The notes under the pieces are model-generated. The model did no database searches. It saw only the letters and a list, made by a program, of their open reading frames with translations, and had not been told where the DNA came from. A stretch of DNA of 50,324 bases. It comes from a virus. Taxonomy: Duplodnaviria > Heunggongvirae > Uroviricota > Caudoviricetes. A program made the position numbers and the translations under genes. Where the stretch lies: positions 1 through 50,324 of IMG/VR virus record IMGVR_UViG_2681813429_000008; one strand, given 5' to 3'. Positions within the stretch are counted from its first letter, which is position 1, and every line of letters starts with the position of its first letter. Shown here one piece after another: positions 1-50,324 of this stretch.

Positions 1-1158
1 ATGCTCACCGTTAAGCAGATTGAAGCAGCAAAGCCGAAAGAAAAACCATACCGCCTACTCGATGGTAATGGCCTGTACCTTTATGTCCCTGTGTCAGGGA
101 AAAAGGTATGGCAGCTTCGCTACAAGATTGACGGTAAGGAGAAAATCCTGACCGTAGGAAAATATCCGCTAATGACTTTGCAGGAGGCAAGAGATAAAGC
201 ATGGACCGCGAGGAAAGACATCTCGGTTGGCATCGATCCGGTAAAAGCGAAAAAGGCTTCGTCTAACAACAATTCCTTTAGTGCGATTTACAAGGAATGG
301 TACGAGCACAAGAAGCAAGTCTGGTCAGTAGGGTATGCGACTGAACTTGCAAAAATGTTTGATGACGACATTTTACCTATCATCGGCGGCCTTGAAATTC
401 AGGATATTGAGCCGATGCAACTGCTGGAAGTAATCCGCAGATTTGAAGATCGCGGTGCAATGGAGCGAGCCAACAAAGCCCGCAGAAGATGCGGCGAGGT
501 TTTCCGTTACGCTATTGTCACTGGTAGGGCTAAATATAACCCGGCACCTGACCTTGCTGACGCCATGAAGGGATACCGCAAGAAGAACTTCCCATTTTTA
601 CCTGCCGACCAGATCCCGGCATTCAACAAAGCACTTGCAACATTTTCAGGAAGTATCGTATCGCTCATTGCGACCAAAGTTTTACGCTACACAGCCCTAA
701 GAACAAAAGAGCTTCGTTCCATGCTATGGAAGAACGTCGATTTTGAAAACAGGATTATCACCATCGACGCCAGTGTGATGAAGGGACGCAAAATTCATGT
801 TGTCCCGATGTCAGACCAGGTGGTTGAACTTCTCACTACACTAAGCTCAATCACTAAACCAGTATCAGAGTTTGTTTTTTCCGGGCGCAACGATAAGAAG
901 AAGCCAATCTGCGAGAACGCGGTGCTACTTGTGATCAAACAAATCGGCTATGAAGGTCTGGAAAGCGGTCACGGATTCAGGCATGAATTCAGCACGATTA
1001 TGAACGAGCACGAATGGCCTGCCGACGCCATTGAAGTGCAACTGGCACATGTCAACGGCGGATCTGTACGTGGAATTTACAACCATGCTCAGTATCTCGA
1101 TAAGCGCAGAGAAATGATGCAATGGTGGGCGGACTGGCTTGATGAAAAGGTGGAGTGA
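1..1158 (+). CDS. int: Tyrosine integrase, P4 family (IntC-like)
   Basis: 385 aa ORF. N-terminal KPKEKPYRLLDGNGLYL arm-binding motif and C-terminal catalytic region (HGFRH ... Y) typical of P4-type integrases. Begins at window base 1, so the true start could lie just upstream. Confidence 0.9.
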   Translation: MLTVKQIEAAKPKEKPYRLLDGNGLYLYVPVSGKKVWQLRYKIDGKEKILTVGKYPLMTLQEARDKAWTARKDISVGIDPVKAKKASSNNNSFSAIYKEWYEHKKQVWSVGYATELAKMFDDDILPIIGGLEIQDIEPMQLLEVIRRFEDRGAMERANKARRRCGEVFRYAIVTGRAKYNPAPDLADAMKGYRKKNFPFLPADQIPAFNKALATFSGSIVSLIATKVLRYTALRTKELRSMLWKNVDFENRIITIDASVMKGRKIHVVPMSDQVVELLTTLSSITKPVSEFVFSGRNDKKKPICENAVLLVIKQIGYEGLESGHGFRHEFSTIMNEHEWPADAIEVQLAHVNGGSVRGIYNHAQYLDKRREMMQWWADWLDEKVE

Positions 1159-1174
1159 ACCATCTTAAAAATCA

Positions 1175-1225
1175 ATGAAAACATGCAAGGCCTGGCACTC
1201 AAGTTACAGGCCTTGCGCATACAAT
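1175..1225. terminator. Bidirectional intrinsic terminator between convergent int and tailspike genes
   Basis: Inverted repeat GCAAGGCCTG...CAGGCCTTGC (~1185-1216) flanked by A/T-rich runs on both sides, between the int stop (1158) and tailspike stop (1267). Confidence 0.6.
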
Positions 1226-1266
1226 TTATCAACTAATAATTTAATTTTTTAAAATATCAATTAATT

Positions 1267-3441
1267 CTATCTAATCCTGAACATTACAATTGGAGCAGAG
1301 CCAGAAGATAAAGGGCCTGACCAATGGTATCTAATTCTGAAAGAAGACTCACTTGGAGTTCCGATAATTTCTATTGGACTTAAAGTTGCACCTTCTGCAG
1401 AACCAGCAGGTTGTCTAAACCCCAACACAGCAATCTGGTTTGGTGTTGGGGCATACAGAAAATTATGCTCAATATCAACCTCGTTAGATTCGCTACCTGT
1501 TGGGTTTGGCATATTCCACTCAATATAATCGTCAGTTGATTTCCCATTTATTGAGTTTCCAACTGTTGCCATAATCGTCCACGTACACGTCCTGTTAAGG
1601 GCTGCCATTCTATCACCTAAAAACCTATTATAACCATTTGCGCCTGAAGTGATTAATCTTATATTCTCTGATGCACATGTGCCAATGCTGTTAAATCCAG
1701 TGCAATCAGAAGAAAGCCCCTTCGCAGTTATATCTACGCTGTTCGCAAAACAAATTGTTGTTGAATTTACTGCATCGCGAATAAGAGCAGAACCCGAAAA
1801 CAAATTATCACACGAACCTCTTATATTATTACCACCGCCGGATAAGTAACATAAATTTCCTTTTATCCTCTTGGATGTAAAAGTAACATTGTTATTGTCA
1901 CCAGTAACAGAAAGAAGCGAGGCTTTAATAGGGGCATTGTCACTCTGCAACTGACCGATTTGGTTTATTGTAACTACATTGTTGTTGCCTGATATAGCTA
2001 TCTGATACCCATCATCATCAATTGAAGGTGAATATCTTTGTGCTTTTATATTGATGTTAAGTGTCCAGATTGTACCGTTATCCAGAAGCATGTCGCGGAG
2101 AGGAGAAATTGAATCGCCAGTGTAGTTATCTGGCATTCTTCCGCACGCCCTGGCTTCTGCGATGGCAACAACACCATGTGCCCCGTTGGTAAACCAGTAA
2201 CCACCTAAACTATTGTCAACACACACGTGCCTCGCATTGAATCGGTTAACACCCAGCGTCTTAAATCCATAGCCATAATACACAGCATATACATGGATGT
2301 AATTTATATCGACATGTCCTGTATAAGGAGACTGATTATCAAGAACAATTCCATGACATGGTTCTCCGGGATAAAGAAGGCTTTGTTGGCTTGTTGCTGT
2401 TAATCTTGCGCTGTAAGGAGGAAGTCCACACAGGCCAAAAACAATATAATCTAGGTTAATATCACCTGGCCCCCTGAACACAACCCCCTCTCTCCCTGAA
2501 ATTCTTCCCGTTATCCTCACTTCAGAGGCGTGTTCCTGATTATCATGAAATGATCCATACCCCTCTGAATAGAGAGCATGTTCTGCAACATTATTAATCT
2601 CAACGTCAATGTGGTACATGCTGCCGAATATTTTAATGGCAGTTCCATAATCATTGTTAACAGTGTCGCAAGTTCTCCATGAGTTTGTATCTCTTTGCAA
2701 GTCAAGATAATTACCATCAATGGTCATATCTTTTATGCTAAATCCATATGGCGCATCAGACAGATTTTCCACAACGCCAAAGCCATGTGTTTTAAATACA
2801 TCTGTATTACTACCTTTTTTAACATACAGAAATGTTGCTCTCTTTCCAGAGCCTTTATGATGAACGCCTGTATAAAGAATGATAGGAGAATCTATTAAAT
2901 AAACACCTGGAGGGTAAAATATTTCCCCGCCACCATTATTAAAAGCAGCTAATGCTGCGGCATTAATGGCATCAGAATCTGATGTCAATCCATCTGCTTT
3001 AGCTCCATAGTATTGAGGTGTTTTCCTGATTGCATCGTAAACCGTTGAAGCGCCGAAACCGATATATTTACTACCATCTGTACCGCCAATAAGTAATTTA
3101 AACTGATCCGGGTCGTACTTCAACACATTAGGAAAATTGAACTGCTGCGCCCCATATGCATCATAAACAGCCATAGAATGGCCTTGCACAGTTACGAACT
3201 TGGCAATCTGTCCGTTATATACCGGGTAACCAGCAGCGTTAATGATGATTGGTTGAGAAACAGGAACGTGAGAGCCGTCTTCGTTCTCCACATAAACCTG
3301 AATCTGGTTTTCTGGATTTACTGGGTCAGTGTCAATTTTACCGATATAAATTTTGCCATTAGCTACGGCTTTAAAAGAGCGGGCCATAGTAAAGAGTTGC
3401 GAAGGCATGCTCACTACAACATTGGCTGTAATGTCTGTCAT
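1267..3441 (-). CDS. Tailspike protein (P22-like N-terminal head-binding domain, divergent receptor-binding beta-helix domain)
   Basis: 724 aa. First ~110 aa ([11 protein letters not shown]...[13 protein letters not shown]...TVQGHSMA) closely resemble the P22 gp9 head-binding domain. The remainder is unrelated to the P22 endorhamnosidase domain. Confidence 0.85.
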
Positions 3442-3499
3442 TTAATTTGCTCCAGATACAAGGAATGGCCGCAGCGATTCATTATTAATCAAAAAATAC

Positions 3500-3512
3500 G
3501 ACCACCGTGGTC
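3500..3512. promoter_or_regulatory. Mnt operator-like palindrome (GACCACCGTGGTC)
   Basis: Near-perfect palindrome resembling the P22 mnt operator core (CCACGGTGG) as recalled, in the 135 bp between the tailspike start and the mnt start. Confidence 0.45.
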
Positions 3513-3576
3513 TTATTGAGGATGCAACCAGCAGATAATAAGATGCCGATCCACTCACAAGAGCGAGGCATCAAGA

Positions 3577-3828
3577 ATGGGAAGAGATGACCCGCAATTT
3601 AATCTGCGGCTACCTTACGAATTAAAGGAAAAACTAAAACAGCGAGCCAAATCCAATGGCCGCTCTCTTAATTCAGAATTAGTTCAGATAGTGACTGATG
3701 CTGTATCAAGGCCATCCAAAATTTCAGGCTATCGAGACGATGCGGAACGCATCGCTGATGAGCAATCAGAGCTTGTTAAGAAGATGGTGTTTGATACGCT
3801 GAAGGATTTGTACAAAAAACCCACCTGA
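3577..3828 (+). CDS. mnt: Mnt repressor (ribbon-helix-helix, Arc/Mnt family)
   Basis: 83 aa. MGRDDPQFNLRLPYELKEKLKQRAKSNGRSLNSELVQIV... closely matches P22 Mnt including the C-terminal ...DEQSELVKKMVFDTLKDLYKK. Confidence 0.9.
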   Translation: MGRDDPQFNLRLPYELKEKLKQRAKSNGRSLNSELVQIVTDAVSRPSKISGYRDDAERIADEQSELVKKMVFDTLKDLYKKPT

Positions 3829-3846
3829 AGGTGGGTCCTATTTATT
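3814..3846. terminator. Bidirectional intrinsic terminator (CCCACC-TGAA-GGTGGG)
   Basis: Perfect 6-bp stem with 4-nt loop, A-run upstream and T-run downstream. Lies between convergent mnt and the minus-strand lipoprotein gene; the mnt stop codon sits in the loop. Confidence 0.7.
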
Positions 3847-4264
3847 AGTCTTGCTTTGTTGATGGTATAAGAGATGCGTTTGCCTCTTTTGGCTTCAAGG
3901 TATACATCCCACCATTAAATGGATCTACAGCAAGCCAACCAATTAACCCACCAAACACAAGGTTCCCACCAATATACCAACCATTAGCATTGGCTTTGAT
4001 TGGCAGGGTAACTGGTTCGTACCCATCCTTCTCCATAGTGATCTGGTAGCTCTTTTTGCCAAAATAACTACCATCTGACTTGGCAAGAGTTACTCCTTGC
4101 GGGGTCTTACCTTGCGCAACAATCACGCCTGATTCGTCTTTTACCTTAAAGCTCGCACCGGAAGGATTGCTGTTCACTTGCACAAGCTGTGTTTCGTCAC
4201 CAACAATAGTTGCGCACCCAGATAACAATATAGCGCCAGCAACGACGCCGATAATCCTCTTCAT
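3845..4264 (-). CDS. Lipoprotein, PEGA-like domain (moron)
   Basis: 139 aa. Signal peptide with lipobox LLSGC. NPSGASFKV motif resembles a PEGA domain. Sits at the sieA/immI position of P22-like genomes. Confidence 0.7.
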   Translation of the reverse strand: MKRIIGVVAGAILLSGCATIVGDETQLVQVNSNPSGASFKVKDESGVIVAQGKTPQGVTLAKSDGSYFGKKSYQITMEKDGYEPVTLPIKANANGWYIGGNLVFGGLIGWLAVDPFNGGMYTLKPKEANASLIPSTKQD

Positions 4265-4398
4265 ATTACTTTCCGTTTTGTTAGAATCAGAAAGATCTTA
4301 ATAATAAAAAGTATTTTCGTGAAGATATTGTCGATTGAGTTAATAACTCATTTACACCCAACAGTGCCATGATGGCAAAGATAAGGAGAGTTATTCAT

Positions 4399-4884
4399 AT
4401 GAAAAAATCACTGTTAATTATCCCGCTTCTGCTGGCAGGGTGTGCAAAGGTTAGCGACTATCAGGCAAGTTGCGAACAACGCTATCCAAAGCTTAGCGAT
4501 ATGGCTAATTGCCTTGATGCCAGTGTGAAGAACGACTCACGCATGGCATCAGCACCAACACCTAAGCTGTATGTCCTTGCTGCAAAGATGCTCGGGCAAA
4601 GTGTCGATGAAGGCAAGATAAGTGACGCACAGGCAAGACTTGAGCTTCAGAATCTTTATGTTCAATTACAAAGCCAAGAACAAGCCCAACAAATAGCGCA
4701 AAGCCAAGCATTCCAGCAGGCTTTATTGAATTATCAGGCTGTAAACACAATGCAAGCGATCGAGCAAAAAGCGAGACAGCCTGTTATAACTCAACCCTAT
4801 CCAACACGCGTTGACACTTACACAAACTGCAATTCAGGGTTTGGAAATACAGTCACATGCAACAGTAGCAGTAACATCAGATAA
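4399..4884 (+). CDS. Lipoprotein, Gln-rich (moron)
   Basis: Start chosen at MKKSLLIIPLLLAGC (lipobox LLAGC) preceded by AAGGAGAG. Q-rich central region. Oriented opposite to the late operon. Confidence 0.7.
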   Translation: MKKSLLIIPLLLAGCAKVSDYQASCEQRYPKLSDMANCLDASVKNDSRMASAPTPKLYVLAAKMLGQSVDEGKISDAQARLELQNLYVQLQSQEQAQQIAQSQAFQQALLNYQAVNTMQAIEQKARQPVITQPYPTRVDTYTNCNSGFGNTVTCNSSSNIR

Positions 4885-4974
4885 CAATCAGCAAAGGTAT
4901 CGCCTATGCAGAGGGATACGATAAACCTCGCGTTCTACATATTTGGTTTTTGCACTTTCCTGGTGTTTGCAAAG

Positions 4975-6972
4975 CTATTCTGACAACGCATCAGACTTAG
5001 CCCCCTGCGTCAGAGCGTTAATTGCCTTTTGTGCCTGCTGCATGGCTTTCTCAAACGCTGTTGATCCGCGTGGGGTGTTTGCCATTCGGAGCATTGCATT
5101 TCTGAATGGTTCGCTCTCATAGGCGCGAGTAAGAAGTCCGTAGCTTACTGCTGCGCCAGTTGTCGCCGGATTCATTGCCGTCCCATACCCAATAATGAAC
5201 GGGATAGTTTGCTGCCCTGTGGGTGTTGTTACTGCCGCTTTTGCAGCCTGCTGCGTGGATTGCAGATAGTTTTTTAATCCTTTCAGATAAGCAGCGTCCT
5301 GCCCCTTAAATGTGATGCCAGTCTGGTTTTGCAGGATGTTAAGCTGCCGAAGGAACTGGTCAGGGGATCCGCCAGATTTCTCCATCGCCTTTCCAATGAT
5401 GCCATTGCGCATTTGCGCCCTGCCAACACGACCAACTGAGTTATACAGCGTCTTAATTTCCGATTTGTTCTTGCTGAATAGCATGTTGTTGACAACTTCC
5501 GGCGTCAGGTCGCCTTTCATGAGAACATTCTTCAGCCTGGTATTCTTTAGTTTCGCCGCTTCGTCAGCGTAGACGGCATTGGCCTGCTGATATTTACGGA
5601 GAGTATCGTTGCCAAGATTCTGACCAATGGCACCATTGATATCGTCAGTCATTGCCTTGTAAACGCGCTGAATGGCAGCATCGGAACGGTTTGGTAACAC
5701 TGGGCGCTCACCCTTCACGTCCATTCTGAACTGGCTGCGCAGGTCGCTTAATTGCTTCAAATCCAGATTTACCGGACCATCAGGACCAGCATTGCGAACA
5801 AGCTCATCACGATATGACTGAAGTTTTGAAATTGTCTCGTTATCAGCTACCTTACCAAGCTTCTGCAGATTAGATATCTCAGTATCAATCTGCTGAATTG
5901 CTCGCGCAGGCTGAATGTTTACTCCAGCCATAGCATTCTGAACCTGCTCCAGTCGATTACCGGCGGCACGACGAATTCCTGATGTTTTCGCTTTAAGGCT
6001 GTCAATAACAACCGCTGGATCATACTCACCAAATTTATCAGCAAATCTCTGCACCAACTGGCTTCTCGCTTCCTGTTGCGTTGCTCTCATTCCGCTTGTG
6101 CCAGCCAGAGGGATATTTTCTGCTGTAGTCTGCGCCATTTTTCCGACGCGGGAAGTTGGTTGTAACAGGTCTGTGGTGTGCAGAGGAACTCCTTCACGCT
6201 CTGCAAATCTGATAGCCTGCTGCGCTTCTGGCGCAATAGAACCACGAACGCCACGATAAGCAGCACCTAATCCACGTCCGGCAGCGTTAATAGCACCGCC
6301 AGCCAGCACACCAACACCTAAATCGGTGGCGAGTGCTTCCGCATCATCTTTCGCACTATTTGCAGCAAGTGATCCAACTGCGTTTTCTGCGAGAAGGCGA
6401 GTTGCCCCCTGAGCAATTCGACCAGCAAGTGTTGGTGCCTGTGTTGCCGCTCTCTCAACGCCAGCAGGAGTGAGGTAAGGCAATGCTTCAGCAAACACCC
6501 TGCCCTCTGTCGTTTGTGGAGTCAGCGCGCCTTGCTGAAGGCCAAAGTCATGCTCTAATCCCTGCGTTGTTACTCGTGGCGCTGGTTGATATGTACCATC
6601 GCCAATGCCGAGTTTACCGCCAGCCCATGCAGCCGCACTTGTTACAGCATCGGCAACTGATGCAGGTATGTTTGCCACGTTCACGCCAGCCTGCACCAGT
6701 CCGCGACCAGTCTCTTTTACTGCTTCGCCAAGATCAGACATAAGTCCACTTTGCTGTGGTTGTTGCTGTGCTACTGGTTGCTGTGTCTCCACTTGCTGCA
6801 CAGATGGCAATGGATAGGCAGCATAGAAAGCTTGCTTAGCCTGCTCTGCATTTTCTCCGGCTTGCGGGGCCACGACTTCATTGAAGTATTGCTCCTGAGC
6901 CTGCGCTTTTTGTTCTGGTGCTAACGCCTGGTACTGTGGAGAGGCGATAACATCTTTCCATGCTTTAGCCAT
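4975..6972 (-). CDS. Ejection (injection) protein, P22 gp16-like
   Basis: 665 aa. Position and size match P22 gene 16. Last gene of the gp7-gp20-gp16 ejection protein block. Confidence 0.7.
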   Translation of the reverse strand: MAKAWKDVIASPQYQALAPEQKAQAQEQYFNEVVAPQAGENAEQAKQAFYAAYPLPSVQQVETQQPVAQQQPQQSGLMSDLGEAVKETGRGLVQAGVNVANIPASVADAVTSAAAWAGGKLGIGDGTYQPAPRVTTQGLEHDFGLQQGALTPQTTEGRVFAEALPYLTPAGVERAATQAPTLAGRIAQGATRLLAENAVGSLAANSAKDDAEALATDLGVGVLAGGAINAAGRGLGAAYRGVRGSIAPEAQQAIRFAEREGVPLHTTDLLQPTSRVGKMAQTTAENIPLAGTSGMRATQQEARSQLVQRFADKFGEYDPAVVIDSLKAKTSGIRRAAGNRLEQVQNAMAGVNIQPARAIQQIDTEISNLQKLGKVADNETISKLQSYRDELVRNAGPDGPVNLDLKQLSDLRSQFRMDVKGERPVLPNRSDAAIQRVYKAMTDDINGAIGQNLGNDTLRKYQQANAVYADEAAKLKNTRLKNVLMKGDLTPEVVNNMLFSKNKSEIKTLYNSVGRVGRAQMRNGIIGKAMEKSGGSPDQFLRQLNILQNQTGITFKGQDAAYLKGLKNYLQSTQQAAKAAVTTPTGQQTIPFIIGYGTAMNPATTGAAVSYGLLTRAYESEPFRNAMLRMANTPRGSTAFEKAMQQAQKAINALTQGAKSDALSE

Positions 6973-8267
6973 TAATCACCCCATAGTGAAGAAAAGTTAC
7001 TGCCAGTAGTAGATTGTTGCCCTGGAATATTCTGCACCGGCTCCTGATAATCAAACTGTTTTTTAACAGTGCTCAACTTGCTTTCAAGCTGATTTCTAAT
7101 CTTTCCGATAGAGTCACGAAAAGCCTTTTCACTCATTTTGGGGCTTAGGGCACCAACCGCATCGGATAATTTTTTACCCTCAGCATCTGAAAGAGCGCCC
7201 ATACCCTTCAGGGACTGCACCATAGGAAGGAATGTTTGAGCTTTAAAGGTGTCGAGCCTTGCTTCAAAGTTAGCCGCATCAGAGCCAGGAACTGTCGGAA
7301 ACGCTGAGCGAATTCCTACTGCTTTTGAAAGGCCGGGGCTTTGCTCTATCTCGTTGAGAGAATCAAGCGCGGTGCTGAACGTATCAACTGCACCCTGAGC
7401 AGCGGCCTGCCTGTCAGCGCGGGCTATGTCAGCCTTTTGCCGAACATCTGCCTGTTTCTGTTTTAGCTCTTCAAGCTTTAACTGATTGCTTTCTCTGGCT
7501 ATTTGTCTGTCCAGAGCCTTTTCTTGTAATTCTGCTCTTTGTATTTCGCGGGAAAGAGCAGCATTCTGTGCGCTGATGTTCTGTCCACGTATCTGGATGT
7601 CCTGACCTCGAGCTGTTAGTGCTTCTCCGGCCTGATTGCTGCGGATTGTCTCTGCCAGTCTGCCTCGGTCAATTTCACGACCAGCCATCTTGTCCTGAAC
7701 ATTGAAGTAATCAATCGGACCAAGCGCAGCCATCCCAAGGTGATCAACAAACTCACCAAATCCTGAAGGATTCTGCTGATACATCTGAGCAACGCTGTTA
7801 GGGTCAACACCGACGCGAGTCAGTTCCTTGGCGTTGTTTTGCAGCCATGATTGCATTGCTTCTGGAGACGATGACGCAAGGCGTGCGCCAGCCGCTAAGG
7901 TGCCGATAGAATTACGCTGGTCTTCATCAATGAATCCCATGCCTTTACGAACGGATTCAATCTGGTCTGGATATTGAGTAGCCAACTGACGCAAAGCACC
8001 GCGATCACCAGACGCATAAGCATTAGCGTACGCCTGCTGGAATTCTTTCTTCCGCTGAGCCTGCTTCTCCTGCTGAAACACCCCCGCAATACCTGAAATG
8101 CCTTGCAAAGCAGTCAGCCCAACATTGTTAGCGCCTGAACGCTCAATATCATTGTTCTGCCTGATAAGCTGAAGCGTATTGCCGATGTCATTTACGCTCG
8201 GAGCGTTTGAGTTGACGCCGCCGATACCAGCCAACAATCCGCCATTTGATCCTTGCCAAGTAGCCAT
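6972..8267 (-). CDS. Ejection protein, P22 gp20-like
   Basis: 431 aa. Synteny with P22 gene 20, coiled-coil central region. Confidence 0.7.
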   Translation of the reverse strand: MATWQGSNGGLLAGIGGVNSNAPSVNDIGNTLQLIRQNNDIERSGANNVGLTALQGISGIAGVFQQEKQAQRKKEFQQAYANAYASGDRGALRQLATQYPDQIESVRKGMGFIDEDQRNSIGTLAAGARLASSSPEAMQSWLQNNAKELTRVGVDPNSVAQMYQQNPSGFGEFVDHLGMAALGPIDYFNVQDKMAGREIDRGRLAETIRSNQAGEALTARGQDIQIRGQNISAQNAALSREIQRAELQEKALDRQIARESNQLKLEELKQKQADVRQKADIARADRQAAAQGAVDTFSTALDSLNEIEQSPGLSKAVGIRSAFPTVPGSDAANFEARLDTFKAQTFLPMVQSLKGMGALSDAEGKKLSDAVGALSPKMSEKAFRDSIGKIRNQLESKLSTVKKQFDYQEPVQNIPGQQSTTGSNFSSLWGD

Positions 8268-8276
8268 GATTACCCC

Positions 8277-8972
8277 TTAAAACAACGATCCAAGCAGGCC
8301 AAGTCCGCCGCCAATTGCCGCACCTAATCCAGTACCAAGTCCTGGAACAATAGAGCCAAGAGCAGCGCCAGTCATAGCTCCTGAAGCTCCGCCACTAATT
8401 GCTGTCTGAAGGCCTGATGGTTTGTTGGCGTTAGCAGCGGCAAGAGTTGCGCTTTGCTGCGCAATGCTGCTCATGTTGTTGGCGTATGTCTGCCCGGCGT
8501 TCGCCTGACCTTGCAGCGCACCAAGGCCAATGTTTGCCAGATTGTTGTAGTTGCTCATCTGGTTCGACAACCACGACTGACCGAGAGTCGGGGCAATCGT
8601 GGCCAGTTGATTGCTTGTGGCTGTCGAGCCAAGTCCTCCCGTCGCCTCCGCAGCAGCAAGACTCTGGTAACGCGCCTGACCTGCAAGGTCTTTATACTGC
8701 TGAGAGTTGTAATACTGATTAAGTGCCTGCCCCTGTCCTTCTAAACTGGAAAGATTCTGAAGCTGGTTAACATACTGCTCCGCAAGCGGCGTGAACGGAG
8801 CAAGGTTTTTCATGATCGTCTGCCACTGTTGATTTTGCAGGTCTGCGGCATACTTCTGAGCTTCTGCGGCATACTTTGCACTTTTATCAGAACTGCCACC
8901 TTTCCCGCCTTTTTCAGGGCAATAAGGTTCCTCGCCGCGCAGTTTTCTGCCCAGCTTAAATGCATATAACAT
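8277..8972 (-). CDS. Ejection protein, P22 gp7-like
   Basis: 231 aa. N-terminus MLYAFKLGRKLRGEEPYCPEKGGKGG resembles P22 gp7. Gly/Ala-rich C-terminus. Confidence 0.75.
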   Translation of the reverse strand: MLYAFKLGRKLRGEEPYCPEKGGKGGSSDKSAKYAAEAQKYAADLQNQQWQTIMKNLAPFTPLAEQYVNQLQNLSSLEGQGQALNQYYNSQQYKDLAGQARYQSLAAAEATGGLGSTATSNQLATIAPTLGQSWLSNQMSNYNNLANIGLGALQGQANAGQTYANNMSSIAQQSATLAAANANKPSGLQTAISGGASGAMTGAALGSIVPGLGTGLGAAIGGGLGLLGSLF

Positions 8973-8974
8973 GG

Positions 8975-9433
8975 CTATCTCCCGTGATTCAGGAAGTCGA
9001 TTAGTTCTTCGCGTGTTGCGCTGTAAAAAGTCACGTCATCCACGCCTTTGAAGTATTTCTTGATGGTTCCTACACGCTTAAGGCCAATCATTGCGCAGTA
9101 CATCTGACCGTGGCGGAATTTGCGTGCAGCAAATGATGTGACGCACTGAACGGTGGTGTTGGTCAAAATGTATCGCCAGAACGCCAGCCCGATTTCCTTG
9201 CTGAATCCACGAACCTCTGGCAGGTACATGGCGTGGCAATCGAATGTAAGCGGCTGAATCTCCTGATAGTAAACAATGCCGCCAAACTGACCGTGCACGT
9301 TAACCTCAAAGTAACGGCATTCAGGCTTGTAGTCGTATCCATCACCGTTGTTGCTCCCGGCAATAATGTCATGGTGATTTCCGACTGCTTCGATCAGGTC
9401 GATGTTTCGCGTTGGTTTGAACTGAATCATCAC
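8975..9433 (-). CDS. P22 gp14-like ejection-protein assembly factor
   Basis: 152 aa, at the gene 14 position between tail needle and gp7. Confidence 0.6.
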
Positions 9434-10383
9434 TGCTCCGCGATTATCTTGATGGTTGTGGCAGTAAACGCCGCCCCATTTGACTGGATGGTTAACGTAC
9501 TGCCATTTGTGGCAAGAAAGCCGTCTTTATCCACGCTGAAGAACGTAGCTAACAGGATGTTATCGGTTGTTGTCGCCGAGTTGCGACTGCTTACCAGTGT
9601 GTCAGGAACAGATCCGGAAAAGGTTAGCTGCATTGACCTGTTTGCGGTTCCGCTGGGCCACGTCCCGACAATCGACAGCTTGAAGAACAGGGTTTTGTTC
9701 TCGTTGAAAACAACCATCTTGTTGTTATCAGTATCGAAGAATGGTGCCAACGTCCCGGATGACGGCGTGAGCGTTTTCAGCAGGCTAACAAGGTTGGTCG
9801 GCGCTGTTGGAATGGTTACCGATACTCCTGAGTAAACAACCTCTGATTTCTTGCGCGTGGTGGCATACTCAAGCGCAGATATTCTTGTTGAGTGATCACC
9901 AACTGTGCTTTGTAGCGTCGAAATACTTCCCTCTGCCGCTGTGAGCCTGGTATCAAGTGCGTCGATATCGGTTGTATTCTGAGTTATGCGCGCATCATGT
10001 TTTGCTAACTCAGATTCATTGGCAGCAATTCTCGTCTCGTGATCAGCCAGCTCTGTTTCAGCAGCCGTAATCCTTGTTTCATGATCTGCAAGAGTGCTTT
10101 CCGCTGCTGCAATTCTATGTTCATGATTGATGAGAGTTGCTTCAGCAGCTTCAATTCTGGATTCATGGTCTGCAAGGGTGACATCCTGCTCATCGTTCCT
10201 GACCTGTGCATCATAAGCGCCCTGCCCTGCTTCGTTGGCCTTGTTCGCCACGTTACCAACATCAGTACCCTGTGCGATAACGTACAGCAGATATGACTGC
10301 GAGAAGATATTGCGTGGAAGAACTGATGTATCGAGCCGCGTAGCCTGGACGATTACCGGCACATTGAGATTCGAATCCGCCAT
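9430..10383 (-). CDS. Tail needle protein (P22 gp26-like) with extended C-terminal domain
   Basis: Start set at internal [18 protein letters not shown]..., matching the P22 gp26 N-terminus. Heptad repeats (ADHE.RI.AAE) form the trimeric coiled coil. About 85 aa longer than P22 gp26. Confidence 0.8.
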
Positions 10384-11801
10384 TACTCGATCCTTATCTG
10401 GCAGCCAGACAGAGTGACAGGTGACTTCGTGATAACGCGCAATTTGAAGCCAATGTTTTTCCTGATGCGCCCGACACGCTTCCACAAAACGCGTTTGTCG
10501 TAAACGAACGGTTCATTCTGCTCAATCATCTGCTCACGTCCGTAATTGATGCCGTCAGTGGTTGCCGATAGGAACAGGCGGTCAGCGTACTGCGCAACGC
10601 CAGTTGAAGATTCAACTTCAAGGTCGAAAACTCTGGCGTTATCTGCTTTGAACAACGGAGTAAACAACAGGTGTTCCTGTTGCTTGTCGTACTGGCTGCT
10701 GATATCGAACTGCAATTTGCCGGTAACCGATTCCAGCTTATCGCCGCACGTTATCTGATTGCCTTCGTAAATGAAATCGATAGCGCGGTACACATCGTCA
10801 TACAGGCCTGTTTTCAGCACACACCATTGCGGACCATTGGCACTTGAAGATGCGTCGTACACGAGTACATGGCGCGGAAGGTGGATAATCAGCAGCTCAT
10901 GAGAATCAAACCGCAGCGATTCCATCACACCATCAGCCAGTTCATCAGCCGTGTAGGAGCGGAGAATTTTCTCAATGCTCGCGCTGGCGATTGGTGACAC
11001 CTGGCCGGAGCCGATGATATATACAGACGGTGCACCTGTTGCCGGATTGCTGATGAACGCATAAGAATCAGCAAACGGCGTTTTGCAGTAAGTCCCGGCG
11101 ATGCCTTTTTGCACCATCAGTGATGGCTGCGCGACATACAAAGCAGCACCAACGGTGGTTGCGCCAGTCAGGGAGAAATATTCAATAGTCGATGAACCAA
11201 AGCAGACGATGAAGTCTCGCCATGTTCCGATGCCGAGGATACCGTCCGGCTGCGATTCTGCGCGATATTGTGCGCTGTAACGGTCAGGATGCGATTCGTC
11301 TTCAAGGTCAGTGATAAACCATGAATCAGAGCCGTCTTTTGACCACGCATAACGCCCACGTAAGCGCGTAATGTCACGAACAGAACCTAACTCATACTGA
11401 GTGAATCCGCTGTCTGTAGGCCAGTTTGAGACGGTTTTAACCGTACCATCATAGCGATACTCGACCAGTTGACCATTAACGCCTACCGCCTGTGATGTTC
11501 GACCATGCGCCATTGATACGCGACCACTTCCGGCAACATTACCGACTTCGCTTTCTCCTTTGTACAGCTTGCCACCACACACGCGATAAACAGCATTCTG
11601 CGCCATGTTGTACTCGACGCCGCGCGATACACCGTTCACATCAGAGCGTTTGGCAATGCCCGGGAATGATCGAAGATATCCGCTGCTGTTGAGGATTTCT
11701 TTGGGTGTAGCCAGCATATTCACTGGCAGATAGTCGATATAGTCGGCGTTTCGAAAGTCTTTGCCGACACCTTTCATAAGCGGAAGTTGCTGAATCGGCA
11801 T
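10383..11801 (-). CDS. Tail accessory/head completion protein, P22 gp10
   Basis: 472 aa, near-identical in length and sequence ([11 protein letters not shown]...CQIRIE) to P22 gp10 as recalled. Confidence 0.9.
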
Positions 11802-11810
11802 TTATTCACC

Positions 11811-12272
11811 TCACGTACTCGGATCATCTTTCTCGATGTAAAACCGATTCCACGTAAACGCGCTTTTGTTACCACTACCGCGAGGCATGTCATTTCGCCG
11901 CTCAAGTGGTGGTATTTTGGTTAAAGCGATGCAGATTGTCTGATATGCACTGTCAGCAGCGGTAAGGAGAGCGTCTGACGGCTGAATGACGTTATCCATG
12001 CACACTTGCACAGCGAGTTTCAAAGCGACGCCATCATTTGCCCATGCAGGGATACCTGAATCATCGTCAGGTAACGGCATGATGCCGTTTTCTGTATCAG
12101 CAAACTGATATCCAAGCTCGATACCTTTAGCCTGCCATGCTGCCATCATGTCTTCGAGGTCATTAATGGCATCTTCAATTGCCTGAGGGTCAGCATCTGT
12201 CAACGTGGCATTGGAATACAGCCCGGCTTTTCGTAAAGCCTTAAGAACGAGATCACCCTTCGTTTTCGCCAT
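11811..12272 (-). CDS. Head completion protein, P22 gp4-like
   Basis: 153 aa. KTKGDLV.AALRK...ATLTD..PQ...DA..DLE.MMA motif shared with P22 gp4. Confidence 0.8.
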   Translation of the reverse strand: MAKTKGDLVLKALRKAGLYSNATLTDADPQAIEDAINDLEDMMAAWQAKGIELGYQFADTENGIMPLPDDDSGIPAWANDGVALKLAVQVCMDNVIQPSDALLTAADSAYQTICIALTKIPPLERRNDMPRGSGNKSAFTWNRFYIEKDDPST

Positions 12273-12441
12273 CTTCTTCCGCCTTAGCCACTTTATGCTT
12301 CGTTGCGGTTTCTTCAGGAGTTTTTACCCAGCCTTTTTTCAGGTGAGATTTAACTTCTTCGTCATCAACAATGATGTAATCGACAGCAAACTGACCACAG
12401 GTGATCATGTTGCCCGGCTTATAGAGCATTGTTCGTGCCAT
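12253..12441 (-). CDS. Hypothetical small protein between coat and gp4 genes
   Basis: Short ORF in the late operon; start chosen at internal MARTMLYKPG. No recognisable domain. Confidence 0.35.
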   Translation of the reverse strand: MARTMLYKPGNMITCGQFAVDYIIVDDEEVKSHLKKGWVKTPEETATKHKVAKAEEDGENEG

Positions 12442-12482
12442 TGTCTTCTCCCAATAAAAATGGGGCCGAAGCCCCACCAAAA

Positions 12483-13736
12483 TTACTGCCCGGCAATAAC
12501 GATGCCCGTATATTCAGGAACAAGTACAGAGCAACCGTACAGAGTGGTGAAACGAGCAGTGGTTACGCCTTTGATGTGATCGAAGGCGTAAGACATGATC
12601 AGCGTAGCGCCCTGCTCGGTGGTTGCTGTCATTACCTGTGGGCCCTGACCAGTCGGGAACGCCAGTTTGCCGTACATCAGCTCAACAGAACCATCAGCCC
12701 AGAACAGGTTCGCAGGTGCTGCGTTCTTGTTGAGAATGGTGATTGCTGCTGATGCTGCCGGTTTGGCATCGACGTTTGCATATGGACGACTCGCAACATC
12801 GGCATTTTCAACAGGGAGAATCTTTGGAGAGATTGTTACGGTAGTTCCGCTAACAGCCAGAACACGGAATACCTGCGGTTGCCCGGTGGTATCTTTTGTG
12901 ATCTGGTGTACGGAATTCACACCGGCAATGGTGAACGCATCACCAACCTGCAAGCCAGATGCAGATACCGTAATAGTCCCCTGTCGGTTATCAACTGGCA
13001 TACCATTTGAATCTTTCGCTTCAACCTTGTGTTCAGGTTGGCCTGATACTGTCAAGGATTCAGTGCTTCCTTTCGGTAATCGACCAGAAATATCGGTCTT
13101 GTAGCTATCAAAGGAAGCAACCGGAGGGATCTGCGCTTTTTCGTATGCTGTCAGGGTTGCGCCCTGAGCGTAGGCACGGTGACCAAGCTCGCCAGCAAGG
13201 TCTTTGTAGTTGAAGGGGTTCCAGAAAGAGCGACGGTTGATCCCCTGAGGTACACCAATCGCCGTCATGGTGGCATCAATATCTGCCGCACCATTCCACA
13301 AGGCAAGGCCCCGTGAGCCATTTTCTGAGGCAGGAATTGCGACCACGTTAGTAGCACGCTGCGTGACCATGGAAATCAGGTCAGAGTCAATCTGTGCAGC
13401 AAGGCGCATGCCTGCGGCTCGACCAGCTTCAGTTTTATGTTCCGGGTCACGCATTTCACGCGCATCCAGAGTGTACAGAATGTTTTTCGGCTCCTTGAAC
13501 ACAGAAGGAACAAGGCGCTGAACCAGTGCTGTTGGCGTTTTGCTGCTGAGATCGAGGCCTTCCTCAATGTTCATGTGGTAATGCTGCGGACGATACAGAA
13601 CATCACCTGCTCGCTGCATTGCTGTATCACCGGGACGGAATTTTTTAGCGTTACGGGAAACTACGCAGGCGGCCTCAAAGCCTTCAACGTAGTTTTCGAA
13701 CATGATTTCAAGGTCTTTTGCTAATTGGTTAGCCAT
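12483..13736 (-). CDS. Major coat protein (P22 gp5-like, HK97 fold with insertion domain)
   Basis: 417 aa, directly downstream of the scaffold gene. Length and position match P22/Sf6-type coat proteins. Confidence 0.8.
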   Translation of the reverse strand: MANQLAKDLEIMFENYVEGFEAACVVSRNAKKFRPGDTAMQRAGDVLYRPQHYHMNIEEGLDLSSKTPTALVQRLVPSVFKEPKNILYTLDAREMRDPEHKTEAGRAAGMRLAAQIDSDLISMVTQRATNVVAIPASENGSRGLALWNGAADIDATMTAIGVPQGINRRSFWNPFNYKDLAGELGHRAYAQGATLTAYEKAQIPPVASFDSYKTDISGRLPKGSTESLTVSGQPEHKVEAKDSNGMPVDNRQGTITVSASGLQVGDAFTIAGVNSVHQITKDTTGQPQVFRVLAVSGTTVTISPKILPVENADVASRPYANVDAKPAASAAITILNKNAAPANLFWADGSVELMYGKLAFPTGQGPQVMTATTEQGATLIMSYAFDHIKGVTTARFTTLYGCSVLVPEYTGIVIAGQ

Positions 13737-13754
13737 GCTTAATGCTCCGATAGG

Positions 13755-14648
13755 TTATTTTTTTGCCTTTTTAGCGGCGAAATACGGCGTCCAGTCACCA
13801 GTTTCCAGCGCCTTGGCTTTCAGTTTGTCGAGGTTGTTGATTACTGCGCCGTTGCTCCCCTTAACTGTCGGGGTTGTGGCTGCCGTGGTTTTTGCTTTTG
13901 GCATGATTCTGGCCTTCGATTCGATACGTTCCAGCAGACGACCAATTGCTACGGGGTTGGTAGCTTCTGCCAGTTGCTTGCGCAGTTCAGCGTTGCGACC
14001 GAGTGCCAGAACAACGATTTCCGGCTTCTCTGACTCAAACAGGATCGCGTTTTGTGTCTCGATGGGGATTTCCTCGAGTACGGCCTGCTCAGCTTCCTGA
14101 TAGCCAGGAACTTTGAGAGCCTTAACACGTTGCTGATATTTGGATAATCGCTCTTGATAGGCAGCCTGAAGCTCCTGCTCCTTCTGCTTGCGAGCCATCT
14201 CCTGTTGCTGGTACTTGCCGTTATCCTCTGCCCACTTAGCCATGCGTTGCTGATAGATTTCTTCATCGAAACCGATGTCCTCATCATCCAGTTTTGGCAT
14301 TCGCGGTGGTTGAGTGATTACCGGCTGCTGCTCGACGGGTTTCTGAGACTGACGCATCAGCTCTTTCAGCTCGCGGTCTTTCTCTTTAATCGTCTTGCGC
14401 AGGTGTTTTACCAGTCCATGCTCTGCGCTATCTTCGCTGGTTGGCGAATCCAGCTTTTCGTCACCAAAGTAGAATTCCTGTTCTGATTCGTCGTCATCAG
14501 TTTCAGTAGCTTCCTCTGCATCATTGCCAGAGGACTCACTGCCATCTTCTGTTTCGACTTCTTCAGCCAGTTCGACATCATCAGGAATCTGCTCTGATGT
14601 ATCGGTTTCGATTTCAACTTCTGGTGTGTTTTCTGCCATCTGGTCCAT
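13755..14648 (-). CDS. Scaffolding protein (P22 gp8-like)
   Basis: 297 aa, highly acidic N-terminus and charged helical protein, between portal and coat genes. Confidence 0.8.
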   Translation of the reverse strand: MDQMAENTPEVEIETDTSEQIPDDVELAEEVETEDGSESSGNDAEEATETDDDESEQEFYFGDEKLDSPTSEDSAEHGLVKHLRKTIKEKDRELKELMRQSQKPVEQQPVITQPPRMPKLDDEDIGFDEEIYQQRMAKWAEDNGKYQQQEMARKQKEQELQAAYQERLSKYQQRVKALKVPGYQEAEQAVLEEIPIETQNAILFESEKPEIVVLALGRNAELRKQLAEATNPVAIGRLLERIESKARIMPKAKTTAATTPTVKGSNGAVINNLDKLKAKALETGDWTPYFAAKKAKK

Positions 14649-14738
14649 TTGTTACCCCTGTTTACTCGATGTTCAGCCCATCGGAAGGCAATAGGGTGCC
14701 AGGCCTCATAAAGACAGCCATTGCACGTTATGGGTTAA

Positions 14739-16937
14739 TTACTGCTGTGGTTGTTGCTGAGTTGATTTTTGCAGGATGCTGCTGATGTCCATGCGCAGCG
14801 CATGGCCCTGTGCCTGACTTTTCAGGACAAGCTCTGCATCAGCACGGGCATTGTCTCCTTGCTGTTGCTGGAACTGTCCGAGCAGTTTCAGCGCCTCACG
14901 GATATCAGATTTCTGCTGACTATCGGCAGATGCGAGTATTTTCACAACATTTGCCGCTGCAACCTGAGCATCAGTCTGTGCCTGGAATGCTTTAACCTGA
15001 ATGGCTGCCTGTTCGTTCTGCGCTTTCTGCAATTCAGCCTGACCAGCAAGAAGCTGACCTTGCGCTGCAACCATAGCCGGATCTGGCTGACTGGCCTGTT
15101 GTTGTTTCGCCTGTTCAACCATCTGCTGTTCTTCTGGCGTTCTCGGCTTGATAACTCCAGACAGAAGCAACTGATTGCGGTTGTATTCTTTAAGGTCGTC
15201 CATCCCTTCGCCGTCCATATTGTCGAGGATCATCGACGATACAAGGTCGTGTTTCGGCGTTCCGGGCGGGATAAGTGCCAGCATGGAAAGTAACGACTTA
15301 ACCGTTGCATCACGGCGAGTAGCGAACGACTGACCAACATCGACAGTCACTTCATAGTTACCCTGCGAAAGGTCGTTAAGCGCGATAACCTGCCCTGTCT
15401 GACGGTCAACCACTTCACCAGTCATTAGCGCCACGTCATCGCTGCCGTCCTCATTAACGATACGCATCGGCGTATCACTGCCATAGACTTCACGAGCCAT
15501 AGAAAGCCACACGACGCCAGCACGGCGCATGGATTTAGCCATGTTGTCCATGTAGATATAGGACTGCGTGTCCATCCGGTTAAAGATGCTATCAACGGTA
15601 TCGGTAGCGACGTTGCTCGGCATGTTCTCAAGCTGCGACGCACCTGTAATTTGCTGAATAGCCGTTCCGGTGTACTGCAATAGCCCGGCAAGAGCAGGAG
15701 GCATTTGTGTCGGAGGTGTCCAGCCAGCAACCTGAGCCTCTGAAATGACCGTTCCGTTTTTGTCCTTCTTGCTGGTCATGGGAAGAACTGCAGGTCTTTT
15801 CTTATTCCTCTCTGCCCAGTGATTCATTAATGGGCCGGGAATGAAATCAACATCCACGATAGGAATGCCATCACCGCCAGCCTGAGTAGCGTTATCTGCA
15901 ATCATGGAAACCATCAGGTTCTCAAGACGCTGTGCATCCATCGCTTTTGCTGCGTGGCCTTCGATTCGCTCCTGATTATCAACAAATGAGCGACGCCCAT
16001 ATACCGGGATGAGAGGAATATGTTCACCCGGAATACGCTTCGGTTCTTCCAGCCATTCAGCGCCAGACAGAAGACCGCAATAAACTCTGCGTTTCTTCAC
16101 TGTCCGCTCGCCAATCAGTTCGAATGCACCATCGGTCAGCTCGTCGACAATATCTTTGATTTGCTCTTCATCATAGATTGCCGTTTCTCCGCTGACAGGA
16201 TTGCGCCACGCCGTGAGCTTCACCTTCTCTATGCGAACTTCGTAGTAGCGTCCAACATAGATGGCATCAGGCGTTGACCAGTCATATTGAGTGCCAGTGT
16301 CATCACGAGGAAGGCTTGCCGCGATGGAATCAGGGTATTCAGCCTCGAACGCTTTAGGCGTCATGGAGAACATTTCCATAGCCCACATAGCATCAGAGCG
16401 GTCATATTGCTTGCTGTCCTGATCGAAGAAGACGCATGTCGCTGGGTCGTAAACAGGAAGAAGGCTGATGCGTCGCTGCTCGTTACTCGGATCCATTTCA
16501 TCTTCGTAATCGGCACACATGCGGAAACAACCGAATCCGCCCGTTACAGCATCATCAAATGCGTTATCACACGCTTCGCCACCGGATGTTTCCTGATAGT
16601 CAGCGCGGAATTTGCCGTTCATCTTTTCGGCTAACGCTTCCGATGCCTTATCGTCCTTCGGCCTGAATTTAACGCTGATGCGATTCTGTCGATACTCGCC
16701 AATGATGCGATCACATTCACGGGCAATCTTATTCAGTTCAAAGCGCGGATAATGCTCAAACCTGCCCTCATCAAACGAGTAACCAGCGTTTGTGCTACCT
16801 TCCCACTGTGCGCCGGACACCCTGACGAAACGTTGAGCCTCAATAATCTGCTCACGCATATCCTGCGTTGCTGACCAGGCATTATCAAAGTTGCACAGCA
16901 CCTTGCGATGCCAGTCAGCCATCTTTTTTTCTGCCAT
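14739..16937 (-). CDS. Portal protein (P22 gp1-like)
   Basis: 732 aa. Extensive similarity to the P22 portal as recalled, including the Gln-rich C-terminal barrel (EEQQ..EQAKQ...DPAMV.AQG.LL.GQAEL.KAQN). Confidence 0.9.
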   Translation of the reverse strand: MAEKKMADWHRKVLCNFDNAWSATQDMREQIIEAQRFVRVSGAQWEGSTNAGYSFDEGRFEHYPRFELNKIARECDRIIGEYRQNRISVKFRPKDDKASEALAEKMNGKFRADYQETSGGEACDNAFDDAVTGGFGCFRMCADYEDEMDPSNEQRRISLLPVYDPATCVFFDQDSKQYDRSDAMWAMEMFSMTPKAFEAEYPDSIAASLPRDDTGTQYDWSTPDAIYVGRYYEVRIEKVKLTAWRNPVSGETAIYDEEQIKDIVDELTDGAFELIGERTVKKRRVYCGLLSGAEWLEEPKRIPGEHIPLIPVYGRRSFVDNQERIEGHAAKAMDAQRLENLMVSMIADNATQAGGDGIPIVDVDFIPGPLMNHWAERNKKRPAVLPMTSKKDKNGTVISEAQVAGWTPPTQMPPALAGLLQYTGTAIQQITGASQLENMPSNVATDTVDSIFNRMDTQSYIYMDNMAKSMRRAGVVWLSMAREVYGSDTPMRIVNEDGSDDVALMTGEVVDRQTGQVIALNDLSQGNYEVTVDVGQSFATRRDATVKSLLSMLALIPPGTPKHDLVSSMILDNMDGEGMDDLKEYNRNQLLLSGVIKPRTPEEQQMVEQAKQQQASQPDPAMVAAQGQLLAGQAELQKAQNEQAAIQVKAFQAQTDAQVAAANVVKILASADSQQKSDIREALKLLGQFQQQQGDNARADAELVLKSQAQGHALRMDISSILQKSTQQQPQQ

Positions 16938-16938
16938 A

Positions 16939-18354
16939 TCAACCTACACCACAAGGAATTGAGTAACTGGAATAGTCGGGTTGCGCAGCCGACTCCGGGC
17001 AATGCATACACATCATCAGCGCATCAGCCAGGTTAGGAGATGGAATACCGAGCTTCTGCTTCATTTCGACCTTAGTCATTAGCTCCAGCTTCCCGTTGTT
17101 ATTGAATTTGCGCTGAATCTGCGTCAGTTCTGCAAACAGCTTCTCCAGCATCTTCTCGCCTATCGCTTCTTTGTCGAAACTCAGCATGTCGTCGGGGTCT
17201 GCATACTCACCATGAACAACCGCCCGATATGTCAGATACAGCCTGTCAGCCAGCGCGTAATAGAATTGCGCTCGCTTATTGCGGAATACATCGCCAATAG
17301 TGCGAACGTTGTCGCCCTGTACGACTTCATCGGCCCATGCTCCGGCCTGATACGGTGCATCTTCATCGAATGGCGATTCGCTGCCCTTGAACATCGTGGC
17401 GGTGATTTTCTTGCCGGAGAACGCTTCCGTTGTCTGTCTGCGTAGCCCGGCACCAACACCATCACCATCCCACAGGTAGTGGTCAGCGCCGTCTTCAATC
17501 GCCAGCGAAGTAGCCCAGTCAGCACCATCGTTGATGTCCATCAGCAGACCTTCGGCAATGCGCTTAACTACCGAACCGTGGCGCGATGCGTAACCTTTAG
17601 CATCTGGCCCTGTATCTGACGGGTCATGTGCAGAAACAACAGCGCCTTTCGCTTTCCATCCGAGTTTCTTGTGCGCATCGGTTGCAGCTTCAAGCCATTC
17701 ACGTTTGATGATTGCCATATCACTTGCGCTTACCGGCTCACCCAGCCAGATGTGACGATACAGTGTCGGATTTCTGCGTTTGCACTCTTCCATCTCCAGA
17801 CGGAGAACTTCAGGAAAGTGCGGGTTGTCGGTGTAGTTCACCGTCAGCAGACAAATATCATCAGGAGGATTTACGACGAATCGCTGATAGGTATCGTCGA
17901 GGATGTTCTTCGGGTTAAAGCTCACCCATATTTCAGAGAACGGCTTACGGATGGTTGGAATCAGGATATCCCATGATTCCTTCGTTACCGCTTCCGCTTC
18001 TTCCACCCAGCAGATATCAATGCCTTCGAGCGATTTAATCTTCGTCGGGTTGTTTTTGATGCCGTAGAACATGAATTCAGCATTCGTTCCGAGATGACGA
18101 ATCATTGAACGCTGAATTTCAAACTCAGCCGAATACCCTTCACGCTCGATGGTATCTTCAAGCAACCGGATTACAGAATCGCTGATACTGTTTTGCAGTT
18201 CACGAGCGCAAAGAATACGCACAGGCTGCCGACGTGCCGCCTCAACAAGCAGCCTCGCAATTGCCCATGATTTACCGCTACCTCGACCGCCTTTGGCGAC
18301 TTTGTAGCGATGCGCCTCAATGAACGGTTCAAAGATAGGATTAATCGAGGTCAT
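16939..18354 (-). CDS. Terminase large subunit
   Basis: 471 aa. Walker A motif (KGGRGSGKS) near the N-terminus and nuclease-type C-terminal half. Immediately upstream of portal. Confidence 0.9.
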   Translation of the reverse strand: MTSINPIFEPFIEAHRYKVAKGGRGSGKSWAIARLLVEAARRQPVRILCARELQNSISDSVIRLLEDTIEREGYSAEFEIQRSMIRHLGTNAEFMFYGIKNNPTKIKSLEGIDICWVEEAEAVTKESWDILIPTIRKPFSEIWVSFNPKNILDDTYQRFVVNPPDDICLLTVNYTDNPHFPEVLRLEMEECKRRNPTLYRHIWLGEPVSASDMAIIKREWLEAATDAHKKLGWKAKGAVVSAHDPSDTGPDAKGYASRHGSVVKRIAEGLLMDINDGADWATSLAIEDGADHYLWDGDGVGAGLRRQTTEAFSGKKITATMFKGSESPFDEDAPYQAGAWADEVVQGDNVRTIGDVFRNKRAQFYYALADRLYLTYRAVVHGEYADPDDMLSFDKEAIGEKMLEKLFAELTQIQRKFNNNGKLELMTKVEMKQKLGIPSPNLADALMMCMHCPESAAQPDYSSYSIPCGVG

Positions 18355-18791
18355 TTTCCGAATAGAGTACTCATCGGTGATGTTTCAATCTGAATTGCGC
18401 CGCCGTCTTTGCCTGTTAGCTCGTGATCAACCTTGTCGCGCCATTTATCCTTCTGTCGGTTCTTAAGCCAGAAGATGGCGGCGGTTGTATCAGGCGGGTA
18501 ATACTTCTCAAGCGGAGTTTCGACAATTCTGTTTTCAATAACACGAATATCGATGTCTGGAGCCACAAAGCCCATAGCGCGTTGATAAAGACGGTCACTA
18601 ACTTCTGCATCAGCGACGGCCTTACCCTTTTTTATGGACTCCGAAAACTTAGGATAATCAAGCTTCCACTTGTTAATAGTTGACTCACTGACTTCAAAGA
18701 AATCAGCAAGTTCTGCATCGGTGTAGCCCAGCAAGCACAGTTTGCGTGCCTGTTCGGCATACGCCTCTTGATACTTTGTTGGGCGCGCCAT
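18351..18791 (-). CDS. Terminase small subunit
   Basis: 146 aa with N-terminal HTH-like region (MARPTKYQEAYAEQARKL...), overlaps the terminase large subunit start. Confidence 0.75.
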   Translation of the reverse strand: MARPTKYQEAYAEQARKLCLLGYTDAELADFFEVSESTINKWKLDYPKFSESIKKGKAVADAEVSDRLYQRAMGFVAPDIDIRVIENRIVETPLEKYYPPDTTAAIFWLKNRQKDKWRDKVDHELTGKDGGAIQIETSPMSTLFGK

Positions 18792-18793
18792 GT

Positions 18794-19036
18794 TTATGCT
18801 CCGGTAGTGAACAGGTCTAACGCTTCCTTCGATTTACGTACCGCTTCGATAGTGCGGGTCGTGATATCTGAATTAGCGCCGCCTGACTGGAAGTGAATTT
18901 TGAATAGCTCAAGCTTCAGCTCGTCAGTACCAATGAACTGAAATGCTTCCTCTGCGGCTGCGTTCTGGTTCATGACCAGTTTGTAAATCTCTAACTGGAA
19001 TTTCTGTTCTTCAGTCATGGGAATAATCTCTGCCAT
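18794..19036 (-). CDS. Hypothetical phage protein
   Basis: 80 aa ORF upstream of the small terminase gene in the same orientation. Confidence 0.5.
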   Translation of the reverse strand: MAEIIPMTEEQKFQLEIYKLVMNQNAAAEEAFQFIGTDELKLELFKIHFQSGGANSDITTRTIEAVRKSKEALDLFTTGA

Positions 19037-19331
19037 TGTTGGCTCCGTTTATCCGTTAAAAGGGATATCAGTTAAGTTATCCCGTGTAGGGTATAAGCCA
19101 TTGTCGAGACCACTCATTGAATGGTCTCTGCAATAACCGATGTCTTTCCATCAGTCCGCCACCACAAAGAATCTTTTTTGCCATCAGGCAGGAGGTTCAT
19201 CTTTCAGTGGCTGCCAGTGTTATTTCCCCACTTACTGGCTTGGGTTGTTTCGCTGTACTGCCGTTAATTAGTGACCAGAAATTAACTCCGGTTTCATTAT
19301 CAAGCCCACCCGTAGATGGGCTTTGTAATGG

Positions 19332-19595
19332 CTACTTCACTTTTGCTTTTGCTTCCGCTCGCTTACGCCGGCGCTCTTCTTTCCTCTCGGCTTTTGCCAT
19401 GTCCATGAATGCCTGCATGATCGAGTTCCGCATCATGTAGCTAACAAAGTGATGATTGACACAGCCGTTGAGGCGCAGCTGCTCGCCAAACTCATCCACC
19501 GAGGCCAATGCTTCCATCATGCCCTTCTCGCCTTTCATGAACTCTGAGAAGTCGCGCCCCGCTCTGGAGGCGCATTCAATAACACGATCACTCAT
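19332..19595 (-). CDS. Hypothetical phage protein (basic C-terminus)
   Basis: 87 aa ORF, translationally coupled to the upstream KilA-N gene. Confidence 0.5.
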   Translation of the reverse strand: MSDRVIECASRAGRDFSEFMKGEKGMMEALASVDEFGEQLRLNGCVNHHFVSYMMRNSIMQAFMDMAKAERKEERRRKRAEAKAKVK

Positions 19596-20089
19596 CCCGG
19601 AAGCCCGGGGATCGTAATCTGCAGCTGGTTAGCCAGGGAGTTAATCTCAGCGACCAACACTGGCTTCGTATAGCGCCATGCTGCCAGCCCTTGTCCGCAG
19701 AAGCTCGCCATGTCTTTCTTCTGGTCAAACTCATGACATTTCATGTTGAGCTGCGCACTTAAGCTGTTGCGATGCTGAAGTTCTCCGGTGAAGTAGTCAT
19801 CGAGAACTTTATAGGCCGCGTACTTGAACCCGGGGTTTAACCAAGCCGCATAATCGTAAGCAACAAACTTCCCGCCATATGTTCCACCGTGTACACCGCG
19901 CTCAGTAAAAACCACAGATTCGTGGTTTTTCTCCAGCTCGGCTAAGAACTCTTTGGTCTGCTTGTTTCGCAGGTAGTGGTAAGGCGATTCAGATTCACTT
20001 TTACCACTGGCTTTCCACATATCAGTGAGGCAGATCATGCCATCTTCACCGATACGAATTGGTTGATTGAAGAGGGTTAATGATTTCAT
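19592..20089 (-). CDS. KilA-N domain protein
   Basis: 165 aa. N-terminal LTLFNQPIRIGEDGMICLTDMWKASG resembles the KilA-N DNA-binding domain. Confidence 0.6.
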   Translation of the reverse strand: MKSLTLFNQPIRIGEDGMICLTDMWKASGKSESESPYHYLRNKQTKEFLAELEKNHESVVFTERGVHGGTYGGKFVAYDYAAWLNPGFKYAAYKVLDDYFTGELQHRNSLSAQLNMKCHEFDQKKDMASFCGQGLAAWRYTKPVLVAEINSLANQLQITIPGLPG

Positions 20090-20233
20090 AGCGTGTACCT
20101 ACTCTTTGAAATGAACCTTTGCCGCACAGGAAACCAGCCCACCGAGGCTCGCCAGCACTAACTGGTATCCTCAAAGGCCCATTCCAAAGGGGCAGGTTCG
20201 GTGTAAAAAACATGCGTTGCGGTACGCATTTAT

Positions 20234-20258
20234 TGCAAAAAGCCCCGCATCGCGAGGC
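20234..20258 (-). terminator. Intrinsic terminator downstream of Rz
   Basis: Hairpin GCCTCGCGATGCGGGGC followed by TTTTT on the minus strand, ~35 nt after the Rz stop. Confidence 0.5.
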
Positions 20259-20290
20259 TCATTAAATTGACTTTGTGATTTGCAAAAAAA

Positions 20291-20728
20291 TTATTTCAGG
20301 CACTGAGTCCTGATGTACTCCTGCAGGTAGTTAACCTGCGCGGTTATCTTGTCGATTCCACTTCGGAGACGGTAATAATTGAGTTCAGCATCTGCTGTAA
20401 GTCTTGGGATTTCTCCATCGCCCATGCTGCTGGCTCCGGTCGTTGACTTTGCACAGGTGGCGGCGACTTGCAGGCGCTTACGCCCAGCAGAAACATCAGC
20501 ACGGAGGCTTTCGATAGTCGCGTTAGCATCAGCAAGCTCCTTTGTGTATCTGGCGTCAAGTTCTGCTACATCACGTTGACGCTTCTGCATGTCAGCGATG
20601 ATGGATGTGGCTTTGTCGCGCTGGGCTTTGTAGGCGATGGCGTTATCCCGGTAATGATTAACAGCCCATGACAGACAGACGATGATGCAGATAACCAGAG
20701 CGGAGATAATCGCGGTGACTCTGCTCAT
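20291..20728 (-). CDS. Rz: i-spanin Rz
   Basis: 145 aa, N-terminal transmembrane segment then coiled coil, downstream of the endolysin gene. Confidence 0.85.
20344..20529 (-). CDS. Rz1: o-spanin Rz1 (embedded in Rz, +1 frame)
   Basis: Embedded ORF with lipobox (LLGVSAC) and Pro-rich region ([13 protein letters not shown]). Start chosen at internal Met. Confidence 0.7.
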
Positions 20729-21201
20729 ACCTCAATCTCTCTGACCGTTCCGCCTGCTTCTTTGAATTTTGCAATCAGGTTGTCAGCCTTATGCTCGAAC
20801 TGACCATAACCAGCACCCGGCAGTGAAGCCCAGATATTGCTGCAACGGTCGATTGCCTGACGGATATCACCGCGATCAATCATCGGTAAAGCGCCACGCT
20901 CTTTAATCTGCTGCAATGCCACAGCGTCCTGGCTTTTCGGAGAGAAGTCTTTCAGGCCAAGCTGCTTACGATAGGCATCCCACCAACGGGAAAGAAGCTG
21001 GTAACGTCCGGCGGCTGTTGATTTGAGTTTTGGGTTTAGCGTGACAAGTTTGCGAGGGTGATCGGAGTAATCAGTGAATAACTCTCCGCCAACAATGACG
21101 TCATAACCATGATTTCTGGTTTTCTGTCGTCCGTTATCAGTTCCCTCTGACCACGCCAGCATATCGAGGAACGCCTTACGTTGATTATTGATTTCCACCA
21201 T
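20725..21201 (-). CDS. R: Endolysin R (lambda-type lytic transglycosylase)
   Basis: 158 aa, matches lambda R as recalled ([24 protein letters not shown]...). Confidence 0.9.
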
Positions 21202-21508
21202 CTTCTACTCCGGCTTTTTTAGCAGCGAAGCGTTTGATAAGCGAACCAATCGAGTCAGTACCGATGTAGCCGATGAACACGCTCGTTATATAAGCGAGAT
21301 TGCTACTTAGTCCGGCGAAGTCGAGAAGGTCACGAATGAACCAGGCGATGATGGCGCACATCGTTGCGTCGATTACTGTTTTTGTAAACGCACCGCCATT
21401 ATATCTGCCGCGAAGGTACGCCATTGCAAACGCAAGGATTGCCCCGATGCCTTGTTCCTTTGCCGCGAGAATGGCGGCTAACAGGTCATGTTTTTCTGGC
21501 ATCTTCAT
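21185..21508 (-). CDS. S: Holin S (lambda S105/S107 type)
   Basis: 107 aa, essentially the lambda S sequence ([22 protein letters not shown]...), with the dual-start MKM motif. Confidence 0.95.
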
Positions 21509-21749
21509 GTCTTACCCCCAATAAGGGGATTTGCTCTATTTAATTAGGAATAAGGTCGATTACTGATAGAACAAATCCAGGCTACTGTGTTTAGTAATCA
21601 GATTTGTTCGTGACCGATATGCACGGGCAAAACGGCAGGAGGTTGTTAGCGCAACCTCATGCCACCCGCTTTCACGAGGTCATGTGTAGAAGGCCGCAGC
21701 GTAACTATCACTGATGAATTCAGGATAGCCAGTGGCTACGGCTCAGTTA

Positions 21750-21825
21750 TGGTGCTGGTTAACGGACTTGAACCGCTACCCATTCGCTTACAAGGCGACT
21801 GCTCTACCATTGGAGCTAAACCAGC
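21750..21825 (-). tRNA. tRNA with anticodon UGU (Thr-like)
   Basis: Hand-folded 76 nt cloverleaf: 7/7 bp acceptor stem (GCTGGTT/AACCAGC), D-arm GCTC/GAGC, anticodon loop CTTGTAA, T-arm with TTCAAGT loop, encoded 3' ACCA. Confidence 0.6.
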
Positions 21826-21830
21826 ATATT

Positions 21831-21905
21831 TGGCGGGACAGCGTGGACTCGAACCACGATAAGAAGGTTAACAGCCTTCCGTAATGACCTTTATACGACT
21901 GACCC
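21831..21905 (-). tRNA. tRNA-like sequence, anticodon GUU (Asn-like), degenerate
   Basis: 75 nt. Good anticodon arm (GAAGG-CTGTTAA-CCTTC) and T-arm (CGTGG-TTCGAGT-CCACG) and 3' GCCA, but acceptor stem has a T-T mismatch and D-stem only 3 bp. Confidence 0.4.
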
Positions 21906-21968
21906 AAATAAAAAAAGCCACCGTTGCAACTTAAGAGTCACTAACGGCAGCTTACCCTCTAATTATGG

Positions 21969-22487
21969 CTAAATGGCTAATTGCATGTCAAGGCTTTTAA
22001 CAGCAACATGCTTAACTTTCTCAACACGTTTACGCATTTTGAAAGCATTTTGCATTGGTTGGTACAAAACAAATAACGACGCTTTCAGGATGTCGTCAAT
22101 TTCGTTTCTACAGGTTGCCAGTGAAGGCTTTCTCCATCCCTCGCCACCACGTCCACACATCTTGCGTGGCTTTGCAGTCGCGTGATAGTAGGATGCAATT
22201 GCTCGCTTAGATGAACCATGAGCGTAGTAGCTGAGGAGGATTCCAAAGGCTTTCTTGTCAATGCACATGACGGAATCGACGACCTGAGAAATCAACATTC
22301 CATCATCATCATTACACATTGGCCTTGTCATAACTCTTCCCGGCTCTACGCTCTCCATGAACTTCGCTATTACGCTGCTCATGCGCTTTTCCAGACGACC
22401 TGAATAAACCCATGCGCCCCACAGTTCAAGCCAGCCATTCAGCCACTCGTGCTGCTCTTTGGTGAGGTTTAGTTCTCTTATGCTCAT
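21969..22487 (-). CDS. Q: Late gene antiterminator Q
   Basis: 172 aa, upstream of the lysis cassette, last gene of the nin region. Resembles Q proteins of the phage 82/21 group rather than lambda Q. Confidence 0.7.
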   Translation of the reverse strand: MSIRELNLTKEQHEWLNGWLELWGAWVYSGRLEKRMSSVIAKFMESVEPGRVMTRPMCNDDDGMLISQVVDSVMCIDKKAFGILLSYYAHGSSKRAIASYYHATAKPRKMCGRGGEGWRKPSLATCRNEIDDILKASLFVLYQPMQNAFKMRKRVEKVKHVAVKSLDMQLAI

Positions 22488-22672
22488 CGTCTTCCCCTCT
22501 TGCCTTGTTTGACCATCAGGACGCCGTTAACTATTACGTGACGCTCACCTTTGCTGTCTCGGTTGTACTTGAGCACTGTTCCTCTTGCGCAGGAAAGCAT
22601 CCTCGCCACTTCGGGCTGATTGCCTCGTGTCTGGATAAGAAGCTCTGGTATCGTTTGAATTGTGGCGTTCAT
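22484..22672 (-). CDS. ninH: NinH
   Basis: 62 aa; TIPELLIQTRGNQPEVARMLSCARGTV...IVNGVLMV resembles lambda NinH. Confidence 0.75.
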   Translation of the reverse strand: MNATIQTIPELLIQTRGNQPEVARMLSCARGTVLKYNRDSKGERHVIVNGVLMVKQGKRGRR

Positions 22673-23031
22673 ACGTTCTCCAGTTCGGTGATTTTTATTC
22701 CAAGCCGTCCGCCTGGTACTTTCACACCACGAATTACGCGAATGTCATCGAATTGCTCGTCGTCTTCCGCAAATCCGGCGTGGATAAGGGAGTCGAGTAA
22801 ACCTTTCAGGATGTTATCGAGGTCGCGGCGGCGGGAGTCTGGAACGTCTGCGATTACTTTGATGCGGAGTCGTGATTTGGTGAAAATGTCTAACTTAAGT
22901 TGGCGGATGATTTGCTGAACGTCTTTTCGGTATTTCTGGCCTTTATCGCTGATGTAGTATTGGCTTCCTCGTCTTCGCCAGTAGGTATTCACCGACGGCG
23001 GGTATGGAAGCACAAACTGATATTCGTTCAT
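22669..23031 (-). CDS. rusA: Holliday junction resolvase RusA
   Basis: 120 aa; LPYPPSVN.YW motif and catalytic DxDN region typical of RusA. Confidence 0.85.
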   Translation of the reverse strand: MNEYQFVLPYPPSVNTYWRRRGSQYYISDKGQKYRKDVQQIIRQLKLDIFTKSRLRIKVIADVPDSRRRDLDNILKGLLDSLIHAGFAEDDEQFDDIRVIRGVKVPGGRLGIKITELENV

Positions 23032-23318
23032 GGCTTAATCTTTCCCTCCTTCAGCAGTATCGCCTGCGTCCTGATCACGCCTTCGAGGTGGTAAAGTCTG
23101 GCGTCTTTGTTGTCGAGATTATGGGTGCGTCGGTCGATTTCATCGTGACACGCGCTACAAGCCCATGCGCCGATCAGGTCGTCAGGCTTCATTCCCGTTC
23201 CGCAAATTCCAGCCATCCGGTAATGTGCCAGAACTGTAGTTTCAGGATTACCATTGCATACGCCGTAAATACGTACCTGGCATTCTCTGCCGCGCGCTTC
23301 TTTGCGTAGGTTAGCCAT
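23028..23318 (-). CDS. YbcO-like (DUF1364) putative nuclease
   Basis: 96 aa; ARGRECQVRI.GVCNGNPETTVLAH...CSACHDEIDRR matches the DLP12 YbcO family as recalled. Confidence 0.7.
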   Translation of the reverse strand: MANLRKEARGRECQVRIYGVCNGNPETTVLAHYRMAGICGTGMKPDDLIGAWACSACHDEIDRRTHNLDNKDARLYHLEGVIRTQAILLKEGKIKP

Positions 23319-23523
23319 TTACCTTCCCTCGCAATTGAAGAATTGACTGAAGGTCTTTTTTAATAAATATGCGAGTGCGAATTGAGCAGTAGTTTTCCTT
23401 CATTCTGGCGTAGTAATAGTCCTTTCTTTGCTTAAGCTTGTTGGCATCCGCTGTCATCCAGTCTTTTACAGCAAACTTAATTAACCAGCGGTGGCAGAGA
23501 TACCATTTCAGGTAATCACTCAT
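23311..23523 (-). CDS. Hypothetical nin-region protein
   Basis: 70 aa AT-rich ORF with ATG start overlapping the NinF stop. Confidence 0.4.
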   Translation of the reverse strand: MSDYLKWYLCHRWLIKFAVKDWMTADANKLKQRKDYYYARMKENYCSIRTRIFIKKDLQSILQLRGKVNG

Positions 23524-23692
23524 CGTCTTCTTCCTCGTACATTGAGCTATTCGGATCGCTCATCAGTTCTGCGCAGCAGTGCTCACACATGTGAACTTCC
23601 AGCACATGCAGCTTCTGACCGCAGTTAGCGCACGTTAAAGCTCGCTCGACGCTTTCTTTCTGGTATTGAAGGGATTGGGATGGGCTAAGCAT
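23516..23692 (-). CDS. ninF: NinF (zinc-ribbon protein)
   Basis: 58 aa ORF below the ORF-track cutoff, found by manual translation: [58 protein letters not shown], near-identical to lambda NinF as recalled. Confidence 0.75.
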   Translation of the reverse strand: MLSPSQSLQYQKESVERALTCANCGQKLHVLEVHMCEHCCAELMSDPNSSMYEEEDDE

Positions 23693-24057
23693 TATTGGAT
23701 TCTCCGCATCATGAGAAAGACAATCATGGCGGCGCGAAGGGGATTTTCATGTATAGCTCGCTTAGATTTACAGTAGGCCACACCGCGTGCACCCCACTCG
23801 TCTTCATCGAGATTGATAATGCTAATCCTGTATTTTTCAATAATCGGCCATGAGTCTGCTGGGTTTGCGCATGGGTTAAAGGATCCGCGCTCAACTTCTA
23901 CTTCAACTGCGTCTCCGTTTACAATGTCTCCCTCAAATGAGACAAACACCATATCGCCATTCTCACCTTCTTTGTAATCCGGTGATCCGTTATGAATGGC
24001 TTCGAATACCGCCACGTTAATTTCAAAATCACTTAACTGTGAATAATCCATTGTCAT
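23692..24057 (-). CDS. Hypothetical nin-region protein
   Basis: Approximately 120 aa ORF between ninE and ninF; start chosen at internal Met to avoid overlap with ninE. Confidence 0.5.
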
Positions 24058-24230
24058 TTCCTCGCACGATGTCTTAGCCACCGGATATCCCACAGGTGAG
24101 CCGTGTAGTTGAAGGTTTTTACGTCAGATTCTTTCGGGATTGGCTTGCGTTTATTTCTGGAGCGTTTCGTTGGAAGGTATTTGCAGTTTTCGCAGATGAT
24201 GTCGGTGAAACTTCGTCGCTGTCGCCTCAT
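24054..24230 (-). CDS. ninE: NinE
   Basis: Start at internal [40 protein letters not shown]..., matching lambda NinE as recalled. Confidence 0.75.
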
Positions 24231-24754
24231 GCCGCCCTTCTGACGCCCTGCCCGATTGCCATCAATGCCGCTTTGGATACGGTAGTAAACATCCGTCGAG
24301 GACTGATGAACGGTCGCCAAATCAGCAGCATGGAGCCTTTGCTGTTTCCCTTCTTCTCCAGCCCTGTCGATGGTTCGATAAAATTAATCCGTCCATCAGT
24401 GATAATGCGAACTTCGTCGACACTCTCCAGAGCCTTGCTGAACCATCCGACTGACATATCCTCTGGCACAAGCATAACTACCGTCTGTCGCTGTTGTATG
24501 CACTGCTCAGCGGCTTTTTCCACCCACGGCCTGATATTGCTGTACGGTGGGTTATTCCAGATTGCACCGTGGCTTACCCACTCAGAATTGAGCGCGTCGT
24601 CGGCCTCAGTTAGCCAGTGAGCGCATAAAGCATTTTTGTCGCTCGCTGCCGAATCCAGCCAGAATCCAAACTCAATATCCAGTGCATCAAAAAGCCAAAG
24701 CGGCGTTTGCCAGCAGTCCTTGTCGTGTGCTGGCGTATTTGATTTGATAGTCAT
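24227..24754 (-). CDS. DNA N6-adenine methyltransferase (phage Dam-like, orphan)
   Basis: Contains the NPPY catalytic motif ([13 protein letters not shown]). Start chosen at [11 protein letters not shown] overlapping the ninB stop. No adjacent restriction gene. Confidence 0.75.
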
Positions 24755-25194
24755 GCAGCCCGATCTCCCCATCTCGCTTTCCACTCCAGAGCCAGTCTCG
24801 CTTCGTCTGACCACTTAACGCCACGCTCTGTACCGAATGCCTGTATAAGCTCTAATAGCTCCGCAAATTCGCTTACACGCATCCTGCTGGTTGACTGGCC
24901 TATTACCACAAAGCCATTCCCGGCAAGGTTAGGAACAACGTCCTGCTGCTTTAATGCTGCGGTAAACACACACTTCCAGCTTTCTGCATCCAGCCAGCGA
25001 CCATGCCATTCAACCTGACGAGAGACGTCACCTAAGCAGGCCCATAGCTTCCTGTTTTGGTCTAAGCTGCGGTTGCGTTCCTGAATGGTTACTACGATTG
25101 GTTTGGTTGGGTCTGGAAGAATTTGCTGGATAGCTTGAATGGCGTTCTGCTGATGGATGGGGCTTCTTAGTTCAAACGTTAGTTTCCTCACCAT
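24751..25194 (-). CDS. ninB: NinB (Orf recombination mediator)
   Basis: 147 aa, near-identical to lambda NinB as recalled (...PTKPIVVTIQERNRSLDQNRKLWACLGDVSRQVEWHGRWLD...). Confidence 0.9.
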   Translation of the reverse strand: MVRKLTFELRSPIHQQNAIQAIQQILPDPTKPIVVTIQERNRSLDQNRKLWACLGDVSRQVEWHGRWLDAESWKCVFTAALKQQDVVPNLAGNGFVVIGQSTSRMRVSEFAELLELIQAFGTERGVKWSDEARLALEWKARWGDRAA

Positions 25195-25338
25195 TTACGC
25201 TCCTGTAATCGTCAAGTGCAGCTGCAATAGTCCCTATCGGGTCATGGTCTTGCCCGATAATCTCATTTACGTTTTCATCTTCTTCCACACCGAAAAAGAA
25301 TCGCAGGGCTAACATGATTTCTTCGTATGCGCTCATAC

Positions 25339-25647
25339 TCACTCCTTCACTTTGATTCCAGCGGCGCGGATAGCCTCTACATCGCTTTCGTATTGCGATT
25401 CTGCACCTGAGTCATAGCCAATGTGATAATCACCGGGAAGTGGGCCTTTCTTTGGCTTTTGCAGCTCAATCTCGATAGCTGCTCGCGATGCCTGCCATAA
25501 AGTCCACCACTCATTTAAGGAGTGACGAATATCCATGCTTGAAAATGCGAAGTACCTATCACCATTTCTTGCCTCGGTTATCATCTCGAATGGTAATCTC
25601 AATTTTTTGGCAACGTATTCCTCAAACTGCTTTCTTGATTCGCCCAT
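25339..25647 (-). CDS. Hypothetical phage protein
   Basis: 102 aa ORF in the replication/nin operon. Confidence 0.5.
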   Translation of the reverse strand: MGESRKQFEEYVAKKLRLPFEMITEARNGDRYFAFSSMDIRHSLNEWWTLWQASRAAIEIELQKPKKGPLPGDYHIGYDSGAESQYESDVEAIRAAGIKVKE

Positions 25648-25658
25648 ATCAATCCCCG

Positions 25659-25859
25659 TTATGACAGGTTAATTTTCACCCAACCCTTCCCACGCACATT
25701 TGCAACAAGCCCTTTCTTTCTCAGGTATTGCATACGGCGATCGATGGTTTCGATATACATTCCATTGCTCCGCCATTTAAGCCAGATATCAAAAACAGGT
25801 GTTGGTCTTTCACTCAGCATTGAAAGAATGTTTTGATCTAATTTTTCGTACTTGCTCAC
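25659..25859 (-). CDS. Hypothetical phage protein
   Basis: 66 aa ORF, basic. Confidence 0.45.
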   Translation of the reverse strand: MSKYEKLDQNILSMLSERPTPVFDIWLKWRSNGMYIETIDRRMQYLRKKGLVANVRGKGWVKINLS

Positions 25860-26182
25860 AAATACCCTCTCTCACTTAATCGCGCCCACGCTTCGTTAAA
25901 CTCTTCTCGAGTTGCGCCGGATTTTCTTTCTTCGAACATCATGCATTCGCTGATGTCTCCCCATGACTTTGGTCGCTTTTCAGCGAACAGATCATCCCAT
26001 TCGAATACCCAGCGGCCTGATTTTCGGTAGTGGTAAATGGTCAGCCATGTTGTGCTGTTCGCTGGATACCCATAGAGAACTTCGACTTTTTGATCACGGT
26101 CTTTATGCTTTTTCAGCAGGATAAAGCCAGCAACCAGCGAAGCTCCGGCAAGAATGATGATTGGAATTTGCCAGTCAGCCAC
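25856..26182 (-). CDS. Hypothetical membrane-anchored protein
   Basis: 108 aa with N-terminal hydrophobic segment (IPIIILAGASLVAGFILL). Confidence 0.5.
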   Translation of the reverse strand: MADWQIPIIILAGASLVAGFILLKKHKDRDQKVEVLYGYPANSTTWLTIYHYRKSGRWVFEWDDLFAEKRPKSWGDISECMMFEERKSGATREEFNEAWARLSERGYL

Positions 26183-26258
26183 ACTTCCCTCTCCCCCAAA
26201 TAAAAAGGCCTGCGATTACCAGCAGGCCTGTTACAAGCTCAGTGATGTAGATGGTCAT

Positions 26259-28139
26259 TTAATACTCCGTCACGTTTTCCTGTCGCCACGCCTCGTCATA
26301 TTCCGATTTCGGCATATTGGCGATGTAGCTATATGGCGATCCTGATTCAAGTTGCAGGAACTGGTGCGATTGCTCGTCAAGGAACAACGGGACACCACCT
26401 TCCCAACCTTCGCCGTTACGTTGTTTTTCAAGCATCAAAACAGATGCCGGAGATGCCAGTAACTGTTCGTCCTTCTCTGACATCTTTTCACCACTCTGAA
26501 CTCTCTGTAACGCTCTCTCGCGAGCCTTGTTACGCCAGATGATGAAAAGGTTGTCTGTCAGGTCTGTTATCGCTCCAGAGCCTTTTACGTCCATTTTCCC
26601 GGTTGGTTTTTCTTCGCTGTCTCCTTTTCGCGAGTGAGTAACGAGAATGACGTGGGAGTTTGTTTTGTTTTTGAAATCGCAAATCGAGTCAACAAACGCC
26701 TTCTGCCCGTTATAGTCATCGTCGCCTATGCCACATTTCATCAGGCTGTCGATGATGAATAACTGGATGCCGTATCGGCGGCGAGCGTAGTCGAATATTT
26801 CGATCAGCCTGTCGGCTTTCGCCGTTCCGGTCAGGCCAAACACCCAAAGTCTTTCGTCATAAAATTTAAATGCAGAGTCAATTTCCAGCACTGGCGGCAT
26901 CTTGCAGCACGTCGCCTGACGGGTAAGGCGCTTAAGGAGAATACCAGGCTTCAGCTCAAGTGACGCGATGCACGTCTTCACACCCTGACGCATTGCCTCA
27001 AGTGCCATATGCCCGACAACCTCCGTTTTTCCGTGACCGTTCACACCATTGACCAGCGTCAACTCTGCCTCACGGAACTGGAATTTATCTGCCAGAGATT
27101 CCCACGGTGGATTAAACAGATACTGCTGCTTGCCGTAGAAAGCGTTGATAGTGTCCTGGTAAAACTCTCGCGCGCTGTAGAGTTCTTCAGGATCGAAGTA
27201 GGATGCCGTGCCGATGTACTGCCAGATTTCATCCTCGGTAACACCGTTCATCAGGCATTCGTTGATGTCTTTGTACGGCAGAGTAACAAGACGGCAACGA
27301 TGTTCACCGAGTCGGCTTGCGATTTCCCTTGCGGCTTCACGACCAACATCATCAACGTCCATCGAGATGAATATTTCCTCAAACCTGTCGAGGTTGTGAT
27401 ACTCAAACTCAATCCACTGCTGCTTAGCGCCTTTCCCGCCACCAAACGGCACGGATAACGCCGAGATGCCGTATTGCGCATAGCTCATACAATCAATTTC
27501 GCCTTCGCAAAGTACAACCGCCCTCACGCCAGCGTCCAGAGCCTGCCATCCGAACAGACAAGGTTCGCAATCACCTTCTGCCATAATGACTTTCTTCCCG
27601 TCCGGGCGCTCAGTGCTGATTCGCTTGACCTGCAACAACTCACCATCGCGTTTGTACGGAATCACCAGAGCATCCAGTTCCCGCTCTCCATTCCACACCT
27701 TGCCGCTGACAACCTCGTAGCGCTTTACGACTTCTGGCGATATGCCACGCGATTGCAGGTACTCAAGATGGGATTCTGTTCTGGTAACGTAGCGGGCGAT
27801 TTTCTTGCGATCAGGTCTGGAGAATTTCTTCTCACGTTTGGCATCGAAATGGTGATCGTCATCCTTGATTCCGAGAAAGGCTTTCGCTTCCTGCATAGCC
27901 TGATGCAGGTTAATTCCACGACATGCCATCCACAAATCAAGCATGTCACCGCCGTCTCCCTCAGCGAAATCAGCCCATTTTTTCTTGCCGCTAAGGTTGA
28001 CCTTAAGGCTGTTTCCCTTGTCACCGTTGACGTTACCGGCAACCCACTCATGCCCCTCTTTCTTGCCGTTTGGCAACAGGTGCGGAGCCACCCTGTCAAC
28101 CTGCGCCCAAAGCAGGTCACTGAGTTCACTTGGCGTCAT
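26259..28139 (-). CDS. Bifunctional DNA primase/helicase (Toprim domain plus DnaB-like RecA-fold domain)
   Basis: 626 aa. Toprim-like acidic motifs (CEGEIDCMS, SMDVDDVGREAA) followed by Walker A (NGVNGHGKTE) and Walker B-like (LFIIDSL) motifs. Occupies the lambda P position. Confidence 0.75.
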   Translation of the reverse strand: MTPSELSDLLWAQVDRVAPHLLPNGKKEGHEWVAGNVNGDKGNSLKVNLSGKKKWADFAEGDGGDMLDLWMACRGINLHQAMQEAKAFLGIKDDDHHFDAKREKKFSRPDRKKIARYVTRTESHLEYLQSRGISPEVVKRYEVVSGKVWNGERELDALVIPYKRDGELLQVKRISTERPDGKKVIMAEGDCEPCLFGWQALDAGVRAVVLCEGEIDCMSYAQYGISALSVPFGGGKGAKQQWIEFEYHNLDRFEEIFISMDVDDVGREAAREIASRLGEHRCRLVTLPYKDINECLMNGVTEDEIWQYIGTASYFDPEELYSAREFYQDTINAFYGKQQYLFNPPWESLADKFQFREAELTLVNGVNGHGKTEVVGHMALEAMRQGVKTCIASLELKPGILLKRLTRQATCCKMPPVLEIDSAFKFYDERLWVFGLTGTAKADRLIEIFDYARRRYGIQLFIIDSLMKCGIGDDDYNGQKAFVDSICDFKNKTNSHVILVTHSRKGDSEEKPTGKMDVKGSGAITDLTDNLFIIWRNKARERALQRVQSGEKMSEKDEQLLASPASVLMLEKQRNGEGWEGGVPLFLDEQSHQFLQLESGSPYSYIANMPKSEYDEAWRQENVTEY

Positions 28140-28246
28140 GATTCCCTCAGATTGAGATTTTTAAACCAGAAATCGACAAACGAAATACTTAACCAGCCGT
28201 GGTTATAACCAGCGACCAGTAGCGATTTGATTTTTGATTTCATGGT

Positions 28247-29107
28247 TCACCTGTCGAAAAACACGTAGCCAGTTTTCGATACGGTGATTGCGGATGATGG
28301 TTTGGATTGTGGTTGAATAGTTTCTGGCTTCTCGTCGTTCCAGCGCTGACCGTTCAGGTAGCTCGATGGTAACAACCTGTCGAATCCGAACTGCTTACCA
28401 TTCCTGCATGCGATGTCTTCTGCCAGCATCGTGGCAAACTCGCTTGCCGTACCCCTGGTAGTTTTACGCCATTCCCTGAACTGTGTTCTGAATGCCGAAG
28501 CTGCGTTTTTCTTCCCGGCTTTCCGCATGCCTGCACACCAGAATATTTCCTCGAATGCCTTGTCGGTTTCTTCGTGACGGTCAGGTGATTTTTCACACTC
28601 CGTCCGAACACTTTCGGACATAGTGTTTTTATTATTTCTTTTTTCTTTTGTAATAGTTTCTTTTGTGTGTCCCTGTTTTGGTGACAGCGCTGTCACCGTT
28701 TTGGTGACACTTTTTGTCACCAATGCAGTGACATTATCACCAGAGTAGTGACACCCTTCGATTTGCCATTCCTCGATGTTCTTGTTAGGCCCGATTTGCT
28801 GGCCTTCGCGAAGGATAACCTTCATCGCGATAAGCTCATTCTTGGCCTTGTTTACCTTCTGTCTTGGCAGCCTGGTAATTTGAGCTAACTGACTATCAGA
28901 GATGCGATCCATCTTTTTACCGTAGCCGTATGTTTTACGGCATATGGCGTGGGCAACCTTGCTCTGATTTTTCGTTAAATCTGCGCCGATAAGCTCTTCA
29001 TACAGGGCATTTGCAAGACGGGTATAACCATCTTCAACTTCTGCCACACGACGCTCCACAGGCCGTTGTGAAGGCCTTAAATGTGTTACGGTTGCAAGAT
29101 TACTCAT
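28247..29107 (-). CDS. Replication initiator O-like protein
   Basis: 286 aa. N-terminal domain resembles lambda O ([49 protein letters not shown]). Gene contains an iteron cluster. Confidence 0.8.
28620..28760. repeat. Phage origin of replication: GGTGACA/TGTCACC iterons plus adjacent AT-rich tract inside the O gene
   Basis: At least six copies of GGTGACA or its complement in alternating orientation (~28679-28754), followed in the O transcription direction by an AT-rich stretch (~28621-28660). Confidence 0.7.
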
Positions 29108-29278
29108 GACCTTTCTCCTTCTGCATCAGCTTCACTTTTTCCAACTCAGCCCGGAATCGACCAGGCTGCTTGAAGCTGGACAGGAAGCGATCACGTAGTA
29201 TGTGTTTGTGAATTTTGTCCTGGTAAGGACTGAGTTGTTTTGTCATAATTACTCCTGTGGATTGATCCAGTAATGACC

Positions 29279-29572
29279 TCAGAATTCCATCTGGATTTGT
29301 TCAGAACGCTCGGTTGCCGCCGGGCGTTTTTTATTGGTGAGAATCGAAGCAACTTGTCGTGCCAATCGAGCCATGTCGTCGTCAACGACACCCCATTCAA
29401 GAACAGCAAGCAGCATTGAGAACTTTGGAATCCAGTCCCTCTTCCACCTGCTGATCTGCGACTTATCAACTCCCACAGCTTCCGCTGTCTTCTCAGTTCC
29501 AAGCATTGCGATTTTGTTAAGCAACGCACTCTCGATTCTTAGAGCCTCGTTGCGTTTGTTTGCACGAACCAT
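29279..29572 (-). CDS. cII: Transcriptional activator cII
   Basis: 97 aa, near-identical to lambda CII as recalled ([51 protein letters not shown]...). Confidence 0.95.
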
Positions 29573-29630
29573 ATGTAAGTATTTCCTTAACTAATAAGGA
29601 GTTATGCGCATCAACTTATGCGCGTTGTAT

Positions 29631-29674
29631 TCCCGCATTTCGGCGGGAATGAGGACCATGACTGTTAAAGAGCG
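29631..29674 (-). promoter_or_regulatory. nutR (boxA CGCTCTTTA plus boxB hairpin)
   Basis: On the minus strand: CGCTCTTTA, then 17 nt, then hairpin CCCGCCGAAATGCGGG, between cro and cII. The identical boxB occurs downstream of PL. Confidence 0.65.
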
Positions 29675-29680
29675 GTGTTA

Positions 29681-29881
29681 CTATTTGTTTTTCTTGTTGC
29701 TTGGGAAAGGACGAACTTCCTCTCCAATCACACTGCCATCAGGCTTTACCGTAACCATAATGTTACGGCCTGCCAGAATGGCCTTGCTGATAGCGCACTG
29801 GATTACACCAAAGTCACTGGCTGCTTTAGCCTGTCCATGGATTTTGGCGTAATCGGCAAGTGTCATTCGAATCATATGCAC
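29681..29881 (-). CDS. cro: Cro repressor
   Basis: Resembles lambda Cro ([53 protein letters not shown]). True start probably 2-5 codons inside the ORF. Confidence 0.9.
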
Positions 29882-29906
29882 TCTCCGTTATTAACCATGA
29901 ATAAAG

Positions 29907-29970
29907 AATACTACAGGTATTCAAAGCAATCAATACTCAGGGTATTTTTAGTTTAAGTACCTTAGCTATT
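29907..29970. promoter_or_regulatory. OR operator region: three 15-bp sites AATAC-N5-GTATT (PR/PRM)
   Basis: Sites at ~29907-29921 (AATACTACAGGTATT), ~29932-29946 (AATACTCAGGGTATT) and a degenerate third ~29956-29970, spaced 24-25 bp, between divergent cro and cI. Confidence 0.65.
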
Positions 29971-29981
29971 AGAATTAAGCT

Positions 29982-30698
29982 ATGGAAAATAAAAAATCAC
30001 TGACGACAGAACAGCTCGAAGACGCTAAGCGGCTTAAGGCTTTGTATGAGTCAAAAAAGAAAGAATTGGGAATAACCCAATACTCAATCGCTGATGAACT
30101 GGGTATCACCCAAGGAGCGGTAGGGCATTATCTTAATGGCAGAAACGCGCTAAACGTTGAGGTCGCATCTGGTTTTGCACGTTTGTTGCAAGTCTCAATT
30201 GCTGATTTTAGCCAGTCAATTGCTGCCAAGGTTGCAGAACAGGCAGAAAGCCTTAAGAGCGATGCCAACGTAAGGTATGCAGGGGAATACAGAGCAGGAA
30301 AGAGGTATCCGGTGTTAAGCAGTATCCAGGCTGGTTCGTGGTGTGAAGCATGCGAACCATACACCATTAAAGACATAGATGTTTGGCTTGAGTCTGACGC
30401 GCATATTCAAGGTAATGCGTTCTGGCTTAAAGTGGAAGGTGATTCAATGACGGCACCGGTTGGGTTAAGTATTCCAGAGGGAACATTCGTTCTTTTCGAT
30501 ACCGGAAGGGAGGCGATCAACGGCAGCTTGGTCATAGCAAAACTTTCTGACTCTAACGAAGCAACATTCAAGAAGCTGATAATCGACGGCGGAAATAAAT
30601 ACCTCAAGGGACTTAATCCTGCATGGCCTCTCGTGCCAATCAATGGAAACTGCAAGATTATAGGCGTTGCAATTGAGACAAAACTCAGACTGGTTTGA
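29982..30698 (+). CDS. CI-type repressor (HTH plus S24 LexA-like peptidase domain)
   Basis: 238 aa. N-terminal HTH (LGITQYSIADELGITQGAVGHYLNG), Ala-Gly cleavage site, catalytic Ser (GDSM) and Lys in the C-terminal domain. Confidence 0.9.
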   Translation: MENKKSLTTEQLEDAKRLKALYESKKKELGITQYSIADELGITQGAVGHYLNGRNALNVEVASGFARLLQVSIADFSQSIAAKVAEQAESLKSDANVRYAGEYRAGKRYPVLSSIQAGSWCEACEPYTIKDIDVWLESDAHIQGNAFWLKVEGDSMTAPVGLSIPEGTFVLFDTGREAINGSLVIAKLSDSNEATFKKLIIDGGNKYLKGLNPAWPLVPINGNCKIIGVAIETKLRLV

Positions 30699-30716
30699 TC
30701 ACGCAAGGGGGCGCTT

Positions 30717-31085
30717 ATGGTTGGAACCGCTATAGCAAGCTTTTTGGGGATGTTGGCAATCTCAACAATTTACGGCTTAGCGCATGCTTTTATTGCGAAA
30801 TCTCTATCAGAAAAAATAAGCCAGGCTTGGGCGCATAGATCAGCTCGTTTCATGATTCTAGTGATCATAGCAATACAAGGGATATCTGCATTTATCCTCT
30901 ATGGATCAAGCTTATACCTATTGTATCAAGGCGCGACATTTACGCCTTACACCAGTGATTACGGAACTCTATACGATGGTAGTGAAGACATCTCTATGGC
31001 TTGGATCGTCTTTGGTTTATCTATGGCCGTGTCTGTTGTAGCAGACATCATTAAGGTAATTCTCGTCTTAACCTTCGCTGACTAA
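30717..31085 (+). CDS. Small multi-pass membrane protein downstream of cI (RexB/SieB-like position)
   Basis: 122 aa with 3-4 predicted hydrophobic helices, 19 nt after the cI stop, so probably co-transcribed from PRM. Confidence 0.6.
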   Translation: MVGTAIASFLGMLAISTIYGLAHAFIAKSLSEKISQAWAHRSARFMILVIIAIQGISAFILYGSSLYLLYQGATFTPYTSDYGTLYDGSEDISMAWIVFGLSMAVSVVADIIKVILVLTFAD

Positions 31086-31172
31086 CCCATAATCCCGGCA
31101 GCAATAGCTATCGGGATCCACTTCACATATCCCGCATAAAAAGCACTGAACAAGCAGACACCGAAAAAAATA

Positions 31173-31257
31173 AATATCCTTTGTATTCATTTGTTTATCA
31201 TTATTTCATCAAAAATAAATACCTTGGGTATTTACACAATAAAATACCTACAGTATT
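31173..31257. promoter_or_regulatory. OL operator region: three AATAC-N5-GTATT-type sites (PL)
   Basis: Sites at ~31173-31187 (AATATCCTTTGTATT), ~31218-31232 (AATACCTTGGGTATT) and ~31243-31257 (AATACCTACAGTATT). Same consensus as OR. Confidence 0.6.
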
Positions 31258-31304
31258 CTTTAGCCATCAGCAGGACGCTGGAAGTCAAACGGAAAAGATT
31301 GGCA

Positions 31305-31345
31305 GGCTCTTTAACATTGATGGGATTGTCCCGCCGAAATGCGGG
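31305..31345 (+). promoter_or_regulatory. nutL (boxA-like GGCTCTTTAA plus boxB hairpin)
   Basis: boxB CCCGCCGAAATGCGGG identical to the nutR boxB, with the same 17-nt boxA-boxB spacing, upstream of N. Confidence 0.65.
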
Positions 31346-31660
31346 AACCAAAGAGTAGTTGGCTTTGGGGTGACGTGAAGTGCAGCTGCACGACGGCAAC
31401 CGGAAGATAAGCACCCGGCGCGTCACCGCCAAAGTCAATTCCATAGGCGTTATGCAGCCGCCACCATATTCAAGAAAGCTGCACAAGAGGTAGGAGGATT
31501 TATGTGAATACTTACATTCAATTGAGAGATTAATTAAATAGAACTGATCGAGCAGAGTCCATAAAGGCTCATAAATGCTCTTCCATCCCCGTCTAATTGG
31601 CGGGGAAGGAAACCACTTTGTAATAAAAAAAATTCCAAAGTTGTTTCATCGGAGGTCAAC

Positions 31661-31960
31661 ATGACAGTAGTCATTACATATCTGGCTGACGATAACGCCA
31701 GAAATCGCCGCAGAGCACGCAGACAGGCTCAACGTGAACAGGCAATGCAAGAACAGCGACTGGCGCGAAAAATTGCGCTAAAGCTCTCTGGTTGCGTCAG
31801 AGCAGATAAAGCAGCATCACTCGGAAGCCTTCGCTGTAAGAAAGCAGAAGAAGTCGAGAGTAAACAGAATCGTATTTACTACCGCAAGCCACGCAGTGAA
31901 ATGGGTGTGACTTGTGTTGGTCGCCAGAAAATGAAATTAGGCAGCAAACCACTTATTTGA
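31661..31960 (+). CDS. N: Antiterminator N (P22 gp24-like)
   Basis: 99 aa. N-terminus MTVVITYLADDNARNRRRARRQAQREQ has an arginine-rich motif and resembles P22 gp24. First gene after nutL. Confidence 0.8.
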   Translation: MTVVITYLADDNARNRRRARRQAQREQAMQEQRLARKIALKLSGCVRADKAASLGSLRCKKAEEVESKQNRIYYRKPRSEMGVTCVGRQKMKLGSKPLI

Positions 31961-31968
31961 GGTGAGAT

Positions 31969-32439
31969 ATGACAAAATCATGGAGCGTACCTTTTCCCGA
32001 ATCAGAAACTGAACATGATGGAATGCCTGTTTTCTGGAGATTCCAGGCGACAGTTGAAGAAGATGGAATCAAAATATTCGCACTTCAATATATAGCTTTT
32101 CATCAGACAGAGCATTATGCATGGTTGGTTCCTGCGCATTGGATTGTTAATTTTAAACCAGCACCAAATCAGTGGTTACAGGAATGGAAACAAAGGAGAA
32201 ATAGATATGCAATTAAGAAAGTAGCAAAAAATGCAGAAAGATCTTTTGCATTCCCAACGAAGAAACTTGCCATTGAGAGTTTATTGCGCCGGAAGAAATA
32301 CCATTTAATGAGAATCAAACAAGATTTGGCTGTTGTATCAACTCTTGTTGATGGGATGAAGAATATTGATACATCAACACCAGATATTGAATATAACTTT
32401 GGACACAACCAAGAAACAGAAAATTGGGTATTCTACTAG
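31969..32439 (+). CDS. Hypothetical early protein
   Basis: 156 aa AT-rich ORF with RBS, immediately after N. Confidence 0.55.
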   Translation: MTKSWSVPFPESETEHDGMPVFWRFQATVEEDGIKIFALQYIAFHQTEHYAWLVPAHWIVNFKPAPNQWLQEWKQRRNRYAIKKVAKNAERSFAFPTKKLAIESLLRRKKYHLMRIKQDLAVVSTLVDGMKNIDTSTPDIEYNFGHNQETENWVFY

Positions 32440-32580
32440 GCCGCATAGTCGGCCTTTATTTTTGGCATAAATAACAGAATAAACACTGCACTGTGTATTC
32501 ATTCCAACGAGTGAATACACGGAGCAATGTCGCTCGTAACTAAACAGGAGCCGACTTGTTCTGATTATTGGAAATCTTCT

Positions 32581-32609
32581 TTGCCCTCCAGTGTGAGGGC
32601 AATTTTTTT
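32581..32609 (+). terminator. Intrinsic terminator within the PL operon (tL-like)
   Basis: Hairpin TTGCCCTC-CAGTG-TGAGGGCAA followed by TTTTTTT, just upstream of the coiled-coil protein gene. Confidence 0.7.
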
Positions 32610-32621
32610 GATGGAGGATAT

Positions 32622-33590
32622 ATGAGTGAAGTAACAGATTTAGTTGTTATTGAAAAAGCAAATGCAATGACTGTATTTCAGTCTGCCGACCAGATTGAAG
32701 AAATCCTTCAAAAGGTTGAACGTGAAGTTATGTCCTTTGTGCCTGATATCACAACGGCAAAGGGCAGAAAGGAGATCGCTTCTCTGGCGTATAAAGTTGC
32801 GCAGACGAAAACATATCTCGATGGTCTTGGCAAAGACCTTGTTGCTGAACTGAAGGAAATTCCAAAGCTAATTGATGCCAACCGCAAGACAGTGCGTGAT
32901 CGCCTTGATGAACTGAAAGCCAAGGCGCGCCAGCCTCTTACTGATTATGAGGAAGAACAGGCGCGGATTAAAGCCGAAGAAGAAGCTAAGGCAGCAGCTG
33001 AAGCTCTCGCAAAGCAAATTGAGTCTGACCATGAAATAGCGATTTTGATGGATCGCGAATTTGACCGCCAAAGAGAAGAGGCAAGACTCAAAGCGGAGCA
33101 GGAAAAGCGAGAGCATGAAGAACGCTTAAAAAGAGAAGCTGAAGAAAAAGCCAGAGCAGAAGCCGAAGCAAAGGCAAAAGCCGAAATTGAAGCAGCAGCA
33201 AGGCGAGAAGCAGAAGCTAAGGCCGCAGCGGAACGTGCAGAGCGTGAACGCATTGAAGCCGAGCAACGAGCACAGCGCGAAGCAAAAGAGGCAGCAGAAC
33301 AAGCTGAAAGAGAAAAGCAGGCGGCAATTGAAGCAGAACGCCGAAAAGCACAGGAGGAGGCTGAACGAATCCGGCGCGAGGCTGAAGCAAAAGAGCAAGC
33401 CAGAATAGCAGAAGAAAAAAGAATCAAGGACGAAGAAGAGCGTAGGGCAAAGGATAAAGCTCACCGGAAAGAAGTAAATAACAAAATACTTGCTGACATT
33501 ATCAAGGTTGGCGCATCAGAAGATGTTGCTAAAAATATCATAACAGCCATCGTAAAAGGCGAAGTATTCGCAACAAAAATAACCTACTAA
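32622..33590 (+). CDS. Coiled-coil protein with long E/A/K/R-rich repeat region
   Basis: Start at ATG after GGAGGA. About 120 aa N-terminal domain, ~150 aa low-complexity charged helix (EAEAKAKAEIEAAARREAEAKAAAE...), ~40 aa C-terminal domain. Confidence 0.6.
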   Translation: MSEVTDLVVIEKANAMTVFQSADQIEEILQKVEREVMSFVPDITTAKGRKEIASLAYKVAQTKTYLDGLGKDLVAELKEIPKLIDANRKTVRDRLDELKAKARQPLTDYEEEQARIKAEEEAKAAAEALAKQIESDHEIAILMDREFDRQREEARLKAEQEKREHEERLKREAEEKARAEAEAKAKAEIEAAARREAEAKAAAERAERERIEAEQRAQREAKEAAEQAEREKQAAIEAERRKAQEEAERIRREAEAKEQARIAEEKRIKDEEERRAKDKAHRKEVNNKILADIIKVGASEDVAKNIITAIVKGEVFATKITY

Positions 33591-33614
33591 TAAAACCAAC
33601 ATAAGGAACCACCC

Positions 33615-33746
33615 ATGATTTACGCAATCGCGGGAGGCGCTCGCATGGGTGCCTTCCAACTAAATGAATCTTTACTTGAACGAATCACCCGTAAATTACG
33701 TGACGGATGGAAAAGAGTTGAGGTCTTATTATGCGCAATGAAATAG
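33615..33746 (+). CDS. cIII: CIII (FtsH inhibitor)
   Basis: 43 aa ORF found manually: MIYAIAGGARMGAFQLNESLLERITRKLRDGWKRVEVLLCAMK. Central ESLLERITRKLRDGWKR matches lambda CIII as recalled. Confidence 0.8.
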   Translation: MIYAIAGGARMGAFQLNESLLERITRKLRDGWKRVEVLLCAMK

Positions 33747-33883
33747 CCATCAATCACCAGATGCTTCGTGCTGCACAGAACAAAGCAGTAATAGCCAGAT
33801 TTATTGGTGATTCAAAAATGTGGCTTGAAGCAAATAAAGCGATGAAATCAGCTATCAACCTTCCGTGGTATCGCAGGAAATGA
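33731..33883 (+). CDS. kil: Kil (FtsZ inhibitor)
   Basis: 50 aa ORF overlapping the cIII 3' end; ...AVIARFIGDSKMWLEANKAMK... resembles lambda Kil. Confidence 0.65.
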   Translation: MRNEIAINHQMLRAAQNKAVIARFIGDSKMWLEANKAMKSAINLPWYRRK

Positions 33884-34050
33884 GTTTTATAGATAACTGG
33901 TCAGACGAGGAATTCATTCGTCAGATGAAAGCATTAATCGGTAACGAAGGAGATATTCATGTCACTTGCAACCACAGTGAAGGAGAGCAAGTTACAGAGA
34001 CGCATGTACACGCAGCAGGCGTTAATGTATCGCCAGAAGGGAGATCGTGA
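33880..34050 (+). CDS. Hypothetical small early protein
   Basis: 56 aa, ATG overlapping the kil stop (ATGA). Confidence 0.4.
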   Translation: MSFIDNWSDEEFIRQMKALIGNEGDIHVTCNHSEGEQVTETHVHAAGVNVSPEGRS

Positions 34051-34137
34051 AGGTGTTCGCGTATTTTTAAATGCGGCAAAGACTGAAGTATTAAATCAGC
34101 GTTATTTCCTTGGGCCATGTCCATTCTGAGGTGAATT

Positions 34138-34845
34138 ATGGATTTGAATAAATTCGATGAGCCATTCAGCCCTGAAGATATCGAATGGCGAATACAGCAA
34201 AGCGGTAAAACACGCGATGGAAAGGTGTGGGCTATGGTGCTGGCTTATGTCACGAACAGGGCAATCATGAAACGCCTGGACGATGTTTGCGGCAAAGCAG
34301 GATGGCGCAATGAATACCGCGATATTCCCAACAACGGCGGCGTTGAATGCGGCATATCAATCAGGATTGATTCCGAATGGGTAACCAAATGGGATGCTGC
34401 TGAAAACACGCAGGTAGAAGCCGTAAAAGGTGGTCGTTCCGGTGCAATGAAGCGCGCTGCCGTTCAATGGGGAATCGGTCGGTATCTGTATAACCTTGAG
34501 GAAGGTTTCGCACAAACATCTCTCGATAAAAAGCAGGGATGGCACAGGGCAAAACTGAAGGATGGAACAGGATTTTACTGGCTCCCTCCATCGCTGCCGG
34601 GATGGGCAATCCCAGCATCAGATAACAAACCATCACCAGAAAATACCAACCAGAAATATCCATCGGTTGACTGCGAACAAATCCTGAAAGACTTCAGCGA
34701 TTATGCGTCAACAGAAACTGACAAGAAAAAACTCATCGAGCGTTATCAGCGTGACTGGCAATTAATGGCTGGCAACGAGGAGGCGCAGGCTAAATGCGTT
34801 CAGGTAATGAACATCAGAGTTAACGAACTAAAACAGGCGGCATAA
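34138..34845 (+). CDS. Single-strand annealing recombinase (Rad52-like N-domain, Erf-like C-terminus)
   Basis: 235 aa. Conserved annealing-protein core (GVECGISIRID..WVTKWDAAE...AVKGGRSGAMKRAAVQWGIGRYLY). C-terminal tail resembles the P22 Erf C-terminus as recalled. Confidence 0.7.
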   Translation: MDLNKFDEPFSPEDIEWRIQQSGKTRDGKVWAMVLAYVTNRAIMKRLDDVCGKAGWRNEYRDIPNNGGVECGISIRIDSEWVTKWDAAENTQVEAVKGGRSGAMKRAAVQWGIGRYLYNLEEGFAQTSLDKKQGWHRAKLKDGTGFYWLPPSLPGWAIPASDNKPSPENTNQKYPSVDCEQILKDFSDYASTETDKKKLIERYQRDWQLMAGNEEAQAKCVQVMNIRVNELKQAA

Positions 34846-35313
34846 ATGTCTCACTTGGACGGAATTATTAAAAGATTCGAGTCCAGCTACAAAGTTAATG
34901 AAACAACAGGTTGCTGGGAGTCTACCTATTCAAAAAACAAAGGAGGATACACAAAATTTGTAGCCTTTGGCGTAACAATGCTTTCTCATCGGGTTGCTTT
35001 TGAGCTTTATCACTCCCCCATTCCATCTGGGAAGATGGTTTGCCACAAATGCGATAACCCATGCTGCGTTAATCCTGAACATCTCTTTTTAGGTAGCGCG
35101 CAAGAAAACATGGACGACAAGATAGCAAAAGGAAGGCATCGTGGAGCCAAGAAAGGTCATGCTCATCATGGTGCAAAATTAACAGAGTGGCAGGTTATAG
35201 AAATTAGGAAAAGACTCTCTGAAAAAGAGAGTCAGTACAAGATAGCAAAAGACATGGGTGTATCTCAATCAATTATAAGCAACATAAAAACTGGAAAGAG
35301 GTGGAGCAAATGA
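34846..35313 (+). CDS. HNH homing endonuclease
   Basis: 155 aa. HNH core (HRVAFELYH...[26 protein letters not shown]) and C-terminal HTH-like DNA-binding region. Inserted between the recombinase and ssb. Confidence 0.8.
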
Positions 35314-35783
35314 GTTCTCGCGGGATAAATAAGGTGATCATTATTGGTCGCCTTGGGCATGATCCAGAAATCAGATATTCACCATCAGGAACGGCATTTG
35401 CAAACCTTACAGTTGCTACGTCAGAACAATGGCGTGATAAGCAAACTGGAGAGCAAAAGGAGCAGACGGAGTGGCACCGCGTGGTAATGAGCGGGAAACT
35501 GGCAGAAATTGCCAGCGAATATCTGCGAAAAGGCTCTGAGGTTTATCTTGAAGGCAAATTGCGGACAAGAAAATGGCAGGATCAAAGCGGACAGGATCGG
35601 TTCACTACCGAAGTTATCGTAGGCGTTGGTGGAACCATGCAAATGCTTGGTGGCAAGCAAGGAGGCAATGAACAGTCTTCACCTCAGCGAAATAACGGTC
35701 AGCAACAAAGACAGCAATCTCAGCAGCAGGGAAATCACAGCGAACCACCTATGAACTTCGACGATTCGGATATTCCGTTCTAA
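35310..35783 (+). CDS. ssb: Single-stranded DNA-binding protein
   Basis: Start at [23 protein letters not shown]. Gly/Gln-rich linker and acidic C-terminal tail (DDSDIPF) as in E. coli SSB. Confidence 0.95.
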
Positions 35784-35792
35784 GAGCTGAAT

Positions 35793-36272
35793 ATGAAAAT
35801 CTGCTCAAGATGCCATCAACAGAAGGAAGAAAGGGACTTTCAAATCAGAAGAGCATCCAGAGATGGATTAACTGCCGCTTGCCGGGCTTTCCTGGCTGAA
35901 TACGACAAAGAGCGCGCGGGATTGCCACATCGAGTATCAGCAAGGAGAGAATATCAATCATCGGAACGCGGCAGAGAACGGTGTAACGCAGCCAAAAAGC
36001 GGTTCATTCAGAGCAACCCATGGAAAAGAAAAGCCCACATCATCGTGGGTAATTTTTTGCGCGACGGTAAGCTAATCCGACCACCACAATGTGAGTGCTG
36101 CGGATCAGAATGTAAACCACAGGCGCACCACTGCGACTACAGCAAACCAACCGATGTGATGTGGCTCTGCAAGTCATGTCATGTCGAGTGGCACAAACAT
36201 AACAAACCTATCTACCCAGACGAGGAGCCAGTAACTCTCCCCTTCCCTCGTCACGCTATTCACGCAATTTAA
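35793..36272 (+). CDS. Zinc-binding HNH-motif protein
   Basis: 159 aa with CxxC...CxxC...HHCDY...CKSCH...WH pattern. Confidence 0.5.
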   Translation: MKICSRCHQQKEERDFQIRRASRDGLTAACRAFLAEYDKERAGLPHRVSARREYQSSERGRERCNAAKKRFIQSNPWKRKAHIIVGNFLRDGKLIRPPQCECCGSECKPQAHHCDYSKPTDVMWLCKSCHVEWHKHNKPIYPDEEPVTLPFPRHAIHAI

Positions 36273-36285
36273 TCAGGAGAAAATC

Positions 36286-36582
36286 ATGCCAGCGCCTCAG
36301 TATGGTGCGGATGACCCGCGCCGCTGTTCCGGCAATTCCGTATCGGAGGTGCTGGATAAATTCAGAAAAAACTACGACCTGATAATGTCGCTACCGCAGG
36401 AAACGAAAGAGGAAAAGGAATTTCGCCACTGCATATGGCTTGCAGAGAAAGAAGAACGAGAGCGAATTTACCAGACATCAATCCGACCATTCCGCAAAGC
36501 CACATATACCCACTTCCCTGAATATATCGACCCACGCCTGCGTAATTACCGCTCACGCTATGGCGCTATCAGTAGTGACTGA
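36286..36582 (+). CDS. Hypothetical early protein (possibly Abc2-like anti-RecBCD)
   Basis: 98 aa ORF in the position occupied by abc genes in P22; the assignment is from uncertain recollection only. Confidence 0.45.
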   Translation: MPAPQYGADDPRRCSGNSVSEVLDKFRKNYDLIMSLPQETKEEKEFRHCIWLAEKEERERIYQTSIRPFRKATYTHFPEYIDPRLRNYRSRYGAISSD

Positions 36583-36592
36583 GGAATTAACA

Positions 36593-36883
36593 ATGAAAAC
36601 AATGAAGCTAAACATCGACCTCGGAAAATACGTTATTACCGGAACCAAACACGACCTGATTCTTAGTGAAAGAGGAATTATCAAAGAAGGTGAGAATGCG
36701 GGGAAAGAAACACTAAGCCGTATCGGTTATTACAGCAAGTTTGAGCATCTGGTTAAAGAATTATGCAACCGTGAAATCCTGTTATCTCAGGCGCAGACGC
36801 TACAGGATATTCAGCAGCATATCGAAACTTTAGGTATGTCACTTAGCATGGCTATTGACCAGTTCATGGAGAGTAAATCATGA
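36593..36883 (+). CDS. Hypothetical early protein
   Basis: 96 aa; ATG at 36593 preceded by GAGGAA. Confidence 0.5.
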   Translation: MKTMKLNIDLGKYVITGTKHDLILSERGIIKEGENAGKETLSRIGYYSKFEHLVKELCNREILLSQAQTLQDIQQHIETLGMSLSMAIDQFMESKS

Positions 36884-37023
36884 GAGGACTTGCATACAAT
36901 CCCCGGCATTCTTCCGGCAGAAATGATTATTCGCCAACGCGTAAAGCCAATGCCATCGAGGGAGGAATTGCTTAAGAGAAATTCTTTTCCATCAGTGAAT
37001 CAAAACAAATATCTGAATGCAAT

Positions 37024-37491
37024 GTGGCGGAGTGGGAAGAAATGAAACAAATGACACTAATTGAGATGGATGGTTTTCTGAAAGGTAAATGCATCCCCCG
37101 AGATTTAAAGGTTAACGAAACAAACGCTGAATATCTGGTGCGTAAGTTCGGTGAACTTGAATCAAAACTAGAAACGGCGTTGCGGGAGTGTCGTTCTGCT
37201 GGAATCACGATTGATAACCTTGAGGCTAAATGCGCGAAGATGGCTGCTGAAAATACCTCGCTTAAGCAATCTGAGAAGGAATTTAATGACTTTTGTCGTG
37301 AGGAGTTTAGCGAATGGGAAGATGATGTTACTGAAACCCCAGCCACCGATGCTTTCCTGGCTGAAGTACGGGCGCAGGGCGTGGAGATGGCTATGGAGCA
37401 TATGCAGTCGAGCGGTTCGTTAACATTTGGAGATTGCTACATATCACTTAACGAGTTCGCCGCAGAGCTTCGCAAAGGAGGTAACCAGTGA
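37024..37491 (+). CDS. Hypothetical early protein (acidic)
   Basis: 155 aa ORF; start may be an internal Met. Confidence 0.45.
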
Positions 37492-37787
37492 GTGTATATC
37501 TCATTGATAAACGCCGACGTGGGCAACAAATACCACCTGTAGGAATTCCGAATCACACATGGTTTTGCGTACTTGATATCGATGGTATGGATACGTTGAT
37601 CGACACTCGTCATTACTGCGATACCGCAACAGCTACTCCGGCGAAAGCAAAGAAAATGGCTGCTCTGATAGAAAACTGGACTCCACCTGATGGTTGGTGC
37701 AATGGGAATGATCGAGATTGGCACGAAAAAATGAAGGGCTATATCTGCGATTTTTTACGTAAATGCAACGGCTTCAGGGTGATGTGA
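37488..37787 (+). CDS. Hypothetical early protein
   Basis: 99 aa, GTG start overlapping the upstream stop. Confidence 0.4.
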   Translation: MSVYLIDKRRRGQQIPPVGIPNHTWFCVLDIDGMDTLIDTRHYCDTATATPAKAKKMAALIENWTPPDGWCNGNDRDWHEKMKGYICDFLRKCNGFRVM

Positions 37788-37788
37788 T

Positions 37789-38448
37789 ATGACCAAAATT
37801 AACTATCAGGCACTGCGTGAGGCGGCAGAACGTGCAATTCCGGCAATGGAACGCCTGTTAATGTTGCCAGTTGATGATGATCTGATAAGCGAACAGGAAC
37901 TTAAAGATTACGGTGTGGATATTGATGCGCTCAACGCCTTCAAATTTCTGGCCGGACCAGAAACCGTGCTGGCACTACTGGATGAGCTGGAAAGAAACCA
38001 GCAATACATAAAACGCCGTGACCAGGAGAACGAGGATATTGCGCTAACGGTAGGGAAGCTGCGCGTTGAGCTGGAAGGCAAAGACAGCAAAATAGCCAAT
38101 CTTACCGCCGAACGCGATGCTCTTCGTGAAGGTGAGATGGGCGACGCTAGGCATAGCAACACACGGGCCGCAGCTGATATCTACTTCCAACTGGTCGAGG
38201 AGTGCGAAATTCCTGCTGGCGGTTCTCTGGTCGAGTACGTTGACGATATGCGCGAGAAGTTGGAAGCCGCAGAGAAGCGCATAGCAGAACTGGAAGCACG
38301 GGAGGTTGTACTGCCGCGTGCGCACGATGTTCACCCATTAGGGCCGCAGTCGGCGAAAATTTTTTGTGAGTTTCACCGGAGTATCGTGAACAGATGCGCC
38401 GATGAGATTCGCAAGGCTGGCGTCAAAGTCAGCATCAAGGGGAATTAG
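37789..38448 (+). CDS. Coiled-coil early protein (possibly Ead/Ea22-like)
   Basis: 219 aa with central coiled coil; family assignment from recollection only. Confidence 0.5.
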   Translation: MTKINYQALREAAERAIPAMERLLMLPVDDDLISEQELKDYGVDIDALNAFKFLAGPETVLALLDELERNQQYIKRRDQENEDIALTVGKLRVELEGKDSKIANLTAERDALREGEMGDARHSNTRAAADIYFQLVEECEIPAGGSLVEYVDDMREKLEAAEKRIAELEAREVVLPRAHDVHPLGPQSAKIFCEFHRSIVNRCADEIRKAGVKVSIKGN

Positions 38449-38452
38449 GGAT

Positions 38453-39094
38453 ATGGCTGAACTAACCAAAGAATGGCTGAAGCAAACTATCGCTGAATAC
38501 GAAGCCAATCGTGATGAATTACCGTTTGGACTGGATACCAACAGTGCCATTGAGCTTCAGGCGTTCAAGTTGGCGCTGGCATCGCTGGAAGCAGAACCAG
38601 TTGCTTATATTTTCAAACATCCGGCCGGAAAATTATTCTGGGCTTTGACGGATGAAAGCAATAAAGATCAATCGGACGTTATTCCTGTTTATGCCGCCCC
38701 TCCAGTGCCAGTAGTACCTGAAGAAAAACCAATGCCTAACCCTCTTAAAATGTACGCGGTCGATGCTGTTGCCGCTATTGCAGAGGTGAGAGGCTGGAAC
38801 TCCTGCCGCGCCGCCATGCTTCATGGTGCCGAACCTGTAAGCCAAACTTACAAGTTGAACGAGCTATCTGGCAACTCTCCGGTAACTCCGGATGGTTGGA
38901 TAAGCTGTAGTGATCGAATGCCGGAAGACACCAAAATGTTACTGGCATTTAGTCAAGGTGAAATCGTGGCCGCATATTGGAACTGGGTTGTAAATCCAAT
39001 TGATTACAAAAAATATAGAGCTTTCACGTATTTATCAGGAAATATCTTGGATGACGTAACTCACTGGATGCCGCTACCAGAGCCTCCACTTTGA
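38453..39094 (+). CDS. DUF551-like protein
   Basis: C-terminal motif (W...DRMPED...THWMPLPEPP) typical of DUF551 proteins in enterobacterial prophages. Confidence 0.55.
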   Translation: MAELTKEWLKQTIAEYEANRDELPFGLDTNSAIELQAFKLALASLEAEPVAYIFKHPAGKLFWALTDESNKDQSDVIPVYAAPPVPVVPEEKPMPNPLKMYAVDAVAAIAEVRGWNSCRAAMLHGAEPVSQTYKLNELSGNSPVTPDGWISCSDRMPEDTKMLLAFSQGEIVAAYWNWVVNPIDYKKYRAFTYLSGNILDDVTHWMPLPEPPL

Positions 39095-39190
39095 AAGCGA
39101 AGCTTATACATATCTTTTACATCAGCAATCTATTGTTAATCTCCAATCAATGTTACGTTGTCATCTCTCTCATGCTTTGGAGGTAGTGAT

Positions 39191-39370
39191 ATGTCTTGTC
39201 CAAAATGCGGTTCTGGAAATATTGCAAAAGAAAAAACAATGCGTGGATGGTCTGATGATTATGTGTGCTGCGATTGCGGATACAACGACTCTAAAGACGC
39301 ATTTGGAGAGCGTGGTAAAAACGATTTTGTCAAAATTAATAAAGAACGCGAAGGCAACGAAAAAAGCTAA
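39191..39370 (+). CDS. Small zinc-ribbon protein
   Basis: 59 aa with CPKCGSGN...CCDCGYND; ATG after GGAGGT. Confidence 0.5.
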   Translation: MSCPKCGSGNIAKEKTMRGWSDDYVCCDCGYNDSKDAFGERGKNDFVKINKEREGNEKS

Positions 39371-39501
39371 TTTATTTATTCATATATGAAAACAATGTAA
39401 CCAATATTCGAATTGAAGAACTGAAAGAACACCAAGCCGCCTGATGGCGGTTTTTTATTGCCTGATTTGCAGGTTCGATTCCCTATTCGGAGATAGCACT
39501 C

Positions 39502-39702
39502 ATGCAACACGAACTACAGCCTGATTCACTGGTTGATTTGAAATTCATCATGGCTGATACTGGCTTTGGTAAAACCTTCATCTACGACCGGATTAAGTCC
39601 GGCGACCTGCCAAAAGCCAAAGTTATCCACGGGCGAGCAAGATGGTTATATCGTGACCATTGTGAATTCAAAAATAAGCTCTTAAGCCGCGCCAATGGGT
39701 AA
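39502..39702 (+). CDS. xis: Excisionase (Xis/AlpA-family winged helix)
   Basis: 66 aa, last gene of the PL operon, directly upstream of the att core. Confidence 0.6.
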   Translation: MQHELQPDSLVDLKFIMADTGFGKTFIYDRIKSGDLPKAKVIHGRARWLYRDHCEFKNKLLSRANG

Positions 39703-39774
39703 AATAGCGGGTAAAATATTTTTCACATCTAAAAAACATCATTCCAATCAATCCCCTGCAACCTCAAGTAGATG

Positions 39775-39790
39775 TCTGCAGGGGACACCA
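39775..39790 (+). other. att core: copy of a tRNA-Arg (argW-like) 3' end, junction between prophage and satellite
   Basis: TCTGCAGGGGACACCA ends in an aminoacyl acceptor 3' end and matches the last ~15 nt of E. coli argW as recalled. Lies between xis and the second integrase, about 160 bp upstream of its start. Confidence 0.55.
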
Positions 39791-39950
39791 TGAACACTTC
39801 TCACTAAGTTCAATTAATTCCATAACTCACTGTTTTAACTGATATCATCTCCTTATACTCGTCCAGCAAAGTACCATTATTTCTAATGGAATCTATACAT
39901 CTTTGCGTATAACATTGTGTATAACTGAGTTCGATCTTTTTTCTATACAC

Positions 39951-41126
39951 ATGCTGCTATCTGACATCCAAATAAAAAGAGCAAAACCGAAGGACAAACC
40001 CTATACGCTTAACGATGGTATGGGGCTATCACTCCTGATCGACACAGCGGGCAGTAAAGGCTGGCGTTTTCGCTATCGCTTTGCAGGTAAGCCTAAGATG
40101 ATTTCCTTTGGCGTATATGGCGATGTGTCGTTGGCACAGGCACGTACCAAACGTGATGAAGCGCGTTCGATGTTAGCCAACGGGATAAACCCAAGTGAAG
40201 CCAGAAAAGCAGATAAGATTGCTTTGCAGTTCGCGCATGAGAACAGCTTTGAGTCTGTGGCCAGAGAATGGCACTCATCGAAAAAAGCCACCTGGTCAGA
40301 GGGTTATGCAAAAGAGGTTCTCAATTGTATGGAAAAGGATATTTTTCCTTTTATCGGCCAGCGCCCAATTGAGCAGATTGAACCATTAGAACTGCTAACC
40401 GTCCTGCAAAAAATAGAGAAAAGAGGTGCGCTAGAGCAAACCAGTAAGATCCGCCGCCGCTGTGGTGAAGTGCTTCGTTATGCTGTTGCCACTGGTAGAG
40501 CAAAGTATAATTTTGCACCCGATTTAGCTATCGCACTCAACAAACCTAAAACCCAACACTTCCCGTTCCTGACTGAAAGCGAGTTGCCCGAGTTCGTTAA
40601 TGCTCTGGATAACTATCAGGGCAGTTTAGTTACCAAATACGCCACGCAGCTGTTGATGCTAACAGGCGTGCGAACAATTGAACTACGTGCAGCGGAATGG
40701 GCTGAGTTTGATTTAGATAATGCCTTATGGGAGATCCCCAAAGAACGGATGAAGAAACGCCGCCCCCATCTGGTTCCGTTATCAACTCAGGCGATCAATA
40801 TCCTGAAAAAGCTGCAAGAAATAACAGGGAATTACAGCCTCGTTTTCCCTGGCCGGAATGACGTCAGTAAACCAATGAGCGAAGCCAGCATCAACAAAGT
40901 GATAAAACTACTGGGTTATCACGGTCGGTTAACGGGTCACGGTTTCAGGCATACCATGAGCACCATCTTGCATGAGCATGGGTTTGAAAGTGCCTGGATT
41001 GAAATGCAGCTTGCGCATGTTGATAAGAACTCTATTCGAGGTACTTACAATCATGCGCAATATATTAAAGATCGACAAGTAATGATGGAATGGTACGCTA
41101 GCTTATTAAATACGACCTGCTATTAA
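39951..41126 (+). CDS. int: Tyrosine integrase, P4 family (second copy)
   Basis: Start chosen at ATG MLLSDIQIKRAKPKDKPYTLNDG. Shares the RRCGEV.RYA..TGRAKYN.APDLA and HGFRHT motifs with the first integrase. Confidence 0.9.
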   Translation: MLLSDIQIKRAKPKDKPYTLNDGMGLSLLIDTAGSKGWRFRYRFAGKPKMISFGVYGDVSLAQARTKRDEARSMLANGINPSEARKADKIALQFAHENSFESVAREWHSSKKATWSEGYAKEVLNCMEKDIFPFIGQRPIEQIEPLELLTVLQKIEKRGALEQTSKIRRRCGEVLRYAVATGRAKYNFAPDLAIALNKPKTQHFPFLTESELPEFVNALDNYQGSLVTKYATQLLMLTGVRTIELRAAEWAEFDLDNALWEIPKERMKKRRPHLVPLSTQAINILKKLQEITGNYSLVFPGRNDVSKPMSEASINKVIKLLGYHGRLTGHGFRHTMSTILHEHGFESAWIEMQLAHVDKNSIRGTYNHAQYIKDRQVMMEWYASLLNTTCY

Positions 41127-42056
41127 ATCCAGCATGAAACAAATATGGTGAGTAATTTGATACTGTTTGTTTTTTGGCAACCCAGGGAAATGCCTTACAG
41201 TTGGTTGACTATTGTAATAATAATAGTTAAGACCAATGTTGCTGCCAAACTGGGTTGGATGTTGGGGAACAAGATTTGTAATTTGATCTGAAACATCTAA
41301 AAATTTTGCAGTAACATTTGAACTTCCTCGTTGCGTGTTGCTTGATACAAAATGACGAATCCAAACTGTATTCGCTTGTAAATTCTTGAACACCAAATGT
41401 GCGGCAACAGCAGAAGGTTGACCACCTCCAAGATCTAGTACCTGGCCAGTAATTGTATAATCGCCAAATCCTAAGTAATTTTGTCCCACGAATTGATGTG
41501 CGTGCGTGAAAAGTTCCGGCCCATTATAATCAGCATTTTTTGCTAACTTTCTAAAGTTATCGCTAATAATAATTAACTTCGACAAAGGAAGAAGAGCGCA
41601 CTGATTAGGAAGCATTTTATTATTTAAAACAACATGATAACTAATCAATTGATTTGTCGCCAACAACTGAATATCAGAGTTGGATAATGATGGATTATCA
41701 TATAGAAGTGCAACTCGTCTATTTAAGTTAGCATTCAACCAATTATTAATATCATTAATCGTTGTATTGGGCTGAATAAGATATCCAGAGATGATATTAT
41801 TTTTATTTGTTAATACACTTGATAAATTTTGATTTAAAGTTAAGACGTTATTGTGTGAAGAAAAATCTTCCTGATAAGGATTAAGGATAACAATTATGTC
41901 AGAATTCCAAACATTTAAACATGTTAATAAATTTCTCGTATTGACGTTAATTGGTTCTAAAATTGGTAGCAGACCATTTAGGCTAACTCCCTTCGCAACG
42001 AGGTCCCTAAGGCATAATAACTCTGTACTTCTCGCATACAAATATGGGCTATACAT
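41106..42056 (-). CDS. Hypothetical protein, AT-rich cargo gene B (downstream gene of a two-gene cassette)
   Basis: 316 aa, Asn/Leu-rich, coding GC far below the surrounding DNA. Its 3' end overlaps the integrase 3' end by ~21 nt. No recognised domain. Confidence 0.6.
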   Translation of the reverse strand: MYSPYLYARSTELLCLRDLVAKGVSLNGLLPILEPINVNTRNLLTCLNVWNSDIIVILNPYQEDFSSHNNVLTLNQNLSSVLTNKNNIISGYLIQPNTTINDINNWLNANLNRRVALLYDNPSLSNSDIQLLATNQLISYHVVLNNKMLPNQCALLPLSKLIIISDNFRKLAKNADYNGPELFTHAHQFVGQNYLGFGDYTITGQVLDLGGGQPSAVAAHLVFKNLQANTVWIRHFVSSNTQRGSSNVTAKFLDVSDQITNLVPQHPTQFGSNIGLNYYYYNSQPTVRHFPGLPKNKQYQITHHICFMLDLIAGRI

Positions 42057-42077
42057 AACTTACAACTCCTGAGGATA

Positions 42078-42959
42078 TCAACAAATTTTAATTTTTACAT
42101 CCATCAAATTCATGATGAATTCTTTTTGCTTTCTTGATAATGGTGTTGCATAACCTAAAACACGTAAACATGCTGGAAGAGAATAAATATAATCCAAAAA
42201 AACTTTATCGTTACATCTTTTTTTCATAGCAGAGATAAAGTATTTATTTGCTATGTTTAATGGCATCTGCATGAATATCTCTTTACAATATTCATAAACC
42301 AATCCGTTAGGCATATTTATTTTAGTTGAAGTGTAATCTTCTATTATAGCTAAGAACTCTTCCTTTCTAAGAACTGAAAACAAGCTGTCACTTTTAATAT
42401 AATCAATATTTGAATCTGCCTCCTTAATGACACTCAATTGATCTTTTTTATTCAAAACCATAACTCCCACTCTGGGGAGATTTAAAGCACAATATTTACT
42501 TGCATACTCTGGATGTGTAACTATATACACTTTATCAAAAACATCCAAATAATCAGGGGCTTGAGTAATCAACCTTTTTGGTGAATCATACTCTGTCTTA
42601 ATCTCGTAAGCTGTAGACGTACCATTAAACACCGCAACATCCACTATAGAGTTTTTAATTGGTAACTCTATGGACGACGAACTTGTTTTTGGGCTGTGCT
42701 TACCGAATATTATTTTATTGACAAGTGCTGTCTTATAAACATATTCATTTCTATAATTCAGACGCAAAAAATCATATAATGATGTAAATAAATCCCTTAG
42801 TGAAATCTCATGTTCATTATTATCATTGTTTGAAAACAGTGTTTCATAGCAGTAAGAATCAAAACTCCCAAATAAATCCGAAATATCCTTACCTTTTGCT
42901 AAGGATGAAAAAATGGGGCGACGGAAAAATTTAGCATATTCCTTTTTATTATGACTCAT
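42078..42959 (-). CDS. Hypothetical protein, AT-rich cargo gene A; possible PD-(D/E)xK nuclease-like motif
   Basis: 293 aa. Motif IVDVAVFNGTSTAYEIKTEYD has the hydrophobic-D ... E-x-K spacing of restriction-endonuclease-like folds. 21 nt upstream of gene B. Confidence 0.6.
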   Translation of the reverse strand: MSHNKKEYAKFFRRPIFSSLAKGKDISDLFGSFDSYCYETLFSNNDNNEHEISLRDLFTSLYDFLRLNYRNEYVYKTALVNKIIFGKHSPKTSSSSIELPIKNSIVDVAVFNGTSTAYEIKTEYDSPKRLITQAPDYLDVFDKVYIVTHPEYASKYCALNLPRVGVMVLNKKDQLSVIKEADSNIDYIKSDSLFSVLRKEEFLAIIEDYTSTKINMPNGLVYEYCKEIFMQMPLNIANKYFISAMKKRCNDKVFLDYIYSLPACLRVLGYATPLSRKQKEFIMNLMDVKIKIC

Positions 42960-43638
42960 TACTCATACTCTATAAACATCATGCAATTTGATAAGTTATG
43001 ACGAATTCTCACCATCCAGTTACTACCTGTACATACTAATCAAAAAAAACGAGTACGCAAGATACGAAAGTACTTTTCTTGTTCACCAGTTAGCTTACCT
43101 TGATCCTCACCAGCGACTGGAAGATAGGTAGCAGTATATGTGGAAACCTTCCCCTAGCTAGGTCTACAAACGTAGTTTGGGCATTTAGGCTCCACGATTC
43201 ACGGTTTGACACGGCCTGATATCTGCACATTCGTTTTGATATGCAGCAATCGTGAAAAAGGAAAATATACGCTCGACAGACCAAAACGGCACTACACCGC
43301 ACCCGCCTGCGGTTTTCATATCACTAAAAATTTTCAGCCTGGATTTTTTACAAACGATACCGCCAGTCCGTGCCAGTCCTCGAGATGTACTGCGATACAG
43401 GAACTGAAAAGAATGAAAAGAAATTCATTTTTTTTCAGTTTTACTGTCCGTCGAATCTATGGCCTGAATACGCAACTCTATGATATTAAATGGATAATTA
43501 ATTTTAGGTGTGTGATTTTATGAAGGTTTGTGAAACATGAAGAAGATAACCAGTTGAAAAATAATAATTTTATGACCGTATAAACTGAAATCCTGTGTTC
43601 AGGTTCCGGGAACAGATCGGCCATTCCCGACGCATACT

Positions 43639-43911
43639 TTACCCATTCTTTTGCGCAGCCAGCAGCAACTTTAAAGCCTTTTCCCGTTCCTCGGGTGGAA
43701 TTGCATCAATCAGCTCTTTAACCCTTCCCTGCCCGTTCAGCGCGCTTGGACTAACGGAATGGGAGAAAGCAACATTCATCACAAACGAGTGACCGCACTC
43801 CACATTAGAGCAATAGCAGTACACATCGTACAGTTGTGGGTGTTTCCTGTTTGTTTTACCTATCCGTGCTACTGCCTGACATGTGGGGCAGTACATTCTC
43901 ATCATCTTCAT
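43639..43911 (-). CDS. ogr: Ogr/Delta-family zinc-finger late-gene activator
   Basis: 90 aa with CPTC...C.C...C.H zinc-finger pattern (MRMYCPTCQAVARIGKTNRKHPQLYDVYCYCSNVECGHSF) characteristic of P2 Ogr / P4 Delta. Confidence 0.85.
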   Translation of the reverse strand: MKMMRMYCPTCQAVARIGKTNRKHPQLYDVYCYCSNVECGHSFVMNVAFSHSVSPSALNGQGRVKELIDAIPPEEREKALKLLLAAQKNG

Positions 43912-43979
43912 CGTTCTGTGCCCTATACTGTTGCCCGCCAGAAGAAGGGATTTGGATCCCTACCTCTTGTTCTGAACGT

Positions 43980-44170
43980 GTAACACTGGTAACACGTGTA
44001 ACGCTATTGATTTAAAAGGATTTAATCTGTTACCAGTTAGCAAAATCAAGAGGTAACGCGTGGTAACACACCATTTTTTGTTACCTCTGTTACCAGTCAG
44101 TATTTTTGACTGGTAACACTGAAGAACCGCATCAGTAACGGGTGTTACCTCTGTTACCAGTGTTACCTCA
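43980..44170. repeat. Iteron array (GGTAACAC / GTGTTACC heptamer-octamers, about 12 copies): putative satellite origin
   Basis: Repeated GGTAAC(A/G)C and complementary GTTACC motifs in both orientations between ogr and the primase gene. Resembles the P4 ori/crr octamer TGTTCACC as recalled. Confidence 0.7.
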
Positions 44171-44193
44171 TAAAAATAAGACTCACGCGATAA

Positions 44194-46881
44194 TCACTCA
44201 GGTTCAGCGCTTCCCAGTACCTGTGTATTGAACTGGTACACACGTTTAAGCCCTATTTCTGGCAGGCGAATGCTGTTTTGCGTCCGGCCATCTTCACCGG
44301 GTTTCAGCCAGCCCGCGTCCACACACAACCTGGCCACCTTACGCGAGTCAAATCCCTTACAGATCTCCTTCCAGCCTGACGGGAGAACGTAGAACGTCAC
44401 AACCGGCTCTGTCACGTTGTCTCCTTTATCGACTTTTCTGAATCCCATCATTGAAACAGGCCGGTTCCTGTCGTCATTCCAGTCAGCAAACCGACTGAAC
44501 TGATTACGCGTCATGAAGTCCCGAACCTGTTCAAGTGCCGCTTTATCTTCCTGATTAGCTGTATGGCCCCGGTCAGCCATCCATGCAGCCAGACAGCTTT
44601 GAGCGGCACGAAAGGCCTCTCCCTCCGGCCATCCTGTGATGCCCGCTTTTGTGGCCAGCTCCCCGGCCATCGCAACCAGAGCAAAACGGGTAACAGCCCG
44701 GCCAACCTGATTCCCGGCATTTTCCGGCGTCAGCCTTCGGGTATACTCTTTCAATAAGGCTTTCGCCTGACTGGTCAGTTCCGGCAGATCAGCGGTCAGG
44801 CAATACAGCCAGTCGCGGAATGGTGCACCATGATAATGCGCTACGTGCTGCTCAAGATGCTCAGCCAGGGTTTTCCCGCTACTGAAGCCATGAAGTTCTT
44901 CAAACACGCCATACTTGCCCGAATCGCTTGGGATCTGGATCATTCTGACCTCAACCCCGGCATACGTACGTTCCCCGGCGCTTGCCGCATGCTCTACCAG
45001 TGACAGTTCCCCGGTAGACAGAAACAACAGATTCCAGCGGTTGGTTTCCCTTACCGAACCATCTGTTCTGGCTCTGGCTTTGCCCTGCCCGTTAGCCAGC
45101 ATATAAGCGATATTTCCCGCCTCCCTGCCGTCAACCTCCCGGATTTCATCCAGCATCAGCGTGGCATCATTGCGGCGGCTCGCCGTTCCTTCTAAGGCAT
45201 TCCCCGTCGCCCGCCACGTATGCCAGAAATCTGTTCCACCACATACTGATGCAGCCACTTTCATCGTCGTGGTTTTACCGTCTGTGGATTCCCCTTTGAG
45301 GTGATAACCTCCACCGCCGATACCAACCAGTTTCAGAAGGGGGGCAGCAAATGCCAGACTCACCGCAAAGGCAAGACGGGCATTCTTTATGCAATAACGG
45401 CCTATATTTTCACGCCAGCCCTCTGATGTGCCGCTGACACGAAAATCACGCCCCTGCACACTCGATGTTTGTAAGATGACTGACTGGGCTTCGCGCCCTA
45501 TCACTTCATCCTGGAGAACGTAAACCCCGCCGTGCCAGCCAGTTTTATTCACACAGGTTACTTTTCTGTCCGGTTTACACAGCGAGATATATTCCATCAG
45601 GAATGCTCTGGCCATGCCGTTAATGTTGATGTAAGAAAGCCCGTTAACCAGCAGAACGCGGCGCAGTTCTTCCCCGCTACCGCCCAGCATCTCCATCGGC
45701 ATTGCCCATTTACGGCTGTTTCCGTTGGTATCTTCCCATTCCAGCAAACGCCCGTAATTACTTCCATCAGCATCACTGGTGATTGCCGTCACCCGCAACG
45801 GACTGCAAATTTTGATATTACGTATCTCTGTATCACCATCAGACTTATTAACCAGCTTGTCGTACCACAAATATTCTTTTGTCAGCCGGAACCCTTCTGG
45901 TAAACGGGTCTGCCCTTTGCCATGCAGCGTCATTTCTTCACGAAAGGCATCTCTCGCCCGTTCTTTCCCCACTTCCTGCCGATAATCATCCCAGTCAGCC
46001 TTATGGCGTACCGGAGGGAGCGTTACCCAGCCATCCACCGCTTTGGCGGCTTTCTCTGCCTGAATACGCCCGGTGTTTTCTTTGCCGTCAGCCAGATCAT
46101 TATCTCCGGCCAGAATGATCCGGGTTTCCGGCCAGCGTTTTCGGATCTGCTCCGTCACCTTCAGTAAATTGGTGGCAGCGACAGCCGCCACGATCCATCC
46201 TTCAGTCAGCAGACTGACGGTAAGCGCCGTGGCAAAACCCTCAGTGATAATCACCTGTTCAGGTGTTTCAGCGGGTATATCGGTCAGGGCAATGAATGCG
46301 CCAGACAGCTGGCTACCGGGCAGCAGACTTTTATCCCCGTCAGGATTGATAAGCTGGCCACCAGTAATATTCCCGGAAATATCCGTCAAAGGCAGCAGTA
46401 ATGAACCGGTGGAAAATGTTATTCCGGCCAGATTCAAAGGCTGTGACAGCAAGGGAAGTGAATACCCGTGTAAGCTCTTATTTGTCAGATAGACCGGCTC
46501 ACCATTGCAGGACTGCTGTCTGAGTCTGGTATATCGCTCCGCGCCCGCTTCTTTTCCTGCGGCCTTTTTCCTGGCTGGCAATGCGGGCTTCTCCTGTATT
46601 TCTGGTAATGCAAGCGCCTCAGATACCATCCCGGCGACTTCTTTTATCTTTCTTCCTGTCACCAGACGAACCAGATCAAGACCATCGCCATGACCGCACT
46701 GATTACAAAACCACGTCCCTCGCCCCGCTTTATCGTCCAGTCGAAAACGATCTTTTCCACCACAGGCAGGGCAAGCCCCATGATGTCCTGCGGACGGTAC
46801 TTTAATACCTAATGCTGACAGGATATAAGGCCAGCGCCCAATTGCAGCTCCGGAAATCGTGGATACAGACGGTGTTTTCAC
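44194..46881 (-). CDS. P4 alpha-type primase-helicase
   Basis: 895 aa. N-terminal zinc-binding primase region (CPACGG...CNQCGHGDGLDLV), central Toprim-like region, C-terminal P-loop NTPase (KGESTDGKTT). Confidence 0.85.
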   Translation of the reverse strand: MKTPSVSTISGAAIGRWPYILSALGIKVPSAGHHGACPACGGKDRFRLDDKAGRGTWFCNQCGHGDGLDLVRLVTGRKIKEVAGMVSEALALPEIQEKPALPARKKAAGKEAGAERYTRLRQQSCNGEPVYLTNKSLHGYSLPLLSQPLNLAGITFSTGSLLLPLTDISGNITGGQLINPDGDKSLLPGSQLSGAFIALTDIPAETPEQVIITEGFATALTVSLLTEGWIVAAVAATNLLKVTEQIRKRWPETRIILAGDNDLADGKENTGRIQAEKAAKAVDGWVTLPPVRHKADWDDYRQEVGKERARDAFREEMTLHGKGQTRLPEGFRLTKEYLWYDKLVNKSDGDTEIRNIKICSPLRVTAITSDADGSNYGRLLEWEDTNGNSRKWAMPMEMLGGSGEELRRVLLVNGLSYININGMARAFLMEYISLCKPDRKVTCVNKTGWHGGVYVLQDEVIGREAQSVILQTSSVQGRDFRVSGTSEGWRENIGRYCIKNARLAFAVSLAFAAPLLKLVGIGGGGYHLKGESTDGKTTTMKVAASVCGGTDFWHTWRATGNALEGTASRRNDATLMLDEIREVDGREAGNIAYMLANGQGKARARTDGSVRETNRWNLLFLSTGELSLVEHAASAGERTYAGVEVRMIQIPSDSGKYGVFEELHGFSSGKTLAEHLEQHVAHYHGAPFRDWLYCLTADLPELTSQAKALLKEYTRRLTPENAGNQVGRAVTRFALVAMAGELATKAGITGWPEGEAFRAAQSCLAAWMADRGHTANQEDKAALEQVRDFMTRNQFSRFADWNDDRNRPVSMMGFRKVDKGDNVTEPVVTFYVLPSGWKEICKGFDSRKVARLCVDAGWLKPGEDGRTQNSIRLPEIGLKRVYQFNTQVLGSAEPE

Positions 46882-47288
46882 AGCAGCACCTCCTGACCTT
46901 CCGGCTTCACAAATTCAAAACCTTCGGGTAGTTCGCCATCAGGTGCTCCGAAAATAATATCCCGGTAAACCTCACGCATCTCTGTGACACCAAAAACTGA
47001 CAGGCGAATATTTTCTGACATAAAGCCTGGTTTAAGCATTTTTTCCAGTTTCTCTGCGGCCAGTATGCAACCAGCATCAGCCCCAAACTCATTCACCCAC
47101 GGCATTTCAATATGGTAAATAATATTACTCACCACTTTTTCGTGGGAGAGTTCTATTCGTTCGCCATCTTCAATATAAACAGGTTCATTATGAACACGCA
47201 CCATTAAGGAAATGAATGCATCAGCAATGTAGTAGCGTAAGACTGCTGTTCGTAAAGCATGCGCCTTTAAATTTTGATTATTATTCAT
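46878..47288 (-). CDS. Hypothetical satellite protein
   Basis: 136 aa ORF overlapping the primase start by 4 nt. Confidence 0.5.
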   Translation of the reverse strand: MNNNQNLKAHALRTAVLRYYIADAFISLMVRVHNEPVYIEDGERIELSHEKVVSNIIYHIEMPWVNEFGADAGCILAAEKLEKMLKPGFMSENIRLSVFGVTEMREVYRDIIFGAPDGELPEGFEFVKPEGQEVLL

Positions 47289-47517
47289 CGCGCATCACTC
47301 CCTTAATTGTGCTGGTTTCCTTAACAACGCCATCCAGTTGTTCGGCAATACAGGCCACTAAAGCCGCAGCGCCTTCCGCTGAAACAGTTCTCGCTCCATT
47401 CACTGTGGGCACGGACAAGACCTCTGCAAGAAACTCACTGGCCAGTGCCGCCCGTAACAGACGACTCTCCCCCTGTTCACTCAATATGCAGCCTTGCTTA
47501 AAATTCATGGATTTCAT
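47281..47517 (-). CDS. Hypothetical satellite protein
   Basis: 78 aa ORF, translationally coupled to its neighbours. Confidence 0.45.
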   Translation of the reverse strand: MKSMNFKQGCILSEQGESRLLRAALASEFLAEVLSVPTVNGARTVSAEGAAALVACIAEQLDGVVKETSTIKGVMRDE

Positions 47518-47717
47518 GCAACCACCTCCCCGGCTCTTTTCACAGGGATACGGGCAGCAAAGCTCAGGATAAATTCAGTGGCAAGTTTAAGGCGTGCAGC
47601 ATGCTCGCATTCTGCGATTACACGCACAGGGCGTGGACGGGCATCACGGTCTGTACGGCGGACAGCCAGAAAGACAAAGGTAAATTCAGGGTGAGATAAA
47701 GCAGGGACTGTAGCCAT
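47514..47717 (-). CDS. Hypothetical small protein
   Basis: Only the last 67 codons of the 196-codon track ORF look genuine: internal ATG (MATVPALSHPEF...) preceded by AAGGAGG at ideal spacing. Confidence 0.45.
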   Translation of the reverse strand: MATVPALSHPEFTFVFLAVRRTDRDARPRPVRVIAECEHAARLKLATEFILSFAARIPVKRAGEVVA

Positions 47718-48149
47718 AATGGCAACCTCCTTCAGATAGCGGGTAACGCTACCACCGGAGTTCCTACGCTCATGGGTGGTAGCCCAGACGGGGGTAGGAA
47801 TACCGGCTCTGAAGGATACCGGCCAGCCCGAAAGCTGCCCCGCCTGGACTACCATAATTCTGATGATGTGGCGTAAAAAATAAAAAAATACAATCAGCCA
47901 CCACACCATAAATTTTAGGTGAGTCAAAGCTGCGACACAAAAAAACACGCCTAGCGCGTGTAGTATCGCCTTCAGATAACACGGGTTCCTACGCCCGGCT
48001 GCCGATTTTGCGGCAACCTTTAAACTATATCCCGCGCATTCCTGGTGAGGCAAGAAATTTATAACCGAAAACTGATCATTGCCTGGATTAATTAACGCTG
48101 GCATGCTTAAGCCTCTGCTTAAAAATAGTTCTTCATTTTTCCTGATGCT

Positions 48150-48182
48150 GTAAACGAGACCCGCCTCTGAGCGGGTCTTTCT
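48150..48182. terminator. Intrinsic terminator (GACCCGC-TCTGA-GCGGGTC)
   Basis: Perfect 7-bp stem with T-rich flank, immediately downstream of the capsid-homolog gene stop. Confidence 0.55.
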
Positions 48183-48191
48183 GTCGCTAAG

Positions 48192-49196
48192 TCAATCCGC
48201 AAACGTCAGGGTGCACTCATCAACAGCCGCGTACAGTTCAGGTTCACCGAGTGCATAACCTTCATTGCGCAGGTAGGAATGCACGTATTCACTGCTTTCA
48301 TCATCAAACTCAGCACGAAACCAGCGTGTTATCGCCTGAGTGTAAATATGCAGATTATCCAGCGTCGTTACTGCCAGACGCTTACCCGGCATAAACGGGG
48401 GAATAAACGCAAAGCGGCCAGCAACAGAACTTGTAGCCATCTGTGCCGCATTCACATCAGACGGGCGGTCTGCGGCATTAAATAACTTCAGGCGTTGATG
48501 TGCTGCCAGCTCTGCCCCAACCAGTACAACCAGACGAGGATCTTCACGAAACTGCTCAGCAATAAGCTCTGTAATCAGATGGTTGGCCAGAGCATCAATA
48601 TTTTTCCAGGTGCCAGTCTCTCCCAGAGTGACAGGCTCAGAGATGATTTGCTTTCCGTTCCCGTAGGCTTTCGCCAGTGCATGCCAGCCAATATTGACAT
48701 CCTCGCCTTTTTTATTGATTTCCGGGTTTGTAGTATTTGCAATCGACACACCGTTGAAACCGACCCGCAGCATGTCCAGCGCATATGCCTGGGCAAAAAA
48801 GCTCTCAACCGTTTTCTCAAACTCATCCGGCACGCCGGTATGGTAAATATGAGACATATCGGAATAGCTGATCCGGGCGCAGGTATCCGTCTCTGTCAGA
48901 AAGAACTCCGTACCATTGATTGCCATTTTTTTGTGGAAACGGCCACCATCCACACGTCCGGTATACAGTTCACTGGCACCAATATTGACGGCATTACCTG
49001 ACACGGCGTTAACATCACGTAGGGTAATATTTTTAATAAGCCACCCGGATTCCAGAATTGAGGTACGCAGTATATTTTCAGTAGGTTCGCTTAATGCAAA
49101 GCGTCTGTTTGATTCTTCCTGATAGTTAGTGCCAGTGACGAATTTATTATGATAACGACGTGCTGCGTCCGGCCTTTCAGTTTTGAAGGCATACAT
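48192..49196 (-). CDS. P2 GpN-family major capsid protein homolog
   Basis: 334 aa, colinear with P2 GpN as recalled (e.g. LRVGFNGV..., EDPRLVVLVGAELAA..., LDNLHIY...). No database search was run. Confidence 0.6.
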   Translation of the reverse strand: MYAFKTERPDAARRYHNKFVTGTNYQEESNRRFALSEPTENILRTSILESGWLIKNITLRDVNAVSGNAVNIGASELYTGRVDGGRFHKKMAINGTEFFLTETDTCARISYSDMSHIYHTGVPDEFEKTVESFFAQAYALDMLRVGFNGVSIANTTNPEINKKGEDVNIGWHALAKAYGNGKQIISEPVTLGETGTWKNIDALANHLITELIAEQFREDPRLVVLVGAELAAHQRLKLFNAADRPSDVNAAQMATSSVAGRFAFIPPFMPGKRLAVTTLDNLHIYTQAITRWFRAEFDDESSEYVHSYLRNEGYALGEPELYAAVDECTLTFAD

Positions 49197-49218
49197 AGTT
49201 TTTCACCTTTTTAAGTAT

Positions 49219-50079
49219 TTAAGAAAAGATTTTATTTTTGTACTCAGTAACCAGATTGTATTTCATTACATGCTCAACATAATCCCGGTCACTTACGACT
49301 GAACGTAATACATAATTATCTGCTCGATAGTACTCCCTGTAAGCCATAGCTCTTGCCATTCCACCGTTATTTAATACATAACGATCAGTTGGAACGCTAC
49401 AACGACTAATAATTTCACTCACGGAATCAGATAAAGACTTGAGTGCATCAGTAATAAATTTAATATCACGGACAACGTCACTGTCATTAAATACAGAAAT
49501 AAAATCAGCAGGGATCTGGCCGGATTGAGGAAATATATTCAGTAAACGCTTATCGATTCCCTTCCCAATGTAGTTTCCTTCATCGGCCAGTACTCCCGGC
49601 AAAAGCTTGATCGTGCTCAATCGACTATGTTGTTCATTCAACCGGGAAACAGCCAGATGGTAATACCGTTCAGCATCCGCTCGTTCAGCATGCCCCATTT
49701 TATTCGTTTTGGCTTCAGCAATGCTACTGACGCCGTTTTTTGAGAATGTGCTTTTCCATGCAACTTCCGCATTTGTCACTTCACGCTGCCGGAAAGATAA
49801 CTCTTCCTCTTCCTGACGACACAACTGGGCATAACGGCTCAGGAGCAGGTTGATCTCATTCGCCACAGTTTCCGTATCAGGTACTGTTAACCCCGTAAGT
49901 GAATACAGCTTTTCACCTTTAGCTCGCAGCTTATTCAGTGAATATATTTCAATAATACGCACAATACAGGCCGTGTCGCTATGAGTCTCTTTAAATGATC
50001 TTACTTTGTAACTATCTAACACCGACACATGTTCGTTCTTAATTGATGCCAATTTCTTCTTAAAAACATTGTCAACCAT
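49219..50079 (-). CDS. Hypothetical protein upstream of the capsid homolog
   Basis: 286 aa, moderately AT-rich. Size matches P2 GpO but no sequence similarity was recognised. Confidence 0.5.
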   Translation of the reverse strand: MVDNVFKKKLASIKNEHVSVLDSYKVRSFKETHSDTACIVRIIEIYSLNKLRAKGEKLYSLTGLTVPDTETVANEINLLLSRYAQLCRQEEEELSFRQREVTNAEVAWKSTFSKNGVSSIAEAKTNKMGHAERADAERYYHLAVSRLNEQHSRLSTIKLLPGVLADEGNYIGKGIDKRLLNIFPQSGQIPADFISVFNDSDVVRDIKFITDALKSLSDSVSEIISRCSVPTDRYVLNNGGMARAMAYREYYRADNYVLRSVVSDRDYVEHVMKYNLVTEYKNKIFS

Positions 50080-50096
50080 ATATTTGCCACCTCAAT

Positions 50097-50324
50097 TTAG
50101 GAGTTTAATTTTCTATTGAGAATATTCTTCTCTATCCATTCATTAACTTCATGCTCCACCCATGCAACAGAACGAGAACCGATAGAAACTTGGTTCGGAA
50201 ATTCATCATTCTTTATCTTTAGATAAATTGTTGACTTGGGTAAGCCAGTCAAATTAATCACTTCTGATATTCTCAGAAGTCTATATCTTTTTTGGGGTGC
50301 GTTTTCCCGAGGCAATAAGCTCAT
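50097..50324 (-). CDS. alpA: AlpA-family transcriptional regulator
   Basis: 75 aa; YRLLRISEVINLTGLPKSTIYLKIKNDEFP...VAWVEHEVNEWI is the canonical AlpA winged helix. ORF starts at the window edge, so the true start may lie beyond. Confidence 0.8.
   Translation of the reverse strand: MSLLPRENAPQKRYRLLRISEVINLTGLPKSTIYLKIKNDEFPNQVSIGSRSVAWVEHEVNEWIEKNILNRKLNS

Follow-up and report, generated by a model that had tools for sequence, protein, structure and literature searches.

Why should a small HNH nuclease gene be wedged between the single-strand annealing protein gene and ssb of a temperate phage: as a working member of the recombination module, or as a mobile passenger that has settled beside an essential gene? 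The question is raised by a 50,324-nt stretch of tailed-phage DNA (Caudoviricetes; IMG/VR record IMGVR_UViG_2681813429_000008), which is referred to here as the window. The HNH gene belongs to a P22-like prophage and lies in the recombination module of its early-left operon, in the order Rad52-like gene, HNH gene, ssb, second HNH-like gene and abc2 (anti-RecBCD). The window also holds a P22-type tailspike, a terminase, O-like and primase-helicase replication genes, a repressor region and an integrase.

The HNH gene and its junctions

A first-pass annotation, made from the letters and their open reading frames, had placed an HNH ORF between a recombinase gene and ssb. This placement is borne out by the ORF call, by the Pfam HNH_3 match, and by the Rad52 and SSB matches of the flanking genes. 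The features of the locus are as follows:

34138..34845 (+): gene for the Rad52-like single-strand annealing protein, the left flank or homology arm; stop codon TAA at 34843-34845
34846..35313 (+): HNH gene, free-standing, ATG to TGA, 155 aa; 464 nt (34846-35309) are extra relative to empty-site alleles
34987..35112 (+): HNH_3 His-Me finger core, residues 48-89 (Pfam match)
35176..35292 (+): C-terminal helix-turn-helix (HTH), residues ~111-149 (weak HTH_38 match, PHROG, AlphaFold2 helices, partial fold matches)
35297..35306 (+): Shine-Dalgarno-like AGAGGTGGAG, within the final HNH codons K-R-W-S, 4-6 nt 5' of the ssb ATG
35310..35783 (+): ssb, Sf6 type, 157 aa (Pfam SSB, 1.9e-38)
35313..35325 (+): rewritten ssb nt 4-16, codons 2-6, AGTTCTCGCGGGA in the window
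35326..35338 (+): 13-nt tract AAATAAGGTGATC, common to cassette-linked and Sf6-type ssb alleles

The upstream ORF matches Pfam Rad52_Rad22 (E=7.2e-26) and PHROG 1097, 'Erf-like ssDNA annealing protein' (E=2e-129). Start/stop overlaps had been described on both sides of the HNH gene, and only the downstream one stands: the HNH TGA (35311-35313) and the ssb ATG (35310-35312) overlap as ATGA, whereas upstream the recombinase TAA directly abuts the HNH ATG with zero overlap, as read from the sequence. The ssb start is placed at 35310, where homology with Sf6 gp27 and E. coli SSB puts it, and not at the GTG called mechanically at 35301. The Shine-Dalgarno-like motif in the last HNH codons is proposed to serve a translational hand-over from HNH to ssb, and an AGGTGG/GGTGG-like motif occupies the equivalent place in most, not all, members of the clade.

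A scan of the cassette found neither a promoter nor a + strand terminator inside it, so there is no sign that the HNH gene is expressed independently. Within the coding region, at the boundary between linker and HTH, lies a perfect 8-bp inverted repeat (GACTCTCT-gaaaa-AGAGAGTC, 35213..35233), which is flagged as terminator-like on the minus strand only and may be due to chance. An Rfam search of positions 33500-36700 returned no group I or group II intron and no other RNA family; the HNH gene is a separate ORF between two complete genes rather than an intron- or intein-encoded one. Its GC content is 40.6%, against 47-48% in the flanking genes.

Immediately 3' of ssb, at 35793..36272 (+), stands the second HNH-like gene (PHROG 2340, 'endonuclease'), with a CxxC...HH...CxxC motif, so that a nuclease gene stands on either side of ssb. 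The slot 3' of ssb is variable in relatives, where it holds a gp26-like gene, a DnaQ-like 3'-5' exonuclease (Rv2179c-like) or nothing, and the gp26-like gene of the window may be mobile as well. Another patchy HNH gene is found in E. coli 23CRST032, whose locus (L260) is the closest relative of that in the window: a gene with an 'HNH endonuclease signature motif' lies there on the opposite strand between portal and large terminase (L260:3240-3740). At the equivalent place in the window, between ORFs 14739..16937 and 16939..18354, which are taken to be portal and terminase, there is no ORF of at least 110 aa.

Elsewhere in the window, genes for tRNA-Thr(TGT) and tRNA-Asn(GTT) are found at 21750..21905 (-); by position, the pair seems to sit between the late-regulator and lysis regions. 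The intervals 1..1158, 39903..41126 and 44194..46881 contain two tyrosine integrases and, on the far side, a DUF927/Toprim primase gene. These integrases and the primase suggest further integrative elements beside the P22-like prophage, possibly including a P4-like satellite.

Family, fold and conservation of the HNH protein

The protein matches HNH_3 (Pfam PF13392) with E=1.1e-13 and 51 bits against a cut-off of 24.8, over profile positions 4-45 of 46. Weak Pfam matches to zf-His_Me_endon and HTH_38 (E=0.0016, residues 111-146) accompany this assignment, and PHROG HNH endonuclease families are matched down to E=1.8e-33, together with regulator and HTH families. The AlphaFold2 model (pLDDT 90.5) consists of a beta-rich N-terminal part, a beta-beta-alpha finger (strands 64-67 and 80-83, then helix 85-94), a linker and a three-helix C-terminal domain (114-125, 130-137 and 141-149). 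These three helices, spanning residues 114-149, and partial fold matches to HTH domains support the C-terminal DNA-binding tail that had been attributed to the protein at first pass. A sequence search of the PDB gave nothing significant (best E=0.038, a designed protein), and the top fold matches in the PDB are I-HmuI (1U3E, E=6e-4, full-length alignment) followed by I-PpoI.

Across 60 homologues, H67, C69, D70, C74, N76, P77, H79, N88 and D91 are invariant, as is W153. The His-Me finger carries a Cys/His cluster (C66, C69, C74 and H79), and H67, N76 and N88 are proposed as catalytic or metal-binding residues. Between two comparable enterobacterial variants (L019 and L023), dN/dS is 0.068; comparisons with L254 and L256, which contain indels and are unaligned, were left out. 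Relative to the window copy, synonymous sites are saturated while the proteins remain 74% identical. Together with the low dN/dS, this indicates that the protein is kept functional. By sequence, fold and conserved residues it is an HNH_3 / His-Me finger endonuclease, for which DNA cleavage is predicted. RefSeq names it only 'HNH endonuclease' (WP_000018646.1), and a full-text literature search found no publication on this gene or on any HNH gene upstream of a lambdoid ssb.

Empty sites and occupancy

In phages Sf6, N7 and IME10 both flanks are present at 97-98% identity, and precisely the insert is missing. When positions 33900-36600 are compared with phage genomes by megablast, these three match in two pieces with 82% query cover, and the gap is the HNH gene. 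Sf6 and N7 have no spacing between the recombinase stop and the ssb ATG; in Sf6 the junction of genes 28 and 27 reads ...GGCGGCATAAATGGCAAGCAGAGGCGTAAATAAGGTG.... The empty and occupied junctions were set by reading them by hand and by script; the MAFFT alignment misplaced the gap. Comparison with relatives that lack the gene, which the first-pass annotation had proposed as the way to define the insertion point, thus yields an insertion of 464 nt (34846-35309).

A megablast search of the HNH gene against 50,697 phage records gave no nucleotide match, and the closest phage protein is that of Vibrio phage 1.079.O, at 62% identity. Among 5426 complete E. coli genomes the gene is present in 41, at no less than 99% identity, always chromosomal and always adjoining ssb. 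The Rad52-ssb module itself occurs in about 408-417 of the same genomes; with 41 carriers among some 410 module genomes, occupancy is roughly 10%, and the empty site is the majority state. IMG/VR contains 22 occupied and at least 120 empty loci, and the exact HNH protein is indexed in 3161 blocks of public assemblies. The gene is therefore patchily present at one exact position among near-identical genomes. Its co-occurrence with the annealing protein, which an obligate partner in the module would show, is not regular: it is absent from ~90% of near-identical Rad52-ssb modules.

Many E. coli genomes have multiple lambdoid prophages that carry the module, with up to four places per genome. The chromosomes of E2348/69, ET650, A25, E89 and S163-2 each have two places that match the HNH gene/junction query, and one possibility is that co-resident prophages converted each other.

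A rewritten patch at the ssb 5' end

Besides the insert itself, occupied and empty loci differ in the first codons of ssb. Nucleotides 4-16 read AGTTCTCGCGGGA in loci with the HNH gene and GCAAGCAGAGGCG in loci without it, so that 10 of 13 nt differ while Ser-Arg-Gly is kept:

With HNH: ssb codons 2-6 AGT TCT CGC GGG ATA; SSB N-terminus MSSRGI
Without HNH: ssb codons 2-6 GCA AGC AGA GGC GTA; SSB N-terminus MASRGV

At Ser and at Arg alike, the rewriting goes all the way from one codon family to the other. The ATGA overlap dictates the A2S change, but it does not dictate the synonymous ones. The 13 nt that follow the patch are identical in both states.

The linkage between patch and gene is strict. 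In IMG/VR, the rewritten end is accompanied by the HNH gene at 22 of 22 loci and the unrewritten end at none of at least 120, counts that are not phylogenetically independent; the unrewritten ends always abut the recombinase stop. When 35 carrier and 120 empty loci are pooled, the HNH gene and ssb nt 4-16 are the sole consistent differences, and in the two well-sampled backgrounds no other HNH-linked variant is found in the 300 nt upstream or in the rest of ssb. A synthetic junction in which the HNH gene is deleted and ssb remains rewritten has 38 matches of at least 95% identity among complete E. coli genomes. The best 30 of these 38 all contain the HNH gene, and none of the 30 matches the deleted junction in a single piece; a further 244 E. 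coli genomes match at the identity expected for the unrewritten form. Alleles without HNH are not simple deletions, because their 13 nt differ.

The rewritten 13 nt are proposed to be a self-immunity change at the endonuclease target. Alternatively, they could be a remnant of the original donor sequence passed down by descent, or an adaptation of translation initiation. The relative from a Vibrio phage keeps AGT AGT AGA GGG and is only partly 'rewritten'. In E. coli ETEC6333, an ssb allele without HNH (L015:1451) reads ATG GCA ATC AGA (Ser3 to Ile), a single-base change inside the presumed target that may confer natural resistance.

One cassette in several ssb backgrounds

The same cassette occurs in front of three ssb alleles: the 157-aa Sf6-type ssb (the window, L040, L044 and L260), a 168-aa ssb (L003-L012 and 19 IMG/VR loci) and a 171-aa ssb (strain N9). 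HNH-less partners are found for all three, and the cassette boundaries are the same to the nucleotide in every background. Ten carrier loci in differing prophage neighbourhoods all have the 168-aa ssb, which is only ~60-75% identical in DNA to the 157-aa ssb of the window. The Rad52-like gene is ~98% identical between loci with and without HNH. Movement is thus independent of the flanking genes, as seen in the identical cassette in three ssb alleles and in a 74%-identical relative of the protein (P0002) that occurs, itself unchanged, behind both ERF and Rad52 genes.

The window itself is recombinant. It equals the HNH-bearing 168-aa-ssb loci up to 35338 and equals Sf6 from 35326 on, and this switch places the right-hand crossover within the 13-nt tract. 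Its ssb is a chimera, cassette-derived over its first 16 nt and from there on identical to the HNH-less Sf6-type ssb, with 0-2 differences per 50 nt from Sf6 beyond nt 16. The crossover between the two ssb 5' types is confined to 13 identical bases, which is short for ordinary homologous repair. Recombination by annealing proteins tolerates short homology.

The first-pass annotation had also suggested that the endonuclease might promote gene conversion of the recombination module. This is not what the alleles display: the converted tract comprises 13 nt of ssb only, and there is no sign of module-wide conversion. The broader claim of a homing-endonuclease insertion fares better. Relatives that all carried the gene, with no empty-site alleles, would have spoken against it; instead, empty sites are in the majority, and one cassette stands in three ssb backgrounds with a rewritten 5' end.

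Apparent irregularities at three loci have other explanations. L003 does not carry a different upstream recombinase; an IS66-family element (L003:1909-3846, strain MFDS1001074) interrupts the Rad52-like gene and replaces most of it; ~130 nt at the 3' end of that gene survive, and the HNH gene and ssb are untouched. L038 was likewise dropped as a case of a different recombinase, since all that it displays is an unrelated upstream sequence. A different insert at the same site was ruled out for L016, whose two-piece match consists of ssb and then the downstream gp26-like gene.

The 168-aa allele (L004:4465-4971 and relatives), the commonest prophage ssb, ends ...DDDIPF-APVTLPFPRHAIHAI. Its last 14 codons and the DNA downstream are identical to the 3' terminus of the gp26-like gene, with 70 nt in common (window 36228..36297), which indicates a deletion fusion that buries the normally free C-terminal tip of SSB. 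The fusion accounts for an old note in the Sf6 annotation, according to which 14 residues are shared with 'E. coli SSB'.

ssb as the constant partner

Wherever the context of a relative of 51% identity or more could be read, the gene lies directly 5' of ssb and overlaps its start. The gene upstream of these relatives varies, with at least seven different genes represented:

P0003, 74% to the window protein: Citrobacter freundii; upstream Rad52-like
P0002, 74%: Cronobacter sakazakii / Enterobacteriaceae; upstream ERF or Rad52-like
P0005, 65%: upstream YqaJ exonuclease
P0006, 62%: Vibrio phage 1.079.O; upstream ERF
P0008, 60%: Shewanella algae; upstream 143-aa unknown protein
P0009, 60%: upstream RdgC/FtsK-gamma protein
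P0011, 58%: upstream 334-aa protein, itself after a YqaJ exonuclease
P0017, 51%: upstream Sipho_Gp157

For the Citrobacter form (74%), an HNH-less partner (L261) has a 96%-identical ssb with an unrewritten 5' end. Among distant family members (36-54% identity, on viral contigs), an ssb within 2.5 kb is seen in only one of 79, where it is not the adjacent gene. Adjacency to ssb in close relatives but not in distant ones points to a branch that has specialised on the start of ssb, in a family that otherwise occupies many sites. The constant partner is accordingly ssb, and ssb rather than the recombinase or the recombination module is also the probable target. A homing lineage of this kind would follow the start codon of a single essential gene through Escherichia, Citrobacter, Shewanella and a Vibrio phage.

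The ERF- and Rad52-family genes that precede the HNH gene (L018-L022 compared with L019 and with window 34815..34845) have nearly the same last 20-25 nt, ...GAACTTAAACAGGCGGCATAA (ELKQAA-stop), and are otherwise unrelated. This common end may be a C-terminal SSB-interaction tail or a left-hand co-conversion footprint.

A proposed homing cycle and its alternatives

The HNH gene most probably encodes a free-standing homing endonuclease of HNH_3 / I-HmuI-like type, from a lineage specialised on the 5' end of phage ssb; from sequence and predicted structure, the probability of this reading is put at about 0.75. On the evidence of the sequence, the gene is transcribed with the early-left (pL) operon and translated right after the Rad52-like gene (TAA|ATG), and ribosomes would pass from HNH to ssb by way of the ATGA overlap and the internal Shine-Dalgarno-like motif. 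Judging from its fold, the product would be a monomeric His-Me-finger nuclease (H67/N76/N88 and the Cys/His cluster) tethered to a C-terminal helix-turn-helix, and its recognition site would probably be long and asymmetric. Where an HNH-less lambdoid phage or prophage shares the cell, the enzyme would nick or cut the junction of recombinase stop and ssb start, with the presumed centre of cleavage in ssb codons 2-6 (ATG GCA AGC AGA GGC GTA). The break would then be repaired from the HNH-bearing copy, plausibly aided by the phage annealing protein and SSB. The expected product of such repair, 464 nt of gene plus 13 rewritten nt, is the outcome seen in the alleles. The carrier genome would escape cutting through its 10 of 13 changed nt, with the SSB N-terminus nearly constant (MASRGV to MSSRGI). 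In this cycle the anatomy, the empty sites, the identical cassette across backgrounds, the strict linkage of the patch, the conservation of the motif and the fold are observed, and from them we infer enzymatic activity, the exact target, immunity and biased inheritance.

Tight packing and translational coupling in a recombination module speak against homing. They would suit a domesticated nuclease of the module, one that supplies nicks or ends for the Rad52-like protein and SSB, as Exo partners Beta in lambda, and that is kept because it benefits phage recombination or replication. The gene does share a transcript with the Rec module in which it lies, its translation is coupled to that of both neighbours, and it is under strong purifying selection. 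A 2025 survey of lambdoid Rec modules by Casjens and colleagues tentatively counts other HNH genes that are packed tightly into such modules among the probable members, and warns that HNH genes can be mobile (PMC12315714). Yet ~90% of near-identical modules work without the gene, and the upstream partner in relatives is often no annealing protein; a sequence-reading HTH and a precisely rewritten neighbouring sequence fit a site-specific selfish enzyme better, and a role as module nuclease is quite unlikely. It is very improbable that the gene is an inactive remnant, which entered once and lost its activity, and whose patchiness reflects lambdoid early-left mosaicism and occasional deletion. 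Lambdoid early regions are highly mosaic, identity of at least 99% within E. coli is compatible with a recent single origin, and a few copies are truncated (P0007 at 119 aa, and one record with less than 80% coverage). Decay is nevertheless hard to reconcile with motif residues that are all invariant, with a dN/dS of 0.068 between diverged variants and with cassette boundaries that are nucleotide-identical in every background, and deletion with the 13 nt that set HNH-less alleles apart.

The protein might also be a weapon against rival phages or the host, cutting the ssb of HNH-less lambdoid competitors, and perhaps host ssb, during lytic growth, with homing as a side effect (marker exclusion). 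Free-standing Seg and Mob endonucleases of T4 cause exclusion of T2 markers and would be a precedent. Rivals are at hand, in that many E. coli genomes hold several lambdoid prophages with the module. The chromosomal ssb of E. coli K-12 reads GCCAGCAGAGGCG against GCAAGCAGAGGCG, differing at one of 13 positions and matching at 24 of the first 27 nt, but the upstream half of the junction differs in host ssb. The data do not separate this reading from ordinary homing, with which it is compatible, and taken as the main role it has a low probability. An unlikely extension would make the whole ssb-linked HNH clade a combined device for host shutoff, rival exclusion and self-spreading around an essential gene. 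The start of ssb is nearly universal among enterobacteria (ATG GCN AGC AGA GGC GTA AA), and it is this sequence that the enzyme presumably recognises, so that induction could cut the ssb of the host and of HNH-less prophages; if so, the carrier's rewritten ssb would stay intact while host and rival ssb genes are cut.

Comparison with known systems

The HNH gene differs from the other HNH-type gene of its neighbourhood. Genes of the ES18 gp47 / Sf6 gp26 type likewise lie in the SAP-SSB-Abc2 recombination module (PMC12315714), and the window has one at 35793..36272. This gene is unrelated to the HNH gene studied here (BLASTP E=18), is located downstream of ssb, belongs to PHROG 2340 and has no Pfam HNH_3 match. 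When lambdoid Rec modules are surveyed, at least the HNH gene 5' of ssb would be scored as a mobile passenger of ssb and not as a module nuclease.

In architecture, the protein resembles I-HmuI of Bacillus phage SPO1 (PDB 1U3E): both combine an HNH_3-type His-Me finger with a helix-turn-helix at the C-terminal end, and the expected shape is an elongated monomer. The two are only 16% identical, and the window protein, unlike I-HmuI, has an extra invariant Cys/His cluster, which also gives I-PpoI-like matches. The coding sequence of I-HmuI lies within a group I intron that interrupts a DNA polymerase gene; the HNH gene, in contrast, is free-standing and has no intron. Enzymes of the I-HmuI type read and nick just 3' of their insertion point, and it is just 3' of the HNH insertion point that the rewritten bases sit.

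In genomic setting, the free-standing homing endonucleases of T-even phages, such as SegG and MobE, are comparable. They lie between conserved DNA-metabolism genes, are patchy among close relatives, and leave their own genome protected by target differences. SegG adjoins and cuts in T4 gene 32, the SSB gene, and SegG beside gene 32 may be the closest working analogy to the HNH gene beside ssb. SegG is a GIY-YIG enzyme of a virulent phage that cuts some hundreds of bp from its own gene and leaves long co-conversion tracts. The window gene, in contrast, encodes an HNH enzyme, resides in temperate P22-like/lambdoid prophages, abuts the ssb start codon and has 13 nt co-converted. Free-standing phage homing endonucleases are already well known, and this one is an uncharacterised new member of that class. 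It offers a very clean experiment made by nature: one 477-nt cassette recurs with several ssb alleles, empty sites number in the hundreds, and the 13 rewritten nt narrow the predicted recognition site down to within a few bases. An uncharacterised enzyme present in thousands of E. coli assemblies thereby becomes readily testable.

What the first reader, a model, noticed from the sequence alone, without database searches (positions are those of the whole stretch)
39703..39950. Tandem integration: tRNA-Arg-like att core joins the prophage to a P4-like satellite
TCTGCAGGGGACACCA (~39775-39790) looks like the 3' end of a tRNA gene, matching the end of E. coli argW as recalled. It lies right after the prophage xis and ~160 bp before a second P4-family integrase closely related to the one at the window start. 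This implies two elements with related integrases inserted sequentially at one tRNA-Arg attachment site. A flanking inverted repeat (CCCCTGCA ... TGCAGGGG) may be part of the att arms.
Basis: partly seen in the sequence, partly recalled or inferred. Interest (0 to 1): 0.7.

Follow-up and report, generated by a model that had tools for sequence, protein, structure and literature searches.

The report
Prophage–satellite junction at argW att core
A 16-base copy of the end of the arginine tRNA gene argW marks the seam where a P22-like prophage and a separate 11-kb P4-like satellite sit back to back at one well-studied chromosomal attachment site; it is a clean but ordinary case of tandem integration.

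Summary
Window 39776-39791 (CTGCAGGGGACACCAT) is identical to the 3' end of E. coli argW, tRNA-Arg(CCU), plus one T. It is also the published 16-nt core of the KplE1/CPS-53, HK620, Sf6 and Kapi1 IntS/TorI recombination module; K-12 annotates its distal copy as pawZ.

The "xis" is TorI (100% identical to K-12) and the first integrase is IntS (99%). Left of the core is the phage P arm. Right of it is the arm and promoter region of a second integrase, Int2, which belongs to an 11-kb P4-like satellite. The site is therefore a hybrid of phage attR and satellite attL.

The outer repeat copies lie just outside the window. Both were found in loci whose sequence is identical to the window:
- A full argW ends 160 nt upstream of base 1.
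- A third core lies about 0.5 kb beyond the window end.

Among 5,426 complete E. coli genomes:
- 912 have the empty site.
- 425 have the satellite alone.
- 857 have a TorI-type attR alone.
- 13 have this hybrid.
- 6 have the reverse order.

A public assembly holds the same phage joined torI-core-intS, the attP form.

Corrections: the two integrases are only 46% identical, and the satellite lacks Psu and Sid. Nothing here is new in kind; interest is low.

The parts
1..1158 (+). intS, integrase of the P22-like prophage. Its attL (full argW plus core) lies just upstream of the window.
   Evidence: 383/385 aa identical to K-12 IntS. Domains PF13356, PF22022 and PF00589. In L008, which is identical to window 1-5158, argW ends 160 nt before this ATG.
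39434..39453 (+). Terminator-like hairpin upstream of torI.
39467..39482 (+). TTGCAGGTTCGATTCC, a 16-nt stretch identical to the argW T-arm. It lies inside the region that the HK620 record annotates as the pI promoter and cII site.
   Evidence: Origin unexplained.
39502..39702 (+). torI, the recombination directionality factor (excisionase) of the prophage.
   Evidence: 66/66 aa identical to K-12 TorI. RefSeq annotation in matching genomes.
39697..39718 (+). Two direct GGGTAAAATA repeats in the phage P arm, candidate IntS arm-type sites.
   Evidence: The same stretch is annotated as an attP repeat in the HK620 record. The TAAA motif of IntS P' arm sites is described in PMC2951348. Inferred, not tested.
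39752..39760 (+). Left arm (TCCCCTGCA) of the 9-nt inverted repeat with the core.
39776..39791 (+). 16-nt att core CTGCAGGGGACACCAT, the 3' end of argW plus T. It is the middle copy of three direct repeats and the equivalent of pawZ in K-12.
   Evidence: Published core in PMC2951348 and PMC8787464.
39792..39950 (+). Satellite P' arm and int2 promoter region, with clustered G[TC]GTATA[AG] repeats (39905, 39917, 39943; a fourth at 40001). These are candidate Int2 arm-type sites.
   Evidence: Identical to the sequence directly following argW in satellite-only genomes. Four of the window's five motif hits cluster here, and two more lie on the satellite's other arm in L001. Inferred.
39951..41126 (+). 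int2, the P4-type tyrosine integrase of the satellite.
   Evidence: Annotated directly after tRNA-Arg in 425 genomes.
41106..42959 (-). sce7725/sce7726 gene pair, cargo in the integrase-delta slot of the satellite.
   Evidence: Hotspot position per PMC13586616.
43639..43911 (-). Ogr/Delta-like zinc-finger activator.
   Evidence: PF04606
44194..46881 (-). Alpha-like primase/helicase (Zn ribbon, Toprim, DUF927).
47514..48104 (-). Ash/Icd-like gene, with C4 antisense RNA (47772-47859) and isrK (47940-48017).
48192..50079 (-). P2-family major capsid homologue (48192-49196) and a 286-aa protein of unknown family (49219-50079).
50097..50324 (-). AlpA-like HTH / excisionase-type regulator of the satellite. 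It is the last gene before the satellite's distal core, which lies about 0.5 kb past the window end.
   Evidence: PHROG 2790 and 66. Distal core in L001 and L004, whose satellite is identical to the window's.

Best explanation
Window 39703-39950 is a hybrid attachment site. It is made of the P arm of a P22-like (Lederbergvirus-type) prophage, the shared 16-nt core, and the P' arm of an 11-kb P4-like satellite.

Shown:
- The prophage carries the KplE1/HK620/Sf6 IntS-TorI recombination module.
- Its attP order is torI - core - intS, so after integration intS ends up next to argW and torI at the far end.
- The satellite has the same layout with its own proteins: core, then int2, then the rest of the element, then an AlpA-like gene and a second core.
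- Both attP sites carry the last 15 nt of argW plus T, so either element restores the tRNA when it integrates.

Inferred:
- Each integrase exchanges strands inside the 16-nt identity.
- Each is guided by its own arm-type repeats: GGGTAAAA-type for IntS, GYGTATAR-type for Int2. The modules would then share a core but be orthogonal, and each element could leave separately.
- IntS + TorI + IHF acting on argW-attL and the hybrid site would release a 39,951-bp phage circle and leave argW|int2.
- Int2 with its own directionality factor acting on the hybrid site and the distal core would release an 11.0-kb circle and leave a K-12-like torI|dsdC attR.

Inferred order of events (about 60% confidence): the satellite was resident first, and the phage then integrated into the tRNA-proximal copy.
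For: Core identity:
- The core is identical to the argW 3' end and to the published 16-nt KplE1 core.
- TorI is 100% and IntS 99% identical to the experimentally studied K-12 proteins.

Alignment of six att sites:
- 16 columns are invariant.
- The left flank of the window site matches the K-12, HK620 and Sf6 P arm.
- The right flank matches the sequence that follows argW in satellite-only genomes.

Three copies:
- L008 has 0 mismatches to window 1-5158 and holds the full argW/core at -175..-160.
- The satellite segment 39776-50324 has 0 mismatches to L001 and L004, where the third core lies 11,034-11,049 nt downstream of the copy at its int2 end, i.e. argW's own core in L001 and the middle copy in L004.

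Census of 5,426 complete genomes:
- empty site 912
- argW|int2 425
- torI|dsdC 857
- hybrid 13
- reverse hybrid 6

attP form: L011 joins window 35952-39791 to the intS arm and then window 1-5158, all with 0 mismatches.

Arm motifs cluster on the matching arms of each element.

Order of arrival:
- The identical satellite is found with and without the prophage.
- The 13 hybrid genomes carry different prophages.
- In the two reverse arrays examined, the tRNA-distal IntS element is a decayed remnant and the satellite lies next to argW.
- Both patterns fit the rule 'newest element lies next to the tRNA'.
Against: - The two outer core copies are not in the window. They were read from other assemblies that are sequence-identical over the overlapping parts, not from a single contig covering the whole array of this strain.
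- No recombination was measured here.
- In the hybrid site, the roughly 24 nt of bacterial flank present in the published 135-bp attR substrate (PMC3509656) is replaced by satellite DNA, so IntS/TorI efficiency on it is unknown.
- The satellite's own identity block with argW is 20 nt (ATTC + core), and the ATTC is lost in the hybrid site. If Int2 cuts there, satellite excision could be impaired.
- The arm-type motifs were defined post hoc.
- The order of arrival cannot be read from the junction sequences, because both histories give the same product.
Confidence: 0.9

Rival explanations
1. Same tandem array, opposite history. The IntS prophage was resident at argW first, and the satellite later integrated into the prophage's attR (phage P arm + core + dsdC-side flank).
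For: The junction sequences are exactly what this history would also give. 857 genomes offer a torI|dsdC attR as a possible target. The distal copy keeps the native right-hand flank.
Against: The prophage attR lacks the tRNA-side flank, including the ATTC that the satellite's 20-nt identity block shares with argW. The identical satellite sits directly at argW in 425 genomes, and the hybrid genomes carry several different prophages. In the reverse arrays the decayed element is the distal one.
Confidence: 0.3
2. The 50-kb window is one composite mobile element with two integrases that moves as a unit, and the internal core is only a relic.
For: The window was delimited as a single unit that starts and ends on gene boundaries. 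The two parts are contiguous in 13 complete genomes.
Against: Each part occurs alone, flanked by its own pair of cores, and the two occur in either order. The attP-form contig joins torI directly to intS without the satellite. 51 kb exceeds the size of known relatives (38-46 kb records). The distal core lacks IntS/TorI arm sites.
Confidence: 0.03
3. The tRNA-like 15-mer is a chance match or ordinary intergenic sequence with no attachment-site role.
For: It is short, and no complete tRNA is predicted at the site.
Against: 0.06 matches are expected by chance even with 2 mismatches allowed. Homology breakpoints in thousands of genomes fall exactly at its edges. It equals the experimentally defined KplE1 core.
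Confidence: 0.01

Closest known systems
KplE1 / CPS-53 attR of E. coli K-12 (torI - pawZ - dsdC), the IntS/TorI recombination module (Panis, Mejean, Ansaldi; PMC2951348, PMC3509656)
   Same: Identical 16-nt core, identical TorI, 99% identical IntS, the same P arm (about 97-98% identical), and the same layout with int next to argW and the directionality factor at the far end.
   Different: K-12 has bacterial dsdC-side DNA right of the core, whereas the window has the arm of a second element. The K-12 prophage is a 10-kb remnant, whereas this one is a full-length P22-like genome of 39,951 bp, measured from the argW core in L008 to the middle core.
attP of phages HK620, Sf6, Kapi1, CUS-3 and other Lederbergvirus-type phages that integrate at argW
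   Same: The torI/hkaC - core - int arrangement, with 96-98% DNA identity over 39440-39791. The Kapi1 study deleted the attB copy of this sequence and lysogens at that site were lost (PMC8787464).
   Different: Those records show the joined attP. The window shows the integrated form, with the right half exchanged for satellite DNA.
Satellite phage P4 and P4-like satellites (SatelliteFinder markers: Int, Psu, Delta, Sid, AlpA, Ash, Alpha)
   Same: About 11 kb in size. The tRNA 3'-end core lies directly upstream of a P4-type integrase. It has an Ogr/Delta activator, an alpha-like primase, Ash/Icd with a C4-type RNA, an AlpA-like regulator, and cargo genes in the slot next to the integrase.
   Different: No Psu or Sid was detected. 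In their place are a P2-family capsid homologue and an unknown 286-aa protein. It integrates at argW rather than at the leucine tRNA gene that P4 uses (the P4 site is from my own knowledge).
Tandem arrays of integrative elements at tRNA genes
   Same: Direct repeats of the tRNA 3' end separate successive elements, and the full tRNA stays at one end. The P4-like literature notes tandem elements (PMC8628076).
   Different: Here the two partners are of different kinds, a P22-like phage and a P4-like satellite. They have integrases of 46% identity and apparently different arm sites.

Membership tests
IntS/TorI (KplE1-HK620-Sf6) recombination module, attR | 16-nt core CTGCAGGGGACACCAT identical to the argW 3' end | tested here: met
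   Window 39776-39791. Published core.
IntS/TorI (KplE1-HK620-Sf6) recombination module, attR | TorI directionality factor gene immediately upstream of the core, with the conserved P arm | tested here: met
   TorI 66/66 identical. P arm nearly identical to K-12, HK620 and Sf6.
IntS/TorI (KplE1-HK620-Sf6) recombination module, attR | IntS at the opposite end, with attL (argW + core) overlapping its promoter | tested here: met
   IntS 383/385 identical. argW/core lies 160 nt upstream of the ATG in L008, which is identical to window 1-5158. This part lies outside the window itself.
IntS/TorI (KplE1-HK620-Sf6) recombination module, attR | Bacterial (dsdC-side) flank right of the core, as in the 135-bp attR substrate used in vitro | tested here: not met
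   The right flank is satellite DNA (GAACACTT...) instead of (T/C)CTTGTGTTTATCCC. The site is therefore a hybrid, not a plain attR.
IntS/TorI (KplE1-HK620-Sf6) recombination module, attR | Excisive recombination with attL that yields attP | not testable with these tools
   Indirect only. A public assembly (L011) holds the identical phage in the torI-core-intS form.
Integrated element bounded by direct repeats of a tRNA 3' end | The same repeat at both ends of each element, three copies for two elements | tested here: met
   The middle copy is in the window. The outer copies are in sequence-identical loci L008, L001 and L004. The full array is seen in one closed genome, OZ040950.
Integrated element bounded by direct repeats of a tRNA 3' end | Empty site and single-occupancy sites exist in the species | tested here: met
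   912 empty, 425 satellite only, 857 TorI-type attR next to dsdC.
P4-type tyrosine integrases (Arm-DNA-bind_3 / DUF4102 N-terminus) | Domains PF13356 + PF22022 + PF00589 | tested here: met
   Both IntS and Int2 have all three. Their mutual identity is 46%.
P4-like satellite (SatelliteFinder core set) | Integrase, Delta, Alpha, Ash and AlpA-like genes within about 11 kb | tested here: met
   Marker list from PMC13586616. The AlpA assignment rests only on PHROG excisionase/regulator hits.
P4-like satellite (SatelliteFinder core set) | Psu and Sid (capsid-size and decoration genes) | tested here: not met
   No Pfam, PHROG or NCBIfam hit to Psu or Sid among the satellite ORFs. A P2-family capsid homologue and an unassigned 286-aa protein occupy that region. 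SatelliteFinder's own profiles were not run.
P4-like satellite (SatelliteFinder core set) | Mobilisation by a P2-like helper; cos site | not tested
   No helper or cos analysis was done. The neighbouring prophage is P22-like, not P2-like.

The most novel reading that the evidence does not exclude
The tandem layout may wire the satellite to a phage that is not its helper.

- No terminator lies between the torI stop and the int2 ATG.
- The IntS/TorI arm sites now sit about 70-250 nt upstream of int2.
- Induction of the P22-like prophage could therefore read through into int2. Alternatively, IntS/TorI binding could repress it.
- The shared core could also let one integrase act on the other element's site.

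This would be position-dependent cross-talk between two otherwise orthogonal recombination modules. None of it was tested.
Probability: 0.12. Interest if true: 0.45.

Novelty: already known. Interest (0 to 1): 0.15.

Why it matters
The value is mainly practical.

- The 50.3-kb "provirus" is two independent elements, a 39,951-bp P22-like phage and an 11.0-kb satellite, fused by a boundary call that starts at the intS ATG and ends at the last satellite gene.
- Treated as one phage, it would inflate the genome size. It would also credit the phage with a second integrase, a candidate defence gene pair and a P2-type capsid gene.
- The 16-nt core gives an exact cut point for splitting such calls.

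Biologically it is a tidy example of at least three integrase lineages converging on the same argW core: IntS, Int2, and the integrase of a third satellite that is 40% identical to Int2. The arrays fit a 'newest next to the tRNA' pattern. None of this changes current understanding.

Tried and rejected
- **tRNA and RNA family scans.** ARAGORN and Rfam (gathering thresholds) find nothing at the site, as expected for a 15-nt fragment.
- **Promoter scan.** The sigma-70 scan of 39300-40100 found no promoter-like site. The torI and int2 promoters could not be placed by consensus.
- **Papers not held.** The original mapping paper of IntS/TorI/IHF sites (JBC 2007) and the Moritz & Welch argW-dsdCXA paper are not in the library. 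Site assignments on the P arm therefore rest on the HK620 record's annotation and on PMC2951348.
- **Source genome.**
  - The best hybrid-junction match among complete RefSeq genomes is 99.1%, so the source strain is not in that set.
  - L008 is identical over 5.2 kb, but its contig ends inside the prophage.
- **Inverted repeat as core-type sites.** I rejected the CCCCTGCA/TGCAGGGG repeat as the pair of core-type sites, because the arms are 16 nt apart and the left arm lies outside the attP/attB identity.
- **Satellite among phage records.** The satellite has no DNA relatives among 50,697 phage records, apart from 112 nt around the C4 RNA.
- **Searches not run.** I ran no further search on the satellite's capsid homologue and its 286-aa neighbour, since they are outside the finding.

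Full report
**What is in the sequence**

The finding's coordinates (39703-39950) are exactly the intergenic stretch between a 66-codon gene (39502-39702, +) and a 391-codon integrase gene (39951-41126, +).

- CTGCAGGGGACACCA lies at 39776-39790 and occurs once in the window. With up to two mismatches allowed, 0.06 occurrences are expected by chance.
- No complete tRNA is predicted there. ARAGORN and Rfam find only the prophage's own tRNA-Thr and tRNA-Asn at 21750-21905.
- The 9-nt inverted repeat TCCCCTGCA (39752-39760) / TGCAGGGGA (39777-39785) is present.
- In 100,000 shuffles of the two 150-nt flanks, a reverse-complement match to the core of 9 nt or more appeared in 0.2%.

**Which tRNA**

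- In E. coli SA186 the gene between yfdC and dsdC is tRNA-Arg with anticodon CCT. It ends ...GGTTCGATTCCTGCAGGGGACACCA.
- In K-12 this gene is argW.
- The window matches its last 15 nt plus the following T. Base 39775 (T) does not match, because argW has C there.
- Megablast of 39300-41200 against 5,426 complete E. coli genomes shows many genomes in which homology begins exactly at 39776, at 100% identity. In those genomes tRNA-Arg directly precedes the same integrase.

**What the flanks are**

I aligned six att sites: the window, the K-12 attR, both ends of the satellite in SA186, and argW-intS and the middle site of strain OZ040950.

- There are 16 invariant columns, CTGCAGGGGACACCAT.
- Left of the core, the window equals the torI-side arm of K-12 KplE1.
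- Right of the core, it equals the sequence that follows argW in satellite-only genomes.
- The 16-mer is the published duplicated core of KplE1/CPS-53 (PMC2951348). It is shared by HK620, Sf6 and Kapi1 (PMC3509656, PMC8787464).
- K-12 annotates its distal copy as the pseudogene pawZ.
- The small gene is TorI, 66/66 identical to K-12.
- The integrase at 1-1158 is IntS, 383/385 identical.
- The published 135-bp attR substrate starts at the primer CTCTTAAGCCGCGCCAATGG, which is window 39679-39698.
- The window therefore keeps the whole phage-side part of that substrate (39679-39791). The roughly 24 nt of bacterial flank is replaced by satellite DNA.

**The three copies**

The window begins at the intS ATG and ends at the start codon of the last satellite gene, so both outer copies fall just outside it.

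- L008 (GCA_012762975.1) has 0 mismatches to window 1-5158. It carries yfdC and a full argW, with the core at window-equivalent -175..-160. The phage unit, core start to core start, is 39,951 bp.
- The satellite segment 39776-50324 has 0 mismatches to SA186 (L001) and OZ040950 (L004). There the next core copy lies 11,034 and 11,049 nt downstream, just before dsdC. The difference comes from a (GGCTG)n tract of 17 versus 20 units.
- OZ040950 shows the complete array in one closed chromosome: yfdC - argW - intS ... torI - core - int2 ... HTH - core - dsdC.

**Independence of the two elements**

I built 316-nt synthetic junctions and counted genomes with at least 80% coverage among the 5,426:

| Junction | Genomes |
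|---|---|
| empty argW\|dsdC | 912 |
| argW\|int2 (satellite alone) | 425 |
| torI\|dsdC (K-12 type) | 857 |
| torI\|int2 (this hybrid) | 13 |
| satellite end\|intS arm (reverse order) | 6 |

- These are lower bounds, because flanks vary between strains.
- In D6 and PSJ-42, two of the reverse arrays, the satellite lies next to argW. The distal IntS/TorI element is a decayed remnant of about 10 kb.
- Strain CUVET17-972 has torI - core followed by a different, canonical P4-like satellite with two Psu-family genes and Delta. Its integrase is only 40% identical to Int2.
- At least three integrase lineages therefore use this core.
- A Logan assembly (SRR5006221 contig 210, L011) joins window 35952-39791 through the core to the intS arm and window 1-5158, all with 0 mismatches. 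This is the attP form of this very phage, without the satellite.

**Mechanism**

Shown:
- The layout of both modules.
- The shared core.
- The hybrid composition of the middle site.

Taken from the literature on the identical module:
- IntS, TorI and IHF recombine attL and attR in vitro.
- attL overlaps the intS promoter, and intS is autoregulated.

Inferred from sequence:
- The two integrases use different arm-type repeats.
- GG[GA]TAAAA occurs twice at 39697-39718 on the phage P arm and four times just upstream of intS in L008.
- G[TC]GTATA[AG] has five hits in the whole window. Four are at 39905-40008, and two more lie 70-82 nt left of the satellite's distal core in L001.
- The first set coincides with the repeats annotated as attP in the HK620 record and contains the TAAA motif of IntS P' sites.
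- The modules therefore look orthogonal apart from the core, and each element should be able to excise alone, leaving the single-occupancy junctions seen in hundreds of genomes.

Order of arrival (inference, about 0.6): satellite first, phage later, at the tRNA-proximal copy.
- The satellite is base-for-base identical with and without the prophage.
- The hybrid genomes carry different prophages. Only about five of the 13 share this tailspike region.
- In the reverse arrays it is the older-looking element that is distal.

- IntS and Int2 share the P4-type architecture but are only 46% identical.
- The satellite shows Int, Ogr/Delta, an alpha-like primase, Ash/Icd with a C4-type RNA, and an AlpA-like regulator. 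That is 5 of the 7 P4 markers listed in PMC13586616.
- It has no Psu or Sid. Instead it has a full-length P2-family capsid homologue and an unassigned 286-aa protein.
- The prophage is a Lederbergvirus-type phage. Its closest records are vB_EcoP-720R6, CUS-3, phiv205-1 and Kapi1. It is not a P2-type helper, so the two are neighbours because they share a site, not because they form a helper-satellite pair.

**Verdict**

The site, its core, its proteins and the phenomenon of tandem occupancy are all documented, and the same array is present in at least 13 complete RefSeq genomes. Novelty: already known. Interest: low. The main practical use is to split this provirus call into its two elements at 39776-39791.

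Noticed in passing
window 39467-39482 (also L005 11276-11291 in K-12): TTGCAGGTTCGATTCC, 20 nt upstream of the torI ATG, is 16/16 identical to the argW T-arm. Together with the core at 39776 it tiles the last 31 nt of argW, with about 292 bp (torI plus the P arm) in between. It is conserved in KplE1, HK620 and Sf6, and the HK620 record annotates this stretch as the pI promoter with a cII site. It could be a relic of an older, longer att identity block or a coincidence of promoter sequence; this is unexplained.
   Followed up: partly
window 48192-50079: The satellite carries a full-length P2-family major capsid homologue (PF05125, E 9.5e-67). It is 48% identical to the capsids of ESSI-2-like phages and only distantly similar to P2 gpN. 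Next to it is a 286-aa protein with no family or structure match. These sit where a P4-like element would be expected to have sid/psu. This may be a satellite that supplies its own capsid protein.
   Followed up: partly
window 41106-42959: An sce7725/sce7726 gene pair lies between int2 and the Ogr/Delta gene, which is the known P4 defence hotspot. sce7726 hits the PADLOC candidate family PDLC02989 (E 1.2e-18); sce7725 has no PADLOC hit.
   Followed up: partly
window 47772-48017: Rfam C4 antisense RNA (81 bits) and isrK (69 bits) overlap the Ash/Icd-like gene of the satellite. This is a P1/P4-type RNA immunity region.
   Followed up: no
L001 23824-23908; L004 23203-23302; L006 13975-14024 (just beyond the window end): A (GGCTG)n microsatellite lies between the satellite's AlpA-like gene and its distal core. 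It has 17, 20 and 10 units in three strains and is the only length difference between otherwise identical satellite copies.
   Followed up: no
L015 (E. coli CUVET17-972) 8877-18078: A second kind of tandem array: a P22-like prophage, then torI and the core, then a canonical P4-like satellite with two Psu-family genes and Delta. Its integrase is only 40% identical to Int2. About ten further genomes gave the same partial match pattern.
   Followed up: partly
window 39702-39951: No terminator-like hairpin lies between the torI stop and the int2 start; the only one on the + strand is upstream of torI at 39434-39453. Transcripts through torI could therefore continue into the satellite integrase gene.
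   Followed up: no
window 39761-39764 compared with K-12, HK620, Sf6, OZ040950, AH19B041: The four bases just after the conserved TCCCCTGC in the phage P arm are a small hypervariable patch (aacc / tgct / cgct / cgcg) inside an otherwise almost invariant arm.
   Followed up: no
window 1 and 50324: The window starts exactly at the intS ATG and ends exactly at the start codon of the last satellite gene. This suggests a provirus call trimmed to gene boundaries that removed both outer att copies and merged two elements.
   Followed up: yes

Follow-up and report, generated by a model that had tools for sequence, protein, structure and literature searches.

In most descriptions, the gop-beta-cII locus of satellite P4 consists of a gop/beta toxin-antitoxin pair and a cII that is left unexplained. 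To our knowledge, Gop is the sole toxin demonstrated in P4, and the contribution of cII to defence has never been dissected. The system provides protection from lambda and P1 (PMC9122126), and phage orf184 acts as a trigger that makes it kill the cell (bioRxiv 10.1101/2023.04.06.535777). The established P4 hotspot is defined as the interval from psu to int (Rousset 2022; PMC9122126). Another Beta-family protein, PD-lambda-2C, is dispensable for toxin neutralisation but required for defence (PMC9519451), and this requirement suggests a sensor or activator role for the Beta superfamily.

Here we describe a cassette of two genes found in a window of 50,324 nucleotides, which is the whole stretch of viral DNA that was analysed (IMG/VR record IMGVR_UViG_2681813429_000008; Table 1). 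Its carrier is a P4-family satellite integrated at argW and not the canonical psu-int P4. PGAP, PHROGs and Rfam together identify in this satellite a P4-type integrase, an alpha primase, an Ogr/Delta-like activator, an AlpA-like HTH protein and C4/CI RNA immunity. The Rfam matches to C4 (81 bits) and isrK (69 bits) are both above gathering, while c4-a1b1, at 43.8 bits, is slightly under its gathering score of 46.7 bits. Neither psu nor sid was annotated or detected in the satellite by PGAP or PHROGs, and a P2-family major head gene is present in their place. The analysis documents a second type of P4-family satellite, which encodes a capsid, is devoid of psu and sid and has a defence hotspot of its own.

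Table 1. The two-gene cassette and its surroundings in the satellite (positions in the window)
Feature	Position	Strand	Basis
att core, 3' end of tRNA-Arg (argW); junction of P22-like prophage and satellite	39776..39790	+	alignment with SK1144 argW-int region
P4-type tyrosine integrase (int)	39951..41126	+	PGAP of identical locus; phrog_1
Whole exchangeable segment, ~2.2 kb	41100..43282		alignments with RT+SLATT and Kiwa satellites
Gene 2, sce7725-family protein, 316 aa	41106..42056	-	NCBIfam NF033831, phrog_34524, hhalign
21-nt intergenic spacer with AGGAG Shine-Dalgarno for gene 2	42057..42077	-	sequence reading
Gene 1, sce7726-family (P4 cII-like) predicted PD-(D/E)xK nuclease, 293 aa	42078..42959	-	NCBIfam NF033832, PADLOC, BLASTP
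Putative catalytic motif I105-D125 (IVDVAVFNGTSTAYEIKTEYD), residues 105-125 of gene 1 protein	42585..42647	-	31-sequence alignment
Upstream non-coding part of exchangeable module	42960..43282	-	absent from sibling satellites
Conserved backbone flanking the slot, including GC-rich hairpin 43286-43313	43283..43638		near-identical in three satellites with different cargo
Ogr/Delta-like zinc-finger activator, right-hand flank of the slot	43639..43911	-	PGAP; phrog_603

The initial annotation placed two closely spaced, co-oriented genes between the satellite integrase and the ogr/delta gene, ascribed to them a coding GC far below that of their surroundings and took their position for an established P4 defence hotspot. 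The location, coordinates and strands are exactly as claimed, and so is the composition: the GC content of the cassette is 0.324 (0.306 in the sce7726 gene and 0.340 in the sce7725 gene, with a GC3 of 0.27), compared with 0.463 in int, 0.480 in ogr, 0.533 in the primase gene and 0.479 in the satellite minus the cassette. As for the hotspot, the satellite has neither psu nor sid and falls outside the psu-int definition; therefore, its established status was a matter of analogy alone before the present test. The slot itself is a real exchangeable hotspot of defence cargo. This is shown directly, because siblings of this satellite in E. coli share its backbone but have varied, mostly defence, cargo in the slot, namely Kiwa, retron Ec48, Shedu, RT+SLATT or an Sll1717 ATPase. 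The left edge of the exchanged segment lies within the final ~30-60 nt of int and the right edge is sharp, at ~43283 (the match of strain AH04 begins at query position 3279, which is window position 43278). Terminator-like sites are listed by the scan in the conserved backbone beyond this edge. A cos site was also considered at the right boundary and rejected, as no match to P2/P4 cos was found there. Within the segment the two genes form an operon arrangement, the Shine-Dalgarno sequence standing 9 nt ahead of the gene 2 ATG, and the 3' ends of gene 2 and int are convergent and overlap by 21 nt. The non-coding part upstream of gene 1 presumably holds the cassette's own promoter; the sigma-70 scan of this region returned no convincing site and one weak site overlapping the start codon.

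The gene 1 protein matches the NCBIfam family sce7726 (NF033832) over residues 70-249 with 175.6 bits (E = 9.6e-52; curated cutoff, 70 bits) and falls into phrog_984. It is also similar to P4 cII by BLASTP (E = 9e-11), and the RefSeq name of P4 cII is itself 'sce7726 family protein'. A PADLOC check of the locus, as proposed in the initial annotation, was positive for one of the two genes: the gene 1 protein matches model PDLC02989 'cll' (E = 1.2e-18), and the gene 2 protein matches neither the PADLOC 'beta' models nor Pfam PF14350. In the gene 1 protein, the nuclease core spans residues ~70-170; it is preceded by an N-terminal region of ~70 aa that has no counterpart in P4 cII and followed by a helical C-terminal part. 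In an alignment of 31 sce7726-family sequences, P4 cII and a Salmonella homolog included, the PD-(D/E)xK triad D107, E119 and K121 is invariant, and E98, N112, D125, R129 and Q133 are likewise conserved. The motif with PD-(D/E)xK spacing that had been noticed in this protein (D107 and E119-I-K121) is thus a family-wide one, and by its conserved core gene 1 encodes a predicted nuclease of the PD-(D/E)xK superfamily. HHpred searches with P4 cII lead to MmcB-like PD-(D/E)xK proteins with 99.8% probability (Rousset 2022, Table S3; PMC9122126). Single-sequence AlphaFold models of the gene 1 and gene 2 proteins alike have a pLDDT of 36, and PDB profile searches with sce7725, sce7726 and Beta found no relatives with a solved structure.

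The gene 2 protein had been thought to have no recognisable domain. Instead, it belongs over its full length (residues 2-311) to the NCBIfam family sce7725 (NF033831), with 242.2 bits (E = 1.1e-71) against a curated cutoff of 60 bits; its PHROG is phrog_34524, and the family comprises 802 clusters at 50% identity. Profile-profile comparison also links this family to P4 Beta. The hhalign probability for sce7725 and the Beta family is 87% (E = 3.8e-6), and 92% (E = 5.8e-7) in a comparison of 282 columns that used 111 sequences. Sub-threshold matches to Pfam Beta_protein were obtained for 11 of the 39 sce7725 members and a match to the PD-Lambda-2_C model for one of them (E = 0.0025), and P4 Beta matches the PD-Lambda-2_C models at 8e-14. 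The identity between sce7725 and Beta is about 15-18%, and the link is visible by profile methods only, the BLASTP comparison of sce7725 with P4 Beta not being significant. These comparisons argue for a remote homology of sce7725 with P4 Beta and PD-lambda-2C at the superfamily level. N59, N174, D199, H235, S238, K297 and H304 are invariant in the sce7725 alignment and E12, E34, H220 and H303 nearly so, a set that is enzyme-like. The fold, as far as it may be read from the alignment, is possibly alpha/beta with a TIM-barrel-like periodicity of strands and helices.

The nuclease and the beta-like protein constitute a conserved core. The co-occurrence of the pair at other loci, which the initial annotation had proposed to examine, is complete in our data: sce7726 lies directly upstream of sce7725, in the same tight order, in all 17 testable sce7725 loci from Gamma- and Betaproteobacteria. 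The two proteins co-evolve, as their pairwise identities correlate with r = 0.91. Likewise, a cII-family gene adjoins Beta in 36 of 38 viral loci, at least 7 of which are without Gop. A Gop-family HMM built from 19 sequences had no match in the window and none in 18 sce7725 loci, and produced 27 matches in Beta loci as a positive control. Of 15 other loci, 14 have a pair whose GC content is below that of its flanks, and in one the two values are equal. Elsewhere the pair is found near P4-type integrases, TIR proteins, KwaB, an AspBHI-like restriction enzyme, a Schlafen-type helicase and RosmerTA, and it also occurs outside satellites, in Salmonella on an ICE-like island and in Burkholderiales and Xanthomonadales on chromosomal islands. 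A conserved third gene was sought and rejected: the next downstream gene is convergent in 12 of the 17 loci, and the same-strand neighbours that occur now and then (RES, proteins of unknown function, RmrA) are not conserved. The apparent PD-lambda-2-like A/B genes of locus L019 were set aside as well, since the neighbour there is RmrA of RosmerTA, a separate system.

The cassette is very probably a two-gene variant of gop-beta-cII, because each of its proteins has a relative among the three proteins of that system. The functional reading that we favour, and consider reasonably probable, is that of a co-directional, Gop-less relative of P4 gop-beta-cII and candidate anti-phage cargo in which a beta-like protein controls a nuclease effector. 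The analysis establishes the families of the two proteins, their relationship to cII and Beta, the conserved adjacency, the lack of Gop and the hotspot setting; we infer defence by the cassette, the assignment of sensor and effector and the target of the nuclease. The sce7726 nuclease would be the effector, and the sce7725 protein, possibly an enzyme, would be the phage-sensing or activating partner that controls it. During infection, the beta-like protein would respond to a phage cue by releasing the activity of the nuclease on DNA, and the phage might then be stopped either directly or by abortive infection, leaving the host of the satellite protected from competing phages. The two roles could be reversed. 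In terms of gop-beta-cII, the focus shifts to the cII-family nuclease and its beta-like partner, whose association persists in hundreds of lineages, with Gop being optional. A natural two-gene version without Gop provides the simplest setting for addressing both sensing or catalysis by the Beta superfamily and the control of the nuclease; PD-lambda-2 poses the same question about the role of this superfamily.

One could go further and speculate that the pair is the minimal ancestral core of a large, widespread defence superfamily, comprising sce7725 and also the Beta family together with gop-beta-cII and PD-lambda-2C. The beta-like proteins would then represent an unrecognised class of phage-sensing enzymes, Gop, RES and HigB/Xre-peptidase would be bolt-on effectors, and the cassette would be autonomous. 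We regard this extended proposal as tentative and somewhat short of probable.

Three other explanations have to be weighed against a nuclease controlled by a beta-like phage sensor. The cassette might be a classical toxin-antitoxin or addiction module, an option already raised in the initial annotation, in which a constitutively toxic nuclease is countered by the beta-like protein as antitoxin (or the roles are swapped) and which mainly serves to stabilise the satellite in the chromosome. The two genes do form a tight operon on mobile elements, P4 gop and beta act like such a pair (PMC9122126), and a P4 Beta relative was termed 'antitoxin' (Vassallo 2022; PMC9519451). However, this explanation is weakened and in our view unlikely, because viable isolates have IS1 in either gene alone: IS1 splits sce7725 and leaves sce7726 intact in isolate THO-015, and it truncates sce7726 and leaves sce7725 intact in isolate FXCREC145. 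Although there is one such case per gene and suppressors are possible, the viable knockouts are easier to reconcile with a latent than with an addictive system. Moreover, small labile antitoxins are a poor match for two proteins of ~300 aa that have numerous invariant polar residues, PD-lambda-2C can be dispensed with in neutralising the toxin (PMC9519451) and sibling satellites persist with wholly different cargo. A restriction-modification-like system, in which the beta-like enzyme would introduce a mark or another change into the DNA or nucleotides of the host and the nuclease would cut DNA lacking (or carrying) the mark, could account for a PD-(D/E)xK nuclease paired with a partner having enzyme-like invariant residues, and Type II and III systems are common in P4 hotspots (PMC9122126). 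We consider it improbable, as Pfam, NCBIfam and PADLOC reveal no methyltransferase or known DNA-modification domain, the loss of sce7725 next to an intact nuclease is tolerated, which would be unexpected for a protective modifier, and the triggering of gop-beta-cII by a single phage protein that results in cell death follows the logic of abortive infection and not that of self/non-self marking (bioRxiv 10.1101/2023.04.06.535777). Least probable of all is a role in the satellite life cycle or DNA repair (lysogeny or regulation, or MmcB-like repair) instead of defence, which is hinted at by the historical name cII and by the grouping of cII with the MmcB-like family in HHpred (Rousset 2022; PMC9122126), but the region is non-essential in P4 (PMC9122126), known defence systems take the place of the cassette in otherwise near-identical satellites and the pair also resides outside satellites.

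Whatever its exact mode of action, the candidate defence cassette is common. It is present in 425 of 5,426 complete E. coli genomes (about 8%), and if the pair does represent an autonomous core, this would be the share of such genomes that carry an autonomous two-gene anti-phage system. At the same time, 422 of the 425 copies are at least 99% identical, that is, nearly clonal, and therefore the high prevalence may reflect the expansion of a lineage and not selection; many of the carriers are ST131, and several of the genomes are labelled O25b:H4-ST131. As clinically important E. coli often carry the cassette, it could affect the host range in phage therapy. PGAP already labels the two proteins sce7726 and sce7725 in the 425 genomes. 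Searching the literature for sce7725/sce7726 or the RefSeq accessions yielded genome-annotation mentions or nothing, and no functional study of the cassette or of any such pair. The second protein is not covered by any model of PADLOC 2.0, which is therefore unlikely to call the cassette.

How does the cassette compare with known systems? Shedu, Kiwa and retron Ec48 occupy the identical slot on the same satellite backbone, yet PADLOC reveals no relationship in sequence between them and the cassette proteins. Shedu is a PD-(D/E)xK nuclease-based system, as the predicted nuclease of the cassette would make the latter. PD-lambda-2 (Vassallo et al. 2022) shares with the cassette the Beta-superfamily component (C), but there this component is accompanied by a HigB-like protein and an Xre-HTH/M78 peptidase, whereas the partner in the cassette is a predicted PD-(D/E)xK nuclease. 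Gop-less pairs of Beta and cII in prophages (IMG/VR L050, L053-L056, L059, L061) have the same two-protein core; unlike the cassette, they contain Beta-proper family members, are convergent and adjoin genes for CI/LexA-like repressors. The closest relative is P4 gop-beta-cII (DefenseFinder Gop_beta_cll; Rousset et al. 2022), and two of the three genes in this validated system have homologs in the cassette, which was initially regarded as an uncharacterised system. Both combine an adjacent cII/sce7726-family nuclease with a Beta-superfamily partner, and both are AT-rich cargo beside the integrase of a P4-family satellite. The cII component is common to the two, whereas Gop, a small 2-TM/coiled-coil membrane toxin encoded upstream of beta in P4, is absent from the cassette. 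The gene order also differs: in P4 it is gop>beta> <cII with the nuclease convergent, while in the cassette the genes are co-directional and the nuclease comes first. In addition, the cassette nuclease has its extra N-terminal region, and sce7725 belongs to a different family from P4 Beta proper, outside the Pfam and PADLOC beta models. Both cassette proteins are clear members of NCBIfam NF033831 and NF033832, which are naming families with no assigned function. What is new beyond this annotation is the link between sce7725 and P4 Beta together with the defence context.

The AT-rich cassette fits best as a variant of the P4 anti-phage system gop-beta-cII that lacks Gop and has two co-directional genes, rather than as a categorically new system. 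Its layout is as the initial annotation had it: two ORFs of 293 and 316 aa (genes 1 and 2) lie 21 nt apart on the same strand, between the integrase gene and the ogr/delta gene of a P4-family satellite, and their GC content (0.324; GC3 0.27) is far below that of int (0.463), the remaining satellite (0.479), ogr (0.480) and the primase gene (0.533). An AGGAG Shine-Dalgarno sequence stands 9 nt ahead of the gene 2 start codon; no promoter was identified for the cassette.

Features of the window, in order of position
Feature	Position	Strand	Remark
Prophage	1-39775		CUS-3/Sf6/P22-like
tRNA-Thr and tRNA-Asn genes	21750-21905		within the prophage
Prophage/satellite junction	~39776-39790		3' end of tRNA-Arg (argW)
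Satellite	39776-50324		continues beyond the window end
int, P4-type tyrosine integrase	39951-41126	+	cassette flank
Exchangeable segment, left edge	~41070-41100		inside last ~30-60 nt of int
Gene 2, sce7725	41106-42056	-	316 aa
Gene 1, sce7726	42078-42959	-	293 aa
Exchangeable segment, right edge	~43283		sharp; segment takes in ~320 nt upstream of gene 1
Right-edge element	43273-43443		~170 nt
GC-rich hairpin	43286-43313		within right-edge element
Ogr/Delta-like zinc-finger gene	43639-43911	-	other cassette flank
ORF, 'Icd-like cell division inhibitor' (PGAP)	47514-48104	-	overlaps C4 and isrK RNA genes
C4 antisense RNA	47772-47859		81 bits, above gathering
isrK	47940-48017		69 bits, above gathering
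c4-a1b1 match	47978-48030		43.8 bits, just under gathering score 46.7
P2-family major head protein gene	48192-49196		in place of psu/sid
ORF, 286 aa	49219-50079	-	between head gene and AlpA-like gene; annotated hypothetical; no PHROG match

Neither protein has a match in a local copy of Pfam, PDB profile searches returned no solved relatives, and single-sequence AlphaFold models of both have a pLDDT of 36. The 293-aa protein is a member of NCBIfam sce7726 (175.6 bits, cutoff 70), and P4 cII itself is named 'sce7726 family protein' in RefSeq. It also matches 'cll', the PADLOC model for cII of P4 gop-beta-cII (E 1.2e-18), and BLASTP aligns it with P4 cII across the core (E 9e-11). The PD-(D/E)xK motif proposed for this protein is borne out: D107, E119 and K121 are invariant in an alignment of 31 sequences that includes P4 cII, which makes the call sound, and so are N112, D125, R129 and Q133. 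This agrees with the grouping of P4 cII with MmcB-like PD-(D/E)xK proteins by HHpred (99.8%; Rousset 2022, Table S3).

The 316-aa protein, initially thought to have no recognisable domain, proved to be a member of NCBIfam sce7725 (242.2 bits, cutoff 60), a large family of 802 representatives (50% clustering, E <= 1e-3), nearly all of them single-domain proteins of 305-320 aa. Among 111 diverse members, N59, N174, D199, H235, S238, K297 and H304 are invariant and E12, E34, H220 and H303 nearly so, a pattern of residue conservation typical of an enzyme. BLASTP against P4 Beta gave nothing significant. Remote homology to Beta is shown by the finding that 11 of 39 sce7725 members match Pfam Beta_protein (PF14350) below threshold, with no other family recurring, and by two hhalign comparisons with the Beta alignment (87%, E 3.8e-6; with a deeper sce7725 alignment, 92%, E 5.8e-7 over 282 columns). 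In the deeper comparison the aligned regions cover the N-terminal YxPxLxxRxxE motif and the GD motif. P4 Beta in turn matches models of PD-Lambda-2_C (E 8e-14).

The two genes travel together. Scanning one genome per species, we found 18 loci with sce7725, from Gamma- and Betaproteobacteria; 17 of them include the region upstream, and in each of these sce7726 is the directly preceding gene on the same strand. Pairwise identities of the two proteins are correlated (r = 0.91, 120 locus pairs). In 14 of 15 loci the pair has a lower GC content than its flanks, and in the remaining one the two are equal. Since the gene downstream is convergent in 12 of the 17 loci, there is no conserved third gene; the genes occasionally added to the pair encode a RES domain in Salmonella and are unrelated or unknown in other loci. 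Outside E. coli the neighbours include P4-type integrases, TIR proteins, KwaB, an AspBHI-like restriction enzyme, a Schlafen-type helicase, HipA and RosmerTA RmrA.

Three of these loci deserve individual mention. In Salmonella houtenae (L003, 13799-14824), a gene with HEPN/RES-NTD1 + RES domains overlaps the sce7725 homolog at its stop codon; the locus lies within an ICE-like island and possibly represents a three-gene form that has acquired an NAD-targeting toxin. In a Rugamonas MAG (L019, 9312-10592), a RosmerTA RmrA-like gene (Xre-HTH + M78 peptidase) follows the pair immediately; we rejected it as a system component and regard it as defence-island clustering. Morganella psychrotolerans (L004, 3626-10190) has a large primase-like ORF, a small ORF, sce7726, sce7725 and a convergent P4-type integrase, in that order. 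This layout matches that of the window at ~61% protein identity, indicating that the association of cassette and satellite is older than the E. coli lineage.

The carrier, in tandem with the prophage at argW (junction CTGCAGGGGACACCA), belongs to the P4 family, as its protein genes (P4-type integrase, alpha-type primase, Ogr-like activator, AlpA-like HTH protein) and its C4, isrK and c4-a1b1 RNA matches show. No psu or sid is found in it; it is a capsid-encoding satellite variant that a psu-based hotspot survey would have missed. With the ORF annotated as Icd-like, a called protein gene shares its DNA with the RNA immunity region. Since the P4 hotspot of Rousset 2022 is defined as psu-to-int (PMC9122126), its established status, assumed initially, applies here only by analogy, whereas the exchangeable defence slot itself is real. 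Satellites with a 95-97% identical backbone carry, between the same flanks, RT + SLATT (strain 32F4), KwaA + KwaB of Kiwa (AH04), a retron Ec48 family RT with a membrane effector (SC455), a Shedu nuclease with a hypothetical protein (BR1220) or a Sll1717-family P-loop ATPase (MEW). The cassette thus occupies a defence-hotspot cargo slot. As the left recombination boundary falls inside the final int codons (41070-41126), the C-terminal tail of Int varies with the cargo. Both in the window and in strain 32F4 (L022, 8108-8127), the 3' end of a cargo gene overlaps the convergent 3' end of int by ~20 nt. The element at the conserved right edge also stands alone, unannotated, at 76-79% identity in other E. 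coli (H61-H63, H135-H137), and has no match to the P2/P4 cos sequence. PGAP applies the sce7726/sce7725 names to the cassette in 425 of 5,426 complete E. coli genomes (at least 95% identical, always chromosomal), several of them labelled O25b:H4-ST131. This prevalence is largely clonal, since 422 of the 446 genomes with the backbone have it at >=99% identity together with the cassette.

What the cassette does can be approached through its relatives. gop-beta-cII makes cells resistant to lambda and P1, and its Gop component is toxic when Beta is missing (PMC9122126); the phage gene orf184 triggers the system to kill the cell (bioRxiv 10.1101/2023.04.06.535777). Component C of PD-lambda-2, a Beta-family protein, is dispensable for toxin neutralisation and needed for defence (PMC9519451). 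Partners of the Beta superfamily vary (Gop; HigB/Xre-peptidase; the nuclease in the window cassette, sometimes plus RES), and a constant Beta-type module with changing toxic partners is what one would expect if that module senses or activates. Homologies, gene architecture and genomic context are demonstrated; defence activity, division of roles and nuclease substrate are inferred. In the best model, a latent PD-(D/E)xK nuclease effector would be controlled by a beta-like protein that senses or activates and may itself be an enzyme; a phage cue would activate the system, which might then act directly or via abortive infection. A classical toxin-antitoxin or addiction module is rated lower, two natural IS1 insertions being among the reasons. 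Three such insertions have arisen independently at the cassette or next to it. One splits sce7725 and leaves sce7726 intact (THO-015, L062), another truncates sce7726 at its 3' end and uncouples it from an intact sce7725 (FXCREC145, L067), and the third lies between int and sce7725 (AVS0155, L063). Disruption of either gene alone suggests that neither acts as an indispensable antitoxin, with one case for each and suppressors possible. A restriction-modification-like system and, likewise, a satellite life-cycle or DNA-repair function are also rated below the nuclease-sensor scheme. No functional study of the pair came up in the literature search, nor do the cassette accessions occur in the part of the Rousset 2022 supplementary tables that was searched. 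The description as an uncharacterised anti-phage candidate holds as far as function is concerned, but not for the families, which are both named and homologous to gop-beta-cII components.

Viral contigs scanned with the Beta alignment yielded 38 loci, in 36 of which Beta has a cII/sce7726-family gene as its direct, convergent neighbour, as in P4; these matches arise partly by construction, since the sce7726 HMM used includes P4 cII. The PADLOC and BLASTP links to cII are independent of that HMM. In ~28 of the viral loci a small 2-TM/coiled-coil ORF resembling Gop stands ahead of Beta; at least 7 have no such ORF. The Gop-family HMM has no match in the window or the 18 sce7725 loci (27 matches in the positive control). 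Together, these data define three architectures built on one two-protein core: gop>beta> <cII (P4 type), beta> <cII (convergent, without Gop) and the co-directional sce7726>sce7725 of the present window. The nuclease and the beta-like protein are the core of the conserved unit. As the smallest naturally occurring version of the gop-beta-cII defence family, the cassette turns attention within that family to the nuclease-Beta pair. Whereas P4 combines Gop and Beta with a convergent cII, the window cassette dispenses with Gop and consists of two co-directional genes.

What the first reader, a model, noticed from the sequence alone, without database searches (positions are those of the whole stretch)
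43639..50324. P4-like satellite with Ogr/Delta, alpha primase and AlpA but a P2 GpN-type capsid gene and no recognisable sid/psu
Classical P4 redirects helper capsid assembly with Sid and Psu and encodes no capsid protein. Here the element has the P4 hallmarks yet carries a full-length homolog of the P2 major capsid protein, preceded by a 286 aa gene of unknown function. This may be a satellite that supplies its own capsid subunit, or a P2/P4 mosaic.
Basis: partly seen in the sequence, partly recalled or inferred. Interest (0 to 1): 0.65.

Follow-up and report, generated by a model that had tools for sequence, protein, structure and literature searches.

The report
P4-related satellite carrying its own capsid gene
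This is a complete 11-kb phage satellite in the E. coli chromosome that shares replication and immunity parts with P4, but carries a capsid-protein copy, an unknown partner gene and the packaging site of a rarer group of P2-like phages (ESSI-2/Evevirus type), so it probably builds or reshapes small capsids in a way not yet described for this lineage.

Summary
Ogr/Delta, a primase, AlpA, a 334-aa P2-family capsid protein and a 286-aa orphan gene sit at the stated coordinates, and no Sid or Psu is detectable.

The element is larger than the finding. It is a complete 11,034-bp island at tRNA-Arg (argW), running from window 39776 to about 500 bp past the window end. Beyond it lies dsdC, not a P2 late operon.

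It is not a P2/P4 pair member:
- No P2/P4 cos is present.
- A 22-nt core identical to the termini of phage ESSI-2, with about 170 bp of conserved flank, lies between ogr and the defence cargo.
- The capsid protein and Ogr are 48-49% identical to those of ESSI-2/Evevirus phages, but only about 25% and 21% to P2 GpN and P4 Delta.

The architecture (AlpA, p28x, capsid, C4/isrK immunity RNAs, primase, iterons, Ogr, cos, variable defence cargo, integrase) is conserved across Enterobacterales. Element sizes are 10.9-11.8 kb, about 0.37 of the helper genome. The capsid gene and p286 are under purifying selection.

Best reading: a P4-related satellite of ESSI-2-like phages whose capsid homologue plus p286 replace Sid/Psu as the capsid-redirection module, analogous to SaPIbov5 Ccm. 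Packaging and small capsids are inferred, not shown. I rate it a new variant of a known kind.

The parts
39776..39791 (+). Left att repeat (CTGCAGGGGACACCAT, the 3' end of tRNA-Arg argW). In this window it is the junction between a P22-like prophage and the satellite, which sit in tandem at argW.
   Evidence: Sequence read. In strain SA186 the intact tRNA-Arg abuts the integrase, and the 20-nt repeat ATTCCTGCAGGGGACACCAT recurs 11,034 bp downstream.
39951..41126 (+). Tyrosine integrase of the P4/DUF4102 type.
   Evidence: Arm-DNA-bind_3 + Phage_int_M + Phage_integrase. 39% identical to P4 Int. The RefSeq start corresponds to 39951; the mechanical ORF starts at 39903.
41106..42959 (-). Variable cargo slot, here a sce7725 / sce7726 gene pair (41106-42056 and 42078-42959). 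It is probably anti-phage cargo.
   Evidence: NF033831 E 1e-71 and NF033832 E 1e-51. PADLOC 'cll' E 1e-18 for sce7726. P4 cII is annotated as sce7726 family. Other family members carry Kiwa, HATPase_c_3 or DUF5343 genes in this slot.
43281..43447 (+). cos site of the ESSI-2 type. The invariant core GCACTACACCGCACCCGCCTGC lies at 43289-43310, followed by conserved TTTCAG/CTGAAA blocks that are putative terminase-binding sites.
   Evidence: The sequence across the core is identical to the joined termini of phage ESSI-2. The core is invariant in all 12 complete satellites examined, and also matches at the end of one ESSI-2-like phage contig (L004). It matches exactly in at least 120 IMG/VR stretches, 82 of which carry ESSI-2-like structural genes. 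Block conservation is shown. The flank is 72-77% identical to the record ends of ESSI-2-like phages.
43639..43911 (-). Single-domain Ogr/Delta late-gene activator (90 aa).
   Evidence: PF04606 E 5e-14. 48% identical to the Ogr of Evevirus ev239 and of ESSI-2. Only 21% identical to either half of P4 Delta.
43976..44170 (.). Iteron field: at least 14 copies of TGTTACC/GGTAACA in both orientations. It is the probable replication origin or crr equivalent, downstream of the primase gene.
   Evidence: P4 has its crr with TGTTCACC-type repeats in the same position after alpha.
44194..46881 (-). Primase-helicase (895 aa): zinc ribbon + Toprim + DUF927.
   Evidence: Residues 1-317 are 38% identical to P4 alpha and the rest is unrelated. 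Unrelated to the Evevirus primase. 60-93% identical across the family. dN/dS 0.04.
46878..47517 (-). Two small conserved genes, p136 (46878-47288) and p78 (47281-47517), function unknown.
   Evidence: phrog_5991 and phrog_38507. Conserved in the Enterobacteriaceae-clade members, with p78 also matched in Providencia; not detected in the Yersinia or Salmonella members. The Cronobacter orthologue of p136 carries a precomputed DUF5375 hit, like P4 ORF106, but my own Pfam scan and BLASTP against ORF106 found nothing.
47514..48104 (-). P4/P1-type RNA immunity region: isrK / a1b1 target RNA (47940-48017), C4-like antisense RNA (47772-47859) and a short Icd-like ORF at the 3' end. The annotated 196-aa 'Ash/Icd' ORF largely overlaps these RNAs.
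   Evidence: Rfam C4 81.1 bits (gathering score 45) and isrK 68.9 bits (gathering score 50). Icd-like domain at residues 141-188. 49% identity to the translated P4 cI region. Terminator-like hairpin at 47961-47945 and promoter-like site at 48053-48024.
48192..49196 (-). P2-family (HK97-fold) major capsid protein homologue, 334 aa, of the ESSI-2/Evevirus lineage.
   Evidence: PF05125 E 9.5e-67. 49% identical to the Evevirus capsid protein. Fold matches 7jw1 gpN. Satellite copies form one clade sister to the phage copies. dN/dS 0.10. 45 invariant columns are shared with phage capsid proteins.
49219..50079 (-). p286, an orphan all-alpha protein that is always encoded immediately upstream of the satellite capsid gene. 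Proposed scaffold or size-determining partner.
50097..50324 (-). AlpA-family regulator/excisionase, first gene of the alpA-p286-capsid operon. The window ends at its start codon.
   Evidence: PF05930 E 5e-20. 46% identical to P4 ORF88. The gaps to the next genes are 17 and 22 nt. A conserved TGT-N12-ACA dyad lies about 62-64 bp upstream of the ATG, outside the window.

Best explanation
The region is the larger part of a complete 11.0-kb integrative phage satellite at argW. The satellite shares its replication, immunity and regulatory backbone with P4: an AlpA homologue, C4/CI-type immunity RNAs, a primase N-domain, iterons, an Ogr/Delta activator, a cargo slot next to cos, and a P4-type integrase. 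It parasitises a different branch of P2-like phages, the ESSI-2/Evevirus group.

Proposed mechanism, with shown and inferred steps marked:
1. Inferred: when a helper is present, Ogr-type activators from helper and/or satellite switch on the satellite's alpA-p286-capsid operon, and the satellite Ogr switches on helper late genes. This follows P4's PLL and Delta.
2. Inferred from homology: AlpA and Int excise the element, and the primase-helicase replicates it from the iteron origin.
3. The site is shown; its use is inferred: the helper terminase recognises the satellite's cos, whose core is identical to the helper's and whose flank is conserved in blocks.
4. Inferred from the capsid homology, the obligate gene pairing, the absence of Sid/Psu and the tightly constrained genome size of about 11 kb (about 0.37 of the helper genome): the satellite's own capsid-protein homologue, together with the all-alpha partner p286, takes the place of P4's Sid/Psu. 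It co-assembles with, or replaces, the helper capsid protein on the helper's portal to give small capsids that fit the satellite and exclude the helper genome.
5. Inferred: helper tails complete the particle.
For: Complete and bounded element. att repeats lie 11,034 bp apart at tRNA-Arg, with dsdC beyond. There are no portal, terminase, tail or lysis genes.

Helper identity:
- No P2/P4 cos with up to 3 mismatches.
- Identical 28 nt across the ESSI-2 termini.
- The 22-nt core is invariant in 12 satellites from E. coli to Providencia, although p286 is only 26-50% identical among them.
- The same core is in at least 82 IMG/VR stretches with ESSI-2-like structural genes.
- About 170 bp are conserved in blocks.
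- The capsid protein and Ogr are 48-49% identical to ESSI-2/Evevirus, against about 25% and 21% to P2 and P4.

Functional capsid module:
- Full-length HK97/GpN fold, with 45 invariant columns shared with phage capsid proteins.
- dN/dS is 0.10 for the capsid gene and 0.15-0.18 for p286.
- The satellite capsid proteins form one clade sister to the phage capsid proteins.
- p28x is always directly upstream of the capsid gene, even in the most distant relative, which has a different primase.
- Yersinia and Providencia members add a GpO protease-domain gene lacking the scaffolding half. That makes sense only if the capsid protein is assembled and processed.

Size constraint. Nine elements with different cargo and integrase modules measure 10.9-11.8 kb (one uncertain at 10.1 kb), against helpers of 28.8-30.9 kb.

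P4 backbone. C4 and isrK RNAs score above their gathering scores. The AlpA, cI-region, integrase and primase N-domain homologies are, and the iterons.

Precedent. SaPIbov5 Ccm is a capsid-protein homologue that redirects capsid size (PMC8569155; PDB 7rwz appears). PmCI172 carries a capsid homologue and makes small capsids (PMC6092414).
Against: - No experiment or virion-derived data show that this element is induced, packaged or transferred. IMG/VR contigs are mostly prophage predictions, not virion DNA.
- Small capsids are purely inferred.
- p286 has no detectable similarity to any scaffold (Sid, Psu, GpO C-terminal domain), so its role rests on position and co-occurrence.
- I found ESSI-2/Evevirus-like prophages in only 28 of 5426 complete E. 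coli genomes by megablast, and none appeared among the ST131 carriers listed. In its main E. coli host the satellite may rarely meet a helper.
- I could not identify Ogr-responsive promoters convincingly. Perfect TGT-N12-ACA dyads are absent from the helper head-gene promoter regions and from the Yersinia, Providencia and Salmonella satellites. The dyad upstream of ogr overlaps the iterons and may be incidental.
- The tree is neighbour-joining without bootstrap support.
Confidence: 0.66

Rival explanations
1. Interference or defence only. The capsid homologue and p286 act as dominant-negative decoys that poison helper capsid assembly, protecting the host population, and are not part of the satellite's own particles. 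The satellite, if it moves at all, is packaged in ordinary helper heads.
For: The element carries defence cargo next to cos. Satellite capsid-redirecting proteins are known to interfere with helpers (PMC6092414). In EcCICFT073, deleting the capsid homologue did not relieve interference, which shows such genes can have non-obvious roles. The helper is rare in E. coli.
Against: A conserved helper-type cos and a strict genome size of about 11 kb point to selection for packaging into a head about one third of the helper's. The invariant structural residues and full-length fold, and the protease-domain gene in some members, are more than a decoy would need. Interference and self-packaging are not mutually exclusive.
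Confidence: 0.17
2. Decayed remnant of an ESSI-2/Evevirus-like prophage, or a P2/P4 recombinant, that kept a capsid gene by accident and is no longer mobile.
For: In E. coli the element is almost clonal: 421 of 479 carriers are at least 99% identical, mostly in one lineage. That is compatible with vertical inheritance. The capsid protein, Ogr and cos all derive from one phage lineage.
Against: The same gene order, att-bounded size and intact ORFs recur in at least ten genera with 26-90% protein identity. dN/dS is 0.04-0.18. The replication and immunity modules are of P4 type and unrelated to the phage's. p286 is unrelated to the phage scaffold that occupies the equivalent position. The satellite capsid proteins are monophyletic, so they are not repeated remnants. 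Cargo and integrase modules are exchanged while the core is kept.
Confidence: 0.05
3. Classical P4-type satellite of P2/186-type phages whose Sid/Psu functions are provided by unrecognisably diverged genes, with p286 being a Sid/Psu relative. The capsid gene would be incidental cargo.
For: Sid and Psu are all-alpha, as is p286. P4-like variants lacking psu exist (PMC8628076).
Confidence: 0.05

Closest known systems
Satellite phage P4 and the P4-like satellites of Enterobacterales (Moura de Sousa & Rocha 2022, PMC8628076)
   Same: Size of about 11 kb. Integration at a tRNA gene by a P4-type integrase (39% identity). AlpA/ORF88 homologue (46%). C4/CI-type RNA immunity region (Rfam hits; 49% identity to the translated P4 cI region). 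Primase N-domain (38%). Iterons downstream of the primase. An Ogr/Delta activator. A variable defence slot next to cos. Genome about one third of the helper's.
   Different: No Sid, Psu or epsilon, so only 4 of the 7 core markers are present. Ogr is single-domain and of helper type. The helicase half of the primase is DUF927. The cos is of ESSI-2 type, not P2 type. The delta-cos-cargo-int block is inverted relative to P4. It carries a capsid-protein homologue plus p286 between alpA and the immunity region.
SaPIbov5 Ccm (cos-type staphylococcal island; PMC8569155, PMC5052747; PDB 7rwz)
   Same: A cos-packaged satellite that encodes a homologue of its helper's HK97-fold major capsid protein as the capsid size-redirecting factor. 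This is the closest mechanistic analogue.
   Different: Gram-positive host, unrelated helper (phi12, prolate head) and an unrelated capsid-protein family. Ccm has no obligate p286-like partner. Function is demonstrated there and only inferred here.
Gram-negative PICIs with capsid homologues (PmCI172, EcCICFT073; Fillol-Salom 2018, PMC6092414) and capsid-forming PICIs (cfPICI)
   Same: int, alpA and primase islands of about 10-15 kb in Gammaproteobacteria that carry a major-capsid homologue. PmCI172 was shown to produce small capsids.
   Different: Their helpers are Mu-like or lambdoid. cfPICIs encode a whole head module (capsid protein, protease, portal, connectors, terminase subunits). This element has only the capsid protein and p286 (plus a protease domain in some relatives). 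It also has Ogr, P4-type RNA immunity and a Peduoviridae cos, which the papers I read do not report for those elements (own knowledge for EcCICFT073).
ESSI-2-like Peduoviridae (Seongnamvirus ESSI2, Evevirus ev239/ev015/ev040/ev129)
   Same: The capsid protein (48-49%), Ogr (48%) and the cos region are shared. These are the presumed helpers and the evolutionary source of the three modules.
   Different: They are 29-31 kb complete phages with GpO scaffold, portal, terminase, tail and lysis genes, and different replication proteins.

Membership tests
P4-like satellites (7 core markers; at most 2 missing, PMC8628076) | Integrase | tested here: met
   Arm-DNA-bind_3 + Phage_int_M + Phage_integrase; 39% identical to P4 Int.
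P4-like satellites (7 core markers; at most 2 missing, PMC8628076) | Delta (Ogr/Delta activator) | tested here: met
   PF04606 E 5e-14. It is single-domain, 21% identical to P4 Delta and 48% to the helper-type Ogr.
P4-like satellites (7 core markers; at most 2 missing, PMC8628076) | Alpha primase-helicase | tested here: inconclusive
   The N-terminal 317 residues are 38% identical to P4 alpha. The C-terminal half is DUF927 with no alignment to P4 alpha.
P4-like satellites (7 core markers; at most 2 missing, PMC8628076) | AlpA | tested here: met
   PF05930 E 5e-20; 46% identical to P4 ORF88.
P4-like satellites (7 core markers; at most 2 missing, PMC8628076) | Sid | tested here: not met
   tblastn best E 3.5 over the whole element. 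hhalign of the p286 family against Sid gives 0.6% probability.
P4-like satellites (7 core markers; at most 2 missing, PMC8628076) | Psu | tested here: not met
   tblastn best E 0.55; hhalign 0.3%; no Psu Pfam hit on any ORF scanned.
P4-like satellites (7 core markers; at most 2 missing, PMC8628076) | Epsilon (helper derepression) | tested here: not met
   No BLASTP alignment of p78 to epsilon; tblastn best E 0.019 over 25 residues. Some relatives (L008, L025) do carry a PF25738 Derepression gene.
P4-like satellites (7 core markers; at most 2 missing, PMC8628076) | cos shared with P2/186 helpers (GGCGAGGCGGGGAAAGCAC; sequence from my own knowledge) | tested here: not met
   0 matches with up to 3 mismatches in the window. 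An ESSI-2-type cos is present instead.
P2-family major capsid proteins (PF05125 / TIGR01551) | Profile score above the curated cut-off, and HK97/GpN fold | tested here: met
   Pfam 225.8 bits against a cut-off of 27. Fold match to gpN in 7jw1, TM 0.72-0.79. The stricter equivalog model TIGR01551 is narrowly missed (204.6 against 219.65).
Capsid-forming PICI (cfPICI) | Own head module: capsid protein plus protease, portal, head-tail connectors and terminase subunit(s) | tested here: not met
   Only the capsid homologue is present. No portal, connector or terminase gene lies within the 11 kb. A GpO protease domain occurs only in the Yersinia and Providencia relatives.
Gram-negative PICI (Fillol-Salom 2018) | int + alpA + primase/replicase island of about 10-15 kb at a specific att site, lacking phage lysis and tail genes | tested here: met
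   In several relatives int lies next to alpA, as in PICIs.
Gram-negative PICI (Fillol-Salom 2018) | Induction, packaging and high-frequency transfer by a helper phage | not testable with these tools
   Needs infection or induction experiments.
Ccm-type capsid redirection | A satellite-encoded homologue of the helper's major capsid protein that yields satellite-sized capsids | tested here: inconclusive
   Homology to the presumed helper's capsid protein is shown (49% identity). The size constraint is consistent. Capsid size itself is not testable here.

The most novel reading that the evidence does not exclude
The p28x + capsid gene pair is a previously unrecognised, portable two-gene capsid-redirection module. 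The satellite's own HK97-fold capsid protein, guided by an orphan all-alpha scaffold (p286) with no detectable relative among Sid, Psu, GpO, CpmA/B or TcaP, would replace rather than merely cap the helper capsid protein. It would build T=4 heads on helper portals. This would define a third solution to size redirection, alongside P4's external scaffold and the full head modules of cfPICIs, in a satellite family that spans Enterobacterales and sits in the pandemic ST131 lineage.
Probability: 0.3. Interest if true: 0.78.

Novelty: new variant of a known kind. Interest (0 to 1): 0.62.

Why it matters
P4 has been the sole model for how satellites exploit P2-like phages, and surveys define 'P4-like' by Sid, Psu and Delta. 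This family keeps P4's replication and immunity chassis but solves the capsid problem with a captured capsid gene plus an orphan partner, and it targets a different helper lineage through a different cos.

By the published rule of at most two missing core markers, the P4-like model should miss it, since only 4 of the 7 markers are present. I did not run SatelliteFinder, so this is inferred. The element is nevertheless in about 8% of complete E. coli genomes (chiefly ST131) and in many other enterobacterial genera, always with a defence-gene slot. If confirmed, three things would follow:
- The known range of capsid-hijacking strategies in Gram-negative bacteria would widen.
- There would be a natural comparison between Sid-type and capsid-homologue-type size redirection within one satellite lineage.
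- The rarely studied ESSI-2/Evevirus phages would be identified as vehicles for moving defence islands between Enterobacterales.

The compact 11-kb cos-packaged chassis could also interest those engineering P4-like delivery particles.

Tried and rejected
- **P2/P4 cos.** A search with up to 3 mismatches found none, so P2/186 is rejected as helper.
- **Evevirus as source of the replication module.** The primases and the small genes are unrelated.
- **Late promoters.** TGT-N12-ACA dyads lie about 62-66 bp upstream of alpA and ogr in the E. coli and Cronobacter elements. They are absent from the more distant satellites and from the helper head-gene promoter regions. The ogr-proximal one overlaps the iterons. 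I keep these only as a lead. A helper-specific TTCGG-N13/14-CCGAA dyad occurs once per phage and not in satellites.
- **The 7.8-kb 'Salmonella phage S.Kent 1-2-1' contig as a packaged satellite.** It is a tail and baseplate fragment of an ESSI-2-like phage that ends near cos.
- **The upstream prophage in the window as helper.** It is P22-like (CUS-3/Sf101 type), with no relation to the satellite's cos or capsid gene.
- **Technical failures.** A locus search with the wider p28x alignment failed for lack of a conserved stretch.
- **Literature.** Searches found no description of this family.
Full report
**1. What is in the sequence**

- Ogr/Delta zinc finger, 43639-43911.
- An 895-aa primase, 44194-46881 (zinc ribbon, Toprim, DUF927).
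- Two small genes, 46878-47517.
- A 196-aa 'Ash/Icd' ORF, 47514-48104.
- A 334-aa P2-family major capsid protein, 48192-49196 (PF05125, E 9.5e-67; phrog_70, E 2e-86).
- A 286-aa ORF without any family hit, 49219-50079.
- AlpA, 50097-50324.

An AlphaFold model of the capsid protein (pLDDT 82) finds P2 gpN in the P4 procapsid (7jw1) as its best solved match (E 2e-23, TM 0.72-0.79). The P2-like phage phiRSA1 comes next.

Sid and Psu are absent. Six-frame tblastn of the P4 proteins over the whole element gives nothing better than E 0.55. Profile-profile comparison of the p286 family with Sid and Psu gives probabilities below 1%.

**2. Extent of the element**

The region is 100% identical to a locus present in hundreds of complete E. 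coli genomes, including the ST131 strains JJ1886 and JJ1887.

In strain SA186 the annotated order is yfdC, tRNA-Arg, integrase, sce7725, sce7726, ogr, DUF927 primase, two hypotheticals, 'Icd-like', P2-family capsid, hypothetical, HTH regulator, then dsdC. A 20-nt direct repeat (ATTCCTGCAGGGGACACCAT, the 3' end of the tRNA) flanks the element, with copies 11,034 bp apart.

Three things follow:
- The element is complete.
- The window ends exactly at the alpA start codon, with only about 500 bp of the element missing.

In this window the tRNA side is occupied by a P22-like prophage (CUS-3/Sf101 type) inserted in tandem at argW. The shared att remnant is at 39776-39791. The finding's coordinates therefore miss the integrase, the cargo genes and the cos site.

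**3. Which helper**

The P2/P4 cohesive-end sequence is absent even with three mismatches. A blastn search of the non-coding DNA between the cargo and ogr instead hit the record ends of Cronobacter phage ESSI-2 and of Escherichia phages ESSI2_ev015, ev040 and ev129, at 72-77% identity.

Reading the ESSI-2 termini shows a 15-nt terminal overlap. Across the joined ends, the 28 nt AAAACGGCACTACACCGCACCCGCCTGC are identical to window 43283-43310. The ev239 record ends in a sequencing adapter fused to ...CCCGCCTGCGG, which is consistent with a physical DNA end there.

The 22-nt core GCACTACACCGCACCCGCCTGC behaves as follows:
- It is invariant in all 12 complete relatives of the satellite that I retrieved, from E. 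coli to Yersinia and Providencia.
- It always lies 350-400 bp downstream of ogr, although p286 is only 26-50% identical among these elements.
- It occurs exactly in at least 120 IMG/VR stretches. Of these, 82 carry ESSI-2-like baseplate, tail-fibre, terminase or portal genes and 10 are satellites.

An alignment shows block conservation over about 170 bp, comprising the core plus repeated TTTCAG/CTGAAA motifs, in satellites and phages alike. There is no conservation on the other side of the core.

The proteins give the same answer. The capsid protein is 48-49% identical to those of ESSI-2 and Evevirus but about 25% to P2 GpN. Ogr is 48% identical to the phage Ogr but 21% to P4 Delta.

The helper is therefore most probably an ESSI-2-like peduovirus, not P2.

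**4. Relation to P4**

The backbone is P4-like:
- AlpA is 46% identical to P4 ORF88.
- The '196-aa ORF' region is 49% identical to the translated P4 cI region. It contains Rfam C4 antisense RNA (81 bits) and isrK (69 bits), both above their gathering scores, followed by an Icd-like ORF. This is an RNA immunity system of the P4/P1 type.
- The primase N-domain is 38% identical to alpha.
- A field of at least 14 TGTTACC iterons follows the primase, where P4 has its crr.
- The integrase is 39% identical.
- A cargo slot adjoins cos. One of the cargo genes belongs to the sce7726 family, as does P4 cII.

There are also clear differences. The helicase half of the primase is DUF927. Epsilon is undetectable. 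The block delta-cos-cargo-int is inverted relative to P4. Sid and Psu are missing. With 4 of 7 core markers, the element fails the published P4-like definition, which allows at most two missing (PMC8628076).

**5. A conserved family**

Context look-ups and locus searches show the same order in many genera: AlpA, p28x, capsid, immunity region, small genes, primase, Ogr, cos, variable cargo. The genera include Cronobacter, Citrobacter, Enterobacter, Franconibacter, Kosakonia, Siccibacter, Phytobacter, Salmonella, Yersinia and Providencia.

- **Cargo.** It varies: Kiwa, an HATPase gene, DUF5343, sce7725/6.
- **Integrase.** It sits at either end of the element.
- **Protease gene.** Yersinia and Providencia members carry an extra gene for the protease domain of GpO without its scaffolding half.
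- **Size.** att-bounded sizes are 10.9-11.8 kb in nine elements (a tenth, at 10.1 kb, rests on an uncertain repeat). Helpers are 28.8-30.9 kb, a ratio of about 0.37, close to P4/P2.
- **Selection.** Against a Citrobacter relative, dN/dS is 0.10 for the capsid gene, 0.18 for p286 and 0.04 for the primase.
- **Phylogeny.** In a neighbour-joining tree, all five context-verified satellite capsid proteins and 110 further database relatives form one clade. That clade is sister to the ESSI-2/Evevirus/Canoevirus phage capsid proteins. This points to a single old capture, although the tree has no bootstrap support.

Satellite capsid proteins keep 45 invariant columns in common with the phage ones. They differ systematically in the N-terminal ~30 residues and lack the phages' short C-terminal tail.

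**6. The 286-aa protein**

It is a real, conserved gene. The first search returned 105 clusters. A full profile search found only 53 representatives among 1.84 billion proteins, nearly all 280-300 aa long.

Its one robust property is position. Wherever the downstream DNA could be identified, it lies directly upstream of a satellite capsid gene. This includes the most distant relative (E 4e-6), which sits in an ~11-kb island with a different primase.

I therefore propose that it is the capsid homologue's scaffold or size-determining partner. This is an inference from synteny and fold class, not a demonstrated function.

**7. Mechanism and rivals**

The best-supported model is a satellite of ESSI-2-like phages that is packaged through the shared cos. 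It would use its own capsid homologue plus p286 in place of Sid/Psu to obtain heads matched to its 11-kb genome.

The closest mechanistic precedent is SaPIbov5 Ccm (PMC8569155). Capsid homologues have also been noted in the Gram-negative islands PmCI172, where small capsids were shown, and EcCICFT073 (PMC6092414). The general idea is therefore known.

By synteny with P4's PLL, the alpA-p286-capsid operon should be a late, Ogr-activated unit lying upstream of the immunity terminator. A conserved TGT-N12-ACA dyad about 62-64 bp upstream of alpA in the E. coli and Cronobacter elements fits this. I could not generalise the motif to distant members or to the helper promoters, so this step remains a lead.

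Rivals:
- **Decoy-only interference.** Not excluded, and compatible with the main model.
- **Decayed prophage remnant.** Contradicted by the conservation, selection and modularity described above.
- **Cryptic Sid/Psu-type P4 of P2.** Contradicted by the cos and by the profile tests.

Weak points of the main model:
- There are no data on induction, packaging or particle size.
- ESSI-2-like prophages were found in only 28 of 5426 complete E. coli genomes by megablast, whereas the capsid module is in 479, of which 421 are nearly identical. In ST131 the element may be largely vertically inherited at present.

**8. Novelty**

Searches of the held literature found no description of a P4-related satellite with a P2-family capsid gene, of the p286 family, or of satellites of ESSI-2/Evevirus phages. 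Targeted reading of the P4-like, SatelliteFinder, hotspot and PICI papers also found none.

The library is incomplete, and such islands may already be counted as 'PICI' in automated surveys. Because satellites carrying capsid homologues are a known kind, I rate this as a new variant of a known kind, of moderate-to-good interest.

Noticed in passing
window 1-39791: A P22-like prophage (closest: vB_EcoP-720R6, CUS-3, Sf101, Kapi1; 94-96% identity over the head genes) sits in tandem with the satellite at argW. It carries its own tRNA-Thr and tRNA-Asn (21750-21905) and an Xis-like gene at 39502-39702. It ends at the shared att remnant.
   Followed up: partly
window 47514-48104: The annotated 196-aa 'Icd-like / Phage_ASH' ORF overlaps Rfam C4 antisense RNA and isrK, both above their gathering scores. 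Most of the ORF, and probably the Pfam Phage_ASH family itself, looks like a translation of an RNA-coding immunity region. Only the C-terminal Icd-like part is likely to be a real peptide.
   Followed up: partly
L002 (NC_049392.1, Escherichia phage ESSI2_ev239) 29143-29203: The RefSeq phage record ends in a poly-T run plus an Illumina Nextera adapter/index sequence (CAAGCAGAAGACGGCATACGAGAT...CTGTCTCTTATACACATCT on the other strand), fused to the phage DNA end. This is adapter contamination in a public record.
   Followed up: no
L006 10011-10532 (Yersinia ruckeri) and L007 10017-10550 (Providencia rettgeri): More distant members of the satellite family carry, right after the capsid gene, a 173-177-aa gene matching only the N-terminal serine-protease part of GpO (profile positions 3-145 and 3-178 of 268). 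It lacks the scaffolding half. The E. coli clade lacks this gene.
   Followed up: partly
L001 23598-23677 (about 275-350 bp beyond the window end, inside the element): A perfect pentanucleotide microsatellite, (GGCTG) repeated about 15 times, lies between the alpA promoter region and attR. It is a possible slippage-prone tract of unknown significance.
   Followed up: no
L002 17236-17258, L003 17383-17406, L024 10928-10950: ESSI-2-like phages have a single TTCGG-N13/14-CCGAA dyad in the divergent scaffold/terminase promoter region, instead of P2's TGT-N12-ACA. It is absent from the satellites. It may be a lineage-specific regulatory site.
   Followed up: partly
L013, L015, L016, L019, L020 versus L001, L006, L007, L018, L021: Two integrase configurations exist in the family. 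Some elements have a ~60%-identical integrase at the alpA end, targeting a different att (TCCTATTATCGGCACCA). Others have it at the cargo end, targeting tRNA-Arg. The core module is kept while the integrase module is swapped.
   Followed up: partly
L032, L050, L083, L090 (IMG/VR): These stretches contain the exact cos core and an Ogr 70-76% identical to the satellite's. They have no DUF927 primase, no p286 and no ESSI-2-like structural genes within reach. They may be further satellite types that use the same cos.
   Followed up: no
L016 (NZ_JBQPOM010000063.1, 'Vagococcus sp. WN89Y'): A genome labelled as the Gram-positive genus Vagococcus carries a typical enterobacterial copy of this satellite (primase 81% identical). 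This suggests a mislabelled or contaminated assembly.
   Followed up: no
summary (query window 41000-50324): About 1,200 further E. coli records, 892 places on plasmids, match part of the query at 80-90% identity. I did not determine which segment is responsible or why it is so common on plasmids.
   Followed up: no

What the first reader, a model, noticed from the sequence alone, without database searches (positions are those of the whole stretch)
43912..44193. Dense iteron array between ogr and the primase gene: putative satellite replication origin
About 12 copies of GGTAAC(A/G)C and its complement occur in both orientations within ~190 bp, immediately upstream of the alpha-type primase-helicase gene. 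This resembles the octamer repeats of the P4 ori/crr bound by alpha protein.
Basis: seen in the sequence. Interest (0 to 1): 0.5.

Follow-up and report, generated by a model that had tools for sequence, protein, structure and literature searches.

The report
Iteron replication origin of a phage satellite
A 190-bp cluster of twelve short repeats just after the primase-helicase gene of an 11-kb phage satellite in E. coli is very probably the satellite's own replication origin, a known type of element not yet described for this satellite family.

Summary
The repeat array is real and far above chance: 13 GTAAC cores in 189 bp (43979-44167), against at most 4 per 200 bp elsewhere. Twelve of them are conserved in relatives.

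One point of the finding is wrong. The primase-helicase gene (44194-46881) is on the minus strand, so the array lies 3' of its stop codon, not upstream of it.

In relatives from Enterobacterales to Betaproteobacteria the same array follows the same gene, with or without ogr. Most show the same dyad layout, 3-1-2 | 2-1-3. The repeat sequence itself changes lineage by lineage, and all 12 copies change together. That points to binding by a co-evolving protein.

The protein is only partly alpha-like. Its N-terminal primase domain is 38% identical to P4 alpha. The rest is a DUF927/MCM-like helicase with a C-terminal winged helix, closest to the staphylococcal island (SaPI) Rep and Cch proteins. Those proteins bind iterons placed immediately 3' of rep.

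The element has a single array, so it does not follow P4's two-site ori plus crr scheme.

Verdict: a SaPI/PICI-type satellite origin, whose repeat sequence and position resemble P4 crr. It is a new member of a known kind. Replication itself was not tested.

The parts
43979..44003 (+). Distal outer triplet of iterons (TGTAACA, GGTAACA, TGTAACG; 9-bp spacing). It mirrors the triplet at 44143-44167.
   Evidence: conserved position in relatives
44003..44028 (.). Least stable A/T-rich spacer (gctattgatttaaaaggatttaatct). A conserved 'tttAAATCAA' motif is present in enterobacterial relatives. Candidate unwinding site.
   Evidence: 20-bp duplex stability minimum of -20.1 kcal/mol; conservation
44028..44034 (-). 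Single inverted iteron (TGTTACC), the mirror of 44112-44118.
44052..44068 (+). Inner iteron pair (GGTAACG, GGTAACA; 10-bp spacing).
44069..44078 (.). Centre of the dyad symmetry of the whole array (about 44073). Each half holds 3+1+2 = 6 iterons.
   Evidence: mirror sums of the positions: 27+/209-, 36+/200-, 45+/191-, 76-/160+, 100+/136-, 109+/126-
44079..44094 (-). Inner iteron pair in the opposite orientation (TGTTACC x2; 9-bp spacing).
44112..44118 (+). Single iteron (GGTAACA). Together with 44088-44094 it forms a 12-bp-arm palindrome.
   Evidence: (I10)
44134..44140 (+). Degenerate 13th copy (AGTAACG). It is not conserved in relatives and is probably not functional.
44143..44167 (-). Proximal outer triplet of iterons (TGTTACC x3; 9-bp spacing), starting 27 nt after the primase stop codon.
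44168..44189 (-). Conserved A/T-rich box (CGCGTGAGTCTTATTTTTATGA in the primase sense) between the stop codon and the first iteron. It is the second stability minimum.
44194..46881 (-). Fused primase-helicase-initiator, 895 aa: Zn ribbon, then Toprim (P4-alpha-like, residues 1-317), then a DUF927 MCM-like helicase, then a C-terminal winged helix.
44215..44490 (-). Coding region of the predicted C-terminal winged-helix domain (residues ~798-889), the inferred iteron reader.
44266..44289 (-). Codons 865-872 (GRTQNSIR) at the start of the wing hairpin. These residues differ between near-identical proteins whose iterons differ.
43933..43952 (-). Conserved box aatcccTTCTTCTGGCGGGC between the array and ogr. 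An inverted copy lies at 44248-44267, inside the primase 3' end. Function unknown; it possibly belongs to the origin.
   Evidence: (I6)
44248..44267 (+). Inverted copy of the CTGGCDGGC box, antisense to primase codons 872-877 (RLPEIG).
43639..43911 (-). Ogr/Delta-type zinc-finger activator gene downstream of the array. It is not part of the origin, because the array persists in relatives that lack it.

Best explanation
The array is the vegetative replication origin of an ~11-kb P4-like/PICI-type phage satellite integrated at the tRNA-Arg (argW) site. It starts at window position 39776 and runs beyond the window end.

The gene just upstream, in transcription terms, encodes a single polypeptide that is primase, helicase and initiator. 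Its C-terminal winged-helix domain recognises the 12 GGTAACA iterons. The iterons form two mirror-image half-sites of six (3-1-2 | 2-1-3) around position 44073.

By analogy with SaPI Rep proteins, one hexamer assembles on each half-site. The A/T-rich spacers are melted without help from DnaA; the weakest are 44003-44028 and 44168-44184. The MCM-like rings load themselves. The N-terminal Toprim primase then lays down the first primers, and the host polymerase extends them.

Shown here:
- The repeats exist and are far above chance.
- The array is linked to the 3' end of this gene in diverse relatives.
- The geometry is conserved while the repeat sequence changes in concert.
- The protein has the domain make-up stated above and a predicted winged-helix fold.
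- The element holds a single cluster.
- DnaA and IHF consensus sites are absent.

Inferred: binding of this protein to the repeats, loading of two hexamers, the melting site, and replication itself.
For: (1) Statistics: 13 cores in 189 bp, against at most 4 per 200 bp elsewhere and at most 6 in shuffles.

(2) In 28 relatives with 36-92% protein identity, an array of ~10-13 copies lies within 300 bp after the stop codon. In most the layout is the same and the offsets are nearly identical. Eight of them have no ogr or capsid gene downstream.

(3) Concerted change of the repeat: GGTAACA, GGTGTAACA, GGGTAACA, GGATACA, GGTGGAACA, GGTGACA and GGGGATACA occur in different lineages. Between L021 and L009, whose proteins are 94% identical, all 12 copies switch TA to AT in both orientations.

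(5) Published work shows that SaPI Reps bind 6-12 iterons immediately 3' of rep through a C-terminal winged helix. Opposed iteron sets flank an A/T-rich region, and two hexamers are proposed to load (PMC9371898). Gram-negative PICIs have the same layout, and the EcCICFT073 pri-ori segment replicates a plasmid (PMC6092414). I saw its iterons directly 3' of pri.

(6) Three near-identical protein pairs with different iterons all differ within residues 865-872, at the wing. Position 870 differs in 5 of 6 discordant close pairs and in 0 of 5 concordant ones.

(7) A circular 12.2-kb E. coli episome (NZ_CP148430.1) carries a TOPRIM+DUF927 protein followed by 3 direct iterons, an A/T-rich spacer and 3 inverted iterons.

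(8) There are no DnaA boxes or IHF sites in 43900-44200. This fits a self-sufficient initiator.
Against: - No experiment was possible, so binding, melting and replication are all inferred.
- The residue-iteron association is only suggestive. Two positions in the variable N-terminal linker (94 and 198) score as well as position 870, and the motif was picked after seeing the data.
- There is no single long central A/T-rich block like the AT-rich region at the centre of SaPI origins. Instead there are several short A/T spacers, and the weakest is off-centre.
- No terminator separates the primase gene from the array. The origin is therefore probably transcribed, and this could also be regulatory.
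- The array sits upstream of ogr, so an added regulatory role is not excluded.
Confidence: 0.8

Rival explanations
1. The array is a crr-like cis-acting enhancer, as in P4. It binds the initiator and is needed in cis, but DNA synthesis starts at a separate origin elsewhere in the element.
For: The position is exactly that of P4 crr, directly 3' of the primase-helicase gene. The iteron is similar in sequence, adjacent copies are 9 bp apart, and the N-terminal primase domain is homologous to alpha.
Against: The complete ~11-kb element (L002 10177-21151) holds only this one cluster; no other 200-bp stretch has more than 2 cores. The helicase and DNA-binding part belongs to the SaPI Rep/Cch family, whose origins are single sites 3' of rep (PMC9371898). 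The layout is a dyad, not two 120-bp direct repeats.
Confidence: 0.07
2. The array is an operator or promoter region that controls ogr, or that ends transcription of the primase operon. It would be bound by a satellite or helper regulator rather than by the initiator.
For: It lies directly upstream of ogr. No sigma-70 promoter or intrinsic terminator is detectable. A TGT-N12-ACA dyad, the Ogr/Delta-type site as I recall it from the P2/P4 literature, overlaps the last iteron at about 43966-43983 on the minus strand.
Against: The array keeps its position and geometry in eight relatives that have no ogr downstream. The TGT-N12-ACA dyad is lost in L008-L010. Twelve sites in a strict two-fold layout are far more than an operator needs.
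Confidence: 0.05
3. The array mainly serves copy-number control, incompatibility or partition (handcuffing, or a centromere-like site) of the excised episome, rather than initiation.
For: Iterons in plasmids often have both roles (established knowledge of iteron plasmids; review PMC4980987). A related element exists as a circular episome.
Against: The element has no partition genes. The array is the only candidate origin. The homologous SaPI systems use such arrays for initiation.
Confidence: 0.05
4. The array is a chance or low-complexity repeat with no function.
For: None beyond the short length of the repeat unit.
Against: Enrichment is about 40-fold over background. Position is conserved, and the sequence changes in concert, across two bacterial classes.
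Confidence: 0.01

Closest known systems
SaPI / PICI replication origins (SaPIbov1, SaPI1, SaPI5 PriRep5; Gram-negative EcCICFT073)
   Same: - The origin lies immediately 3' of the rep or pri-rep ORF.
- It holds 6-12 short iterons in opposed sets with A/T-rich DNA between them.
- The initiator is a self-loading hexameric helicase whose C-terminal winged helix reads the iterons. Primase and Rep are fused, as in SaPI5.
- The DUF927 region matches 8tch and 5dgk by sequence and fold (PMC9371898; PMC6092414).
   Different: - The host is Gram-negative, and the backbone is P4-like: C4/CI RNA immunity, Ogr/Delta, AlpA.
- The primase domain is the P4-alpha Zn-ribbon/Toprim type.
- Twelve iterons form a strict 3-1-2 | 2-1-3 dyad rather than two simple blocks.
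- There are several short A/T spacers instead of one central block.
- The EcCICFT073 Pri protein is unrelated in sequence.
Phage P4 crr and ori (type I iterons bound by the alpha protein)
   Same: - crr lies directly 3' of the alpha gene.
- The iteron is GGTGAACA there and GGTAACA here. Variants GGTGTAACA and GGTGGAACA occur in relatives.
- Copies occur in both orientations, with adjacent copies about 9-10 bp apart.
- The N-terminal primase domain is 38% identical.
- The element is ~11 kb and has P4-type immunity RNA.
   Different: - P4 needs two distant sites, ori and crr; this element has one cluster.
- crr consists of two 120-bp direct repeats; this array is a dyad.
- The helicase and origin-binding domains are not detectably related to those of alpha.
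- No DNA similarity to P4 was found outside the immunity region, and none to the P4 cos site.
SCCmec Cch / Cch2 helicases
   Same: The same DUF927 MCM-like helicase family.
   Different: The role of Cch in replication and its binding site are, to my knowledge, less clearly tied to an iteron array. This was not examined here.
Iteron plasmids (RepA/TrfA/Pi type)
   Same: Repeated initiator-binding sites lie next to an A/T-rich unwinding element.
   Different: - In those plasmids the iterons are ~17-22 bp and mostly direct.
- Their initiators are not helicases.
- They need DnaA boxes and host DnaB/DnaC. No DnaA box is found here.

Membership tests
SaPI/PICI-type origin | The origin lies immediately 3' of the rep (pri-rep) open reading frame. 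| tested here: met
   The first iteron starts 27 nt after the stop codon. The same holds in 28 relatives.
SaPI/PICI-type origin | Six to twelve short iterons, with at least two on each side pointing in opposite directions around A/T-rich DNA. | tested here: met
   Twelve conserved 7-nt iterons; the outer triplets and inner pairs are mirrored about 44073. The A/T-rich spacers are short and the weakest is off-centre, so the 'one central AT block' detail is only partly met.
SaPI/PICI-type origin | The initiator is a Rep-type (DUF927/MCM-like or related) helicase with a C-terminal winged-helix domain. | tested here: met
SaPI/PICI-type origin | Rep binds its own iterons specifically. | tested here: inconclusive
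   Indirect evidence only: the iterons change in concert between lineages, and wing residues 865-872 differ in near-identical pairs with different iterons. A binding assay is needed.
SaPI/PICI-type origin | The pri-rep-ori segment drives autonomous replication. | not testable with these tools
   Supporting hint only: a related TOPRIM+DUF927 element is deposited as a circular 12.2-kb episome.
P4 ori/crr system | The initiator is P4 alpha: primase, plus an SF3 helicase, plus a C-terminal origin-binding domain (1KA8 type). | tested here: not met
   Only residues 1-317 align with alpha. Profile comparison of the C-terminal domain with the alpha origin-binding domain gives probability 0.2%.
P4 ori/crr system | Two cis sites, ori and crr, several kb apart, both carrying type I iterons. 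| tested here: not met
   There is a single cluster in the whole ~11-kb element.
P4 ori/crr system | The type I octamer TGTTCACC / GGTGAACA. | tested here: not met
   The consensus here is GGTAACA, one base shorter. It is similar but not the same.
P4 ori/crr system | crr lies directly 3' of the primase-helicase gene. | tested here: met
   In P4, crr is at 4291-4590 and the alpha stop at 4636. In the window, the array is at 43979-44167 and the stop at 44194.
P4-like satellite (backbone) | Integrase, AlpA/Vis, Ogr/Delta-type activator, CI/C4 RNA immunity, alpha-type primase, psu/sid, and a P2-type cos site. | tested here: inconclusive
   Present: integrase, AlpA-like HTH protein, Ogr/Delta, C4 and isrK RNAs, and the alpha-like primase domain. 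No psu or sid family was hit among the ten proteins scanned. No similarity to the P4 cos site was found. A P2-family capsid gene is present instead.
Iteron plasmid origin (DnaA-dependent) | DnaA boxes next to iterons of ~17-22 bp. | tested here: not met
   No DnaA box with up to 1 mismatch, and no IHF consensus site, in 43900-44200. The iterons are 7-10 nt.

The most novel reading that the evidence does not exclude
The origin may be a precisely built platform for two hexamers. Six iterons per half-site would match the six winged helices of one ring, in a 3-1-2 | 2-1-3 layout conserved from Enterobacterales to Betaproteobacteria. Its specificity would be re-set in nature by one or two substitutions in the wing (residues 866-870), together with a concerted change of all 12 sites.

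In addition, the array is bracketed by an inverted pair of a conserved box, CTGGCDGGC (43933-43952 and 44248-44267). This box is found around the iteron arrays of three other initiator families that share the P4-alpha Zn-ribbon/Toprim domain (as a flanking pair in two, distal copy only in one). It is absent from the close relatives examined that lack that domain. It could be the start signal for the first primers on each displaced strand.
Probability: 0.2. Interest if true: 0.6.

Novelty: new member of a known kind. Interest (0 to 1): 0.38.

Why it matters
This satellite is present in 450 of 5,426 complete E. coli genomes. Relatives occur across Enterobacterales, and they carry variable cargo next to the integrase.

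Knowing the origin and its cognate initiator defines a minimal, DnaA-independent replicon of about 3 kb. That replicon could be tested directly and used for satellite-based vectors.

The natural series of iteron variants, paired with nearly identical initiators, is a ready-made system for studying how origin specificity changes. It could also explain how co-resident satellites avoid replicon incompatibility.

The element further shows a P4-type primase domain joined to a helicase-initiator of the type known from staphylococcal islands. This links the P4-like and PICI satellite groups at the level of the replication module.

Tried and rejected
- DNA search of 43600-44400 against 50,697 phage records at 'distant' sensitivity: no match.
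- P4 cos junction and whole P4 genome against the element: only the immunity region aligns (71% over 423 nt); no cos similarity.
- Second iteron cluster (a P4-like ori): none in the window or in the complete element.
- Sigma-70 promoter or intrinsic terminator between primase and ogr: none on the relevant strand. A sigma-54 reading of the CTGGCGGGC box was rejected by hand because the GG/GC spacing does not fit.
- TGT-N12-ACA (Ogr/Delta-type) dyad overlapping the last iteron: present in the window, L003 and L005 but lost in L008-L010, so probably chance.
- CTGGCDGGC box as a target of the C4/CI immunity RNA: no complementarity.
- CTGGCDGGC box pair as a long-range RNA helix: the variable position does not covary.
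- DnaA, IHF and Fis-like consensus sites: none.
- 'Plasmid' OX345456.1, with a 99% identical gene: it is only a linear 7-kb draft contig, so it is not evidence of episomal life.
- Nitrosoglobus plasmid pTAO100: it also carries RepM, so it is uninformative.
- Literature searches for this origin or family (DUF927 + satellite; P4-like + iterons; PriRep + E. coli): no description found.

Full report
**The observation.**
The 282-bp intergenic stretch 43912-44193 holds a dense array of a short repeat in both orientations. The GTAAC/GTTAC core occurs 13 times between 43979 and 44167. No other 200-bp stretch of the 50-kb window has more than 4, and 200 shuffles of the window never gave more than 6. 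Against the window's own background (0.34 per 200 bp) the Poisson probability is about 1e-16. GGTAAC occurs 36 times in the window against 12.7 expected, and 10 of these lie here. The real consensus is A-N-N-GGTAACA. Adjacent same-sense copies are 9-10 bp apart.

**Gene layout.**
The large gene next to the array is on the minus strand (44194-46881, 895 aa). So is the Ogr/Delta zinc-finger gene (43639-43911). The array therefore starts 27 nt after the stop codon of the primase-helicase gene and lies upstream of ogr. It is not 'upstream of the primase gene' in the sense of transcription.

**The genetic element.**
- Window 39776-50324 is 100% identical to part of an island of about 10,975 bp in E. 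coli Ecol_AZ146. That island is bounded by 15-nt direct repeats of the 3' end of tRNA-Arg.
- Its genes are: integrase, an sce7725/sce7726 pair, ogr, the array, the primase-helicase, two small ORFs, an Ash/Icd-like region, a P2-family major capsid gene, a 286-aa ORF and an AlpA-like regulator.
- The Ash/Icd-like region contains a C4-type antisense RNA and an isrK-like RNA.
- This is a P4-sized satellite with P4-type immunity. The intergenic region is present in 450 of 5,426 complete E. coli genomes, mostly at 99% identity or more.
- In the window the satellite sits in tandem with a P22/Sf6/CUS-3-like prophage.

**The protein.**
- Residues 1-317 (Zn ribbon plus Toprim) are 38% identical to the primase domain of P4 alpha. 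Nothing else aligns with alpha.
- Residues 331-614 are a DUF927 domain (E 4e-91).
- By sequence this part matches the SaPI Rep structure 8tch and the SCCmec helicase Cch 5dgk. It also matches the NCBIfam Cch model.
- A profile comparison with the P4 alpha origin-binding domain (PDB 1KA8) finds no relationship.
- The protein is therefore a chimera: a P4-alpha-type primase fused to a SaPI-Rep-type helicase-initiator.

**Comparative evidence.**
A scan of one genome per species returned 58 loci.
- *Same place.* In the 28 relatives compared in detail (36-92% identity), an array of about 10-13 copies follows the stop codon.
- *Same layout.* In most, the offsets of the copies from the stop codon are nearly the same: in the window 27, 36, 45 (+); 76 (-); 100, 109 (+); 126, 136 (-); 160 (+); 191, 200, 209 (-). 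The layout is a two-fold dyad, 3-1-2 | 2-1-3. It holds even in the Accumulibacter relative at 36% identity, and only in part in the Paraburkholderia one.
- *Independent of ogr.* Eight relatives have no ogr or capsid gene, yet keep the array at the 3' end of the gene. The array therefore belongs to the primase-helicase gene, not to ogr.
- *Sequence varies by lineage.* The variants are GGTAACA, GGTGTAACA, GGGTAACA, GGATACA, GGTGGAACA, GGTGACA and GGGGATACA, plus one mixed array.
- *All copies change together.* Pectobacterium carotovorum and Brenneria populi have proteins 94% identical. Between them all 12 copies switch TA to AT in both orientations. This accounts for 24 of the 27 differences within the 84 iteron columns, while the flanking boxes and many spacer positions stay identical.

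Such concerted change is what is expected of sites read by one co-evolving protein.

**Which residues might read the repeat.**
- Three pairs of nearly identical proteins have different iterons: L017/L019 (22 differences), L010/L014 (33) and L008/L009 (55). All three pairs differ within residues 865-872, GRTQNSIR, which lie at the start of the wing hairpin in the model.
- Arg866 is found with every ctGGTAACA array. Lys866 is found with the GGTGTAACA, GGGTAACA and GGTGGAACA arrays.
- Position 870 differs in 5 of 6 close pairs with different iterons and in none of 5 close pairs with the same iteron.
- This is suggestive only. Two positions in the variable N-terminal linker score equally well, and the motif was chosen after inspection.

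**Mechanism by analogy.**
- SaPI Rep proteins are self-loading hexameric helicases. Their C-terminal winged helix binds 6-12 iterons lying immediately 3' of rep. Opposed iterons flank A/T-rich DNA, and one hexamer is proposed to load on each side without ATP (PMC9371898).
- Gram-negative PICIs have the same arrangement, and the EcCICFT073 pri-ori segment supports plasmid replication (PMC6092414).
- I confirmed that EcCICFT073 has GTCTACC-type repeats directly after pri, although its Pri protein is unrelated to the one here.
- A 12.2-kb circular E. coli episome carries an integrase, PerC, an Icd-like gene and a TOPRIM+DUF927 protein (33% identical). That gene is followed by three direct repeats, 40 bp of A/T-rich DNA and three inverted repeats.
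- In the window the least stable DNA is 44003-44028, and next 44168-44184.
- No DnaA box or IHF site is present.
- The 2 x 6 count fits two hexamers, but that is inference.

**Comparison with P4.**
- P4 crr lies directly 3' of alpha, and its type I iteron is GGTGAACA.
- P4 needs a second site, ori, 4.5 kb away. crr is two 120-bp direct repeats. Alpha's helicase and DNA-binding parts belong to another family.
- Here there is one cluster in the whole element and a dyad layout.
- The array thus works like a SaPI/PICI origin and merely looks like P4 crr.

**An unexplained extra.**
- A conserved box, CYTTHTTYCTGGCDGGC, follows the array at 43933-43952 on the minus strand. An inverted copy lies inside the 3' end of the gene at 44248-44267.
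- The distal copy is present in nearly all enterobacterial relatives, with or without ogr.
- The in-gene copy shows unusual codon conservation. Arg872 is CGC and Pro874 is CCA in all 15 diverse relatives compared, against a mean top-codon fraction of 0.59.
- The same inverted pair brackets the arrays of a P4-alpha-like element (L057) and of the circular episome L064. In L064 the in-gene copy encodes different amino acids.
- A single distal copy follows the GTGGGGG arrays of two members (L051, L053) of a 674-aa primase family.
- The box is absent from L033 and L034, which matched only the helicase part of the query, from the two betaproteobacterial relatives, from P4 and from EcCICFT073.
- A role as a priming or loading signal is possible but untested.

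**Verdict.**
The origin interpretation is supported at about 0.8. The P4 analogy is partial. This is a new, undescribed member of a known kind of element. I found no description in the searchable literature. Interest is moderate.

Noticed in passing
window 43933-43952 (-), 44248-44267 (+), ~46560-46579 (+): A conserved box, CYTTHTTYCTGGCDGGC, brackets the iteron array as an inverted pair. One copy lies inside the primase 3' coding region, where codon conservation is unusual. A third copy lies antisense at codons ~100-106. The pair recurs around the arrays of other initiator families that carry the P4-alpha-type primase domain (L057, L064; distal copy only in L051 and L053). It is absent from P4 and EcCICFT073. 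Function unknown.
   Followed up: partly
window 1-39775 (checked 15000-39900): A P22/Sf6/CUS-3-like prophage (97% identity to pieces of phages vB_EcoP-720R6, CUS-3 and Sf6) lies directly next to the satellite, so the two sit in tandem at the tRNA-Arg site. A 16-nt copy of the tRNA-Arg 3' segment is at 39467-39482, and the satellite's 15-nt att core CTGCAGGGGACACCA is at 39776-39790.
   Followed up: partly
window 47772-47859 (-), 47940-48030 (-): A C4-type antisense RNA (81 bits) and an isrK / c4-a1b1 target-like RNA lie inside the Ash/Icd-like ORF. This is P4-type RNA immunity. It is also the only region with DNA similarity to P4 (71% over 423 nt).
   Followed up: partly
window 41106-42959 (-): An sce7725/sce7726-family gene pair lies between the integrase and ogr, in the position of the variable cargo or defence hotspot of P4-like satellites. 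The second protein hits the PADLOC 'cll' model (P4 cII-like, E 1e-18); the first hits nothing in PADLOC.
   Followed up: partly
window 48192-49196 (-): An 11-kb satellite carries its own P2-family major capsid gene (Pfam E 1e-66), next to an uncharacterised 286-aa ORF (49219-50079). No psu or sid family was hit and no similarity to the P4 cos site was found. The helper phage and packaging route are unknown.
   Followed up: no
window ~43966-43983 (-): A TGT-N12-ACA dyad (the Ogr/Delta-type activator site as I recall it) overlaps the last iteron upstream of ogr. It is kept in L003 and L005 but lost in L008-L010, so it is probably chance.
   Followed up: yes
L064 (NZ_CP148430.1) 6514-6690: A deposited circular 12,152-bp E. 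coli 'plasmid' is really a PICI-like satellite: integrase, PerC, Icd-like gene and a TOPRIM+DUF927 protein. It has a simple origin of 3 direct iterons, an A/T-rich spacer and 3 inverted iterons. This hints that such elements can persist as episomes.
   Followed up: partly
L045-L056, 0-330 nt after the 674-aa primase genes: A different initiator family shares only the N-terminal primase domain with the window protein (49-53% identity). It also has an iteron array (GTGGGGGAA, 6-7 copies around an A/T-rich block) directly 3' of the gene.
   Followed up: no
window 21750-21905 (-): tRNA-Thr(TGT) and tRNA-Asn(GTT) genes lie side by side inside the prophage part of the window.
   Followed up: no
L008 8686-8960: The Pectobacterium polonicum array mixes three iteron variants (GGTTACA, GGTGACA, GGATACA), although its protein is 98% identical to that of L021, which has uniform GGTAACA. 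This could be a relaxed-specificity or transitional state.
   Followed up: partly
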